DNA of 51,468 nucleotides. It comes from Escherichia phage phiE31-2. The stretch is taken from sequence record PP988008.1; one strand, given 5' to 3'. Under the pieces are notes generated by a model that was given only the letters and a program-made list of their open reading frames with translations, did no database searches and was not told where the DNA came from. Positions 1-51,468 of the stretch are shown here, piece by piece (position 1 is the stretch's first letter; every line of letters begins with the position of its first letter). The position numbers were made by a program, and so were the translations under genes.

Positions 1-539
1 ACGGTCTAACCAACCAAATGGCTACATTCCTTGCAACAGGAAAGGCAAACTTTAAGAGCTTCGCAACGTCAATCATCCAAATGATTATCCAGATGATCAC
101 GAAGATGGTTATCTTTAATGCCATATCCGGTGCGATTGGCGGTGACACTTGGACGATTGGAAGCCTTCTTAAAAATGTTGGATTTGCAACTGGTGGATAC
201 ACTGGCGACGGCGGGAAGTATGAGCCAGCAGGTGTTGTCCATAAAGGCGAGTTTGTCATGACGAAGGAGGCCACGAAGCGGATCGGAGTTGGAAATCTTT
301 ACAAAATGATGCGCGGTTATGCAAATGGCGGCGTTGTTGGCGGCACTTCATACACTGGCGGCGGAGTTTCATCTGGAGCAACAAATCTTAATATTGGCGG
401 GATCAGCGTTGATATTAACAGCGGAAACGATCCGAAAGGGTTGGAGACTGGCGTAAAAATGATTTTCACTGATATGATTAAGCGATCCTGTACGCAAGGT
501 GGGGAAGTTTACGAATTTGTTATGTCTAAGCGGGGGTGA
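1..539 (+). CDS. tail tape measure protein, C-terminal segment (5' end outside window)
   Basis: Frame open from nt 3 to stop at 537-539; Gly-rich TMP-like C-terminus; directly followed by lambda-like M/L/K/I/J genes; in frame with 49335..51468 across the junction. Confidence 0.8.
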
Positions 540-892
540 TAGTGAAACTTGAGCAATTCAAATGGTGTACGCAAACGCAAGGAGGCGGCGGCACTATGAC
601 CACATCAAATAACGACAGGGAAATCTCATTTGGTAATGGTTACACGCAGGTTGCTTCAGGAGGGTTTAACACGGTACGCAGGGAGTTTTCCATTGTCTAT
701 GTGGGTAATGATTACCGAGATGTTGTTGACTTCCTGAATGGTCACAGGTTGAAGCCGTTTTTATGGTTTATGCCTGACGGTCAACCTGGTCTATTCAGGG
801 TGAAATCCGGTAGCGTTGGATTGACTCCAATATCAGCAACCGTTCAGGAAGTGAAAGCAACATTTACTGAGCAATTTACATCAATGCAATAA
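536..892 (+). CDS. minor tail protein (lambda gpM-like)
   Basis: 118 aa; FKW..FGNGY..FLW pattern resembles lambda M; GTG start overlaps TMP stop; alternative ATG at 596 preceded by AGGAGG. Confidence 0.7.
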
Positions 893-896
893 TTCA

Positions 897-919
897 AGCC
901 GCCTTTGTGCGGCTTTTTT
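897..919 (+). terminator. rho-independent terminator-like hairpin after M
   Basis: GCCGC-loop-GCGGC followed by TTTTTTATT. Confidence 0.55.
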
Positions 920-953
920 ATTGATGATACAATGCACGAAAGGAGGTGCAATT

Positions 954-1715
954 ATGGCTAATGAAACAACAGGTCGCGCGGATCTTGAAAATTGTCTGCA
1001 AAGCCTTTACCCTGGCGAGATTATCACGCTAATTGAAATTGACGGCACAAAGTTTGGCGCAAACATTTACCGCATACACAATGAGAACATCTCATACACT
1101 GCGGAAGAATTATTGCAGGCGCGAGAAACTGGAGTTCTTCCGCCGAAAGAGATTACATTCCGTGGTGAGGTTTACGGAGCGCGCCCGTTCGGAATATCTG
1201 GAATCAACTTCACAAGCAACGGAAAGGCTGATAAGCCACAATTGATACTATCAAACCTTGATAGCCAGGTGAGCGCGATGATTCGCAACTTTAACGGCAT
1301 GATGCAAGCTAAGGTTACAATCTGGATCACGCCAGCGGAATTAATGGGGAAAGATGGCAGCATTAAAGATGGAGCATCAAGAAAGCTGGTTTACTACATT
1401 GAGCGCCCAAGCCATTACAATAGAATGATGGCGAAATTTGACCTGACATCGCCTTATGATATGGATGGAATAATGATTCCTCCGCGAATAACTCAAAGCG
1501 TTTGTTATTGGGCGCAGCGTGGATGGTATCGAAGCGGAAAAGGTTGCGGATACAATGGATCGCGAATGTTTGACAAAGACAACAATCCTGTAACCGATCC
1601 ATCTCAAGACTTTTGCGCAGGAACTGTAACAGCGTGCAAACTTCGTTTTGGTGCAGATAAGCAGCTTGATTTTGGCGGTGCACCAGTAGCAAGCCTGTTA
1701 AGGAGAAATCAGTGA
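954..1715 (+). CDS. minor tail protein (lambda gpL-like)
   Basis: ATG preceded by AGGAGG; size and position after M; Cys-rich C-terminal region as in L-like proteins. Confidence 0.8.
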   Translation: MANETTGRADLENCLQSLYPGEIITLIEIDGTKFGANIYRIHNENISYTAEELLQARETGVLPPKEITFRGEVYGARPFGISGINFTSNGKADKPQLILSNLDSQVSAMIRNFNGMMQAKVTIWITPAELMGKDGSIKDGASRKLVYYIERPSHYNRMMAKFDLTSPYDMDGIMIPPRITQSVCYWAQRGWYRSGKGCGYNGSRMFDKDNNPVTDPSQDFCAGTVTACKLRFGADKQLDFGGAPVASLLRRNQ

Positions 1716-2446
1716 TGATTAGTGCAAAAATAAAACTTGAAATAATGCAGCACGTAAAAGATGAATACCCGCGCGAGGCGTGCGGGGTTATCACTCAAAA
1801 ATCACGCGTGCAAAAATACCACCGCATAACCAACGTGCATGATGATCCTGAAAATCATTTTGAGATGAACGCAATTGAATACGTTGAGGCGTGTGAAAGT
1901 GGCGAGCTTATTGCTGTTGTGCATAGCCACACTGGAGACGGGGCAAGTACAATTCCAAGCGCCCATGATACATGCATGTGTGATGAAATGGGTGTTTCAT
2001 GGGTTATTGTGTCATGGCCCGAAGGTGATATGAGAATCATTGAGCCTGAATCTCGTCCTCTGATTGGTCGCCCGTGGTCGCTTGGTGCGTATGATTGCTG
2101 GGGGCTTATTATGGCATGGCACAAGCAACATGGCGTTATCCTTAATGATTTCAGGAAACCATATGAATGGTGGAAGCCTGAGTACGGTGAAAATCTTTAT
2201 CAAGAAAATTATCTGAAAGAGGGTTTTGTTGAAACAGGAGAGCCGCCAAAACCTGGTGATATGGTTATCTTTCAGCTTTCCGCGCCAGTGTGGAATCATG
2301 CAGGCATTTATCTTGGCAACAATCAGTTGCTTCATCATGCCTTTGGTAAGTTGTCGAGGGTTGATTTGTATTCTGGATGGTATCAGGAACATGCAAAAAT
2401 GGTTTGTAGACATAAGGATCTGAAATATGACTTTGAAGGTAATTAA
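1715..2446 (+). CDS. tail assembly protein (lambda gpK-like; MPN/JAB plus NlpC/P60-like)
   Basis: ATG overlaps L stop (ATGA); HSH-x-D metal-binding-like motif (VVHSHTGDG) and C-terminal Cys/His peptidase-like region; synteny. Confidence 0.8.
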   Translation: MISAKIKLEIMQHVKDEYPREACGVITQKSRVQKYHRITNVHDDPENHFEMNAIEYVEACESGELIAVVHSHTGDGASTIPSAHDTCMCDEMGVSWVIVSWPEGDMRIIEPESRPLIGRPWSLGAYDCWGLIMAWHKQHGVILNDFRKPYEWWKPEYGENLYQENYLKEGFVETGEPPKPGDMVIFQLSAPVWNHAGIYLGNNQLLHHAFGKLSRVDLYSGWYQEHAKMVCRHKDLKYDFEGN

Positions 2447-3023
2447 ATTATCTGGATCTTTAGGGCGAAGATTTGGTGTATTTCATAAGCTGGCTGTTGA
2501 CTCATACCCTGAAGCAATCCGTGCGCTATCTTCGCAGGTGGAAGGATTCAAGGACTACATGCAAAGCGAAGTAGGATCGCGAATGCGTTACGCTGTATTT
2601 GTTGACGGTAAGAATGTAGGACAGCACGATGAAAAAGCGTGGCAATGCGCAAAGGAAGTGAGGATTATTCCAATCCCAACAGGTTCAAAGTCTGGCGGGT
2701 TGTTTCAGGTTGTTCTTGGCGCGGTTATTATGGCGACTGCATTTTTCACTGGCGGCGCTTCACTTGCTTTGATGGGCGCTTTTGCATCTTCTGCTTTCAT
2801 GATGGGTGGTGCTATGGTGCTTGGCGGAGTAATGCAAATGATCTCACCGCAGCAAGGAGGATCAAGATTGTCATCCCAATCAGCAAAAAACAAGCCGTCT
2901 TATGCTTTCGGTGGCGCTGTTAACACAACGGCAGCAGGATACCCAATACCATTGCCATATGGTCAAAGGACCGTCGGCGGAGCTATCTGGTCGGCTGGGA
3001 GTTATGCAGAAGATAAGGCTTAA
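2427..3023 (+). CDS. tail assembly protein (lambda gpI-like)
   Basis: 198 aa; hydrophobic Gly/Ala-rich C-terminal half typical of I-like proteins; overlaps K end; lies between K and J. Confidence 0.75.
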   Translation: MTLKVIKLSGSLGRRFGVFHKLAVDSYPEAIRALSSQVEGFKDYMQSEVGSRMRYAVFVDGKNVGQHDEKAWQCAKEVRIIPIPTGSKSGGLFQVVLGAVIMATAFFTGGASLALMGAFASSAFMMGGAMVLGGVMQMISPQQGGSRLSSQSAKNKPSYAFGGAVNTTAAGYPIPLPYGQRTVGGAIWSAGSYAEDKA

Positions 3024-3031
3024 TATAAAAG

Positions 3032-3058
3032 AGTCGCGCGTTGCGCGGCTTTTTTTTT
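3032..3058 (+). terminator. rho-independent terminator-like hairpin between I and J
   Basis: CGCGCG inverted repeat followed by nine T. Confidence 0.6.
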
Positions 3059-3103
3059 GCCCGTATAATTCAACAAATCAAATAGCACAAAAGGTGAAAA
3101 AGC

Positions 3104-6100
3104 ATGGCTGAAAATATGATAACGGGCAGTAAGGGTGGATCATCAAAACCTTATGTTCCGAAAGAGATGGAAGATAACCTGATCTCAATCAACAAAATCA
3201 AAATCCTTCTTGCCGTTTCCGATGGTGAGTGTGATCCAGATTTTACACTTCGCGATCTGTATCTTGATGATGTTCCGGTAATTGCAGACGACGGAACTGT
3301 TAACTACCAGGGTGTGAAAGCTGAATTTCGACCTGGAACGCAGACGCAAGATTACATCAAGGGGTTTACTGACACATCAAGCGAAGTGACGCTGGCGCGT
3401 GACATTACTACATCAAATCCTTATGTAATTTCTGTAACCAACAAAACATTATCGGCTATCAGAATCAAAATGCTAATGCCAACAGGCATTAAGCAAGAGG
3501 ATAACGGCGATCTTGTCGGAGTTAAGGTTACTTATGCTGTTGATATGGCTGTTGACGGAGACTCTTACAAAGAAGTATTGCGAGACACTATCGAAGGTAA
3601 AACGCGTTCCGGTTACGACAGAAGCCGAAGGATTGACCTTCCGGCATTTAATGATCGCGTATTGCTTAGGGTTAGAAGGGTTACGGCAGACAGCGCATCA
3701 TCTCGCGTTACTGATCTGATTAAGCTACAAAGTTACGCTGAGGTTATTGATGCAAAATTCCGTTATCCTCTGACTGGTCTTGTATACGTTGAATTTGACA
3801 GTGAGTTGTTCCCTAACCAGATCCCTAACATTTCAATCAAGAAGAAATGGAAGCTGATTAACGTTCCGAGTAACTACGATCCTGTTTTGAGAGAGTATCA
3901 TGGTTCATGGGATGGTACTTTCAAGAAAGCGTGGTCGAACAATCCGGCGTGGGTTCTTTATGACATTATCACAAACCAGCGATACGGATTAGATCAGCGA
4001 GAACTTGGTGTGCAGGTTGACAAATGGAGTCTTTACGAAGCGGCGCAATACTGCGATCAGAAAGTGCCGGATGGAAAAGGCGGTACAGAGCCGCGTTATC
4101 TATGCGACGTTGTGATTCAAAGCCAGATTGAGGCTTATCAGCTTATTCGTGATATTTGCTCAATCTTCCGAGGCATGAGCTTTTGGAATGGCGAGAGCTT
4201 GTCAATCGTCATTGATAAGCCGCGCGATCCGTCGTACATCTTCACCAATGACAACGTTGTTGATGGTGATTTTCAGTACACAACAGCAAGCGAAAAGAGC
4301 ATGTACACGCAGTGCAACGTGACGTTTGACGACGAACAAAACATGTATCAACAGGACGTAGAGGGCGTATTCGACACAGAGGCCGCATTGCGCTTTGGAT
4401 ACAATCCGACAAGCATAACAGCGATCGGATGTACACGCAGGAGTGAGGCTAATCGTCGCGGTCGATGGATACTAAAAACCAACTTGCGCAGCACTACGGT
4501 AAACTTTGCTACTGGACTGGAAGGCATGATCCCATCAATAGGTGATGTGATTGCTATTGCTGACAACTTTCACAGCAGCAACCTGAAGTTAAACCTATCA
4601 GGGCGCGTGATGGAAGTTTCCGGCTTGCAGGTGTTCGTTCCGTTTAAGATTGACGCGCGACCAGGTGATTTCATTATCATCAACAAGCCGGACGGAAAGC
4701 CAGTTAAGCGCACAATCTCAAAAGTAAGCGGTGACGGAAAAACCATTGAGCTAAACATTGGGTTTGGGTTTGAAGTTAAGCCGGATACAGTTTTTGCAAT
4801 CGACCGCACTGATATTGCATTGCAGCAATACGTTGTAACGAGTATCGGCAAAGGTGATGATGATGATGAATTTACATACTCCATCACGGCTGTTGAATAT
4901 GACCCGAACAAATACGACGAGATTGATTATGGAGTAAACATTGACGACAGGCCAACTTCAATTGTCCAGCCTGACACAATGGCAGCGCCTGAAAATGTGC
5001 AAATATCCTCATACTCGCGAATTGTCCAGGGTGCAAGCGTTGAAACAATGGTTGTGTCGTGGGATAAAGTACCTTACGCATCGCTGTATGAAATGCAATG
5101 GCGAAAGGGTGATGGCAACTGGCTGAATACACCACAGACAGCAAACAAAGAAATTGAGGTTGAAGGTATTTATTCAGGAAACTACCAGGTAAGGGTTAGA
5201 TCTGTTTCCGCTTCAGGTTCTACGTCTCCGTGGTCCAGAATTGTGACAGCATCACTGACTGGTAAGGTAGGAGAGCCAGGCGCGCCAGTTAACTTAACCG
5301 CATCCGACAATGAAGTGTTTGGCATTCGTGTTAAGTGGGGGATGCCAGAAGGGAGCGGAGACACTGCATACATTGAGCTTCATCAGTCGCCAGATGGAAC
5401 AGCGGAAAACTCAAGACTGCTAACGCTGATCCCGTATCCACAATATGAATACTGGCATGGAACGCTTCCGGCTGGTCATGTTGTATGGTATCGGATCAGG
5501 AGCGTAGACAGGATCGGTAACGTTTCCGGTTGGACTGATTTTGTTAGAGGTATGGCTTCAGATGATGTGGAGGCTGTTTTAGGAGATATTCTTGATAAGA
5601 TTTTTGATACTGAAGCAGGTCAGGATCTTAAAGAGAACGCCATTGACAGTGCAAACAAGATAAAGGACCAGGCGCAAGCAATCATCCAGAATGCTCTTGC
5701 TAATGATGCTGATATTAAGTGGACGCGAGTACAAAATGGAAAGCGAAAGGCTGAATATGGTCACGCGCTTGAGCTTATCGCCACAGAGACTGAGGCGCGA
5801 GTTACGCAGATTGAAGAATTGAGGGCGTCAATCGACGAGGATATTGTTTCAAGCATAAAGACAGTGCAGGAGGCTATCGCCACAGAATCTGAAACGCGAG
5901 CAACTCAAATAAATGCTTTGGATTCAAAATTCACAACTGAAATTGACGGTGTAAAACGCGATACAGCCGCAAGCATTAATCAGGTGAATCAAACCATTGC
6001 CAATGAGTCAGAAGCGCGCGCGCAGGCCGTTAACGCGCTTGATGCGAAGTTCACAAAGGAGATCGAAGATTTAAACGGAGTCATTAAGACTGAGGTTGAG

Positions 6101-6682
6101 GCTAACATCTCTGAAGTGAAACAGGCTATCGCTAATGAGACAGAAGCAAGGGTGCAGGCTGACCAAGCGTTAACAGCTAAGTTCGGAGACGTTGAATCTG
6201 CATTAGCTCAAAAACTTGATTCGTGGGCTAACGTTGATTCGGTTGGCGCTAAGTACGCCATGAAATTGGGCCTTACTTACAACGGGCAGAAGTACAGCGC
6301 AGGAATGGTAATGCAGCTTTCTCAGAGTTCATCCGGCCTTATCTCGCAAATTTTGTTTGATGCGAATAGGTTTGCGATTATGACTAGCTCGACTGGCGGA
6401 GTGTATACGCTGCCTTTCGTTGTTGAAAATAACCAGGTATTCATCAATAGCTTGTTAGTTAAAAACGGATCAATAAACAATGCGATGATCGGTAACTTCA
6501 TCCAATCAAACAATTACGTTTGGAATCAAACAGGATGGAGGTTGGATAAAAACGGCACGTTTGAAAATTATGGTTCTACTCCTGGAGAGGGAGCCATGAA
6601 AATGACAAACGAAACGATCAGCGTTAGGGATGCAAACGGCGTTTTGCGTGTTCAGATTGGGCGTATCACAGGTTATTGGTAA
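3104..6682 (+). CDS. central tail fiber / host specificity protein (lambda gpJ-like)
   Basis: 1192 aa ORF after I; RBS AAGGTGA; coiled-coil repeat region in C-terminal third; position in tail module. Confidence 0.85.
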   Translation: MAENMITGSKGGSSKPYVPKEMEDNLISINKIKILLAVSDGECDPDFTLRDLYLDDVPVIADDGTVNYQGVKAEFRPGTQTQDYIKGFTDTSSEVTLARDITTSNPYVISVTNKTLSAIRIKMLMPTGIKQEDNGDLVGVKVTYAVDMAVDGDSYKEVLRDTIEGKTRSGYDRSRRIDLPAFNDRVLLRVRRVTADSASSRVTDLIKLQSYAEVIDAKFRYPLTGLVYVEFDSELFPNQIPNISIKKKWKLINVPSNYDPVLREYHGSWDGTFKKAWSNNPAWVLYDIITNQRYGLDQRELGVQVDKWSLYEAAQYCDQKVPDGKGGTEPRYLCDVVIQSQIEAYQLIRDICSIFRGMSFWNGESLSIVIDKPRDPSYIFTNDNVVDGDFQYTTASEKSMYTQCNVTFDDEQNMYQQDVEGVFDTEAALRFGYNPTSITAIGCTRRSEANRRGRWILKTNLRSTTVNFATGLEGMIPSIGDVIAIADNFHSSNLKLNLSGRVMEVSGLQVFVPFKIDARPGDFIIINKPDGKPVKRTISKVSGDGKTIELNIGFGFEVKPDTVFAIDRTDIALQQYVVTSIGKGDDDDEFTYSITAVEYDPNKYDEIDYGVNIDDRPTSIVQPDTMAAPENVQISSYSRIVQGASVETMVVSWDKVPYASLYEMQWRKGDGNWLNTPQTANKEIEVEGIYSGNYQVRVRSVSASGSTSPWSRIVTASLTGKVGEPGAPVNLTASDNEVFGIRVKWGMPEGSGDTAYIELHQSPDGTAENSRLLTLIPYPQYEYWHGTLPAGHVVWYRIRSVDRIGNVSGWTDFVRGMASDDVEAVLGDILDKIFDTEAGQDLKENAIDSANKIKDQAQAIIQNALANDADIKWTRVQNGKRKAEYGHALELIATETEARVTQIEELRASIDEDIVSSIKTVQEAIATESETRATQINALDSKFTTEIDGVKRDTAASINQVNQTIANESEARAQAVNALDAKFTKEIEDLNGVIKTEVEANISEVKQAIANETEARVQADQALTAKFGDVESALAQKLDSWANVDSVGAKYAMKLGLTYNGQKYSAGMVMQLSQSSSGLISQILFDANRFAIMTSSTGGVYTLPFVVENNQVFINSLLVKNGSINNAMIGNFIQSNNYVWNQTGWRLDKNGTFENYGSTPGEGAMKMTNETISVRDANGVLRVQIGRITGYW

Positions 6683-6688
6683 AAGCAA

Positions 6689-6716
6689 AGGGAGGCGCAT
6701 TGCCTCCCTTTTTTTA
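6689..6716. terminator. bidirectional terminator between J and convergent leftward operon
   Basis: GGGAGGC-GCATT-GCCTCCC followed by TTTTTTT, A/T-rich on the other side. Confidence 0.65.
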
Positions 6717-7331
6717 TTAGTCATATTTTGATGCGTCTATAGCAAGTATTGATGAAGAATAATAAACCCCAAGCGGACCAGGCGTTTGAGCAACCTGCTT
6801 TGATATTGAGTAAATATTTGATCCAGATGCGCCGGATTGTGATTCAAATATCATGTGACCGCCAAGTTGAGGATTTGGAACGGAGTTTATTGCCGTTTGA
6901 AATGGCGTTACAGCGCATGTATAACCCAAATAAACATCAAATGTTATTCCGCTAACTGGTATTTGGTGAGCCTCTAAAGGCTTCATTTTTCCGTGGTATG
7001 TCATTTGACCAGCGGAATTATAAAACGCTATTCCGTGACTACCAGGACTTGTTACCATATCGCTAAAAGCGTAAACCCTAATCCATCCAGGGTTGTCCGT
7101 CCTATCAATCCTAAGTGCATGATAACCACCATTATTTATGTGAGAAAAAGCAGTGTATGCACGAGATCCCATTCTCACAAAGAAAAAGCATACACGATCA
7201 AATGGTATTGATGTTTGATAAATGGAGCCGTTATAAACCCCCATATCACCTCGATTAATTAAATTCACAGGCGTAAAATCAGGACTTAGCCAAATTGACC
7301 CATCCGGCTTTGTGATCTGCATTCCGTACAT
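6717..7331 (-). CDS. hypothetical protein, candidate receptor-binding module component
   Basis: 204 aa; ATG 2 nt after stop of upstream gene (TAAcATG) with GGGGG RBS; Gly/Ser/Asn-rich; convergent with J and co-transcribed with lipoprotein. Confidence 0.5.
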   Translation of the reverse strand: MYGMQITKPDGSIWLSPDFTPVNLINRGDMGVYNGSIYQTSIPFDRVCFFFVRMGSRAYTAFSHINNGGYHALRIDRTDNPGWIRVYAFSDMVTSPGSHGIAFYNSAGQMTYHGKMKPLEAHQIPVSGITFDVYLGYTCAVTPFQTAINSVPNPQLGGHMIFESQSGASGSNIYSISKQVAQTPGPLGVYYSSSILAIDASKYD

Positions 7332-7332
7332 G

Positions 7333-7608
7333 TTACCCCCAAAACGTATATATATATCTTGACTCGCCAGCATTAAGACCAGACCACGAAACAGTATTCC
7401 CGCTAACGTTTATTGTTGGTGCTCCCCAGTTAACTCCAGCCCACGTCTGCGTTCCAATATATCCAGCCTTTAATGTTTTTCCTGGTGGCTGATTGTAATA
7501 TGTCTTGCTTCCTGATGGTTGTGTGAATCTATCCAGGAAGAATACAGGAGTTAATAAACCAGTAACATCCCTTCCTTGTTCGTCGTAAATTGCGTAACCG
7601 TATGCCAT
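7333..7608 (-). CDS. hypothetical protein, candidate receptor-binding module component
   Basis: 91 aa; ATG overlaps stop of lipoprotein gene (TAATG); N-terminus resembles that of the downstream 204-aa protein. Confidence 0.5.
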   Translation of the reverse strand: MAYGYAIYDEQGRDVTGLLTPVFFLDRFTQPSGSKTYYNQPPGKTLKAGYIGTQTWAGVNWGAPTINVSGNTVSWSGLNAGESRYIYTFWG

Positions 7609-7877
7609 TATTTGCACTCCACATAATCAAAATTATCCTCGCTTTGCCACCTGTGAACGAAAGTTACATATTTTTGTGATGGAGCTACGCGATAGTGTTT
7701 TTCACCGAATCTGTTTTCGCGCACAGCGTTTATTTTCACAGGATAGCTATCATTTACAGGGAATGTTTTCACCATGTATGAGCCAACGCAATCAACCTCT
7801 TTATAGCCCCCATCCATTGACGCAGAACAACCAGTCAGGGCAACGGCGGCAATCAAAACGGCTATTAACTTTTTCAT
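7608..7877 (-). CDS. outer-membrane lipoprotein, putative superinfection exclusion (Cor/Llp-like)
   Basis: Signal peptide MKKLIAVLIAAVALTGC with lipobox LTGC; AAGGAGA RBS; adjacent to tail-tip genes. Confidence 0.6.
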   Translation of the reverse strand: MKKLIAVLIAAVALTGCSASMDGGYKEVDCVGSYMVKTFPVNDSYPVKINAVRENRFGEKHYRVAPSQKYVTFVHRWQSEDNFDYVECK

Positions 7878-7910
7878 TTTTGGTGTCTCCTTAGTTGTTG
7901 TTGGTTGCAA

Positions 7911-7952
7911 CTATACACGATCTTGCGGTGGGCGTTTAGCAAAAAGTGCCAC
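7911..7952 (-). promoter_or_regulatory. conserved-motif promoter-like element (lipoprotein/RBP operon)
   Basis: Minus strand TGGCACTTTTTGCTAAAC - 18 nt - TATAGT, then RBS and ATG of lipoprotein. Confidence 0.5.
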
Positions 7953-8062
7953 TCTGTTCTTTTTGTTCTCCTGCGTTCTCAAATCTGCGGAGGCTTAAAT
8001 TTAGCTCAAAATGTGAGCAACAATAGAGCGATATACATACAGATAAATATATATACATACAT

Positions 8063-8190
8063 ATAAATCAATAAGTTAGTAGTATATATATTTATATTTG
8101 TTCTTTATTGTTATCTATGTTTTGTGTGATTTTGTGTGTCTGGTGATTTTTCTGTGATTATGTATGTGTCAGTGGTTGTGTGTGTCTATA
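8063..8190. repeat. AT-rich conserved core plus GTGAT(T) iteron cluster, copy A
   Basis: ~50-bp core (ATAAATCAATAAGTTAGT...ATTTATATTTGTT) ~85-90% identical by eye to 30350..30399; followed by repeated GTGATTTT/GGTGATTTTT units. Confidence 0.6.
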
Positions 8191-8322
8191 TATCTATATC
8201 CGGCGCAAATTGAGGAGCAAGAGAACAAAAAGACAACAAAGATATTTATCAATCACTTACATGTAAGTTTTGTTATCAAAGATGTCTAGAACGTTGTTAG
8301 AACAGAAAAAACAAAATAACTA

Positions 8323-8350
8323 TTGACTAAACGCATCAAATAGCTACAAT
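8323..8350 (+). promoter_or_regulatory. sigma70-like promoter for recombination operon
   Basis: TTGACT - 16 nt - TACAAT about 30 nt upstream of exonuclease ATG. Confidence 0.55.
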
Positions 8351-8379
8351 GCAGACATACCAACCAATGAGGGCAAATC

Positions 8380-9441
8380 ATGAATAAGTTTATGGCGTAC
8401 ACCAGCGAAGAAATGAGCAACGAGCTTTATCACAATCCAGAAGCGTGGACTGCTGATTATGTTAGCGGTTCAAGCCTGGCAGAGATTTACAGCACATGCC
8501 CGGCAGCGTGGAAGTTCAAGCCGCGTGACGACAAGAGCAAGGCGCTAGTTTTTGGTACGCAGTCGCATACCAATTTTGAAAGCAAGGAGCTTTTCGAAAA
8601 AACCTATCGCCGTGCGCCAGCGCCAGAAGACTTTAAGGATCTGATAACCAGCCAAACGGAGCTTGCTGCAAAGCTAAAATCATTTGGCCTGAAAGGTACA
8701 ACAGGAAAGACTTACCCTGAACTTATAAAAATGTTGGTTGACTGCGGAGAAGACCTTAACGTCATGTGGTTAATCGACATGATCGCAGAAAGTCAAGCCA
8801 GGGCCGATGGGGTTCAGTTAATCGAAGCTAAAGATTACGATGCGTGCGTGGCAATGCGCCAGGTTCTGGAATCAATACCGGAACATAACGCATGTATGAA
8901 TAGCAAGACGGCACAACGTGAATTATCGTTATTCGGTGAAATCAACGGCGTAAAAGTCAAAGTGCGATGCGATCACGTTGACGTAACAAAGAACGTGACA
9001 GCAACTCTTATTGATGGTTACGATGAAAAAGGTCAGCCGATTTGCCGCGATATTATTTATCCAGAAGCTATTGTGATCACTGACTACAAAACAACAATGA
9101 GCGCTAATCCGGTTGAGTTTATGCGCCTGGCTTACAATCACGGCTATTATTTGAAAATGGCGTTGCAATGTGATTTATTCAGAAAAGCGTATCCAGAAGA
9201 AAAGCGACCTATAGTTGTGCGACTGTTAGCGCAAGAGAAGAAAGAGCCTTATTTGCCGTTGGCTTTCCGCATGAACAGCGAGCAATTGAAGATCGGGCGC
9301 ATTCAGTACATGAGCGTAATTAACCAGTTTGCCATGTGCCAGCAACATGACGTTTGGCCTTCGTATTCAAACGGTGAGCCGGAGGTTTGCCTTGATACTC
9401 CTGATTGGGTGCGACGCCAGTTTAAGCAATATCTTATTTAA
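8380..9441 (+). CDS. PD-(D/E)XK-family recombination exonuclease
   Basis: 353 aa; nuclease-like D..(ITDYK) motif; precedes Erf and SSB genes; strong upstream sigma70-like promoter. Confidence 0.65.
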   Translation: MNKFMAYTSEEMSNELYHNPEAWTADYVSGSSLAEIYSTCPAAWKFKPRDDKSKALVFGTQSHTNFESKELFEKTYRRAPAPEDFKDLITSQTELAAKLKSFGLKGTTGKTYPELIKMLVDCGEDLNVMWLIDMIAESQARADGVQLIEAKDYDACVAMRQVLESIPEHNACMNSKTAQRELSLFGEINGVKVKVRCDHVDVTKNVTATLIDGYDEKGQPICRDIIYPEAIVITDYKTTMSANPVEFMRLAYNHGYYLKMALQCDLFRKAYPEEKRPIVVRLLAQEKKEPYLPLAFRMNSEQLKIGRIQYMSVINQFAMCQQHDVWPSYSNGEPEVCLDTPDWVRRQFKQYLI

Positions 9442-9522
9442 ACAGCACAAATAGCTAAACAAATGAAAAATGCGGTGTTATAATTCACCGCATAAGTTAA
9501 CAACAAGCGTAAGGAAATAAAC

Positions 9523-9801
9523 ATGGAAAACAAACAAGTGTCAGAGGTGGCAGTTCATATCAATAATTTTGCAACTGGCATGGCTATGTTGCTTCGTGAC
9601 TTTGTAGCGCCGCTCGATCCAACGGCAGGCGCAGAAGAAATGGAGTACATAAGAAAAGTAATGTATGCAGTAGATAACGTCGTACTTGTTGCAACAATGA
9701 GCGAAGACAACGAGGAAGCAGTCAAGGCGGTAAAAGAAAGTTCTGATCGCATGATGGAAAATCTGATTAAATTACACACCAAAGAAGAAACAAAACATTA
9801 A
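9523..9801 (+). CDS. hypothetical protein
   Basis: 92 aa ORF with AAGGAA RBS between exonuclease and Erf genes. Confidence 0.5.
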   Translation: MENKQVSEVAVHINNFATGMAMLLRDFVAPLDPTAGAEEMEYIRKVMYAVDNVVLVATMSEDNEEAVKAVKESSDRMMENLIKLHTKEETKH

Positions 9802-9846
9802 CAGCAATAAGGCGGCGAAAGCCGCCATTAATTACGGGAATTAATC

Positions 9847-10503
9847 ATGAAACTATCAGAGCAATTCGACAAGGTTTTACCAGCACTGCATAAGGCGCGC
9901 AGTTTGTTTGTAAAGGTGAAGAAGGATAAGCAAAATACGCACCTTAAAAACCGTTACGCAACGCTTGATGCCGTACTTGATGCAATCACTCCAGCATTGA
10001 ATGATAACGAGCTAATGTTGATGCAGGACATGATTGAAAGCGAACAACCAAACAGAATCAAGGTTGAAACAACAGTTCTTCATGTTTCCGGTCAGTGGGT
10101 GAAATTTTACGCAGAGCTACCAATCGTTAAAAACGATCCTCAAGGTGTCGGATCCGCATTCACATACGCTCGTCGTTATGCAGCCGCAGCTGCATTTGGC
10201 TTAAGCCAGGCAGACGACGACGCACAAATTGCTGTTAAATCTGCAAACGACTGGAAGCGTGACATTGAAAAATGCGAAAGCGTAAACGAATTACAAGAAG
10301 TGCTCAAATCAGCATGGAAGGCAAGCGATCCGGCAAGCAAGCAGGTAATTAAAGAGCATTACGAAAAACGTAAAGCAGAGCTTGAGATCGGAAAAGCACG
10401 AGGATTTAATCCAGCGCAACCAAAACAAAATCTTGCCGCTCAAGACGTTGACACAAAAAACGACGAGCAAGTAAAATCACAAAGCATAACTGACTTTGAA
10501 TAA
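9847..10503 (+). CDS. Erf-family single-strand annealing protein
   Basis: 218 aa; N-terminal [11 protein letters not shown] and ...[14 protein letters not shown]...DDD motifs typical of Erf-type SSAPs; next to exonuclease and SSB. Confidence 0.7.
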
Positions 10504-10510
10504 TTGACAT

Positions 10511-10532
10511 GGGGCGCTTGCGCCCCTTTCTT
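10511..10532 (+). terminator. terminator-like hairpin after Erf gene
   Basis: GGGGCGC-TT-GCGCCCC then TTTCTT. Confidence 0.45.
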
Positions 10533-10547
10533 ACAGGAGAATAAATA

Positions 10548-11000
10548 ATGCATATTATTACTGGTGAGATCCGAAAAGAGCCGCGAGTAAAGCAAATGCC
10601 TAACGGCAGCACACTTTATGTGGTTGAACTTTCAGAGCGATATAAAGATAAAGATGGAAACTGGCAATATACAAACTACAGTTTCTTTTTTAATGCGAAA
10701 ACTGACGGACTTAATGGTTGGTATGCTGAGGCGTTCCAGGTTGGCAAGGTTATTTCTGTTTCTTGTGACACCCTGCGCATTGAAACGCGAGAATACAACG
10801 GAAAGATGTATTCAAGTTTAATGCCAGGAGGATTTGCAAATCTTATCTTCAGTCAGCGCGGGGAAAGCCAGCAACAATATCAGCAGCGAACGCAAGGAGG
10901 ATGGGGCCAACCACAACAACAGAATCAACCGCAACAACCGCAACAGCCAAGACAAAGCAATCAACCTCCTATGGACTTTGACGACGACATTCCTTTCTGA
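10548..11000 (+). CDS. ssb: single-stranded DNA-binding protein
   Basis: 150 aa OB-fold-like N-terminus, Q/P-rich linker and acidic C-terminal tail DFDDDIPF; RBS CAGGAGA. Confidence 0.85.
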   Translation: MHIITGEIRKEPRVKQMPNGSTLYVVELSERYKDKDGNWQYTNYSFFFNAKTDGLNGWYAEAFQVGKVISVSCDTLRIETREYNGKMYSSLMPGGFANLIFSQRGESQQQYQQRTQGGWGQPQQQNQPQQPQQPRQSNQPPMDFDDDIPF

Positions 11001-11007
11001 TCAACAA

Positions 11008-11029
11008 AGGGGCATTACGCCCCTTTTTC
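11008..11029. terminator. bidirectional terminator between ssb and convergent leftward cluster
   Basis: AGGGGC-ATTAC-GCCCCT then TTTTT. Confidence 0.6.
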
Positions 11030-11272
11030 ACTTTCAGCCATCCCAAGCACGGCAATAACCTTAACAGCAATTCGCTTTGCAAGTTCAGTTTGATGAGCAT
11101 TCAACTTTCCGGTAGTCATTATTGACAACATGCCGCTCATGCTACCTAGTCCGTTAAAATCTGACATTGCAGATTTCATTATTGATATTGGTGAATGACC
11201 TTCATCAGCTATTGTGTGCGCTCTCTCTGACAGGTCTTTAACTACCTGATCAATTCCTTCACTTTTCGTCAT
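11015..11272 (-). CDS. hypothetical protein
   Basis: 85 aa ORF, last gene of leftward cluster before bidirectional terminator. Confidence 0.4.
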   Translation of the reverse strand: MTKSEGIDQVVKDLSERAHTIADEGHSPISIMKSAMSDFNGLGSMSGMLSIMTTGKLNAHQTELAKRIAVKVIAVLGMAESEKGA

Positions 11273-11750
11273 TTGCTTTTCCTTCAGGAGTTGATTGCTG
11301 TTCTGGCATTACAGGCCACGGGCTAATTGATTCCCTTTCTGCTACTGGCTTTTCAGGTTCAATTCCTAAAAACTTTCCTACAAACTCACCAACAAAATTT
11401 GAGCTATCGCTTACATAAACATGCATCCTGTCTAGATCTGCAACAGTAACGCTATTTGGTGCGATCATGATCCTCTGTTGGTGAAAACCGATATACATCA
11501 CATTAGCCGGACGCTCAAGAGTTCCCATATTTGGCGCAATTACGCCCATTATCCAACAATAATGAATGTTGCCATCAAGCGGTTCACATCCTGCGTTAAG
11601 CCAGTTTACTTTCTGGTGTGGGAATGCCATTGATGAATCAGTAGCATCACGCCGTAACGACCATTTAACGCCGCCAATCTCAATGATTTGTTTCGGCCTC
11701 ATCCCGTTGAATTGAGTCACGCCAGCGCCATTTTGATTAATGTTTTGCAT
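11259..11750 (-). CDS. hypothetical protein
   Basis: 163 aa ORF in leftward cluster. Confidence 0.5.
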   Translation of the reverse strand: MQNINQNGAGVTQFNGMRPKQIIEIGGVKWSLRRDATDSSMAFPHQKVNWLNAGCEPLDGNIHYCWIMGVIAPNMGTLERPANVMYIGFHQQRIMIAPNSVTVADLDRMHVYVSDSSNFVGEFVGKFLGIEPEKPVAERESISPWPVMPEQQSTPEGKANDEK

Positions 11751-11764
11751 ATCGGTTAACCTTT

Positions 11765-12088
11765 TTACATTGATTTCATTTTACGCAATGCGCAGATACA
11801 AGCGGCAGCAAGATCGGTTAATTCTTTCTCTATGCCATGATGCGAGCCGTCTGCCTTTTCGGTCATTAGCTCTTTGTATTCCATTTCTACAATCGACATT
11901 AAGCCGCCTGGCTTGTCAATGTGCGCGTCCCATGTCTTAGGATAGCGCTTAGTTCTTTCCATAACACTTCCCATAACTGAATCATTTTTGCTATCTCGCT
12001 CATAATCATCATCATGATCATCACTACCGATTAAAACTCGCGGCAAATGAATGCGCGGTATTTTATAGCCAGCATAACGGATCTTCAT
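11765..12088 (-). CDS. hypothetical protein
   Basis: 107 aa ORF with AGAGGG RBS; acidic HDDDYERD stretch. Confidence 0.5.
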   Translation of the reverse strand: MKIRYAGYKIPRIHLPRVLIGSDDHDDDYERDSKNDSVMGSVMERTKRYPKTWDAHIDKPGGLMSIVEMEYKELMTEKADGSHHGIEKELTDLAAACICALRKMKSM

Positions 12089-12137
12089 TATCTCGCCCTC
12101 TTGATGAAAAGCGCCCCGAAAGGCGCTTGATTTATTA

Positions 12138-12839
12138 TCAGCCGCAACAGCCAGTAGGCGGAGTCTGAGGAGTAGGCAACTTGAAGTTTACCAATTGCTC
12201 TACCTGGTTGATTTTGCAATTCAGTGCGGCGGTCTGGTTTGCCTGAGATAGAGCAAAACGCGCTTCCTGCAACTGAGCTTTCATATCGCAAATCAAAACA
12301 GCCTGAGAATCAGCAAACTGTTGACGAATCAGATCTCGCGTTGCGTTACCTTGTCGCTCAATGTTCAGGTTAGTCTCGCAGCAACATCTCTCCGCTGCAA
12401 TCTGTGCCTGATAGGAACGCTCAAGAGCATTAACATCAGCAGCATTAATCGCAGCAACTGTCTGGTTAGTACCGCTAACAATAGCGGTATTCAGTCCGGC
12501 AAAACCTTGCACCGATGCAAGCAGGCTTTGCGTATTCTGGCTGGTAATGCCGTTAAATGTTGATGCGGCGGAGCGCTCAACGGTAAGGTTTGTGGAGTTT
12601 TGGCCTTGCAGAGTTTGCAGCCCCAGGTTGTTTACGCCTGTCTGGATGTTATTAATACCATCAAGAACAGCGTTAGCACCGACAGCAACAGCAGCACCAT
12701 CACCACCATAACCACCACGACCATTAAAGCCATTACCAAACCAAGACCCAATCAGGCCACCAACAGCACCGCCAAGACCAGCCGCGCCAGCTTCGCCACC
12801 AAAACCACCACCAGTAGGGAGTAAAGTCATATCTGACAT
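12138..12839 (-). CDS. glycine-rich, cysteine-rich hypothetical protein
   Basis: 233 aa from ATG with AGAGGA RBS; N-terminal ~60 aa almost entirely Gly/Ala (GGGFGGEAGAAGLGG...), Q/N/T-rich middle, C-terminal cysteine clusters (CCC...GCCG). Confidence 0.55.
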   Translation of the reverse strand: MSDMTLLPTGGGFGGEAGAAGLGGAVGGLIGSWFGNGFNGRGGYGGDGAAVAVGANAVLDGINNIQTGVNNLGLQTLQGQNSTNLTVERSAASTFNGITSQNTQSLLASVQGFAGLNTAIVSGTNQTVAAINAADVNALERSYQAQIAAERCCCETNLNIERQGNATRDLIRQQFADSQAVLICDMKAQLQEARFALSQANQTAALNCKINQVEQLVNFKLPTPQTPPTGCCG

Positions 12840-12975
12840 AGTAAATTCCTCTTTGACGTTAAAAAAATTAAAAAAAGTTTGTAACATTTGCGTTACGACA
12901 AATAGTATGCGCCTAACTGTCAGGAATAGATATAAAGCATTTGTAAGCGATATGTCAGCAACTGGCATAAAGGCG

Positions 12976-13002
12976 AAAAAAGGCGCAGCCTGAGCCGCGC
13001 CT
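12976..13002 (-). terminator. terminator-like hairpin after fiber-like gene (leftward)
   Basis: GC-rich inverted repeat followed by T-run on minus strand. Confidence 0.45.
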
Positions 13003-13024
13003 TGTGATTAAATTTTGTTATTTT

Positions 13025-13672
13025 TTATTGATTCAATTTGGCTTTTAATTGCTCTATTTCTTCTTTCATCCGTTTCACATGATGAATTAGCGGAACAACC
13101 AAACGCTCATACATAACGCCTTCTGCAACCATGCCATTGCTTGAGGCGATTTCTGGATCATCACCTTCTTGTAATGGCCTCCAGTGAACGTATTCAGGCG
13201 CAATCTCTCCCACTTCTTCGGCGATCAGTCCATACCAACCCCAATCTTTTCTGTCATTCTCGCAAATCGACCGATACCAGACAGGACGCATGTCAAACAT
13301 TCGATCTGCATATTCATCCATAACAGTTTCAACAGATCTTTTGTATCTTTCGGAAGACGTTGAACGAAGAACGCTTGACACTGCGGCATCTGGATTGAGA
13401 TACAAGTTTGCGCCAGCGGTTGTTGTTCCAAGTCTAAAAAAGTAAACGTCCTCTTGTGCTGTTAATGGGTAAAATTTTCCGCTATGTGTTCCGCCCTCTA
13501 ATTCATTTGAAAGCTCGCTTTTCTTCATGTACGTCTTTAACTTGTTGTCAACGTCAGAGCTTGATGGCTTTGTGTTAACTTCTTGCTGCAACGTGGAAAC
13601 ATTGCCTTGCAACGTGGAAACATTGCCTTTTAAAGCAGTTATATCAGCCGGAATATTTGTTACGGTAGCCAT
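13025..13672 (-). CDS. short tail-fiber-like protein carrying a C-terminal intramolecular chaperone (peptidase S74-like) domain
   Basis: 215 aa; C-terminal SERYKRS...RPVWYR...GLIAEEVGEIAPEYV...ERLVVPLI...EEIEQLKAKL matches auto-cleaving fiber chaperone domains; N-terminal coiled-coil with duplicated GNVSTLQ. Confidence 0.7.
   Translation of the reverse strand: MATVTNIPADITALKGNVSTLQGNVSTLQQEVNTKPSSSDVDNKLKTYMKKSELSNELEGGTHSGKFYPLTAQEDVYFFRLGTTTAGANLYLNPDAAVSSVLRSTSSERYKRSVETVMDEYADRMFDMRPVWYRSICENDRKDWGWYGLIAEEVGEIAPEYVHWRPLQEGDDPEIASSNGMVAEGVMYERLVVPLIHHVKRMKEEIEQLKAKLNQ
13588..13629. repeat. perfect 21-bp tandem duplication inside fiber-like gene
   Basis: GCAACGTGGAAACATTGCCTT x2 (encodes duplicated GNVSTLQ on minus strand). 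Confidence 0.8.
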
Positions 13673-13674
13673 GA

Positions 13675-13953
13675 TTAAGCCCACTCCCTAAGTTTTTGAT
13701 CCGTCACAACGGTTCTGCTATTGAATAATTTCGCATCGTAATTATCATTAATGATGCGAGCGTTCACAAAATAACCATCATTTTTCTCTACAATTTCCTC
13801 TCCTTCTTCCGTTACAGATACAACAGTGTAAGTGTTCCCGATAACGTCGAGAAGAATTGCATCCTGAATGGATTCGTTTTCGTTCCATTCAATTTCTTCA
13901 AGAAAGGCAGAAAACTCTGCCTTGTCTGCAAATTTCAGTGTTAAATCTCTCAT
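13675..13953 (-). CDS. hypothetical protein
   Basis: 92 aa; ATG overlaps stop of tail fiber gene (TAATG). Confidence 0.5.
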   Translation of the reverse strand: MRDLTLKFADKAEFSAFLEEIEWNENESIQDAILLDVIGNTYTVVSVTEEGEEIVEKNDGYFVNARIINDNYDAKLFNSRTVVTDQKLREWA

Positions 13954-15908
13954 TATACAATTTCCCCCAATTGATGATCTGTTAATGCCTTATGCCAGAT
14001 CCTAAAGTTTCTAATGTGTCCAAACAAATGGCGCTCTCCAGTTCCTGTTTGTCCGCCAAACCTGATATTTTTATCTCCTGTTACGCCTATGTAATCGCAG
14101 TATGAATCAGACACTGCTATAGCATTGGTGACAACATGAAATTTGCCATCAGATTTTGCAATGCATCCAAAAGTGGATTTTTTTGCAAACACATCAGATG
14201 CCGCACTATTAATATATGCCCCAGCAGGCGTTGATAAACTCATGTATAATTTTCCACTTCCTCTATTTATTGCCGCAATTGCTGATTGACCAGTATTTGC
14301 AGCAGCTATATCCCAAACACGAGGGGCAGCATTTGGAGCAACATCCCAACACTTACTAACCTCAAGCAAAAAAGTAAACGGCAATTTATATAGGTTGTTT
14401 TTTGTTGGAATGCTAACAAGATCGCTAGCTCTCGTTGTTGGCATTGAAGTTATAATAAATGACGATGCTGTATTTCCAAGTTCAATTTGCGGCGTAGCCA
14501 TCGTTAACGTTGAATCAGAATAAAATGGTTCGTTGTTAATTTTATTAGTCATGTAAAATGCACAATTAACAGTGTCAACATTTTTATTGGCTGTATATGT
14601 CGCTTGATAATACATCCATTCGCCATCCTGTTCCACTTTAGCGGTTATAAGTGAAGTGTCGCCACTTACCGATGCAACCAAAGTATCAAGATCCAAATAA
14701 GAATCAGCAGAAAATGTATCTACTCCATCAATAATTGTAGACACTCGAAGCCTGCATCTTGCTTTAGCACCTTTAACCCTACAAGAAAAGGTGAAACTTT
14801 CACCTGACACCAAAGGGAATCTATCGGCTGTAACAACTCCATGAACGGTATAACCTCCAGTAGTACCAACAATACTTTCTACAGGGGTGACTGTAGCGTA
14901 GTTAAAACCACGATCATCCGTTCCGAAAGTTTTATTTAAAGAAGAATGAATAGTCCAAGAATCTGTTTTATTTGAGTTTCTTAGATAGTTAGTTCTTTGC
15001 CCTTCGATTAAAAGACCTTCTTTTTCAAAACGAGGTTCGTCAATCTCCGCAACAGTCAATACACCTGATTTGTTAATATAAGTTGCTGTTGAAGCGCGTG
15101 AAAATGTAACTACTTTATCTGTTGGCATAGTTATAACATCATTACCAACTGTTATTTTTTTGTAACCAGGCGCAAAGCCTGTAATCATCTCAAGAGAATC
15201 ATTAAACGGTATCCATACATCCGGCAGCGGTTGAAGCACATCTTTGTAAGGTTCTCCAGCTTGTTTTGCATATTCCTCCGCTTGATCGCGCGCAGTTTCA
15301 GCACCTGTCTTTGCGGTGTTAGCTGCATCGCGCGCTGATTCTGCGGCAGCCTTTGCACTTTCCGATCCAGTCTTTGCAGTGTTAGCTGCATCGCGCGCGG
15401 ATTCAGCAGCAGTCTTTGCAGAATCAGCGCCTTTCTTACTGTTTTCTGCATTTGTTGCGCTTATCTTCGCGTTATTCTCGCTAGTTTTAGCGGCATTCTG
15501 GCTTGCTGCGGCCGCAGCAGCATCGCTCTTTACGTCAGCCTGTATCTGTTGAAGTTTATCCCAATCAAATGTTTCGATGATCTCAATGAATCTGGCAAAT
15601 TCAGTTTCTTTACCCTGGTAATATCGCAGTGTTTCAGCGACATCTTGCGCCAGGCCATCAACAGTTATTGAATCATGAAGCATGATCAGATAGTTTGTCT
15701 TTGCTACAACAGCTCCGCCAGTAGTAATGGCGCGAATGCTTGTGTCGCTAATAACCTCAGTGATTACAGCGGCTTGCATTGGATTTGTTAAGAAAAATAT
15801 TGTTGCACCAGGGCGAATGAGTGTTAGCTGTTCGCGCCATTTTGTGCCGTATCCAGTTATATAACCTTGCGCGTCCATTGACGCCTGTCCGGTTCTGTAA
15901 ATTGCCAT
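13953..15908 (-). CDS. lateral tail fiber protein
   Basis: 651 aa from ATG with GGAGAAA RBS; N-terminal fiber-attachment-like region, Ala-rich repeated [15 protein letters not shown] motifs, beta-rich C-terminus. Confidence 0.75.
15290..15435. repeat. imperfect ~63-bp tandem repeats inside lateral tail fiber gene
   Basis: TCTTTGCRGTGTTAGCTGCATCGCGCGC...GATTC..GC.GCAG.CTTTGCA repeated with 63-bp period (Ala-rich protein repeats). Confidence 0.7.
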
Positions 15909-16007
15909 GCGTTTTCTCCAATGTTGCATGTTAATGTCAATGCAGATAATAGCATTTGCTAAGGCAAAAAAAAACCCCGCAATGCGGGGTAAAAGTAGCA
16001 GTGACAT

Positions 16008-16940
16008 TTAGAGAAGAGATTCAGGTTTGTAAACCTTCCTCTCTATCCCTTGCCTGTAATTATCATTAATCGGCATCATAATTTCAAGACCTCTTTCCTC
16101 TGCGGCAATGATAGCGTCACGATCTGTGCTCTTACAGACAACTCGCATTCTTCTGTTGCCTTTATACCTGTAAGCCACAATCTCAATGTTAGTTGCATCA
16201 AAGCAGGCCCAAACCTCTTGACCAGTTGCAAGATGGATGTGTTGCGCATCAATCCAGTCAACGCAAAGATAGATCGCCTTATCTGTGCTTCCTGTTCTCA
16301 CAATCGACCCGCGCGTGTAGTCCTTTGCGAGAAAAGACTTATTACCTTCTTCATCAATGAAAAGCACATTGCACATTTCATCATCAATTTCATCTGAATG
16401 TACCAGGTAACATGGGAGCGCGTGAATGTATCGACCATCTTTTACGCCGCAATCATAATGACTATCTTCAGGCGGGTATATTCCTTCATATGTGCTTAAC
16501 GGCGTGCGATCAAATTTTAGTGTTTTTGACATAACGCGCTCGCAGCATTCATGGCTTGCCTGTTTCCCAAACGAATAACCAGAATCACGAGATACTCGCT
16601 TATTTGACTTGATCCTATAGTCCTGCGGAACTTTTCCAAGAAAGCGGCCCAAAATATTGATCACTTCGCTGTAAGGTTCTCCGGTTAGCTTCATGATCCA
16701 ACCAATTCCAGTATCATTACCGCACACGTTGCAGATCGCACCGCCATCGCCTTTTTTATCGCCAAGTTTATCAGTCCACCTGAAGCGATCCTTTCCGCCG
16801 CAGTGGGGGCAAGATTGATGCTTGCCGTTAAAAACTTCATTTGGAAGACCGCAAATACTTTGTAGCGCCTCACGCCACAATCCTTGCATATATGGGAGAA
16901 CATCTTCCTTTTGATAAACCATAAAGTTTTCGTTATTCAT
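16008..16940 (-). CDS. DNA primase (zinc-binding CHC2-like plus TOPRIM-like)
   Basis: 310 aa from ATG with GAGGTG RBS; CPHCGG...C..C zinc-binding motif; acidic TOPRIM-like segment. Confidence 0.75.
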   Translation of the reverse strand: MNNENFMVYQKEDVLPYMQGLWREALQSICGLPNEVFNGKHQSCPHCGGKDRFRWTDKLGDKKGDGGAICNVCGNDTGIGWIMKLTGEPYSEVINILGRFLGKVPQDYRIKSNKRVSRDSGYSFGKQASHECCERVMSKTLKFDRTPLSTYEGIYPPEDSHYDCGVKDGRYIHALPCYLVHSDEIDDEMCNVLFIDEEGNKSFLAKDYTRGSIVRTGSTDKAIYLCVDWIDAQHIHLATGQEVWACFDATNIEIVAYRYKGNRRMRVVCKSTDRDAIIAAEERGLEIMMPINDNYRQGIERKVYKPESLL

Positions 16941-16952
16941 ATACACCTCAAA

Positions 16953-16988
16953 CAAAAAAGCCTGACAGATGATAACATCATGCCAGGC
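16953..16988 (-). terminator. hairpin with T-run between HTH gene and primase (leftward)
   Basis: GCCTG...CAGGC stem followed by TTTTTTG on minus strand, directly upstream of primase RBS. Confidence 0.4.
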
Positions 16989-16995
16989 ATTGTTT

Positions 16996-17469
16996 TTAGC
17001 AATTAGTGCTTTCAGGTTTATACAGGAATCCGCCAGGTTCATAATCTGACATTCTTACCACTCGCAACATTTCACGCTTATCACATCTCTTTGTGAGCGG
17101 TTTACCATTGGAATCAAATCGCAGATCTGGACGGCAGAATGACGCGCGATAGCCTTGACAACCATATTTCTTGTAATCGTTATGCACCTTTTGAGCGCCA
17201 GCGGCTGAAATCATACCGCGAACACGCCACTGATTTACAGTTTGCTGGCTAACGTTAAGACGTTTTGCCATTGCTGACACACTTCCGTAATACTCAATAA
17301 GGATGTCAAGTCGCGCTTTTAGCCCGGCGCGCACCTCATCTTTTAGAACATAATAACCTGTCGGTCGCTTGCGCTTCTTCTTGTCCTTGCCTCGTCTTGT
17401 TCCGTTATTGCCATTAATTGTGCGCTTGTCAATCTTGCCTGTTGATACTGCGATTCTTTTCTCTTTCAT
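16996..17469 (-). CDS. HTH DNA-binding protein, putative transcriptional regulator
   Basis: 157 aa; basic N-terminus (KDKKKRKR) and helix-turn-helix-like SAMAKRLNVSQQTVNQWRVRG; divergent from helicase gene. Confidence 0.6.
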   Translation of the reverse strand: MKEKRIAVSTGKIDKRTINGNNGTRRGKDKKKRKRPTGYYVLKDEVRAGLKARLDILIEYYGSVSAMAKRLNVSQQTVNQWRVRGMISAAGAQKVHNDYKKYGCQGYRASFCRPDLRFDSNGKPLTKRCDKREMLRVVRMSDYEPGGFLYKPESTNC

Positions 17470-17483
17470 TATTCATTCTCCAA

Positions 17484-17525
17484 TAGCATTTTTTGTTAAA
17501 CGATGATTTAATGATTGTGTATTAT
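17484..17525 (+). promoter_or_regulatory. conserved-motif element in helicase/HTH divergent region
   Basis: TAGCATTTTTTGTTAAAC - 18 nt - TATTAT; on the opposite strand a TTGAGT-16-TATAAT promoter for the HTH gene overlaps. Confidence 0.5.
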
Positions 17526-17558
17526 ACACGCCAAATGGCATTACTCAAAGGTTTTAGA

Positions 17559-19598
17559 ATGATTCCAAACATTGAAAAGCAAATATCAGCACTTGGTGAA
17601 GCGGTAATTAAATCCATTCAGGAGCGATTCACTGTTGGCGAGATTGTGCCTTACCCTTACCAGTGCATTGCATACGCTGAGATCGCAAAGCGTATGAAAA
17701 ATTATGAGCATCCATTCTTTGTTAAAGCGTCCGTATCTGCTGGCAAAACATTGATGTTTGCAATGGTTGCTCACCAGTGCCGGAAAATGGGCTTAAAAAT
17801 GATGGTACTTGCTCGCCAGGCTGAGATTGTGGATCAGGATTCTGAAGAGATAACAAATCTTGGTGTGCCGAACTCCATCTATTGTGCAGGACTGAAGACA
17901 AAAAGCGCATACTTTCCGATCGTTGTTGGTTCTGAGGGAACTGTAGTTAATGGACTTTTTAAAGCGCTTGGCGACTATGTTCCGCACGTTATCGGGATTG
18001 ACGAGTGTCACCAGGTGGATTGGGAAGACCTTGCCGACGCAATAGAGAAAGACGAATCATTTTTACAAATGACTACGAAGAAAGGCGAAAAAGTACCAAA
18101 TCCAGATTATGACATAGCGAGCGATAACGAATGCGAAGAGTTCCTGATTGGTGAGGATGGCTTGCCAATGGAGGGAACAGGTCGCACACAATACACTGTC
18201 ATTATCATGGAAATGATGCGCCGCTGCCGGAAAACATATGGTCATGAACTACGCATATTTGGTATGACTGGTTCTGAGTTTCGCGGCGTAGTCCCGATCC
18301 TGGTAGAAGACAAAAAACAAAAAGGATTTTGGCGTGAACAGGTTACTAATATTGACACCAACTACCTGATCAAATTCGGTTCTGTTGTGCCAACAAATTT
18401 TGGCGACGTTGGCGATCTAGGGTATGACCTTTCAGAGTTTGAGGCATCCAGCGAGGATGGCGTTGCAGACTTTGACGCTAAAACGCTTCGCAGGATGGAA
18501 CAAAAAATTCATGAAGAAGCGACCATGACAAAGAGCATCATGGCGAAAGTTCACGAGATCTGTAAAAACCGCAACGGCGTACTTGTGACATGTGCAGGAG
18601 AAAGGCATTGCAAAGAGGCAGCGGCAGCGTTGCCACTTGGAACTACTTACAGGATCATTACTGGTAAGACTGGCGACAATCAGCGCAAGGAGTGGTTGAG
18701 GGAAGCATACGAAGGGAAGGTAAAATACATCTTCCAGGTTCAGGCGCTAACTACTGGCGTTAACGTGCCGTTTTGGGATACGTCTGTTATTCTGCGTAAG
18801 ATTGGATCGCTAACTTTGCTGATTCAGCTTTTAGGACGAGGAATGCGACTTCTTAAGAAATGGCATAAGGAACAAGGCTTCAAGAAAGATGATCACCTTG
18901 TTATGGATTTTTCAGGAACGATGGACGAGTTAGGTGAGCTTTATTTTGATCCGATACTTGAACAGGCGCAACATCAGAAGCGATTCAGGAACGGTAAAGA
19001 TCCGAAGCCTTGTCCTGTTTGCGGAACTCTTAACAGCTATTACGCTCGTCGTTGTATGCACGTAGACGAAAACGGAAACAGATGTGAGTGGTTCTTTAAA
19101 TTCAGGACATGTGATGATCAGATTGACCCGCGCACTAAAAAGATTATTCAGCGCGGTTGTGGAACGAAAAATGATATTGCGGCCAGGGTATGCAGACATT
19201 GCGACATGTCATTGATTGACCCTAACGAGAAATTAAGCGGAAAGCACTACACAAAAAACGACTGGTTCCAGGTGCAATCTTTCTCGGTTGACATGACGAA
19301 AAACCAGAAAGGGATAATATTTAATTATGAGCTTTCCGATGGCATAGATACTTTCAGAGCGCGGGAAATATTTTTCCCTGAATCAGAAAGCCAGATTTGC
19401 CGCGCAAAATGGAGAAATGTTGCTCTTAAGCACATACCGGATCGCCGTATTGCTGGCATGGTGGCGAGCTATCGTAATGCACGAAAAATAATGCAATATG
19501 TGAATCACATCATGCCTCCATCGCGTGTTACTCACAGAAAGACTAGTAAGGGAGAAGATAATTTGTACAAGAAGGACTTTAATTATGGCAATGACTGA
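17559..19598 (+). CDS. DNA helicase (superfamily 2, DEAD/DEAH-like)
   Basis: Walker A SAGKT, motif II DECH, C-terminal Zn-ribbon-like CxxC pairs; start uncertain (ATG 17559 chosen downstream of promoter-like element, alternatives 17511/17535). Confidence 0.8.
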   Translation: MIPNIEKQISALGEAVIKSIQERFTVGEIVPYPYQCIAYAEIAKRMKNYEHPFFVKASVSAGKTLMFAMVAHQCRKMGLKMMVLARQAEIVDQDSEEITNLGVPNSIYCAGLKTKSAYFPIVVGSEGTVVNGLFKALGDYVPHVIGIDECHQVDWEDLADAIEKDESFLQMTTKKGEKVPNPDYDIASDNECEEFLIGEDGLPMEGTGRTQYTVIIMEMMRRCRKTYGHELRIFGMTGSEFRGVVPILVEDKKQKGFWREQVTNIDTNYLIKFGSVVPTNFGDVGDLGYDLSEFEASSEDGVADFDAKTLRRMEQKIHEEATMTKSIMAKVHEICKNRNGVLVTCAGERHCKEAAAALPLGTTYRIITGKTGDNQRKEWLREAYEGKVKYIFQVQALTTGVNVPFWDTSVILRKIGSLTLLIQLLGRGMRLLKKWHKEQGFKKDDHLVMDFSGTMDELGELYFDPILEQAQHQKRFRNGKDPKPCPVCGTLNSYYARRCMHVDENGNRCEWFFKFRTCDDQIDPRTKKIIQRGCGTKNDIAARVCRHCDMSLIDPNEKLSGKHYTKNDWFQVQSFSVDMTKNQKGIIFNYELSDGIDTFRAREIFFPESESQICRAKWRNVALKHIPDRRIAGMVASYRNARKIMQYVNHIMPPSRVTHRKTSKGEDNLYKKDFNYGND

Positions 19599-20004
19599 TA
19601 AAGGCGATTATCTAGAGTTTTACGAAAGAGATCCGACGGATACGCTAAAAGAGGAATCACACCAGATCGGGGCGTTTCAATGGTTGACTTATGCTTACCC
19701 TGAATTACTGGCATGGCATACGAAAAACGAGGGCGACAAGGGAATCGCCACCGCAATGATGGATCAGCAAGCTGGACTCGTTAAGGGAGTAAGTGATTTT
19801 ATCATCCTGATTGGATTAAAAGGCCGTTACCCGTTCGCGGCTATTGAGATGAAACGCGTCAATAAGTCTGGCAAGGGTAAGGCTTCACCAGTCAGCAAGG
19901 AGCAAAAAGCCTTCTTGCGCCGTGTGCGTGAACTTGGCGGATTCTCTGCCGTAACATACGGATATAAGCAATTCATGATCGCTGTAGAATACATGATGAA
20001 ATAG
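19585..20004 (+). CDS. VRR-NUC domain nuclease
   Basis: 139 aa; D..(AIEMK) PD-(D/E)XK core; overlaps helicase stop. Confidence 0.65.
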   Translation: MAMTDKGDYLEFYERDPTDTLKEESHQIGAFQWLTYAYPELLAWHTKNEGDKGIATAMMDQQAGLVKGVSDFIILIGLKGRYPFAAIEMKRVNKSGKGKASPVSKEQKAFLRRVRELGGFSAVTYGYKQFMIAVEYMMK

Positions 20005-20044
20005 CACTTTTTGTTAAAACAGGCGCGAAGGATTGCGCCATAAT
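20002..20044 (+). promoter_or_regulatory. conserved-motif promoter-like element (upstream of dam)
   Basis: TAGCACTTTTTGTTAAAAC - 18 nt containing GGCGC/GCGCC inverted repeat - CATAAT; TAG is stop of upstream gene. Confidence 0.55.
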
Positions 20045-20078
20045 AACACCAGTTCAACAAGCAACAGGTAATTAAGAA

Positions 20079-20780
20079 ATGAGTAAAGAAACTGAAGTGA
20101 CATTTGAACAAATAGAACGAGAAACATTCATTGGCAATGCTCTTGCTACTGGTGGTCATTACCAGGCTGTTAAACCAAATCAATATTTCAAAGTTACTGG
20201 CAACCGCTATAACGGCAGCAATACGCCGGACGTTGTGCGCGATTTGTGGTCTACGCCGTATGAGCTTGTCGAATGGATGGAAAGCGAATACGGTGATTAT
20301 GACATCGACGCGGCGGCAAGCAAAGAAAATGCTGTATGTGAAAAATTCTACAGCAAGGAAACAAATTGTTTAAAGCGTTGGTGGGGTAGTAATAAGCATA
20401 TATGGCTGAATCCACCGTACAGCAATATTACGCCATTTGTTAAGAAGGCGATTGAGCAAATGGAGCACGGAAACCAGATCGACATGCTTTTACCTTGCGA
20501 CACGTCAACAGGATGGTTTTATGAGGCGCAACAGCACGCAGCGGAAATAATCTGGATCACTGGAGAAGTTTACCAGGAGGACGGAACAGAATATTCCCGC
20601 ACCGGACGCTTGGCGTTTACTTCCGCGCTCACAGGTAAGCCAGTGCAGGGAAACAACAAAGGCAGCGTTATTTTCATCATGCGCGAACTGAAAGAAGGTG
20701 AGCAGCAGAAAACGCGATACGTTAAAATCAGCGACATTTGCCCTTCGGTGGCAGACCGTCGCGCACGGAAACGGAGCTAA
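20079..20780 (+). CDS. dam: DNA N6-adenine methyltransferase (phage Dam-type)
   Basis: 233 aa; catalytic NPPY motif (WLNPPYSN); phage-Dam-like N-terminus. Confidence 0.8.
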   Translation: MSKETEVTFEQIERETFIGNALATGGHYQAVKPNQYFKVTGNRYNGSNTPDVVRDLWSTPYELVEWMESEYGDYDIDAAASKENAVCEKFYSKETNCLKRWWGSNKHIWLNPPYSNITPFVKKAIEQMEHGNQIDMLLPCDTSTGWFYEAQQHAAEIIWITGEVYQEDGTEYSRTGRLAFTSALTGKPVQGNNKGSVIFIMRELKEGEQQKTRYVKISDICPSVADRRARKRS

Positions 20781-20784
20781 AACC

Positions 20785-21024
20785 ATGCAAAAAGAAAGAA
20801 GCGTTTATTTAAATGAAACTGGAGAATGGTTGTTATTTCGCGCTATGGTTTGCGATGCGCTTGATAAAAACGATTTCATAAAACCGCTATTATGTTGCGA
20901 TCCGTGGGAGTTTACAAGCGCGCTTGACATGAGCTTTGAGGAAACAAGAAAGCTACCGCTTGAAAAATGGCATGAGCAGATCTGTAAAGACTTGCAAGAG
21001 TTTTACGAATCCGCGTCAAAATAG
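20785..21024 (+). CDS. hypothetical protein
   Basis: 79 aa from ATG after ACGGAG RBS; stop TAG embedded in conserved motif. Confidence 0.5.
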   Translation: MQKERSVYLNETGEWLLFRAMVCDALDKNDFIKPLLCCDPWEFTSALDMSFEETRKLPLEKWHEQICKDLQEFYESASK

Positions 21025-21064
21025 CACTTTTTGTTAAAACGCCCGGCCTTGTGTCGGGCATAAT
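21022..21064 (+). promoter_or_regulatory. conserved-motif promoter-like element
   Basis: Identical 19-mer - 18 nt (GCCCG/CGGGC inverted repeat) - CATAAT. Confidence 0.55.
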
Positions 21065-21096
21065 TATTTCATCAAAACGAACAAGAGGAAAATAAA

Positions 21097-21276
21097 ATGG
21101 TTGTTTACGATCCACGCGCTTTTAAAATTGCTCAAGAAGTTTCACGCGAATCTGTTGCTGGCGGTTCGGTTAACGGCTATCAGTTTGATTGGTCGGCAGC
21201 AATGACCTTGCTTAAGGTTGCATATGGTCACGCGCCAATTGAAACAGCGGAGGCATATTATAAGCATGAAGGTTGA
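21097..21276 (+). CDS. hypothetical small protein
   Basis: 59 aa ORF (below ORF-track cutoff) with AAGAGGAAA RBS directly downstream of promoter-like motif. Confidence 0.4.
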   Translation: MVVYDPRAFKIAQEVSRESVAGGSVNGYQFDWSAAMTLLKVAYGHAPIETAEAYYKHEG

Positions 21277-21508
21277 ACAAGGTAGGCAGGCTGTATGGGA
21301 TCACGCAAAGGAATGCGGGATCGCAGAAGACATAGCCAGGATAGCGAAATATTTTGATATTGCCGACATAAGCATTATCAGCGGCGACAAAATGACATTT
21401 CTCAATGAGCGACCGCGCAAAATGCATCGCGTACCTGCAATACCAACAAAGATTGATTTCAAAGAGGCTATGGCGAAAATTCGCGAGCCGCGCAAATACT
21501 ACAAATGA
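21266..21508 (+). CDS. hypothetical protein
   Basis: 80 aa from ATG with GGAGG RBS; overlaps preceding small ORF by 11 nt. Confidence 0.45.
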   Translation: MKVEQGRQAVWDHAKECGIAEDIARIAKYFDIADISIISGDKMTFLNERPRKMHRVPAIPTKIDFKEAMAKIREPRKYYK

Positions 21509-21519
21509 GGATTATTATC

Positions 21520-21594
21520 ATGTGGCGTTTGTTACTTTTGCCCTTACCTGTTATGATGGCGATCTCTATTGTATATGTTGTCATAATGAGATAA
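21520..21594 (+). CDS. possible small hydrophobic peptide
   Basis: 24-aa ORF MWRLLLLPLPVMMAISIVYVVIMR with GAGG RBS; its stop lies in the RBS of the next gene. Confidence 0.25.
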   Translation: MWRLLLLPLPVMMAISIVYVVIMR

Positions 21595-21606
21595 GGAGAA
21601 TTTTTG

Positions 21607-22722
21607 ATGAAGCAAATCAAAATCACAGATGAACAATTTATCAATGAGCGCAAGCAGGGAAAGACATATAAGCAGATCGCTAATGAGTATGGTATGAACG
21701 TTCGCAGCATTGAGCGACGCGCGGCACGATTAGCAAAGCAAGGTAAAGTTACAACCATCGGATCACCTGGTTTTGGTGTTACTGGAGAATCAAAGCTAAT
21801 TGATAAAGATGGCAATGTGGTTATGACATGGATTAAGACAAGTAAGGACCGCGAACAGTTAGAAGCATTAATGCAGGCCGCTATGGATGCATTTAGCGAA
21901 GAAGTTCCTCGACTTGATCCACAGCCAGAATCACAAAAGGATTATAGCGAGACGTTATCACTGTATCCGATCTTTGACATGCACTTGGGAGCAATGGCGC
22001 ATAAGCATGAATGCGGCGAGAATTGGGATACAGCAACAGCAGAGCGCGTAATGAATAATTTCATTGATTATTCCATCCAGTGCGCGCCGGATAGTGAAAA
22101 GGCTGTTTTACTGATTGGTGGTGACATGCTTCACAGCGACGGACTGGAGGCGGTGACACCTGCAAGCGGTCACGTATTGGATCAAGATAGTCGATATGCA
22201 AAACTTGTTTATGTTGCCATCCGGTCAGTGCGTCGAGCAATTACAAAGCTGTTATCAAAACACAAAAACGTCGAGATTCAGATCATTGAAGGCAACCACG
22301 ACCAAAGCGGCATGATCTGGTTGCGCGCAGCAATGGCGGCAGCATATGAGAATGAGCCACGAGTGCATGTTGATGTTTCTCCGCGAGTAGTTCATCACAC
22401 ACAATATGGCAAAACATTCCTGGCATACCATCACGGGCACACTATCCGCAAGCCTGAAACATTGCTCATGATGTGCGCGGCAGACTGGCGCGAAGACTTC
22501 GGCAATTCAAAAATGATGTATGCTCACGTAGGGCACTGGCATCATCAAACAGTAACTGAAACAAGCCTGGGCATTGTTGAAGTGCATAGCACTATGGCGG
22601 CAAAAGATGCATATGCGGCGCGCGGTGGGTGGCGCTCTCGTCGCCGTGCGGCTGTTATTGTTTACGATAAAGAATACGGAGAAGTCGGGCGATTTATGCA
22701 TTATCCTGAAATGGCTGGTTGA
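21607..22722 (+). CDS. HTH domain fused to calcineurin-like metallophosphoesterase
   Basis: ATG after AAGGAG; N-terminal HTH-like YKQIANEYGMNVRSIERRA; phosphoesterase motifs DMH, GGDMLH, GNHD, GHWHH in order. Confidence 0.65.
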   Translation: MKQIKITDEQFINERKQGKTYKQIANEYGMNVRSIERRAARLAKQGKVTTIGSPGFGVTGESKLIDKDGNVVMTWIKTSKDREQLEALMQAAMDAFSEEVPRLDPQPESQKDYSETLSLYPIFDMHLGAMAHKHECGENWDTATAERVMNNFIDYSIQCAPDSEKAVLLIGGDMLHSDGLEAVTPASGHVLDQDSRYAKLVYVAIRSVRRAITKLLSKHKNVEIQIIEGNHDQSGMIWLRAAMAAAYENEPRVHVDVSPRVVHHTQYGKTFLAYHHGHTIRKPETLLMMCAADWREDFGNSKMMYAHVGHWHHQTVTETSLGIVEVHSTMAAKDAYAARGGWRSRRRAAVIVYDKEYGEVGRFMHYPEMAG

Positions 22723-22765
22723 ACTTTTAATCATTGAAATATAAATATAAATCATCAATTTAATT

Positions 22766-22797
22766 GGGCGTGGCATTTTGCTTCGCCCTTTTTTTAT
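22766..22797 (+). terminator. rho-independent terminator after phosphoesterase gene
   Basis: GGGCG-13 nt-CGCCC then TTTTTTTTT. Confidence 0.6.
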
Positions 22798-22868
22798 TCC
22801 TTTTTGTGCGTTCAATGGTTAGGATACAATCAATTAATTGTTGACTTTTATATACAGGAGATCTAATC

Positions 22869-23084
22869 ATGAAAGATTTTTTAAACGCTGCAACTTCCGG
22901 CACTGGCGGAGCGTCAATCACTGGCGCGGTAACTGGTCAAACAACAATCGCAATAGCCAGTTTGGTTTTGATGGCTGCATTTGGTATGTGGGGCGCTTAT
23001 CTTCGTTGGCGTGACAGTAAGGCGCTACGTGACGCGCTTGAATGCGGTGATATTAAGAAAGCTATTGAGATCAGAGGTAAATAA
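22869..23084 (+). CDS. holin
   Basis: 71 aa, single TMD ([20 protein letters not shown]), charged C-terminus; immediately upstream of endolysin. Confidence 0.6.
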
Positions 23085-23572
23085 TGAGTATAAAACAAAG
23101 AGTGACCGCTGCGGCTTTTGGCGTTGCTCTTGCCCTTACTTCTCCGCTACTGGAGGAAATAGAAGGAGTAAAACATAAGCCGTACAAAGATATTGCTGGG
23201 ATATGGACGGTTTGCGCCGGAATAACTGGACCTGACGTAATACCAGGTAAAACGTACACACAAAGAGAGTGCGATGCACTACTGGCAAAGCATGTCAAGA
23301 TCGCAAAGGATGAAGTTGATAAACGTGTAAAGGTTGACATTCCTGATACAATGCGCGCAGCAATGTATTCATTCACATACAATGCTGGAACTGGAGCTTT
23401 TAGAAATTCAACCATGCTTAAGCTGATTAATAACGGTCGTTATATGGAAGCGTGCAATCAGTTATGGCGATGGACAAAATACACCAATCCAAAAACAGGA
23501 AAGAAAGAAACGTCTAAAGGACTGCGCAACCGCCGCGCGGTGGAATTTAAATATTGCATTAAGGATCTGTAA
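23084..23572 (+). CDS. SAR endolysin (T4-lysozyme-like glycoside hydrolase)
   Basis: N-terminal weakly hydrophobic signal-anchor-release-like segment ([15 protein letters not shown]) then E-x8-D-x5-T catalytic triad; TAATG overlap with holin. Confidence 0.8.
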
Positions 23573-23574
23573 TC

Positions 23575-23973
23575 ATGAGAAAGTTATCAGCAATCGCGAT
23601 CGCTGTTATTTTGTCTGGATGTTCAAGCGTTACGCCACTGACCGGATTAATCGGTAGTAAGCCGGAAATCACAGCACAGGCAGGAGCGGAGAACGTAAAG
23701 CAGACCGTTGGCGTTACCGCAAAGCAGGACGCCAGCACAAAACAGGAAACTACAATAAAGGAATCTGCGGTTGATAAGGTGGACACTTCCAGCAAGAAGG
23801 ATTTCACTACGTCAACCATTCAGGCAAACACCATCAAGGCTGATAAAATCCAGGTTGTGCAGGGTGAGCAAAGGAAGTGGTACGATCCTATAATCTATTG
23901 CGCTGCAATTTTCAGTGGTCTTTTGTCAATGCTTTACTTTTCCTACCGCAAAGGCAACAAAAAGGAGGCTTAA
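23575..23973 (+). CDS. unimolecular spanin (u-spanin)
   Basis: 132 aa; N-terminal lipoprotein signal with lipobox LSGC plus C-terminal TMD (IIYCAAIFSGLLSMLYFSY); last gene of lysis cassette as in T1. Confidence 0.75.
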   Translation: MRKLSAIAIAVILSGCSSVTPLTGLIGSKPEITAQAGAENVKQTVGVTAKQDASTKQETTIKESAVDKVDTSSKKDFTTSTIQANTIKADKIQVVQGEQRKWYDPIIYCAAIFSGLLSMLYFSYRKGNKKEA

Positions 23974-23988
23974 CGCCTCCTTTGTTTT
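23963..23988. terminator. bidirectional terminator after spanin
   Basis: GGAGGC-TTAAC-GCCTCC then TTTGTTTT; spanin stop codon in loop. Confidence 0.55.
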
Positions 23989-24208
23989 ATAGTGAATCCA
24001 TCAAATCTTGAAAGCTGTTTCCGCTATAATCATTCTCGACAAGAATGTAAGCACCTTTCTTCTTTATATCCCATAGCATTTCATTGTATTCGTAACGATT
24101 TATTTCAAACGTGCTGCCATCTTCTCTTGTCGCAGTTCCTTTGTCGTTGAAAACATCAAAAGTTACATTGATGATTTTTGTCTCTTTCTTTGTTACTTTG
24201 ATAGCCAT
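23987..24208 (-). CDS. hypothetical protein
   Basis: 73 aa from ATG with GAGGA RBS downstream of promoter-like motif. Confidence 0.5.
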   Translation of the reverse strand: MAIKVTKKETKIINVTFDVFNDKGTATREDGSTFEINRYEYNEMLWDIKKKGAYILVENDYSGNSFQDLMDSL

Positions 24209-24241
24209 TTTTAAAATCCTCATATTCGTTCCGATGAAACA

Positions 24242-24284
24242 AATATACCCGATACGAGATCGGGAGTTTTAACAAAAAGTGCTA
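24242..24284 (-). promoter_or_regulatory. conserved-motif promoter-like element
   Basis: Minus strand TAGCACTTTTTGTTAAAAC - 18 nt - TATATT upstream of 23987..24208. Confidence 0.55.
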
Positions 24285-24476
24285 TTCAATACGCTTTACA
24301 GTAACCAACAAAACGCCGTCCTCATCACACAAATTATGCTCTGATATATCAAACGCTCGCATGTCAGAATGAATGAGCGTTAACATTGCGTGCATGAAGT
24401 CGTCATGTGAGATTGAACTTACGGCGCAGAACTTCAATATTTTGTCTATTAGCATTTGACGTAAACAATTCTTCAT
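24282..24476 (-). CDS. hypothetical protein (start uncertain; overlaps upstream ORF)
   Basis: 64 aa ORF; stop TAG embedded in conserved motif; overlaps 3' end of 24403..24795 in another frame. Confidence 0.3.
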   Translation of the reverse strand: MKNCLRQMLIDKILKFCAVSSISHDDFMHAMLTLIHSDMRAFDISEHNLCDEDGVLLVTVKRIE

Positions 24477-24795
24477 CGCTCATTTCTCCGATCCTTAAAA
24501 CATCCCTTACCCATTCGTTTTGCATACCTTCAAGGCTGTAAAGTTCAAACGAGAAAGGGCGATTTGCTGATCCTTTCTTACACCAGAACTTTCCACCAAC
24601 TCCATCAAGATAACCAGCGGTCATCATTCTTGCGCAAAACTCTTTTGAAACGGCGGTTGCAAACATTCTCGGCGTAAATCCTGCGGCCCTTGCGAGCCGC
24701 TCACATTCTCTATGCTGAAAGATAAATTTTGCTATATGTTGACGCGTAAACCATTCGAAAGACTCACACCAGCGATAAATATCAAGTAGAAACAT
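24403..24795 (-). CDS. hypothetical protein
   Basis: 130 aa ORF starting 2 nt after stop of upstream gene. Confidence 0.5.
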   Translation of the reverse strand: MFLLDIYRWCESFEWFTRQHIAKFIFQHRECERLARAAGFTPRMFATAVSKEFCARMMTAGYLDGVGGKFWCKKGSANRPFSFELYSLEGMQNEWVRDVLRIGEMSDEELFTSNANRQNIEVLRRKFNLT

Positions 24796-24797
24796 AA

Positions 24798-26381
24798 TTA
24801 CCCCAGCAATGTTGGATTTACGAAAACAACGCCATTAATCACACAAATATAATTTCTTTCCTCAAGCATCGGAAGCAGTTGCGTTTCCATTCGCTTCATT
24901 ACGCCAGCCTGACCAACAAACGGCTTAACTTTTCGTGCAGCCTCATATATGGCGCGAACATTCAAGATTCCCTTATTAGCCTTTCCGTGTCGAGTGATGA
25001 TCTCGATTAGTTTACCCATTTCAGCATCATCACCAGCGTAGCCAGAAGCGTTGGCGGCGCTAATGTATGTTTTGCTCAACTCGCTAAACATCAGCAGTGC
25101 TTCCTGAACGGTTTCAACCTCAATCTCTTTCGACTTTTGAGGGTATCCGCAAGGATTAAACCAATTGCGGATAGTGTGCAAAACCGAAGCAATCCTGATC
25201 ACCTGCTTATCCATTTTGCCAAGCGCACCGCGCAGCATTGTATGCGAATACTTTCCGCCATCGGCAAGGTGCGGTTCCATCTCCTGACGAGCCATGTTAA
25301 GAACTCGCATTGCTGATTTGCTGATCTTAAGCTGGATGTTTGATTCGCTCATGATGTTATGGATCAGCTTAAAATATTGGCTTTTCAGTTCCCCATCAAC
25401 AGGCTCATAAGTCGAATCACCGTTATCATCAACAAACTTTCTACGGCCTAAAAATGATTCCTCACGCACAAGCAAATAACGCTCACTTACACCGATACCG
25501 CGCGATCCTGCATCCATGATGGCATTGATTGTTTCATCCTGGGCAATTACCGCCATACAGCCAAGAGCTTTAAAACTCATATTGTTGTCAGCGTTTGCAC
25601 GAGCTATAGAAACATGACCATGATCCCATGCTTTCAGCACAAGTTCGCTGTTGGTTTTACGTTCGCTATTGGCATATGTCAGACCTAAAAGGCTGTTAAT
25701 ACTCGTTGCCTCGTCTGAAATTACAGCAAAGTTACCCTGGCGATTATTGATTCTTGCAAGTCCTTCCGGCGTGGTGTCGGACACAGGGAAAACAATGTCA
25801 CACATCTTTTCCAGCTTTTCTTCAAGATCTTCTTTCTCCTGGTATAGCGATTCCATATCAGCGCCGGAGCGCTCGCTTTTCATCTCTTTTGCAAGACCTG
25901 CCAACTTTGCCTGAATCTTTTTTCTTTCCTTCTTTCGCTGATCGTTAATTCTTTCCACTTCCGCAACCATTGGAGCAAGTGCCAGGCTGTTAACGGCAGA
26001 TTTACCAGTTGAAGGAGGTTGGCTTGTAACAACGTACAGAGCGGTTGGTTGATCCGTTCCGTGATACTCAACAGTGAAGCGTCCAAGCATTGCAGCAGAC
26101 ACGCATCCGATAAAATGCATATATGCCGATGATTCAGGGAATTGAACAGATCGAGCAATGTTGCGCGCCAACTTTCCAACAACATCAACATCATTGCCAA
26201 GAGAAATTACAGGGTAGCGATCGTTTCCGTTATTAACATCATTAACCTCACCCCAAAAGCTGGACGATTGACGGTATCCGTTTGCCTGAATGGACACGCG
26301 CACCGGAGACAATCCTTGCGCATCAGCTAATTCGATAATTTGTTTTGGTGTTAGTTTATTGGTTTCAAACGAAAAATTCAT
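24798..26381 (-). CDS. P-loop NTPase, putative replication-associated protein
   Basis: 527 aa from ATG with AAGGAG RBS; Walker A-like QPPSTGKS; coiled-coil K/E-rich segment; large early leftward gene. Confidence 0.6.
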   Translation of the reverse strand: MNFSFETNKLTPKQIIELADAQGLSPVRVSIQANGYRQSSSFWGEVNDVNNGNDRYPVISLGNDVDVVGKLARNIARSVQFPESSAYMHFIGCVSAAMLGRFTVEYHGTDQPTALYVVTSQPPSTGKSAVNSLALAPMVAEVERINDQRKKERKKIQAKLAGLAKEMKSERSGADMESLYQEKEDLEEKLEKMCDIVFPVSDTTPEGLARINNRQGNFAVISDEATSINSLLGLTYANSERKTNSELVLKAWDHGHVSIARANADNNMSFKALGCMAVIAQDETINAIMDAGSRGIGVSERYLLVREESFLGRRKFVDDNGDSTYEPVDGELKSQYFKLIHNIMSESNIQLKISKSAMRVLNMARQEMEPHLADGGKYSHTMLRGALGKMDKQVIRIASVLHTIRNWFNPCGYPQKSKEIEVETVQEALLMFSELSKTYISAANASGYAGDDAEMGKLIEIITRHGKANKGILNVRAIYEAARKVKPFVGQAGVMKRMETQLLPMLEERNYICVINGVVFVNPTLLG

Positions 26382-26409
26382 TGATGATAACTCCTTTTTG
26401 ATGCGGCAA

Positions 26410-26452
26410 TAATACCGCACCAATGCTACCCGCATTTAACAAAAAATGCTAT
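26410..26452 (-). promoter_or_regulatory. conserved-motif promoter-like element
   Basis: Minus strand TAGCATTTTTTGTTAAATG - 18 nt - TATTAT upstream of P-loop gene. Confidence 0.5.
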
Positions 26453-26670
26453 TTGATCCGCTCTATGCTAACTAAGATTTTTTCTGGTTCCTTTGCACTA
26501 TGGCAATGCGCGGTTACAGAATCAACAAAATCAAAGTAAAGTGATTTGTGATATGAGAATCCAATCAGCCACCCAACCATCGTTTTCTTTATTGGCCTGA
26601 CTATATCGCCAGGCTTAAAGGTTTTTGTTGCCGAATGAGTCACCTTATAGCGATATTCAGCCTTGATCAC
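26449..26670 (-). CDS. hypothetical protein
   Basis: 73 aa ORF with GTG start overlapping upstream stop. Confidence 0.4.
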   Translation of the reverse strand: MIKAEYRYKVTHSATKTFKPGDIVRPIKKTMVGWLIGFSYHKSLYFDFVDSVTAHCHSAKEPEKILVSIERIK

Positions 26671-27053
26671 TTATACATAGCCTCAAACAAATGACAGCCA
26701 CCAGCGGAAAATCCAACTTCTTCGCGGTATAGCGTCCAGCGGTCGCCAGCTTCATCAAACACATAACCAGCAACAGCGCCAAGCGCGCGGCCTTGCTCAA
26801 TCTGGTAGCGCTTTCCTTCTTTGAAATGCTTTTTACACGGGATCTTGTGATCTACAAAGGTGCATTTAATTGTTTTTGTCTTGATATGACGATAGTCAGA
26901 CTCAACAGCGTTTTGCCACTTGCTACCCTTTGTAATGCTCTTTACCTGGAATTGTTCCAACTCGATCACATCATCGCTACCAGCAATTTTTTCGTATACA
27001 GCTTTATAACGACCGTTCATCAAAACGTTGGTTTTATTGCAGATAACTTTCAT
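26667..27053 (-). CDS. hypothetical protein
   Basis: 128 aa with AAGGAG RBS downstream of promoter-like motif. Confidence 0.5.
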   Translation of the reverse strand: MKVICNKTNVLMNGRYKAVYEKIAGSDDVIELEQFQVKSITKGSKWQNAVESDYRHIKTKTIKCTFVDHKIPCKKHFKEGKRYQIEQGRALGAVAGYVFDEAGDRWTLYREEVGFSAGGCHLFEAMYK

Positions 27054-27084
27054 CGTTTATTTCTCCTTTCGTTTCGGTGAAGTG

Positions 27085-27127
27085 ATTATGCCAGGCTTTT
27101 ACACCTGGCTTTTAACAAAAAGTGCTA
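27085..27127 (-). promoter_or_regulatory. conserved-motif promoter-like element
   Basis: Minus strand TAGCACTTTTTGTTAAAAG - 18 nt (GCCAGG/CCTGGC hairpin) - CATAAT. Confidence 0.55.
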
Positions 27128-27835
27128 TTTTGCGTTAGCTTCAAAGACGGCGCGAGCAAAACCTCGCGGAGTGAGGGAGCGGATCATCTTTGTGCGAGAT
27201 GATTTTCCGCCAGTTTTGGCCCAACCAGGATTATCCTTGTCATCCTCTTTAGGAAGGATTGTTGCGCGCGGAGGAATAACAAATCCGTTTCCAGTCCAAA
27301 GGCATGTTTTCTTAAAGTACCGATCGCGCGCAGGAATAATATCAGGAAAGTCGGGATGTTTATCATCTTCCGGCAGATAGCCAGCATAATCGCACGGATG
27401 GAACGTATAATCAGGCTTGCGCCATAACGTTGACAGCTTTCCTACAGGATTCTCTATCATGTACGGAACACCGAAATAATCAGCGATATGCGCCGCAATT
27501 TTGCAAGTGTCGGCGGCTTCATCCTGGAAAGCTGGATTCTCAAGGCGTTTTTTGGTCCAATGGCGAGATCCGCTATTCGCAAGGTCAGTGCACGGCGGAA
27601 ATGCCATAATGAAATCAGGCTTGCCCCAATTTTCAAGTTTTGCGGTATATTTGAATAGCTCATCAATCCACACATTAACGTAAAAAATATTATCATGGAT
27701 TATGCGCACTGATTGGTAATCTCCGTGATCGGCATCATCGTAATTAAAGCAAATGCATTTATATCCAGCATCAGCCCAATCTTTAACGGCCTTACCAGAT
27801 CCATCAAACAAAGAGAAAATTAAACCTTTATACAT
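27125..27835 (-). CDS. compact DNA (cytosine-5)-methyltransferase-like protein
   Basis: 236 aa; C5-MTase-like motifs in canonical order and spacing: I FDGSG (aa 10-14), IV FPPCT (79-83), VI ENP (128-130), VIII PARDR (168-172), IX-like RSLTPRGFARA (219-229); only ~45 aa where a target-recognition domain would be; no motif X. Confidence 0.55.
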   Translation of the reverse strand: MYKGLIFSLFDGSGKAVKDWADAGYKCICFNYDDADHGDYQSVRIIHDNIFYVNVWIDELFKYTAKLENWGKPDFIMAFPPCTDLANSGSRHWTKKRLENPAFQDEAADTCKIAAHIADYFGVPYMIENPVGKLSTLWRKPDYTFHPCDYAGYLPEDDKHPDFPDIIPARDRYFKKTCLWTGNGFVIPPRATILPKEDDKDNPGWAKTGGKSSRTKMIRSLTPRGFARAVFEANAK

Positions 27836-27844
27836 TTCATCACC

Positions 27845-28069
27845 TCAAAACGGAAAGCATCTAGGACAGTTCGGATCAAAATTGCAACCACAATCATTAA
27901 CAATCATTGTTGGATCTGCAAATGCAGCGCCGCATTCATGGTCCATATCCATTTCACCCAACGCATCATCAAGCGTCCTGATTTTATATGCGACTTCAAG
28001 CGCTGCCTCTTTATTCAGTCCGGCATCTTCTGCTTTTTGCAGTCGCTCAAAAAAACCGTCTTGACTCAT
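27845..28069 (-). CDS. hypothetical Cys-rich protein
   Basis: 74 aa; C-terminal CGCNFDPNCPRC cluster suggests metal binding. Confidence 0.45.
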   Translation of the reverse strand: MSQDGFFERLQKAEDAGLNKEAALEVAYKIRTLDDALGEMDMDHECGAAFADPTMIVNDCGCNFDPNCPRCFPF

Positions 28070-28179
28070 TTAATAAACTCCTTAACAACAGCAAGAATAA
28101 TCACAAGCCCAGCAGTAAAAGCAAGCAAACCGACAAGGCCGATCATAACACCAAATAAAATATCAAGCGCCTTAATCAT
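28066..28179 (-). CDS. possible small membrane peptide
   Basis: 37-aa hydrophobic ORF with GGTGA RBS; stop overlaps ATG of next gene (ATGA). Confidence 0.3.
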   Translation of the reverse strand: MIKALDILFGVMIGLVGLLAFTAGLVIILAVVKEFIK

Positions 28180-28226
28180 TTATTCACCATTTATAAAATG
28201 GGAGGCGGAAACCTCCCATTGATTAA

Positions 28227-28454
28227 TCATACAGCTTTCCAGCTTTCAATAAACATGCTGTTTTCTTCCAGCAATTTAATCAATTCTTCGCGTGTATATT
28301 TGCGGATTTTACTACCTGGATGTGAGCCAACAACAAACACACCTTTACCACTCGTGATGGTTAACTGGTTTATTCCGCAAGATTTATCCATCTTAATGGC
28401 GACGCGGTGATGTGCATCAACAGTGTGCATGATGTTAGTGACTTTAGCTTTCAT
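28227..28454 (-). CDS. hypothetical protein
   Basis: 75 aa from ATG with GAGGA RBS downstream of promoter-like motif. Confidence 0.45.
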   Translation of the reverse strand: MKAKVTNIMHTVDAHHRVAIKMDKSCGINQLTITSGKGVFVVGSHPGSKIRKYTREELIKLLEENSMFIESWKAV

Positions 28455-28484
28455 TATGCAATCCTCATTATATTTGGCGTGGTA

Positions 28485-28526
28485 ACTATACCAGGTTTGA
28501 GAAATATTGTTTAGCAATTCGTGCTA
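28485..28526 (-). promoter_or_regulatory. conserved-motif promoter-like element (variant)
   Basis: Minus strand TAGCACGAATTGCTAAAC - ~18 nt - TATAGT. Confidence 0.45.
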
Positions 28527-28628
28527 TTAGTTGAAATAGCTATGGCGCTTTGCTCGCTTGCCGTCTCCACCATAATGATCATTAGAAACGGCAATCATCC
28601 AGGCATTATGGAATATTATTAGCTTCAT

Positions 28629-28910
28629 CTAATTAATGCCAACAACGTTAAAACTTACAGATTTTGTTGCGCTAAATACATACGCTTCAACAGCTTCACC
28701 AAATACACGAATTTTTCCATAGCCGTACTGCGCATTCATATTGCGCCAAACCGTTCTGTTAGAACAGAACGCGTTACCAGTCTTGATAAGATTATCCATC
28801 TCTTTTCTTAGGTCATGATAATCAAGCCAGAATCTATAAGCGCGTTGTTTAATGAGTTGCGCCTTGATGGTTTCGGCTGAGTTTTTAAAATCGCTGTTTT
28901 TGTAGGCCAT
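28629..28910 (-). CDS. hypothetical protein
   Basis: 93 aa; TAATG overlap with upstream gene. Confidence 0.5.
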   Translation of the reverse strand: MAYKNSDFKNSAETIKAQLIKQRAYRFWLDYHDLRKEMDNLIKTGNAFCSNRTVWRNMNAQYGYGKIRVFGEAVEAYVFSATKSVSFNVVGIN

Positions 28911-29104
28911 TACACAACCTCCATAAAAGTATTGAATCCACGCAGTTTGAAAGCATTGCCATGTTTAACAACGTTCCATGTCAGGCCGGAGTGATACGCA
29001 ACCATATCCTCAAGATCAATTGTGATGATAGCTCCTTTCTTAAAGATTCCTTTCTCGTGAGTGGCGTCACGCTGTACAACTTTAACGTCAACCTGATTTT
29101 CCAT
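28910..29104 (-). CDS. hypothetical protein
   Basis: 64 aa with GAGGA RBS downstream of promoter-like motif. Confidence 0.5.
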   Translation of the reverse strand: MENQVDVKVVQRDATHEKGIFKKGAIITIDLEDMVAYHSGLTWNVVKHGNAFKLRGFNTFMEVV

Positions 29105-29135
29105 TTTTAAATCCTCGTTCGTTGTCGATGCGCAT

Positions 29136-29178
29136 AATATACCAATCAGAGGCGCATCGGTTTTAACAAAAAGTGCTA
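29136..29178 (-). promoter_or_regulatory. conserved-motif promoter-like element
   Basis: Minus strand TAGCACTTTTTGTTAAAAC - 18 nt - TATATT, the hexamer sitting in the loop of a GATGCGC/GCGCATC hairpin. Confidence 0.5.
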
Positions 29179-29179
29179 T

Positions 29180-29446
29180 TTAGTCCAGGAATTCGATTTC
29201 GCGCTCGCCAGTTAACGGATCTTTAATCCAGAATCCAAGCGCCTCACCGTAAATACCGCCATAGAATCCAAGCGCCGACAGATCCTCACCTTTAACAAAT
29301 ACCAGATCTCCGCTACGGCTTACGTGAGATACGTTAACGATAACCGGAAAGGTGCGATCCTTAAATGCAGGCCGCAGGGCGTAACACCCGTTATTGAGCA
29401 AACGTGCTTTGCGCTTAACTGGAATAGGTGCATTGATTCGCGCCAT
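29180..29446 (-). CDS. hypothetical protein
   Basis: 88 aa with AAGGAG RBS. Confidence 0.5.
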   Translation of the reverse strand: MARINAPIPVKRKARLLNNGCYALRPAFKDRTFPVIVNVSHVSRSGDLVFVKGEDLSALGFYGGIYGEALGFWIKDPLTGEREIEFLD

Positions 29447-29459
29447 CTTTATTTCTCCT

Positions 29460-29705
29460 TCATTGTTGATCGTGTTTAACGGCCATCAGAACATCACAGG
29501 ACTCGTTAATGAATTTTGCCATGCGCTTATCATCACCAACAGGGATTAGCGCATTACACTCGCGTTTGCTACTGAATACCGTCACTTTATGAAACGATGC
29601 GAACGGCATCGACGGGAACTCGACTGTTTGCGTCAAGATCCGCAATCCCATCTTTTTGGCCCTTACCTGGGCCTCGGCAAGTTCAAAATCAACTTCACTA
29701 ATCAT
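29460..29705 (-). CDS. hypothetical protein
   Basis: 81 aa; ATGA overlap with upstream gene. Confidence 0.5.
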   Translation of the reverse strand: MISEVDFELAEAQVRAKKMGLRILTQTVEFPSMPFASFHKVTVFSSKRECNALIPVGDDKRMAKFINESCDVLMAVKHDQQ

Positions 29706-29974
29706 TTCTTGATCTCCTCAGCAATAAACTTCAGGACTTTGCGCAAAAACACTTCATTATTGATGGTCGCTGGCAATTCCTCTTTCACTTCTTGCGGCAG
29801 GTAAACGTTGCCATGCCAGGTTAAGCAATCGTAGTTGATACGATAAGAGCAAAGCCACTCGCAATCGTTATCCGCTTCCCAAATGCAGAGTTGCAGAACA
29901 TCGCCGAAGTCTTCAACAGTCAGGTCCAGACCATGACGCTTGGCGAAATTGAAAGTGGTTTTGCTGATGTTCAT
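29702..29974 (-). CDS. hypothetical protein
   Basis: 90 aa from ATG with CAGGAGA RBS downstream of promoter-like motif. Confidence 0.5.
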   Translation of the reverse strand: MNISKTTFNFAKRHGLDLTVEDFGDVLQLCIWEADNDCEWLCSYRINYDCLTWHGNVYLPQEVKEELPATINNEVFLRKVLKFIAEEIKK

Positions 29975-30012
29975 TTGCTTTCTCCTGATGGGTATCTCGT
30001 TTCGATGAGATA

Positions 30013-30055
30013 AATATACCAGGTTATTCCGATCGTGTTTTAACAAAAAGTGCTA
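30013..30055 (-). promoter_or_regulatory. conserved-motif promoter-like element
   Basis: Minus strand TAGCACTTTTTGTTAAAAC - 18 nt - TATATT upstream of 29702..29974. Confidence 0.55.
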
Positions 30056-30269
30056 TTTGCTGACTGGTTATTATTCCATCTATTCCATTAATCAGGAATA
30101 ACAGGAATAAATCATTCGCGATCACCTGGATTGTGAGACTTTGAGTTTGATCAATTTTAATCAGTTGATTAACTTTTTGTGTGGAGGGGATAGAGAAACG
30201 CGGTCCTCTTGCGTCCTTTCCGGCAATCCTGGCGCGCGCATCTGTTATTTCTGTTCCCTGTGTTATCAC
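30024..30269 (-). CDS. possible first leftward early protein
   Basis: GTG start 7 nt after GGAGG; ~81 aa; 3' end reads through the promoter-like motif of the next gene. Confidence 0.3.
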   Translation of the reverse strand: MITQGTEITDARARIAGKDARGPRFSIPSTQKVNQLIKIDQTQSLTIQVIANDLFLLFLINGIDGIITSQQIALFVKTRSE

Positions 30270-30349
30270 AATCAAGCCTCCGCACTTTTAGATAACAGAT
30301 TCGGCGTTCATCAACAAAAAGAACAAAATAAATTTTATATATATACCCA

Positions 30350-30520
30350 TAAAATCAATAAGTTAGTTATATATGTATTTATATTTGTTATTTACTGTTG
30401 AGCTTGTTCTATGGGTATATGGTGGTGTTGTATTGTTTGTGGTGATATGTATGTGTGATTGTATATTTTTTAATCAATGGTGATGCGTGGTGATTTTTGT
30501 ATGTATATATATGGGTATGG
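30350..30520. repeat. AT-rich conserved core plus GTGAT(T) iteron cluster, copy B
   Basis: Homologous core and four or more GTGAT units; lies in the divergent early control region. Confidence 0.6.
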
Positions 30521-30645
30521 GGGAATCCTCCGTCAACCAAGTCAACAAGGTCATTTTTAACAGAGAAACCAATGTCTTAACTGAAGCATTTTGTTATCTT
30601 TAAACGCGCCACATGCCAAAAATTGTTATTAAAACACAAAATATA

Positions 30646-30674
30646 TTGACATGTAGGAAAGGCAAGGCAATAAT
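30646..30674 (+). promoter_or_regulatory. sigma70-like rightward early promoter
   Basis: TTGACA - 17 nt - AATAAT upstream of first rightward early gene. Confidence 0.5.
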
Positions 30675-30710
30675 GCATCCAGTTTAAACGCAACAAAAGG
30701 AGTAGACGCC

Positions 30711-31181
30711 ATGAATGAAGAAAATGTTAGTTCTATGTCGCGTAGTGAGTTCTGCGATATGCTTCGCGACTTGGGCGCGGCAATTGGTAGCGGCGAGCGT
30801 AACAATGTATTCATGCCAGCACTTTTCTTGTGCGCTAACGTGGAAAACGGCGACGCAATTACAGCCTCGTACATGCGCCAGGTGGTCAACCGTGTTCCAG
30901 AAGTAAAGCAAAAAGGCGTGATCAGCATTAAGCGAAAGGTGACTGATGAGGGTGATGGCTTTGTGTTTACGCTCACTGAAGCCAAAAGCAAGCCTCGCGT
31001 TCTGACTGGTGAAGATATAGCGAAACTTGAAATCAAGTGGCGAGCAAAGTTTATCGCTCAACTTCTGAAAACTCAGCCGAGAATCAGCGACCTGGAAGGC
31101 GAGCGCCTGGAGGGTGCAGCAATCGCACTTGAGCGAATGAATGAAATGCTTAGCGAGATGGTGAAGATGGGGGATGAATAA
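30711..31181 (+). CDS. hypothetical early protein
   Basis: 156 aa with AAAGGAG RBS; first rightward gene after AT-rich control region. Confidence 0.55.
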   Translation: MNEENVSSMSRSEFCDMLRDLGAAIGSGERNNVFMPALFLCANVENGDAITASYMRQVVNRVPEVKQKGVISIKRKVTDEGDGFVFTLTEAKSKPRVLTGEDIAKLEIKWRAKFIAQLLKTQPRISDLEGERLEGAAIALERMNEMLSEMVKMGDE

Positions 31182-31441
31182 TGAATAAGGCATTAATTGG
31201 AGTTTTGATTGCAATTGCTACCCTGACCGGATGCGAAAAGGCATCGGAATCAACAGTTGTCGTAGGAGTGGAGTCAGATTTTAAAGTCGGTCGCCTGTTT
31301 ACTGTTGATGGATGCACTGCGTACCGATTCTATGACAACGGTCGAGCAATCTATTACACCAATTGTAATGGCGCAACGGATAGCACATACCGCAGCGGCA
31401 AAAACGTAATGCACCAGCAAGTCACAACAGATATGAAATAG
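31181..31441 (+). CDS. early lipoprotein
   Basis: 86 aa; signal peptide with lipobox LTGC; TAATG overlap with upstream gene. Confidence 0.65.
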   Translation: MNKALIGVLIAIATLTGCEKASESTVVVGVESDFKVGRLFTVDGCTAYRFYDNGRAIYYTNCNGATDSTYRSGKNVMHQQVTTDMK

Positions 31442-31481
31442 CACTTTTTGTTAAAACGCCAGGTGCAAATCCTGGCATAAT
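31439..31481 (+). promoter_or_regulatory. conserved-motif promoter-like element
   Basis: TAGCACTTTTTGTTAAAAC - 18 nt (GCCAGG/CCTGGC) - CATAAT; TAG is stop of lipoprotein gene. Confidence 0.55.
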
Positions 31482-31513
31482 AGCCTCATCGAAACGAGAT
31501 TGAGGAAAACAAA

Positions 31514-31699
31514 ATGGCACGTCGCATCACCAAAGACCTTAAAGTCCTGAACAAAGAAAACGTAGTTAAAATCCTGGTTATCTGGGGCTACAACGAAGAA
31601 ACAGCAAAGCAGAAGGTAGAGGCAGGTTATGACCTGGCTGTAAAAGCAATGCCAAACGACGACGCCAAAGGCATTGCAAACTATGTAGCTTTCTTTTAA
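31514..31699 (+). CDS. hypothetical protein
   Basis: 61 aa with GAGGAAAA RBS downstream of promoter-like motif. Confidence 0.5.
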   Translation: MARRITKDLKVLNKENVVKILVIWGYNEETAKQKVEAGYDLAVKAMPNDDAKGIANYVAFF

Positions 31700-31714
31700 T
31701 TAGCAGGTGAATAA

Positions 31715-31900
31715 ATGAAAACGAAATTAGTCCATAAATCAGAAATCAAGATCGGCGATACTGTGATTCACAACGGCGAGCTTAGAACGGTTGGCAAAGA
31801 GTCAATAAGCCACGATGAATTTATGGGGATCTTGTTGTTCGGTGACTCTTATCGGCTGGGTTATAAAATGGTTGAGCTTGTGGAAGAGGTAAAATTCTAA
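31715..31900 (+). CDS. hypothetical protein
   Basis: 61 aa with AGGTGA RBS. Confidence 0.5.
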   Translation: MKTKLVHKSEIKIGDTVIHNGELRTVGKESISHDEFMGILLFGDSYRLGYKMVELVEEVKF

Positions 31901-31901
31901 A

Positions 31902-31944
31902 TAGCACTTTTTGTTAAAACTCAAAAACGATAACCAGGCATAAT
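31902..31944 (+). promoter_or_regulatory. conserved-motif promoter-like element
   Basis: Same 19-mer - 18 nt - CATAAT, followed by GGGCG/CGCCC hairpin in the leader. Confidence 0.55.
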
Positions 31945-31998
31945 AAATCACATAGGGCGGCACGGCGTCGCCCACAAAACCAATCAGGAGAAAGCACC

Positions 31999-32892
31999 AT
32001 GTTAAAACTTGCTGACATTAAATTCCCGATCACCTTCGAATCTCGCGGAATTGGTCATTACACGTTCGCAGATAAGAACACTTGTTATAAGTTTTGGTCG
32101 CATAGCGACAAGCCAGAGCTATCAACTATGGAAATTGATCACTTCATTGATGCGCATAATAGCCTTTATGAGAAAACGAAGGACTACGGTTACGCAATGC
32201 CAGGCTACACTTGTTTGCACTACAAACCATATAAAGGCCAAGTGTTACCAGTGCGCTCAACTGAGCGATCAGAGATTAATACGGTCGAGATGAAAACTTG
32301 CGACTATAAAAAGTTATGGTGCTTAAACGTTGACAATATCAAGTATCCGATCACGTTCTACACGGTTGGTAATTCAACGATTCGCTTCACATCGCGCGAC
32401 AATGGCGTTTATAGTGATGGTACGAAATCAGAGTTGAAAGTTGATTTCTTTGTTAATGCTCATAACAAATTCAATCCGCACAATGAAAAAGATAAGGTGT
32501 ACTACGTGGAAGATATTACGAAACACTTGTTTGGAGAAACTCCATTCGGCGGCGGGAAGACGTCAATTCAGCAAATCATTGGCGAAGAGATCCATAAGGC
32601 GGCTACCAAAATGAAAGCGCCTGGAGGCTGGCGTATTGACAAGAGCGCCTTTGCCTATCAAGAAATCGTAACGCAGGGCGCTATTGAAGACATGCCGCTT
32701 GGCGCTTCAATCATCGGCATCAGAGACAATAACGGCTACTGGCATGATGTTTCATTCCCTGTCAAGCGGATCGAGTTGCACGAAGACCTGATTTGCATCC
32801 TGGCGCATCATGGCAGCTATAAGGACAAGCCATTCGCCGCAGAGCTTAACATCAAGCGCGGAACGATGGTTAAGTGGAAGGTGAAAGTGTAA
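31999..32892 (+). CDS. hypothetical protein with internal duplication
   Basis: 297 aa; two repeated segments (IKFPITF... and IKYPITF...); CAGGAGA RBS. Confidence 0.55.
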   Translation: MLKLADIKFPITFESRGIGHYTFADKNTCYKFWSHSDKPELSTMEIDHFIDAHNSLYEKTKDYGYAMPGYTCLHYKPYKGQVLPVRSTERSEINTVEMKTCDYKKLWCLNVDNIKYPITFYTVGNSTIRFTSRDNGVYSDGTKSELKVDFFVNAHNKFNPHNEKDKVYYVEDITKHLFGETPFGGGKTSIQQIIGEEIHKAATKMKAPGGWRIDKSAFAYQEIVTQGAIEDMPLGASIIGIRDNNGYWHDVSFPVKRIELHEDLICILAHHGSYKDKPFAAELNIKRGTMVKWKVKV

Positions 32893-32893
32893 A

Positions 32894-32935
32894 TAGCACG
32901 AATTGTTAAAACTCAAATGTGGGGCCAGGTATAAT
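32894..32935 (+). promoter_or_regulatory. conserved-motif promoter-like element (variant)
   Basis: TAGCACGAATTGTTAAAAC - 17 nt - TATAAT. Confidence 0.5.
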
Positions 32936-32965
32936 GGCCTCACTTTCAACGAAGGGGATAAAACG

Positions 32966-33196
32966 ATGTACATTAACAAGAAGATGAGATGCGTTTCCGT
33001 TAATTATGGTTGTGCTGGCATGTTCAAGCCTGGCGAAATCTATACGGCGCAAAAACTGAAATCATCAACCGGATCCTTTTACGTAAGCAACAGTAAAGGG
33101 CATCGCATGTTCCTGAACGGTGGCGAAGGCACTAAGGTTATGGCGCACGCTATGGTGATTGCTGAATTTGAGGAAGTGAAGGATGGAGACAAATAA
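32966..33196 (+). CDS. hypothetical protein
   Basis: 76 aa from ATG after GGGGA RBS downstream of promoter-like motif. Confidence 0.5.
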   Translation: MYINKKMRCVSVNYGCAGMFKPGEIYTAQKLKSSTGSFYVSNSKGHRMFLNGGEGTKVMAHAMVIAEFEEVKDGDK

Positions 33197-33404
33197 GCGC
33201 GTTAAACACAAGTTTATTGATCATCATGGCGATGCACTTGAGGTATACAAGTTCGGCGACCGTGTGTTTATTGATGGCACGTTTGAAGGTGGGCGCAGGC
33301 CGGATTTTAGGTCGATACTCACTATTGACCAGGTGCGCAAGCTGGCGGATAAGTTAAATGATCTGGCAGATGAAATCGAATACAAGCAAATTCATTTTAA
33401 TTGA
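33183..33404 (+). CDS. hypothetical protein
   Basis: 73 aa; overlaps upstream gene; GAGGAAG RBS. Confidence 0.5.
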   Translation: METNKRVKHKFIDHHGDALEVYKFGDRVFIDGTFEGGRRPDFRSILTIDQVRKLADKLNDLADEIEYKQIHFN

Positions 33405-33415
33405 TAGGTTTGATA

Positions 33416-33955
33416 ATGAAAAAATACGAATTTGAACTTTGGGGCAGCAAATACCATTTTTCCACGAGCAAGCCGATTGTTATCGTTGACCTGGACGGAA
33501 CGTTATCAGACGGAACGCATCGCTTGCACCTGCTTCCGACAGAAGATTTGCACCTTACAGAAAGTTGGTCTGAGTTCAATAAGGCGGCTGTTGGCGATTC
33601 GCCGATTAAGAGCACGGTTGCAGTGGTTAACGGTTTGTGGATGTCGGGATTTGCCATTGTTATCCTGACCGGACGTAGCGACGAAGTGATGGCGGATACC
33701 TGCAAGTGGCTTAACGAAAACGGCATCAAGTACGATGCGTTAATCATGCGCCGCAGGGAAGACAACCGCAAAGACACAATCATCAAAGAAGAAGTCTTGC
33801 GCGCTATCGGACTGGAAAACATTGTGTGCGCTTTTGATGATTCGCCGAACGTGGTTAAGCACTTCCGCAGCCTGGGAATCACAACCTATCAGGTAACGGA
33901 ATACGACAAGCCACATTCTCACATCCAATCGCACGGCGTGGAGGAATTGAAATGA
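33416..33955 (+). CDS. HAD-superfamily phosphatase (polynucleotide 3'-phosphatase / 5'-deoxynucleotidase-like)
   Basis: HAD motif I VIVDLDGTL and C-terminal Asp-containing motif CAFDDSPN; ~180 aa. Confidence 0.6.
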   Translation: MKKYEFELWGSKYHFSTSKPIVIVDLDGTLSDGTHRLHLLPTEDLHLTESWSEFNKAAVGDSPIKSTVAVVNGLWMSGFAIVILTGRSDEVMADTCKWLNENGIKYDALIMRRREDNRKDTIIKEEVLRAIGLENIVCAFDDSPNVVKHFRSLGITTYQVTEYDKPHSHIQSHGVEELK

Positions 33956-34113
33956 CCTGGTTACTTTTAATCTTTGTCACAAGTTACAACTCCGCCGCTA
34001 TTGAATCGCAAGAGTTCTACGGAGAATCAAGATGCCAGGAAGCACGAAAACAAGTTGTTCTCCACATGTCAGATAGCGGGAAAGATGTAACAGCGTTATG
34101 CGTTCGTAAGTAG
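33952..34113 (+). CDS. possible small membrane protein
   Basis: 53-aa ORF; ATG overlaps upstream stop (ATGA); hydrophobic N-terminus; stop TAG embedded in conserved motif. Confidence 0.35.
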   Translation: MTWLLLIFVTSYNSAAIESQEFYGESRCQEARKQVVLHMSDSGKDVTALCVRK

Positions 34114-34153
34114 CACTTTTTGCAAAAACACATTATCGGGCTTGCGGTATAGT
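34111..34153 (+). promoter_or_regulatory. conserved-motif promoter-like element (variant)
   Basis: TAGCACTTTTTGCAAAAAC - 18 nt - TATAGT. Confidence 0.5.
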
Positions 34154-34184
34154 AAGCCCATCGACAACAAACGAGGATTAAATC

Positions 34185-34445
34185 ATGGCTAACAAGATCG
34201 AGTTTTTTAAAGCGGTAGACAAGATTGACGGCGCGCCAAGTTTCTTTGCTATCCAGTCAATTGACGGTGAGGATATGGCATACAACGTTATCAGAGAAAA
34301 GAATCACAGCGTAAACGAGCTTATCATGCTTGTGGTTAAGTTCGGTAAATGTGGGTGGCTGGATTCTGGAGTAGAGCCGCGCCGCCGCGACATGGTAGAT
34401 CCTGTTCTGCTTTACACGCTAGTAATTGAGAAAGATAATAGTTGA
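34185..34445 (+). CDS. hypothetical protein
   Basis: 86 aa with GAGGA RBS downstream of promoter-like motif. Confidence 0.5.
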   Translation: MANKIEFFKAVDKIDGAPSFFAIQSIDGEDMAYNVIREKNHSVNELIMLVVKFGKCGWLDSGVEPRRRDMVDPVLLYTLVIEKDNS

Positions 34446-34473
34446 TTCTTACAGCAAATAAGGAGACGAAGAA

Positions 34474-35064
34474 ATGAAACGAGACATTATCATCCTTAAC
34501 GGACCGCCAGGAGTTGGCAAAGATACGCTTGCCGCATACTTAACGGGCCATCGTTACGCAGCGGTTAAAGCGTCGTTTAAACAGCCTATGTTCGATATTG
34601 CATTCTCCATGCTTGGCGTTTACAGATATGACGAGTTCATTGATCTGTATAACGACCGCGAGCAGAAAGAAAAGCCTCAAGCAATCTTGCAAGGTAAGTC
34701 TCCGCGACAATTCATGATCTGGATTAGTGAAGAAGTCATGAAGCCAGCTTTTGGCGAGCAATATTTTGGAAATCGCATGGTTGAGCAAGTACACGAGATG
34801 TACAGGGATTTAGCTGTTGTAATTAGTGATGGCGGATTCCCTGAAGAAATAAAGCCTCTCGTTAAGGCAGGCCATGAAGTTCACATTTGCCGACTGCATC
34901 GCGAAGGTTTCACGTTTGATGGAGATTCGAGAAACTATATTGACCTGAGCGGATACCATCACCGAGTCAAGCATTACGACTTCACAATGACTGATGGCGA
35001 TCCAGAAAAGACTGTTGACGAGATCATCAAAACGGTCCAGTGGAAACACATTAAGATCAAATAG
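34474..35064 (+). CDS. P-loop nucleotide kinase (T4 gp1-like dNMP kinase)
   Basis: Walker A LNGPPGVGKDT near N-terminus; ~196 aa; AAGGAGA RBS. Confidence 0.65.
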   Translation: MKRDIIILNGPPGVGKDTLAAYLTGHRYAAVKASFKQPMFDIAFSMLGVYRYDEFIDLYNDREQKEKPQAILQGKSPRQFMIWISEEVMKPAFGEQYFGNRMVEQVHEMYRDLAVVISDGGFPEEIKPLVKAGHEVHICRLHREGFTFDGDSRNYIDLSGYHHRVKHYDFTMTDGDPEKTVDEIIKTVQWKHIKIK

Positions 35065-35104
35065 CACGAATTGCTAAAAGAGGGGCGCAATGCCTCGCTA
35101 TAAT
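35062..35104 (+). promoter_or_regulatory. conserved-motif promoter-like element (variant)
   Basis: TAGCACGAATTGCTAAAAG - 18 nt - TATAAT. Confidence 0.5.
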
Positions 35105-35135
35105 GCAAACACCAATCAACGAGAGGGCTTGGAAC

Positions 35136-35537
35136 ATGTTAGAACTTAAAGACATTCGCGTTGGAACAAAATTTCGCGTAACCTGGGCAGATGAATATTG
35201 CGGCGTTAGCAAGGGCCAGGTTGTTACTGTGGATAGTATTTATCGCGGATGCAGCAAAGACTTTCGCCGCCCACGCATCAAGAATGGCTATATCATTACT
35301 CGCCGTTTTGGCTTTGATCATTATTGCGTAGTGTCAACTCAAGGCGCTTTAATTGAGCTTAAGCGAATAAGCGATCATCGCGGCTGTCATGTTAAGACAA
35401 TGAAGACACCATTTCAGCGAGCGCGATACGATGCGCGACGGATGCGCCGACTTGCTCGAAATGCGATCAAGTTCAAAAAGCCTGGTGGTAACTTTTACCG
35501 AATGTACAAAGGGATTGCGCGAAATGCTGGAAAATAA
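35136..35537 (+). CDS. hypothetical basic protein
   Basis: 133 aa from ATG after GAGAGGG RBS; Arg/Lys-rich C-terminus. Confidence 0.5.
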   Translation: MLELKDIRVGTKFRVTWADEYCGVSKGQVVTVDSIYRGCSKDFRRPRIKNGYIITRRFGFDHYCVVSTQGALIELKRISDHRGCHVKTMKTPFQRARYDARRMRRLARNAIKFKKPGGNFYRMYKGIARNAGK

Positions 35538-35655
35538 CAACAACGCAACCAATCCAAAGCCGCCATTTGATTTTCATGAAATCATGATTGTGTTATTCTT
35601 GATTCTCTTAGTTGTTTATTCAGTGAGGGCCGCAATATGGTTTTTAATGCATTAA
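35524..35655 (+). CDS. possible small membrane peptide
   Basis: 43-aa ORF with one TM helix (IMIVLFLILLVVYSV); overlaps both neighbours. Confidence 0.3.
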   Translation: MLENNNNATNPKPPFDFHEIMIVLFLILLVVYSVRAAIWFLMH

Positions 35656-35900
35656 AACGAATCTTTAAACCTGAATACCGGATCGTTGCTTGCACAGAAT
35701 GCAAGATTTATTACCTGCAACGCCGCCGCGTTATTGGTGGGGATTGGGAATATCTGACGGATGATGCTTTCGGCTTTTGGGCTATGGAGTTTAATAGTTA
35801 CAGTGAAGCGCGCGAATACGCTAAAAAGTTGCACAAGTTCCGACCTTACAAGCTGCGTTTGCTGGTTGTCAAAAAATGCGATGTGTGGGATCACGTATGA
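35637..35900 (+). CDS. hypothetical protein
   Basis: 87 aa ORF. Confidence 0.5.
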   Translation: MVFNALKRIFKPEYRIVACTECKIYYLQRRRVIGGDWEYLTDDAFGFWAMEFNSYSEAREYAKKLHKFRPYKLRLLVVKKCDVWDHV

Positions 35901-36076
35901 AAAGAGTAATTATCATTTTTATTGCCGTTATCGCTGGTTGTTACCTGGCTTATAATTATAGCGGTATTGTTGAGTCAATCGGCGGGTTGATTATCTTCAT
36001 GGCTGGTGGATATGCTGGCTATTGTGATGGATTCGAAAACGGAAAGCGTTACATGCTGACTGGAAAAAAGAAGTAA
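35897..36076 (+). CDS. small membrane protein
   Basis: 59 aa, two hydrophobic helices; ATGA overlap with upstream gene. Confidence 0.45.
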   Translation: MKRVIIIFIAVIAGCYLAYNYSGIVESIGGLIIFMAGGYAGYCDGFENGKRYMLTGKKK

Positions 36077-36118
36077 TGTTAACCGCGCCGCTTCGGTGGC
36101 GCTAAAAGGAGGAAACAA

Positions 36119-36406
36119 ATGGCTAAAAGCAATCGCAAAATGTTGATTAACGCATTCGAAAAGGCAGCGCGTGAGCGTGGTTGGAATGACTCATTCCACA
36201 CAGCAAACTGTATCCGCCGTTACGGATTCAAGAATTGCCGATCATGGGCGCGTGAAATGGCTTCATGGTATGATCTTGATGCGCATTACCTTGATATGGA
36301 TTGCGCCCTGGTTGAAATGATTGAGCAGGCAGCATTAGAGGATCGACCATTAACGCAATCTGATTTTGACGATTTTGTGCGCGATGAAATTTATTATATG
36401 AGCTAA
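36119..36406 (+). CDS. hypothetical protein
   Basis: 95 aa with AAAGGAGG RBS. Confidence 0.5.
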   Translation: MAKSNRKMLINAFEKAARERGWNDSFHTANCIRRYGFKNCRSWAREMASWYDLDAHYLDMDCALVEMIEQAALEDRPLTQSDFDDFVRDEIYYMS

Positions 36407-36449
36407 TAGCACTTTTTGTTAAAACTTCCGCGAGGGCATTTGTTAAAGT
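36407..36449 (+). promoter_or_regulatory. conserved-motif promoter-like element
   Basis: TAGCACTTTTTGTTAAAAC - 18 nt - TAAAGT. Confidence 0.45.
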
Positions 36450-36481
36450 GTCCTCATTGAAGCGAAACAGAGGAAATAAAA

Positions 36482-36694
36482 ATGAAAATTCGAATCACCA
36501 GGGTTGACATTGACCGCAACGACGGAAGCATTACCCTTGAGCAATGCGGGTTCAAAGTTGGTGACATTGTAGAGGTTGACGGATTCTTTCGCGATGGTTC
36601 TTACTGTGTGTTAGCAATCCGCAACACAGAAGAAATTCGAATCGGTGATAACATCGGCGTAAACCATGACGAATGCGAGGTAGTAGAAGAATGA
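36482..36694 (+). CDS. hypothetical protein
   Basis: 70 aa with AGAGGAAA RBS downstream of promoter-like motif. Confidence 0.5.
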   Translation: MKIRITRVDIDRNDGSITLEQCGFKVGDIVEVDGFFRDGSYCVLAIRNTEEIRIGDNIGVNHDECEVVEE

Positions 36695-36954
36695 TCACGA
36701 TTAACCTTTCAGAAGAACAAGCGCGCATTATGTTAGCGGCTTTTGGTTGGCGGGATGATGACGGTATTCAGGCAACGGTTAAAATTCCTGAGACAGTAGC
36801 GCGTGAAGTTTTTAGCCAGTTGGAGCGCGCATTTGTTCCTGTTGGCACTGATCAGGCAGAAACAGCAGCCTGGTTTGGTGAGAACGGATACCGCGATCAG
36901 CAGATTGAAGACTGGAAGCGCAAAAACGAGACTGCGGAGGATTCAGGATTATGA
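36691..36954 (+). CDS. hypothetical protein
   Basis: 87 aa; ATGA overlap with upstream gene. Confidence 0.5.
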   Translation: MITINLSEEQARIMLAAFGWRDDDGIQATVKIPETVAREVFSQLERAFVPVGTDQAETAAWFGENGYRDQQIEDWKRKNETAEDSGL

Positions 36955-37265
36955 TTTACATTCACTACTACCAGATCGGGACAAACGAGAACAAGAAAGA
37001 GCATCGTTTCATTCATGATGATTTTGACAAGGCAAAAGCCCAGCAACAGGTTTTAGGCGGTGTTATTCAGGCTTTTGAGCCAGTGGAAGACATAGAGCAC
37101 CGAGAGCATTTGAAAGAGATTGTTGTTGATGAAATTTCATCACTAATCGACGACATGACAAATCACGGGCCTGGTTCTCCGTGGGAAGAAGCCGGATCGA
37201 CGGAGTGGGATTGCGCTAAGGTTGCAACGCTTAACAACTTTCGTGAGTTGCTCGACGATTTTTAA
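36951..37265 (+). CDS. hypothetical protein
   Basis: 104 aa; ATGA overlap. Confidence 0.5.
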   Translation: MIYIHYYQIGTNENKKEHRFIHDDFDKAKAQQQVLGGVIQAFEPVEDIEHREHLKEIVVDEISSLIDDMTNHGPGSPWEEAGSTEWDCAKVATLNNFRELLDDF

Positions 37266-37336
37266 TTAAAATTGAATGCCTTATACAGCGAACAGGACGC
37301 ATTTTGACGAGGCATTTTTTTAGGTAAGGTGATTCA

Positions 37337-37465
37337 ATGGATAGCTACATAAAACCGTCGCAATGGTGCGCACAGAAGCAAGAGGAAGCATTAGAGCGCG
37401 GCGATACTGAAACAGCAATGCACTATTTCGAAATGTACAACTTGTGGAAGGGTAGAGGTCTGTAA
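37337..37465 (+). CDS. hypothetical small protein
   Basis: 42-aa ORF with AAGGTGA RBS; stop overlaps next ATG (TAATG). Confidence 0.35.
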   Translation: MDSYIKPSQWCAQKQEEALERGDTETAMHYFEMYNLWKGRGL

Positions 37466-37695
37466 TGTTTGGAATGAATGAGGCGCAATTCAACGCTGCA
37501 AAACGCCAGGCTAAGAAGTGCGGCGAGGCAATGAAGGCGGATGTTGAAAAGCGCGGGAAGTATGTTGATGAAGTTATGAAGGGCATTATTGCCGAACATT
37601 ATCAGCCAGTTGCGCCAATGCTGACAATTACCCAATTCATCTGGTTGTGTGGTTATCTTCGTGGGAGATGGGGAAACGCATTTGACCGCGAATGA
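37465..37695 (+). CDS. hypothetical protein
   Basis: 76 aa ORF. Confidence 0.5.
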   Translation: MFGMNEAQFNAAKRQAKKCGEAMKADVEKRGKYVDEVMKGIIAEHYQPVAPMLTITQFIWLCGYLRGRWGNAFDRE

Positions 37696-37724
37696 TTGAC
37701 AACGATTTCCTGATTGGTTAGCAT
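37696..37724 (+). promoter_or_regulatory. sigma70-like promoter
   Basis: TTGACA - 17 nt - TAGCAT; followed ~60 nt later by hairpin and T-run. Confidence 0.45.
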
Positions 37725-37787
37725 ATTCAACGTTTACATAAGAGCGGCATTAGTGCCGAACGGGTGGCGCGGTTGCCACGCAACAAC

Positions 37788-37830
37788 GGCGATATGCAGG
37801 TTTTTACCGTAAGACGTATCGCCTTTTTTA
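37788..37830 (+). terminator. hairpin plus T-run immediately upstream of gene 37842
   Basis: GGCGATA...TATCGCC stem followed by TTTTTTAT. Confidence 0.45.
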
Positions 37831-37841
37831 TAGGTGAATAT

Positions 37842-38075
37842 ATGGAAAAGTACAAATTAACTTTCATGTTTAATAGCATGGTGATGAATCCCTTAAATGG
37901 TTACGCTTGCAATAGCTTTTCTGTTACCGTTAATGAGGATGAAATTGATGATGATGGCAAATTCATTCGAATTGGTGAATACTTGTACCCCGTGCACAAT
38001 ATCAATTGCATCAAACGCGAGATCGTAAAAGATGAAGTACAAGGTAAGGTTGACGATCAGGCGAATGGGGCGTAA
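37842..38075 (+). CDS. hypothetical protein
   Basis: 77 aa from ATG with AGGTGA RBS, after a promoter-hairpin-terminator leader. Confidence 0.5.
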   Translation: MEKYKLTFMFNSMVMNPLNGYACNSFSVTVNEDEIDDDGKFIRIGEYLYPVHNINCIKREIVKDEVQGKVDDQANGA

Positions 38076-38213
38076 TTGCTCGTCATGTAGACAAAGTTTT
38101 GAATGTGAGGTTGAAGCGTGCGGAGAGCTTGAGGCGGCAGCAATAGCAAAAGAGTTGTCCGGCGCTAATCAAGACACTCACCAGTTTTCAATAGATCTTG
38201 TAAGGAAAATGTC

Positions 38214-38453
38214 ATGAGTTCTGTAATTATTGGTTTGGTTGCTTTAATCATTGGTGTTCTAATCGGCTTTGTTGCTGTATCTTTCGTGGTGGCTGTTGGT
38301 GTTCGCTATAAGTCAAAAAAAGGTGAATTTGCTTTAGCGTTTTGGGATGAAGATCAGAAAGTTTGGCAGGTTCGCGGTCACTACTTATCAATCGGTGGCA
38401 GGATTCACAGCACTATGAAGACAAATCCAGAAAAAGTAAAATACAAGTATTGA
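38214..38453 (+). CDS. small membrane protein
   Basis: 79 aa with N-terminal TM helix (VIIGLVALIIGVLIGFVAVSFVVAV). Confidence 0.5.
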   Translation: MSSVIIGLVALIIGVLIGFVAVSFVVAVGVRYKSKKGEFALAFWDEDQKVWQVRGHYLSIGGRIHSTMKTNPEKVKYKY

Positions 38454-38460
38454 ACAACTA

Positions 38461-38483
38461 CCCGCCAAATGGCGGGTTTTTTA
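38461..38483 (+). terminator. rho-independent terminator at end of rightward early region
   Basis: CCCGCC-AAAT-GGCGGG then TTTTTT; a perfect TATAAT lies ~15 nt downstream. Confidence 0.65.
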
Positions 38484-38533
38484 TTGCCTGCAATTTGTCT
38501 ATAATGATGCTTTGTTATAAAGGAGGGCGCATT

Positions 38534-39055
38534 ATGGCTAAAAACGTTGAGCCAGCAGTAAAGGCTTGCAATTTTAAAAAACTATATAATAAGCAATATG
38601 GCGATATAGCAAAAATGACAAAGGCGCACAAGTACACGCCGGAGCAGGTATTTGATCTGGCTGTTCGTTACTTTACGTGGGCTGAGGAAAACCATATACA
38701 GGCTGCGGAAACGGCATCCTTTCAGGGTGACGTATACGAAAGCAAGATTCACAAGCCGCGCGTGTTCACCTTAAACGGATTCCGATTATTCGCTGGCCTT
38801 TCTGCTTCCGTGCTTGAAAAATGGCGACGTGAGCCAGGATTCAGCGAGGTTATGGACTTTATCGACGGCGTTGTTTACGAGCAAAAATTCCAGCTTGCCG
38901 CAAACAATATTGTTAACGCCGGATTCATTGGTAAGGAGATCGGCATTGAAAAGCCAGCCACCGTTACCATTGAGAATAACACAAGCGCCAGCGTTGACGC
39001 TGTAACGGCGGAGGAAGTCAAAGAGGCGGTAATTGACATTCTGGAGAAGATATAA
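38534..39055 (+). CDS. terminase small subunit
   Basis: 173 aa from ATG with AAAGGAGGG RBS immediately upstream of and overlapping (TAATG) the large terminase gene. Confidence 0.6.
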   Translation: MAKNVEPAVKACNFKKLYNKQYGDIAKMTKAHKYTPEQVFDLAVRYFTWAEENHIQAAETASFQGDVYESKIHKPRVFTLNGFRLFAGLSASVLEKWRREPGFSEVMDFIDGVVYEQKFQLAANNIVNAGFIGKEIGIEKPATVTIENNTSASVDAVTAEEVKEAVIDILEKI

Positions 39056-40623
39056 TGCTTATTTGGGAAGACTTAACAGCGGCGCAAAAACGCGCCGTTA
39101 AGGAAATGAGCGAATATTCATTCGAAAAGATGATCCGCATTTGGTTTCAACTTCTCCAGGGGCAAAGGTTCTTAGGAAACTGGCATTTCAGTTACCTATG
39201 CAGCGAAGTTGAAAAAATAATCAAAGGCGAGTCACAGAACGTAATTTTCAACATAACGCCAGGCAGTGGTAAAACAGAGATATTCTCGATCCACATGTCA
39301 CCTTATGCGTCATTGAAAAGTAAGAAGGTGAGAAATCTTAATTTGTCGTTTAGTGATGGCCTTGTCCAGCAGAATAGCAACCGCATCAAAGAGATTATTG
39401 GTTCTCCAGAATGGCAGGAGCTATGGCCTGGAAAGTTGGCAAAGGCGAGCGCAAAGGATCTGATTGTAACCGATGGCGGCAAGGTTAAATTGCAAGTTAA
39501 CTCGCGTTCTATCGGTGGTCAGGTTACTGGTCTGCGTGGCGGCTACATGGACGATGGATTTACTGGTATGCTGGTTCTTGACGATCCAGACAAGCCGGAT
39601 GATATGCTTTCTAAGGTGAAGCGCGAAGCCGGACACATGCGCCTAAAGAACACGGTGCGATCGCGTCGAATGAAGGACACCACGCCAATTGTGATGGTTC
39701 AGCAACGTCTACACGTCAATGATTCAACATGGTTCATGACAAACGGCGGCATGGGCGGCATCCAGTTTAAGGTGGTTAGTATTCCGGCGCTCGTTACTAA
39801 GGAATATCGCGAAACGCTTCCTGACTGGTTAAAGCCTGAGTTTGATCGCGATGTTTTGTCCAGTAAGCCAGTGATGATTGATGGTGTTGCCCATTATTCG
39901 TTCTGGCCTGCTAAGGAAAGCGCGGAGGAATTACTTGCACTTCGAAATGCTGATCCGTACACGTTCGCTAGTCAGTATCAGCAACAGCCTGTTGCGCTTG
40001 GCGGTAACGTGTTTAAAACAGAGTGGTTCCAGTATTACGGCAGCAGCGAGAAATGCACGCTACCAAAACCGGATCGCTTTGAATATACATTTATCACGGT
40101 TGATACCGCGCAGAAAACAGGTGAGCTTAACGACTACTCCGTGATCTGTTATTGGGGGATGTATAAAGATCGTGTCTACTTCATTGATGGCGTTCGCGGA
40201 AAATGGGAAGCACCGGACCTTGAGACGAATTTTGTTGCATTCGTTAATCAGTGCTGGAAGCGCAATAAAGAATGCGGAACGTTGAGAAGGATTCATGTTG
40301 AAGATAAATCGTCTGGCACTGGTTTGATTCAGAGTGCAGCGAAAAGAATCATGATCAAGATCAATCCCGTTCAGCGCGATAAAGATAAGGTTACGCGAGC
40401 AATGGACGCAGCGCCAGTAATGCGCGCCGGACGCGTAGCACTTCCAGAATCACATCCTATGCTGGCTGAGATACTTGCAGAGGTTGCGGCTTTTGCTTAT
40501 GATGATTCAGCGCCACACGATGATATTGTTGATAACATCATTGATGCGGTTAACATTGAAATGAACATGGCAGATGATCCGGTTGGAAGAATGAAAAAAT
40601 TGGCAGGTTTGCGGAACAAATAG
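39055..40623 (+). CDS. terminase large subunit
   Basis: 522 aa; Walker A-like NITPGSGKTE; C-terminal RNaseH-like nuclease acidic motifs (VDTAQ..., DDSAPHDDIVD). Confidence 0.85.
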   Translation: MLIWEDLTAAQKRAVKEMSEYSFEKMIRIWFQLLQGQRFLGNWHFSYLCSEVEKIIKGESQNVIFNITPGSGKTEIFSIHMSPYASLKSKKVRNLNLSFSDGLVQQNSNRIKEIIGSPEWQELWPGKLAKASAKDLIVTDGGKVKLQVNSRSIGGQVTGLRGGYMDDGFTGMLVLDDPDKPDDMLSKVKREAGHMRLKNTVRSRRMKDTTPIVMVQQRLHVNDSTWFMTNGGMGGIQFKVVSIPALVTKEYRETLPDWLKPEFDRDVLSSKPVMIDGVAHYSFWPAKESAEELLALRNADPYTFASQYQQQPVALGGNVFKTEWFQYYGSSEKCTLPKPDRFEYTFITVDTAQKTGELNDYSVICYWGMYKDRVYFIDGVRGKWEAPDLETNFVAFVNQCWKRNKECGTLRRIHVEDKSSGTGLIQSAAKRIMIKINPVQRDKDKVTRAMDAAPVMRAGRVALPESHPMLAEILAEVAAFAYDDSAPHDDIVDNIIDAVNIEMNMADDPVGRMKKLAGLRNK

Positions 40624-40653
40624 CACGAATCGACAAACCAATATATAATCAAA

Positions 40654-40677
40654 GGCTGGAAAATCCAGCCTTTTTTA
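40654..40677 (+). terminator. terminator-like hairpin between terminase and portal
   Basis: GGCTGGA-AAA-TCCAGCC then TTTTTT. Confidence 0.55.
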
Positions 40678-40691
40678 TTGGAGGAAAGATA

Positions 40692-41972
40692 ATGAGTAAA
40701 TCACGAATCGTTAAGGCTGACGGCTACAACGAGATCTTTAAAGGCGAGAATTGCAACTCGCGAGTAGAGCAACCATTCTACATGCAATCAATGCCATACA
40801 AGACGCTTGCTGACTTTTACGAAAAAGATGGCCTGGCAAAAAGGGTTATTGACGTAGTACCAGAGGAAATGGTTTCCCCTGGCTTCACGGTTGACGGAGT
40901 GGCAGACGAGGCGGCATTCCGTTCTTTATGGGATGAGAAACGACTCAATGCAAAAATCATTGACGCTCTTTGTTGGTCGCGTTTGTTTGGCGGATCTGCA
41001 ATCATTGCTCTTGTTCAGGATGGGCGAGCGCTCAAATCACCTGTAAAGCCTGGGGCCATGCTGGAAGATGTGCGAGTTTATGATCGTTATCAGATTCGCG
41101 TTGAAGCGCGAGAAACTAATCCCCGCAAGGTTCGCTATGGTGAGCCAGTGCTTTACACTGTAACTCCAGGCGGAGATTTGCCGGAATACCAGGTACACTA
41201 CACGCGCGTTTGCATTATCGACGGTGAGCGGATACCTAACGCAAAGCGACGCAGCAATGATGGCTGGGGTGAGTCAGTTCTTAACAAGCGACTTGTTGAG
41301 GCTATTGTTGATTATAACTATTGTGAAACATTGGCAACGCAATTATTGCGGCGGAAGCAACAGGCTGTATGGAAGGCTAAAGGACTCGCTGACTTGTGCG
41401 ATGATGAGGAAGGTGTTAGCGCGGCACGCCTGAGACTTGCGCAGGTTGACGACGAGGGCGGTGTTGGAAAAACAATTGGTATTGATACTGAGGATGAGGA
41501 ATATGATGTTCTTAATTCTGACATCAGCGGCGTTGATTCTTTCTTGGAAAAGAAAATGGATCGCATCGTTTCCCTTTCAGGTATTCATGAAATCATCCTG
41601 AAAAATAAAAACGTTGGCGGCGTTAGCGCAAGCCAAAACACGGCGCTTGAAACATTCTATAAACTTATTGAGCGAAAACGCGTCGAGGATTACAAGCCTA
41701 TCCTTGAATTTCTATTGCCGTTCATCATTAGTGAGCAGGAGTGGAGCATTGAGTTTTCACCTTTGAGTGTGCCTAGCGATAAAGATCAGGCTGAAATTCT
41801 GAATAAGAATATCGACTCAATCAGCAAGGCTATTGATGGTCAGTTCCTTGATGTTGAAGAAGCGCGAGACACATTGCGAGCAATTGCCCCAAGCGTTAAA
41901 CTAAAGGACACTAATAAAATCAAGCTGCCGGAGCCAACTGAGCCGGAGCCAGGCACACAGGGGAATGAGTAA
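40692..41972 (+). CDS. portal protein
   Basis: 426 aa with GGAGG RBS directly after terminase; acidic C-terminus. Confidence 0.75.
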   Translation: MSKSRIVKADGYNEIFKGENCNSRVEQPFYMQSMPYKTLADFYEKDGLAKRVIDVVPEEMVSPGFTVDGVADEAAFRSLWDEKRLNAKIIDALCWSRLFGGSAIIALVQDGRALKSPVKPGAMLEDVRVYDRYQIRVEARETNPRKVRYGEPVLYTVTPGGDLPEYQVHYTRVCIIDGERIPNAKRRSNDGWGESVLNKRLVEAIVDYNYCETLATQLLRRKQQAVWKAKGLADLCDDEEGVSAARLRLAQVDDEGGVGKTIGIDTEDEEYDVLNSDISGVDSFLEKKMDRIVSLSGIHEIILKNKNVGGVSASQNTALETFYKLIERKRVEDYKPILEFLLPFIISEQEWSIEFSPLSVPSDKDQAEILNKNIDSISKAIDGQFLDVEEARDTLRAIAPSVKLKDTNKIKLPEPTEPEPGTQGNE

Positions 41973-42736
41973 TGAAAGTGAAAGGCGTTGTTAAACAATG
42001 GCGCTTTCCTGAAGCAAGCGAGCGGCAATTTAGCCGCTCAATTCAGGAGGCAATTAGGGATCTGGTAGTCATCATGCGCAAGCGAACAAAAGCGATGAAG
42101 TTTGACGCAACAGATAATGAGATCAACAGCGCAGAAGATGAAATTAACAACCTGGCAACTTACCTTATAGCTGGCATTGTTTCAACTCTTCCCGCAATCG
42201 CGTTGACCATTTATAAATTCAATGCGAAGCAGTTTATCAATGTTGCCAAGTCAACTGGCGGAAAGGATAATACGGCGGTAATTGTTTTGATCGCGGTTGG
42301 CGCTAACGCTAACGAGGATTGGTATCAGACGCTCTACGGTCAATGGCACGGGCTTACAGAATCATCGCTAAGGAAGTTATTCACAAACATTGTTTCTGAT
42401 TGGTCAACAAACATTCGCAATGCAAACTTTCGCGGAAGCAATGATAAACAGGTTAATGATCTTGCAGAAAAGAGATTTGCTGTTTATAGCTCTTGGGGTA
42501 AAACGAGATCAGAAAACATTATCGGCGCGTGGAATAGTCGCCTGATGCGCCAGCGCCTTTATGATGCTAAGGTGACTCATTATTTCTGGCATGGAATGTT
42601 AGATGATAGAGAGCGCTTGCAGCATGTGTTATGGGAAGGTAAAAGAATAGCGCTTGATGCAATTCATGATTTCCCTGGTGAGCCGTGGGGTTGCCGTTGC
42701 TGGGCGATTCCAGATTGGAATAATAAAGGAGAGTAA
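41972..42736 (+). CDS. minor head / head morphogenesis protein (Mu F-like)
   Basis: 254 aa; TAATG overlap with portal; position typical of F-like head protein. Confidence 0.6.
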   Translation: MKVKGVVKQWRFPEASERQFSRSIQEAIRDLVVIMRKRTKAMKFDATDNEINSAEDEINNLATYLIAGIVSTLPAIALTIYKFNAKQFINVAKSTGGKDNTAVIVLIAVGANANEDWYQTLYGQWHGLTESSLRKLFTNIVSDWSTNIRNANFRGSNDKQVNDLAEKRFAVYSSWGKTRSENIIGAWNSRLMRQRLYDAKVTHYFWHGMLDDRERLQHVLWEGKRIALDAIHDFPGEPWGCRCWAIPDWNNKGE

Positions 42737-42739
42737 TTA

Positions 42740-43852
42740 ATGAAGGCAAAGCAAAGATTTGATAGCGTCCAGGTTAAGGCGCATTTTGATGATAATGGCT
42801 TTTTAGTGGATCGCCCAATTGTGGCGCGAATTGGTTTGCAGGAGTACCGCACACCGTATGGAATCAGACGAGAGTTCCGACCAGCGTCAGAGGTGTTTAA
42901 GGCTGATTCGCTTGCTACGTTCGCAGGCAAGCCGATCACTATCGGTCACGTCACGGTAACGCCAGACAATGCGGATCAGGTTGTTGTTGGTTCATGCGCT
43001 GGCGCTGGTGTTCCAAATGGGATTGGCGTTGAAGTTCCGTTAAGCATTTATTCAAAGCGAGCAATTGAGAGCGCAAAAAAGAAAGACACGGCGGAAATTT
43101 CAGTTGGTTACACATCGGTTGATATTGACAAGCCAGGCTGGGGTAATAATAAAACAGGTGATTACTTGTTTGAGGAAGACCTAAAGGAAGACTGGAATCC
43201 TGATTCTCCTGATTGGGTTAAATTTGACGCCATTCAGACGAATATCCGTGTTAATCACATTGCACTTGTCTTTCGTGGTCGTGCTGGCATTGCCAAATTA
43301 AATCTTGATAGTGAACAGGATTTTCCGTATAGTGACGAGGTTCTAAATGACAAAGGAGATGAGGAAATGACAGTAAAAATTAAACTTGATGGCGCGGTAG
43401 AATTTGATGTTCCAAAGGCCGTTGCTGATCATATTGAGGCGTTAAAGGCAGATGCAAAAGCTGCAACCGAAAAAGCTGATGGCCTTGAGGCTGAGCGCGA
43501 CGCCCTGAAAAATAAAGTCGATGGCATTCCGGCGCAGATTGCAGAAGCTGTTAAGAAGGCAAAGACTGACGCAGAAGAACACGCCAAGCTGGTTGCAGAT
43601 GCAACTGAAATTGGCATCAAGTGTGACGGCTTGGACGCTAAAGCGATCAAGGTTGCTTACGTCAAAGAAGTCACTGGCGCTGATATTTCAGAAAAAGCCG
43701 ATGCATATATTGAAACAGCTTTTGACCTTGCGAAGCAGTCTGATAAAATGGCGGCGCAGCGTAAATCTGTCAAGGGCGATTCTTTCGAGTCTGGCAAGAG
43801 TGAAAAAACCGACTCCCTTGATCCGACTGCGCGTTTGAAAAAACTTAAATAA
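42740..43852 (+). CDS. head scaffolding protein (possibly fused to prohead protease-like N-domain)
   Basis: 370 aa; C-terminal half Ala/Lys/Glu-rich coiled coil; position before capsid genes. Confidence 0.55.
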   Translation: MKAKQRFDSVQVKAHFDDNGFLVDRPIVARIGLQEYRTPYGIRREFRPASEVFKADSLATFAGKPITIGHVTVTPDNADQVVVGSCAGAGVPNGIGVEVPLSIYSKRAIESAKKKDTAEISVGYTSVDIDKPGWGNNKTGDYLFEEDLKEDWNPDSPDWVKFDAIQTNIRVNHIALVFRGRAGIAKLNLDSEQDFPYSDEVLNDKGDEEMTVKIKLDGAVEFDVPKAVADHIEALKADAKAATEKADGLEAERDALKNKVDGIPAQIAEAVKKAKTDAEEHAKLVADATEIGIKCDGLDAKAIKVAYVKEVTGADISEKADAYIETAFDLAKQSDKMAAQRKSVKGDSFESGKSEKTDSLDPTARLKKLK

Positions 43853-43864
43853 GGAGAAATAAAC

Positions 43865-44377
43865 ATGGCTACAATTGGAGCAAGTTATTTTGCTGTAATG
43901 TCTCGTGCGTTACCTGGTCAGGTTTCTGACACTTCAGCTTATAATATTGATGGCGCTTGTGTTCTTGAGAATGCGGCAGGAAATCAGAATCAGTCTGTTT
44001 TTGTTGGTGTGGCGGTCCAGCATGGCGGCGTTGATGCGATGGGTAATAAACTGATCAAGCCTATGGCGGCAAGCGGCAAGGCTTACGGTGTTGCAATTCG
44101 ATCCCACTTCCAGACTACTTCGGCTGACGGTCGAATGATTTATGAATCTGGCGGCGGAATCAACGTAATGACTGAAGGGCGTGTTTGGATGTTGGCTAAA
44201 GACGCATCCGCGCCAGCGTTCGGCACTACAATCAAACTGTCTGATGATGGTCAGGTTGATACCGGGTCTGGTACTATCGAAACCAACTGGATCGCGACTG
44301 GTGATTTCACCAAATTTCAAGACTTGAAGCTGGTAGAGGTTCAGGTGCAAAAAGTTCCGGCAGTTTCAGCAGGTTAA
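43865..44377 (+). CDS. hypothetical head-associated protein (paralog A)
   Basis: 170 aa with AAGGAGA RBS; shares VGVA...GRVWML...DG...W motifs with next gene. Confidence 0.5.
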   Translation: MATIGASYFAVMSRALPGQVSDTSAYNIDGACVLENAAGNQNQSVFVGVAVQHGGVDAMGNKLIKPMAASGKAYGVAIRSHFQTTSADGRMIYESGGGINVMTEGRVWMLAKDASAPAFGTTIKLSDDGQVDTGSGTIETNWIATGDFTKFQDLKLVEVQVQKVPAVSAG

Positions 44378-44384
44378 TAAATAT

Positions 44385-44407
44385 GGCGCTCACTGAGCGC
44401 CTTTTTT
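44385..44407 (+). terminator. terminator-like hairpin within head gene cluster
   Basis: GGCGCTC-ACT-GAGCGCC then TTTTTT. Confidence 0.55.
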
Positions 44408-44422
44408 ATATTTGGGGTTATC

Positions 44423-44857
44423 ATGAGTGATTATTCAGTAATTGTTGGCGCTGAGTCGCCAGGGTGCATGGTCGATTCTTCAATAATGGTGATTAACGGC
44501 TCTTTCGTGTGCGGAGATGAATTTATTGCGCCAGGTAAGATTGTGCGACTATCACATATAACAAATGGATACAAAATGGCAAGTGTTAATGGGGATCTCG
44601 TTATTGGCGTGGCAGTAAGACCGCCGGACTCGTGCATATATGAGGAGGGTGATCCCGTTAATGTGGTTAGTAGAGGTAGTGTGTGGTGCTTAACTTCTGA
44701 GAGCGAAGCGCCAGAATATGGAGATAAAGTATTTGTAACGCAAGATGGAGATGCGGCATACAGTGAAGGCGACTTGCTGATTGGTTGGAGCTTTACTGGC
44801 GAGCATGTAAAGTTTGATCATGATTCATATATTGTCGGGGTAAGCATTATCGCATAA
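44423..44857 (+). CDS. hypothetical head-associated protein (paralog B)
   Basis: 144 aa; similar motif pattern to 43865..44377. Confidence 0.5.
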   Translation: MSDYSVIVGAESPGCMVDSSIMVINGSFVCGDEFIAPGKIVRLSHITNGYKMASVNGDLVIGVAVRPPDSCIYEEGDPVNVVSRGSVWCLTSESEAPEYGDKVFVTQDGDAAYSEGDLLIGWSFTGEHVKFDHDSYIVGVSIIA

Positions 44858-44874
44858 CACAAAATTATGTTGCA

Positions 44875-44893
44875 CGTTTAACAAAAAATGCTA
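44875..44893 (+). promoter_or_regulatory. inverted copy of conserved motif upstream of major capsid gene
   Basis: CGTTTAACAAAAAATGCTA (reverse complement of motif) about 45 nt upstream of ATG; overlaps a TTGCAC-16-TATCAT promoter-like pair. Confidence 0.4.
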
Positions 44894-44940
44894 TCATTGG
44901 GGCGTTACATACTAACGGCCTTTATATATGGAGGAAGAAA

Positions 44941-45915
44941 ATGGAAAAAGAAAAATTTGATCAGCTAGATGCGGATATTGTTTCTAGCTATCTGGCTACT
45001 CGCGGCGTTAAGGGTGATGCTTCTGATATGGGTATCTGGACGGCGCAAGAGCTTCACAAGATCCGCTCTAATGCTTACGAGAAAGAGTATCCGGCAGGTT
45101 CAGCGCTTCGTGTGTTCCCTGTAACTAATGAGCTTTCTGATACTGATAAGACTTTTGAATATCAGATGTTTGATAAGGTTGGTTACGCAAAAATTATTGC
45201 TGATTACACCGACGACCTGCCGACCGTTGACGCGCTGATGTCTAGCGAATTTGGTAAAGTGTTCCGCTTGGGTAACGCGTTCTTGATCTCCATTGACGAA
45301 ATCAAGGCTGGTCAGCGTACTGGCAAGAGCCTTTCCACTCGCAAGGCAAACGCAGCGCAAAACGCGCATGATCAGGAAGTTAACCGCCTGGTGTTTAAGG
45401 GTTCAAAACCGCATAAGATTCTTTCGGTGTTCGAACATCCTAACCTGACAAAGATCGTGTCTTCTGGCTGGTTAAGTAATGATGAAAACACTAAGTTCCC
45501 GCAGGATGCATCTGATGAACTGGAAAAGGCTATTGAAACCATTCAGACCATCACCAATGGTCAGCACCGAGCAACCAACATCCTGATTCCGCCGTCTATG
45601 CGCAAGGTTCTTTCCGTTCGAATGGAAAACACCACTGAAAGTTATCTGGAATACTTCCAGAAACAAAACAGCGGAATCACCATTGACTCAATCGCAGAGC
45701 TTGAGGATATTGATGGCGCTGGAACGAAAGGTTGCCTGGTATATGAGAAAGACCCGATGAACATGTCGATCGAAATTCCAGAAGCATTTAATATGCTTCC
45801 GGCGCAACCAAAAGATCTGCATTTCAAAGTTCCGTGCACTTCAAAATGTACTGGCCTGACGATTTACCGTCCGTTTACGCTAGTGCTTATTACTGGCTTG
45901 AAAAAATCAAGTTAA
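44941..45915 (+). CDS. major capsid protein
   Basis: 324 aa with GGAGG RBS; position after scaffold and before head-tail connector genes; followed by strong terminator. Confidence 0.7.
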   Translation: MEKEKFDQLDADIVSSYLATRGVKGDASDMGIWTAQELHKIRSNAYEKEYPAGSALRVFPVTNELSDTDKTFEYQMFDKVGYAKIIADYTDDLPTVDALMSSEFGKVFRLGNAFLISIDEIKAGQRTGKSLSTRKANAAQNAHDQEVNRLVFKGSKPHKILSVFEHPNLTKIVSSGWLSNDENTKFPQDASDELEKAIETIQTITNGQHRATNILIPPSMRKVLSVRMENTTESYLEYFQKQNSGITIDSIAELEDIDGAGTKGCLVYEKDPMNMSIEIPEAFNMLPAQPKDLHFKVPCTSKCTGLTIYRPFTLVLITGLKKSS

Positions 45916-45927
45916 TCGTATAACATT

Positions 45928-45956
45928 GGGGAATCCTTAACTGGATTCCCTTTTTA
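45928..45956 (+). terminator. rho-independent terminator after major capsid gene
   Basis: GGGAATCC-loop-GGATTCCC then TTTTT. Confidence 0.6.
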
Positions 45957-45970
45957 TTGGAGGTTATGAA

Positions 45971-46243
45971 ATGGCTAAAGAAAAAACTGTAACGCTAAAG
46001 GTTTCCGGCGTGTGCCTTATCATTGTTGATGGTGAGCATTATCATCCAGGCAAAGAGTTTGACGTAGAAGAATCAAAATTGAAAACAAGCGCGTTTGAAT
46101 ATCTAATTGCAAAAGGCGATCTGGAGGTTAAAGACAACTCCGCATTGAACGAAGAAATCAAACAGAGCGCAGCAAGCAAACGTAAAAAAGACCCGCGAGA
46201 GGGCAAGAGCAAAGCCGAACTTGAAGACGGCGGCATCTATTAA
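45971..46243 (+). CDS. hypothetical protein
   Basis: 90 aa with GGAGG RBS between capsid and connector genes. Confidence 0.5.
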   Translation: MAKEKTVTLKVSGVCLIIVDGEHYHPGKEFDVEESKLKTSAFEYLIAKGDLEVKDNSALNEEIKQSAASKRKKDPREGKSKAELEDGGIY

Positions 46244-46290
46244 TAAAGAGGGCGCTATAAGCGCCCTTTGTCATATCTGGAGGAAACAAA

Positions 46291-46707
46291 ATGGTTGATG
46301 AATTTTTCACTGACGCAGAAATCACGCAGCAAATCGTGAAATTAGCTCCACCGATGAAACAGATTGATCCAGATTTAATGGTGGCATGGATTGACCTGGC
46401 AAAGGAATTTGTTTGCAAGAAGCGGTTTAAAGAATCATATCCTAAAGCGGTTGCCCTTTATACTTTGCACCTTATGACGCTTGACGGAGCTATGAAGCAA
46501 GAAGGGGAAAGCGTAGAGAGTTACTCACGGCGCGTGGCGTCATTTTCCCTGACTGGTGAATTTAGCCAGACATTTGATCGCGTGTCCGGCGATTCAAGCG
46601 GAAAAGAGATTAGACAAACTCCGTGGGGCAAAATGTATGAGACGTTAAATAGAAAAAAAGGCGGTGGATTTGGCCTTGTGACTGGATTTCGGAGGCGCTG
46701 CAAATGA
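46291..46707 (+). CDS. head-tail connector protein
   Basis: 138 aa with GGAGG RBS; first of four coupled small genes preceding major tail gene. Confidence 0.5.
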
Positions 46708-47075
46708 ACTATAACGAGATCGCAAGAATGGCAACCGAAGGAATTAACTTCTTTAGTGATGGCAACGGTGAGTTTAAGTGCATAACGCAGCGTGGAAGCG
46801 TTGAAATCATCGGAGGCGAAGAAGTAGAAAAGCCAGAGATTAGTGTAATGATTAAGGGTTTAATTAGATCACCCAAAGTCCGAGAGATTGACGGCGAGAC
46901 AATACGAGTAACCGATAAGTTGGGAGTTTTTAACAATAAAGTTGAAATTAAGAACGGGTATCATATTGATGTTGATGGTGAATTATATGTTGTAGTTGAA
47001 GCAAGACCAATCAGACAAACCAATGTCACTGTTGCTTATCGGCCTATTTTGAGAAGGATTTCTGTACATGGCTAA
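46704..47075 (+). CDS. head-tail joining protein
   Basis: 123 aa; ATGA overlap. Confidence 0.5.
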
Positions 47076-47511
47076 AAACTACACGATAAGGGAATTTCAC
47101 GGCAACATTGATGCGTGGATAAACGCCGTTGATAGTGGACTAAAAGATTGCGTGGAGTTGTTCGCCGAAAAAGTACACACAGATTTGGTTAAGCGTTCTC
47201 CGGTAGATACTGGTCGTTACCGTGGAAACTGGCAGGTAACAGCAAATAAGCCGCCATTGTATGCGCTTAACCAGTACGACAAGCACGGCGACAAAACTAT
47301 CGCGGAAGGCAAGCGCGCCATATACGCAATATTACGAGGTGGCGGCGCAGTAAGAGCTATTTATTTTTCTAACATGCTTATTTATGCTAACGCGCTTGAG
47401 TACGGTCATTCAAAACAAGCGCCAGCGGGTGTGCTTGGTATTGTTGCCGTGAAATTGCGTTCATATATGGCTGAGGCAATAAAAGAGTCGAGGGCAAAAA
47501 ATGCACTATGA
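47068..47511 (+). CDS. neck protein (HK97 gp10-like)
   Basis: 147 aa; overlapping start; position. Confidence 0.5.
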   Translation: MAKNYTIREFHGNIDAWINAVDSGLKDCVELFAEKVHTDLVKRSPVDTGRYRGNWQVTANKPPLYALNQYDKHGDKTIAEGKRAIYAILRGGGAVRAIYFSNMLIYANALEYGHSKQAPAGVLGIVAVKLRSYMAEAIKESRAKNAL

Positions 47512-47899
47512 ATTAATGCTATCGGCGCGTAAGGCGCTGGCGACTGAATACGAAAGCAGATTCATGATCGCTTATGAAAACGTAGAGTTTACGCCACCTG
47601 GTGACGGTTCGCCGTGGTTGAAGTTTGACTATGCCGAAGTTGACACAGAATACTTGTCATTGGATCGAAAATGCGTTTCTTATATCGGAATGATTCAGAT
47701 TGGTATTGTGTTTCCACCAGGTTACGGAACTGACAGGCCGCGCGTTCTCGCTAAAGAGATTGCGCAATTCTTTTACGATGGTAAAATGCTGGAGCATGGT
47801 TATATATATGAGGGTGCAAGAGTTCACAAACCGCTCAAGAGTGAAAGCGGATGGCTTCTCCCTATAAGGTTTTATGTTCGAATTGAAACAAAGGAGTAA
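47501..47899 (+). CDS. tail completion / terminator protein
   Basis: 132 aa directly upstream of major tail gene. Confidence 0.5.
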   Translation: MHYELMLSARKALATEYESRFMIAYENVEFTPPGDGSPWLKFDYAEVDTEYLSLDRKCVSYIGMIQIGIVFPPGYGTDRPRVLAKEIAQFFYDGKMLEHGYIYEGARVHKPLKSESGWLLPIRFYVRIETKE

Positions 47900-47904
47900 A
47901 AATT

Positions 47905-48567
47905 ATGCATTTACCAAATGGATCGCAAATTTTCGTTGAGAGCAATCGCGGAAGCGAAATCCAAGCAACAGCAGTGTCAAACGCCAAAGATCCTGTTTTC
48001 ACTGTTGCATCTGGCGGCACTGCGTACAAGAAAGGTGATTATGTGATCATCACTGCGTCTTCTTGGGGTAAGCTGATTGATCGTGTTATGCGTGTAAAAG
48101 AAAACGGTCAAGAAACAAGCGTGACTCTTGAAGGCGTAGATACTACTGATCAGAACGTTTTCCCATCTGGCGGTACTGCATCTTTTGCCAAAATTGATGC
48201 ATGGACTGAGATCCCTTGCGTTCAGGATTTGTCGCAGGACGGCGGCGAACAGCAATACTACACTTATCAGTGTTTGGCAGACGATCAGGAACAGCAGTTA
48301 CCTACCTATAAGAGCGCCGTTTCTCTTACCTACACTTTTGCGCACGAATACGATAACGCGATCTATCCGTTACTTCGTGCAGCAGATGAATCCGGCGCTG
48401 TAACGGCGCTTCGTATGTATGTACCAAAAGCAAAAGAGATGCGTTGCTGGGCTGGTGTATTTTCATTTAACGAGATCCCACAAACGACAGTTAACGAAAT
48501 GGAAACCGTTTCCCTGTCTGTATCCCTGAAAGGTCGATTCACCTTCCTACCTTCTCAAGTATCATAA
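47905..48567 (+). CDS. major tail protein
   Basis: 220 aa with AAGGAG RBS; followed by strong terminator then G/GT chaperone genes and tape measure. Confidence 0.7.
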   Translation: MHLPNGSQIFVESNRGSEIQATAVSNAKDPVFTVASGGTAYKKGDYVIITASSWGKLIDRVMRVKENGQETSVTLEGVDTTDQNVFPSGGTASFAKIDAWTEIPCVQDLSQDGGEQQYYTYQCLADDQEQQLPTYKSAVSLTYTFAHEYDNAIYPLLRAADESGAVTALRMYVPKAKEMRCWAGVFSFNEIPQTTVNEMETVSLSVSLKGRFTFLPSQVS

Positions 48568-48574
48568 TCACAAG

Positions 48575-48596
48575 GGGCGTTGCGCCCCTTTTTTTG
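48575..48596 (+). terminator. rho-independent terminator after major tail gene
   Basis: GGGGCG-TTG-CGCCCC then TTTTTTT. Confidence 0.6.
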
Positions 48597-48633
48597 TTAC
48601 TGTACAATCAAGCTACACGATTCATAATCAATT

Positions 48634-48652
48634 CTTTTAACAAAAAGTGCTA
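48634..48652 (+). promoter_or_regulatory. inverted copy of conserved motif upstream of gpG
   Basis: CTTTTAACAAAAAGTGCTA ending 14 nt before the gpG ATG. Confidence 0.4.
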
Positions 48653-48666
48653 TCAAGGGGAAAGAA

Positions 48667-48984
48667 ATGTCAAAAATGAAATTGACGATTGGGCCGCTTC
48701 CTGACTTTAAATTACCAGTGAAATTTGCAATGCCTAACGGAGAAGATCAAACAATTATCTTCACAGTTCGCCACCGCAAAACAAGTGAGATTCACGAGCG
48801 CTACACGTCAGATACTCCAATGAGCGATGTTGAAATGATCACCTTCCTTGCTTCCGGTTGGAATCTTGATGATGAATTTAACGAAGAAAATATTAAACAG
48901 CTTCTTGATTACTACCCAGCGACAGCAATCGGATTAACTAGCGCATACATGAAAGCGCTTGCGGGGCAGCGAGTAAAAAACTAA
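48667..48984 (+). CDS. tail assembly chaperone (lambda gpG-like)
   Basis: 105 aa immediately upstream of tape measure; ends at slippery A_AAA_AAC. Confidence 0.7.
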   Translation: MSKMKLTIGPLPDFKLPVKFAMPNGEDQTIIFTVRHRKTSEIHERYTSDTPMSDVEMITFLASGWNLDDEFNEENIKQLLDYYPATAIGLTSAYMKALAGQRVKN

Positions 48985-49295
48985 AAAGGGCGGTTTACCT
49001 GTTTTATCAGAAACCGCCGACAGATGCAGAGCTTGAGGCCGTTGGCCTTACAAGGGCAGACTATGAAGGAGAAGATCCGCCAGAGGTTATATTTGATGAA
49101 AGCATGATGCAATCATGGGATATATTTTGCGCAATGCAAACGCAATGGAGATGTTATGGCGGTGGCGCTTACGGATTTGATTATAATGTCTTGCCTATGC
49201 TTTTTGAGATTTACAAGGTTGAGGATCGCGAGATGGCGCTAAACGACTTGCGAATCATGGAGCAAAAAGCACTTGAAATGATGCATTCAAAATAA
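48667..49295 (+). CDS. tail assembly chaperone frameshift product (gpGT-like; -1 shift at 48975..48981)
   Basis: -1 frame after A_AAA_AAC stays open to stop at 49293-49295 and merges with ORF 49104..49295. Confidence 0.6.
48975..48981 (+). other. -1 programmed ribosomal frameshift slippery heptamer A_AAA_AAC
   Basis: X_XXY_YYZ heptamer 3 nt before gpG stop; -1 frame open for 104 further codons. Confidence 0.65.
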
Positions 49296-49316
49296 GCGCC
49301 TACGGGCGCTTTTTTA
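49295..49316 (+). terminator. terminator-like hairpin between GT and tape measure
   Basis: AGCGCC-TACG-GGCGCT then TTTTTT. Confidence 0.55.
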
Positions 49317-49334
49317 TTACCTGGAGGATTAATA

Positions 49335-51468
49335 ATGTCAGAACAATACGCAGGCTTGACGCTTGGGGTTGACGTTTCTCAACTCAACAATGCTGTAAAG
49401 TCTTTGCAGCAATTCAAGAAGGCAAACGACGACGCAAAGGGAAGCGTTGAGAGTTTTGTTGATTCAGAGGTTGTTGCAAGACAAAGAGCCAAACAACTGG
49501 CTGAGGAATTGGCAAAGCAGAGGCAAGAATTTAAAGCAATTCAGTCGGCAATAGATCCGACAGCAAGCAAAATGGATAAGTTGCGCCAGGCTGCAACACA
49601 GCTTGATGCGCTTTGGAAAAAAGGAATTGTGCCGGATGATACATTCTTTGAGTTAGGATCAATTCTTGAGACGCAGCAAAATAAACTGATCGCAACGAAA
49701 AAAGCGCTAACTGAAGAAGGCCGCGCGGCGCTTGAGGAAGCAAAAAATAAGGCAAGAGCAGAGGCTGAGGCAAGAAAGTTTATTGCGGCATTGCAGGCGC
49801 AAGCTGACGCAGCGGAAAAAACGAAATCAGAGCTTGTCGAAATGAGAGCCGCACAACTTGGAGTCAGTGCAGAAGCTGCGCCATTTATTGCAAAAATGAA
49901 GGAGCAGGAAAAACAAGCCTCAAAACTTGGCGTTTCTATGGGGCAGTACAAGCAAGCAATGGCGCAATTGCCAATGCAGATCACTGACGTTGTTACTTCT
50001 CTTGCTTCAGGTATGCCAGTATGGATGATCGCAATCCAGCAGGGTGGGCAAATCAAGGACTCATTCGGCGGTGTTGCTAATACGTTTAAAGCGCTAATGA
50101 CATTTGTCACGCCTTTAAGTGTAGGAATGACGGCGCTGACTGGTGCTCTTGGTTATGCTGCATATAATGCATACAAAGCAAATGCACAATTGAAGGAGAT
50201 TACAAAAACCGTTCAGGAGGCAACAGGTCTTTCCGGTGAGTTTGCAGAGCGGATCGCAACTGGAATCCAGGCGCTATCTGACAAGACAGGAGAGAGCGCA
50301 GACAATATCGCAAAGGCTTACATAAGCACTAAGGATGGAGCAAGCGAGGCTATACAAAAACTCGTCGATGTTGGATTTACCTATGACGAAGCAAAGGCAA
50401 AAGTAAATGAATACAAAAACGCATCAAGTTTTGTAAGTCTTAACAATGAAATTGCTGATCACAAAAACAAAGTTCTTGAGCTTGGCGATTCATGGTATGC
50501 GGTCTTAAAAGCAAAACGTGATTATGCTTCACCGTCCGGCGGGCTGTTGGGGAAAGAGCTTGGTTATGTGAATCCAATGCTGCAATTTGCGAAGAACACC
50601 TATGAGGATATAGGAAAGATTGTAAAAGATGCGAATAAGGATATGGCGGAACGAGCAGCACGCATCGACAGAGAAAACCTTTCCTTAAACAGAGTTCGAG
50701 CGGCGCAAGAGGCTTTAAACAAAGCCATAGAGGATCAGAAGAACGTAGCAAGGACAGCAGACGAAGAGTTGAAAAAGCGCGCGGCTGAGAACGTGGAGTT
50801 CAGGCGAAAAGAGCTTGAAGAGGCGAAGAAGGCGCAGCAGCAAAAGGAAAAAGTTGGTGGAGTTGTAAAAGCACCAACAGAGCAGCTTGATAAGGAGCTA
50901 TATGTTCTCAAGGCGCAACTTGAAACGCTGAAAGAGCACCGAACTGTAAATGATGTTATTTCACGCCAGAGGCAATCTTTGTGGAGCATTGAAAAGCAGA
51001 TCCAGATCCTTGAGGAAGCGCAAAGTAAACGCAAGCTGACAAAAGCGGAACAGGCGTTACTAAACGAGCAAAAAGCAGTTATTGCTATGGCAAAAGAAAA
51101 GGCAGAGATAGGCGATCAGATTGTTTTGCAACAGAGAAAGAACAAGCAATACCAGGAAGGGCTTAAATTCATTCAGCAAACATCAGATGCTATTGACGCT
51201 ATGAACTTGCGACAGTCTGGAGCTACAGATCTGCAAATCCAGCGAGAGCTTGAGTTGAAGAAGTTGCGAACTGATTATGTTGCTGGCGGCGGTAGTATCG
51301 ACGATGAAATTTATCAGCAGATGGAAGCAAAGCTGAAGGAGTATTACGCCACTGAGGATCAGCTTAGAAATAACTGGATTGCAGGAGCAAAAAACGCATG
51401 GGAGGTTTACGGACAAGATGCAATGGATATGTACGGCAACGTGCAAGATATTGCAAGCGAGGCGCTCA
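49335..51468 (+). CDS. tail tape measure protein, N-terminal segment (3' end runs off window)
   Basis: ATG with GGAGG RBS; open through window end; Ala/Lys/Glu/Gln-rich coiled-coil typical of TMP; after G/GT. Confidence 0.85.
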   Translation, partial: MSEQYAGLTLGVDVSQLNNAVKSLQQFKKANDDAKGSVESFVDSEVVARQRAKQLAEELAKQRQEFKAIQSAIDPTASKMDKLRQAATQLDALWKKGIVPDDTFFELGSILETQQNKLIATKKALTEEGRAALEEAKNKARAEAEARKFIAALQAQADAAEKTKSELVEMRAAQLGVSAEAAPFIAKMKEQEKQASKLGVSMGQYKQAMAQLPMQITDVVTSLASGMPVWMIAIQQGGQIKDSFGGVANTFKALMTFVTPLSVGMTALTGALGYAAYNAYKANAQLKEITKTVQEATGLSGEFAERIATGIQALSDKTGESADNIAKAYISTKDGASEAIQKLVDVGFTYDEAKAKVNEYKNASSFVSLNNEIADHKNKVLELGDSWYAVLKAKRDYASPSGGLLGKELGYVNPMLQFAKNTYEDIGKIVKDANKDMAERAARIDRENLSLNRVRAAQEALNKAIEDQKNVARTADEELKKRAAENVEFRRKELEEAKKAQQQKEKVGGVVKAPTEQLDKELYVLKAQLETLKEHRTVNDVISRQRQSLWSIEKQIQILEEAQSKRKLTKAEQALLNEQKAVIAMAKEKAEIGDQIVLQQRKNKQYQEGLKFIQQTSDAIDAMNLRQSGATDLQIQRELELKKLRTDYVAGGGSIDDEIYQQMEAKLKEYYATEDQLRNNWIAGAKNAWEVYGQDAMDMYGNVQDIASEAL

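What the first reader, a model, noticed from the sequence alone, without database searches (positions are those of the whole stretch)
49335..51468. Tape measure gene is split by the window ends with reading frame continuous across the junction
The ORF from ATG 49335 is open to the last base (711 codons plus 1 nt). Base 51468 plus bases 1-2 form an in-frame AAC codon and the frame continues to the stop at 537-539, giving 891 codons in total. This indicates the window is a circularised or permuted complete genome (51,468 bp) opened inside the TMP gene, consistent with headful packaging.
Basis: seen in the sequence. Interest (0 to 1): 0.5.

Follow-up and report, generated by a model that had tools for sequence, protein, structure and literature searches.

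The report
Tape measure gene split by record start
The window is one complete, circularly closing genome of a known T1-like coliphage (genus Hanrivervirus) that was opened in the middle of its tail tape measure gene, so the split gene is a bookkeeping artefact and not a biological feature.

Summary
The ORF from ATG 49335 runs to base 51468 (711 codons plus 1 nt). Base 51468 plus bases 1-2 form AAC, and the frame continues to TGA 537-539. The joined product is 890 aa.

The product is a genuine tape measure protein. It hits Pfam TMP_2 and Tape_meas_lam_C, and the second domain spans the junction. It is 99.6% identical over its full length to the Shigella phage pSf-1 TMP, and it is homologous to the structurally solved T1 and lambda TMPs.

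A 3-kb construct across the junction aligns in one piece, 3000 to 3000 bases, to every one of the 25 relatives listed. Window bases 51468 and 1 map to adjacent bases in Escherichia phage KarlJaspers (12937/12938) and pSf-1 (37987/37988). Eight independent metagenome or read-archive assemblies carry an intact 890-aa TMP. The window is collinear with KarlJaspers over 98% of its length, so it is one complete genome, rotated.

Headful packaging is plausible on separate evidence: a P22 gp3-type small terminase, a large terminase 65% identical to T1's, and published pac-headful experiments on T1 and TLS. Circular closure alone does not show it. The likely pac region is about 21 kb from the window ends. 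Verdict: already known, low interest.

The parts
49335..51468 (+). 5' part of the tail tape measure gene: codons 1-711 plus the first base of codon 712
   Evidence: for the ORF. Pfam TMP_2 at aa 194-356. Full-length 99% tblastn matches in one piece.
1..539 (+). 3' part of the same tape measure gene: last two bases of codon 712, codons 713-890 and the TGA stop at 537-539
   Evidence: Tape_meas_lam_C at aa 680-753 spans the junction. Lambda gpH (8iyk_H) aligns to aa 443-833 and the T1 TMP (9l9p_B) to aa 472-890, both across the junction.
48667..48984 (+). Tail assembly chaperone, the lambda G equivalent
   Evidence: Pfam Phage_TAC_4 1.8e-31. The identical protein occurs on eight independent contigs immediately upstream of an 890-aa TMP.
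48975..48981 (+). Slippery heptamer A AAA AAC for the -1 programmed frameshift that would give the G-T fusion chaperone
   Evidence: The -1 frame is open from 48942 to 49295. PHROG 17368 (213 aa) covers both ORFs.
48942..49295 (+). T-part of the chaperone, in the -1 frame (DUF1799)
   Evidence: Pfam DUF1799 1.5e-11.
49294..49311 (+). Terminator-like GC hairpin plus T run between the chaperone and the TMP start. T1 has an annotated terminator at the equivalent place.
   Evidence: T1 regulatory feature at 19508-19527.
47905..48567 (+). Tail tube protein, upstream synteny marker
   Evidence: Pfam Phage_tail_3 3.7e-64.
536..892 (+). Minor tail protein, the lambda M equivalent, overlapping the TMP stop
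   Evidence: Pfam Phage_min_tail 1.2e-18.
921..6682 (+). Distal tail genes in lambda order: L (921-1715), K (1712-2446), I (2427-3023) and J (3104-6682)
   Evidence: Pfam Phage_tail_L, Prok-JAB plus NLPC_P60, Lambda_tail_I, and FNIII-A_GpJ plus Phage_Tail_Tip.
38534..39055 (+). Small terminase subunit of the P22 gp3 family. The KarlJaspers record is opened at this ATG.
   Evidence: Pfam GP3_package 3.6e-09. PDB 3p9a 1.9e-15. 54% identity to T1 TerS. for the record start.
39055..40623 (+). Large terminase subunit
   Evidence: PHROG 38 6.8e-106. Terminase_6C. 65% identity over 520 aa to T1 TerL.
30276..30710 (.). AT-rich divergent intergenic region. It is the syntenic equivalent of the place where the T1 record, with its 2.8-kb terminal repeat annotation, begins, so it is the inferred pac region. 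This is not demonstrated.
   Evidence: T1 repeat_region 1..2800, between ST1(-) and ST77(+). Genome collinearity. Sequence shown.

Best explanation
The window is a complete, circularly closing assembly of a virulent T1-like siphovirus (Drexlerviridae, Tempevirinae, genus Hanrivervirus; closest relative Escherichia phage KarlJaspers). The sequence was linearised at an arbitrary point that falls between the first and second bases of codon 712 of the tape measure gene. Nothing biological happens at 51468/1. In the phage the gene is continuous and encodes an 890-aa tape measure protein. That protein is made downstream of a G/G-T frameshifted chaperone pair and upstream of the lambda-like M-L-K-I-J tail tip genes. 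The assembly closes on itself because virion DNA of this family is cut from concatemers by a pac-initiated headful terminase. This gives terminally redundant, partly permuted molecules that have no unique end for an assembler or a depositor to use. Gene continuity, genome completeness and terminase homology are shown here. The headful mechanism in this particular phage and the position of pac are inferred from T1 and TLS.
For: The ORF arithmetic is correct. The joined protein has TMP_2 and Tape_meas_lam_C domains, and the second spans the junction. It matches TMPs of 271 phage records over at least 80% of its length. The best match is 99.6% identical with 100% cover in one piece. A 3000-nt junction construct aligns 3000 to 3000 in one piece in all 25 listed relatives, and 79 records cover at least 80% of it. 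Window 51468 and 1 map to KarlJaspers 12937/12938 and to pSf-1 37987/37988, and 98.2% of the window is collinear with KarlJaspers. Against T1's 35%-identical TMP, the junction lies in a gapless conserved block...DIASEAL|NGLTNQM.... Eight independent assemblies have an 890-aa TMP with 6-18 ungapped substitutions, and the 120-nt junction is identical in two of them. The solved T1 and lambda TMPs align across the junction. There is no terminal overlap, no large internal repeat, and no promoter, terminator or repeat at the junction. Related records are opened at many different positions and in both orientations: the TMP lies at 5.5, 10.8, 13.3, 19.7, 20.8, 21.7, 22.5, 29.3, 35.9 and 37.4 kb, among others. 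For packaging, TerS is of the P22 gp3 type and TerL and TerS are 65% and 54% identical to T1's. The T1 record carries a 2.8-kb terminal repeat annotation. The literature reports pac-site headful packaging with partial permutation for T1 and TLS (PMC11447400), a circularly permuted genome for SU57 (PMC7718038), and no fixed termini for KanT1 (PMC13164509).
Against: No reads or virion-end data are available for this genome, so headful packaging and the position of pac rest on homology and synteny only. Circular closure alone would also be seen with other terminally repeated genomes. No DNA-level similarity was found between the T1 left end and window 30276-30710, apart from the shared dispersed 21-nt motif.
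Confidence: 0.96

Rival explanations
1. The window ends are genuine physical ends of the packaged DNA. This would mean a fixed or strongly preferred terminase cut inside the tape measure gene.
For: Nothing positive. Headful series do produce ends at positions other than pac, so a small fraction of virions may end anywhere (T1 and TLS biology).
Against: A fixed physical end would normally come with a terminal repeat or a cohesive end, and none is present. The junction is seamless against every relative examined. The inferred pac region is about 21 kb away. With about 1-3 kb of redundancy per headful and three to four headfuls per series (T1 repeat of 2.8 kb), series ends would fall within about 10 kb of pac, not at the TMP. 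Related records are opened at many unrelated positions.
Confidence: 0.02
2. The genome does close on itself, but the phage packages by fixed direct terminal repeats or cohesive ends rather than by headful. On this reading the reader's packaging inference is wrong.
For: Circularly closing assemblies are generally also obtained for terminally repeated genomes with fixed ends, so the junction does not discriminate. The large terminase gave no sequence-level match to any solved terminase.
Against: TerS belongs to the P22 gp3 family, the archetypal pac-recognition subunit. TerL is 65% identical to that of T1. T1 and TLS have been shown experimentally to use pac-initiated headful packaging. SU57 digests excluded cos ends. 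PhageTerm found no fixed termini in KanT1.
Confidence: 0.03
3. The window is an incomplete or misjoined contig whose two truncated coding ends agree in phase by chance.
For: Phase agreement alone has a one in three chance.
Against: The ends map to adjacent bases in two complete reference genomes. The window covers 98.2% of the window-to-KarlJaspers alignment in collinear order, with only 254-370 bp of small-ORF replacements. The length of 51,468 bp lies within the 46-52.5 kb range of relatives. The joined protein is exactly 890 aa, as in the eight independent assemblies examined and in the KarlJaspers and pSf-1 annotations.
Confidence: 0.005

Closest known systems
Escherichia phage KarlJaspers (MZ501090.1, BASEL collection Bas06; Hanrivervirus)
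   Same: The gene order is the same around the whole circle. The window and KarlJaspers are 51,468 and 51,474 bp. Six collinear blocks at 88-97% identity cover 98.2% of the window, which is about 95% overall identity. The TMP gene is 2673 nt in both.
   Different: The KarlJaspers record is opened at the terS start codon, which corresponds to window 38534, rather than inside the TMP. A few small early-region ORFs are replaced (window 28470-28907, 33181-33412, 36723-36950).
Shigella phage pSf-1 (NC_021331.1), exemplar of Hanrivervirus pSf1
   Same: The TMP is 99.6% identical with no gaps. The junction DNA is 98.3% identical over 3000 nt. The window ends map to adjacent bases 37987/37988.
   Different: There is no megablast match for window 5708-7823 (the J C-terminus and the genes after it) or for 13024-15602 (the lateral tail fibre). 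These are host-range modules, and coverage is 87%. The record is opened at yet another place, inside the tail fibre and primase region.
Escherichia phage T1 (NC_005833.1) and its tape measure protein (PDB 9l9p_B)
   Same: The genome architecture is the same. TerL, TerS and portal are 65%, 54% and 62% identical. The TMP is homologous end to end (E = 7e-175), with the junction in a conserved block. T1 also has the chaperone pair, then a terminator, then the TMP. It shares the dispersed 21-nt motif.
   Different: T1 belongs to a different subfamily (Tunavirinae). Its TMP is 957 aa against 890 aa and only 35% identical, with a divergent central region and a different stretch between aa 778 and 840. 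The T1 record is opened at the experimentally defined left (pac) end with a 2.8-kb terminal repeat annotation.
Lambda gpH tape measure protein (PDB 8iyk_H, 8iyl, 8k35)
   Same: The C-terminal half is homologous (query 443-833 to gpH 404-793, E = 8.9e-89). It includes the Tape_meas_lam_C domain that spans the junction. The G/G-T, H, M, L, K, I, J gene order is the same.
   Different: Lambda packages from cos sites, not by headful. The N-terminal half was not part of that alignment.

Membership tests
Tail tape measure protein (lambda gpH / T1 gp38 type) | Pfam TMP_2 and Tape_meas_lam_C domains score above their gathering thresholds | tested here: met
   TMP_2 scores 122 bits against a cut-off of 30.2. 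Tape_meas_lam_C scores 77.8 bits against a cut-off of 23, at aa 680-753, spanning the junction.
Tail tape measure protein (lambda gpH / T1 gp38 type) | The gene lies directly after a frameshifted tail assembly chaperone pair and before the distal tail genes | tested here: met
   Phage_TAC_4, then the slippery heptamer A AAA AAC, then DUF1799 lie upstream. M, L, K, I and J lie downstream.
Tail tape measure protein (lambda gpH / T1 gp38 type) | Full-length homology to tape measure proteins verified in virion structures | tested here: met
   PDB 9l9p_B (957 aa) at E = 4.5e-185 and lambda 8iyk_H at E = 8.9e-89.
Tail tape measure protein (lambda gpH / T1 gp38 type) | Protein length sets tail length | not testable with these tools
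   There are no virion measurements for this phage. At about 0.15 nm per residue, 890 aa would predict a tail of roughly 130-135 nm. This figure is an inference only.
Genus Hanrivervirus (Drexlerviridae, Tempevirinae) | At least 70% nucleotide identity over the whole genome to members of the genus | tested here: met
   About 95% overall identity to KarlJaspers. pSf-1 matches 87% of the window in blocks of 92-97% identity.
pac-initiated headful packaging (P22 / T1 type) | Small terminase of the P22 gp3 family | tested here: met
   Pfam GP3_package scores 37.2 bits against a cut-off of 29.4. PDB 3p9a matches at E = 1.9e-15.
pac-initiated headful packaging (P22 / T1 type) | Large terminase orthologous to that of a phage with experimentally shown headful packaging | tested here: met
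   65% identity over 520 aa to T1 TerL. T1 and TLS packaging experiments are cited in PMC11447400.
pac-initiated headful packaging (P22 / T1 type) | Virion DNA is terminally redundant and partly circularly permuted, with a submolar pac fragment | not testable with these tools
   This needs reads or virion DNA. The circular closure of the assembly is compatible but does not discriminate.
pac-initiated headful packaging (P22 / T1 type) | An identifiable pac site | tested here: inconclusive
   Only a syntenic placement at 30276-30710 could be made. There is no DNA similarity to the T1 left end beyond the dispersed 21-nt motif.
Fixed-end genomes (direct terminal repeats or cos) | An exact terminal repeat or a cohesive-end sequence at the record ends | tested here: not met
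   There is no shared terminal sequence of 8-300 nt. The ends lie inside a coding block that is continuous in all relatives examined.

The most novel reading that the evidence does not exclude
The 51468/1 position might not be arbitrary. It could mark a preferred secondary headful cut or a recombination hot spot inside the tape measure gene of this phage, so that a noticeable share of virions really carry a split TMP gene at their ends. Nothing in the sequence suggests this, but without reads it cannot be formally excluded.
Probability: 0.02. Interest if true: 0.2.

Novelty: already known. Interest (0 to 1): 0.05.

Why it matters
The practical value is for annotation. A linear gene caller run on this record would report two truncated TMP fragments, or miss the gene altogether. 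The record should be rotated before annotation and comparison, for example to the terS start at 38534 as in the BASEL records, or to the T1-equivalent left end near 30.3-30.7 kb. It also confirms that the window is a complete genome, about 95% identical to Escherichia phage KarlJaspers and so at the edge of the species threshold. It raises no new biological question.

Tried and rejected
(1) I tried an exact look-up of the joined TMP on public contigs. I replaced it with a look-up of the adjacent chaperone, which worked.

(2) I searched the large terminase against solved structures to classify the packaging type. There were no sequence-level matches, so I relied on TerS and on identity to T1.

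(3) I looked for DNA similarity between the T1 left (pac) end and the window to locate pac. Only the dispersed 21-nt motif matched, so pac is placed by synteny alone.

(4) I searched the literature for direct terminus data on a Hanrivervirus and found none. The evidence found concerns T1, TLS, SU57 and KanT1.

(5) The antisense ORFs inside the TMP gene (49541-50110, 50440-50751, 50735-51034, 51183-51446) have no Pfam hits. I regard them as by-products of the Ala/Glu/Lys/Gln-rich coiled-coil coding sequence.

(6) I checked for terminal overlap between the window ends and for large internal repeats that would indicate more than one genome length. Neither was found.

Full report
**Observation.**
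I read both ends of the window and joined them computationally. An ATG at 49335 follows a GGAGG ribosome-binding site and an in-frame stop. The frame stays open for 2134 nt to the last base, which is 711 codons plus one base. Base 51468 (A) plus bases 1-2 (AC) give an Asn codon, and the frame continues to TGA at 537-539. The joined product is 890 aa, or 891 codons with the stop. The two window ends share no direct repeat of 8-300 nt. Phase agreement by itself has a one in three chance, so the real test is homology across the junction.

**What the gene is.**
- The joined protein hits Pfam TMP_2 (aa 194-356, 3.6e-35) and Tape_meas_lam_C (aa 680-753, 6.5e-22). The second domain spans the junction at residues 711/712.
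- The neighbours are the canonical lambda-like tail module. Upstream lie the tail tube (47905-48567), the chaperone Phage_TAC_4 (48667-48984) and DUF1799 (49104-49295). Downstream lie the M, L, K, I and J homologues (536-6682).
- The chaperone ends in a slippery heptamer A AAA AAC at 48975. The -1 frame is open from 48942 to 49295, and PHROG 17368 (213 aa) covers both pieces. This is the conserved G/G-T frameshift that precedes tape measure genes.
- The protein is homologous to two tape measure proteins present in solved virion structures. These are a 957-aa chain, 9l9p_B (the same length as the T1 TMP), at 4.5e-185 and lambda gpH, 8iyk_H, at 8.9e-89. Both alignments cross the junction.

**Is the junction seamless?**
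- tblastn of the joined protein against 50,697 phage records gave 271 records covering at least 80% of it. The top 25 each cover 100% at 99.0-99.6% identity in a single piece, and the best is Shigella phage pSf-1.
- A 3000-nt construct made of the last 1500 and first 1500 bases aligned 3000 to 3000 in one piece, at 97.1-98.3% identity, in every one of the 25 listed records. In total 79 records cover at least 80% of it.
- Whole-genome blastn put window 1 at KarlJaspers 12938 and window 51468 at 12937. In pSf-1 the corresponding positions are 37988 and 37987.
- Against T1's TMP, which is only 35% identical, the junction falls in a gapless and strongly conserved block, DIASEAL|[10 protein letters not shown].
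- As an independent check I looked up the chaperone protein on public assemblies. Eight different metagenome or read-archive contigs of 50.4-52.4 kb carry it, and each has a called 890-aa TMP right after it. These TMPs differ from the joined window protein by 6-18 ungapped substitutions. The 120 nt around the junction are identical in two of the contigs.
- There is therefore no gap, insertion or duplication at 51468/1.

**Is the window a whole genome?**
- Six collinear blocks cover 98.2% of the window against the 51,474-bp KarlJaspers genome. The blocks wrap around the KarlJaspers record ends at window 38533/38534, which is the terS start codon.
- The uncovered stretches are 230-440 bp replacements of small early ORFs.
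- There is no internal repeat longer than about 110 nt.
- The window is therefore one genome equivalent of a Hanrivervirus (Drexlerviridae, Tempevirinae), about 95% identical overall to KarlJaspers. It is simply opened at a different point.
- Related records are themselves opened at many different places and in both orientations, with the TMP gene anywhere from 5.5 kb to 37.4 kb into the record. This is what one expects for genomes that have no unique end.

**Packaging.**
- Continuity across the junction shows only that the assembly closes on itself. It does not by itself distinguish headful packaging from other terminally repeated genome types.
- The separate evidence is as follows. The small terminase (38534-39055) belongs to the P22 gp3 family (Pfam GP3_package; PDB 3p9a, 1.9e-15). 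The large terminase, small terminase and portal are 65%, 54% and 62% identical to those of T1. The T1 record carries a 2.8-kb terminal repeat annotation at its left end.
- The literature reports pac-initiated headful packaging for T1 and TLS, with three to four headfuls per series and partial permutation (PMC11447400).
- For SU57 it reports a circularly permuted genome with cos ends excluded (PMC7718038). For KanT1 it reports no fixed termini (PMC13164509).
- I found no direct terminus data for a Hanrivervirus.
- The T1 record begins in the divergent intergenic region between the leftward gene ST1 and the rightward gene ST77. By collinearity, the equivalent place is window 30276-30710, about 21 kb from the window ends. 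This placement is an inference. The only DNA similarity to the T1 left end is a dispersed 21-nt motif.

**The junction itself.**
No promoter-like site, terminator-like site or repeat lies at or near 51468/1. The antisense ORFs inside the gene have no family matches.

**Verdict.**
The one caveat is that headful packaging is supported by terminase homology and by the family's literature, not by the junction. The feature is a linearisation artefact in a complete genome of a well-known phage genus. It is not novel, and its only consequence is practical: rotate the record before annotation.

Noticed in passing
window 48667-49295, with the slippery site at 48975-48981: The tail assembly chaperone ends in a canonical -1 slippery heptamer, A AAA AAC. 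The -1 frame is open from 48942 to 49295 (DUF1799). Related records annotate two separate small genes, or call them 'tape measure protein', rather than a G/G-T frameshift product of about 208 aa.
   Followed up: partly
window 17482, 20000, 21020, 24266(-), 26433(-), 27109(-), 29160(-), 30037(-), 31437, 31900, 32892, 34109, 36405, 48634(-): The 21-nt motif AATAGCACTTTTTGTTAAAAC occurs 14 times at up to 3 mismatches, against 0.01 expected by chance. In the copies whose flanks were printed, a CATAAT- or TATAAT-like hexamer follows about 17 nt later, so the motif looks promoter-associated. It is also present near the T1 left end, and the TLS paper reports 18 intergenic 21-base repeats. By ORF position, the copies at or before 36.4 kb appear to follow the local direction of transcription; this was not checked copy by copy. 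The copy at 48634-48654 lies on the minus strand inside the plus-strand tail gene cluster.
   Followed up: partly
window 30276-30710 and 8065-8174: The two divergent (strand-switch) intergenic regions share a 110-nt segment at 72% identity (30352-30461 and 8065-8174). The 30.3-30.7 kb region is very AT-rich, with GGTG/TGTATG-type short repeats. It is the syntenic equivalent of the T1 left (pac) end. Its function is not established; it could be a divergent promoter region, an origin or pac.
   Followed up: partly
window 536-892: The start of the M-like minor tail gene is annotated inconsistently among relatives. The KarlJaspers annotation corresponds to ATG 596 (98 aa) and the pSf-1 annotation to GTG 542 (116 aa). 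The Pfam Phage_min_tail profile aligns from its position 1 at residue 6 of the 118-aa version that starts at GTG 536. The longer form, which overlaps or abuts the TMP stop, is therefore probably the correct one.
   Followed up: partly
window 5708-7823 and 13024-15602: These stretches have no megablast match in pSf-1 but do match KarlJaspers. They cover the C-terminal end of the J-like tip protein plus the minus-strand genes after it, and the lateral tail fibre gene (13953-16007). They are likely host-range modules exchanged between otherwise 96-97% identical genomes.
   Followed up: no
window 49294-49311: A terminator-like hairpin (AAGCGCC-TACG-GGCGCTT followed by T6) sits between the chaperone genes and the TMP start. 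T1 has an annotated rho-independent terminator at the same relative position. This suggests conserved attenuation of transcription into the TMP and distal tail genes.
   Followed up: no
whole window: No tRNA genes were found. Overall GC content is 44.0%.
   Followed up: yes
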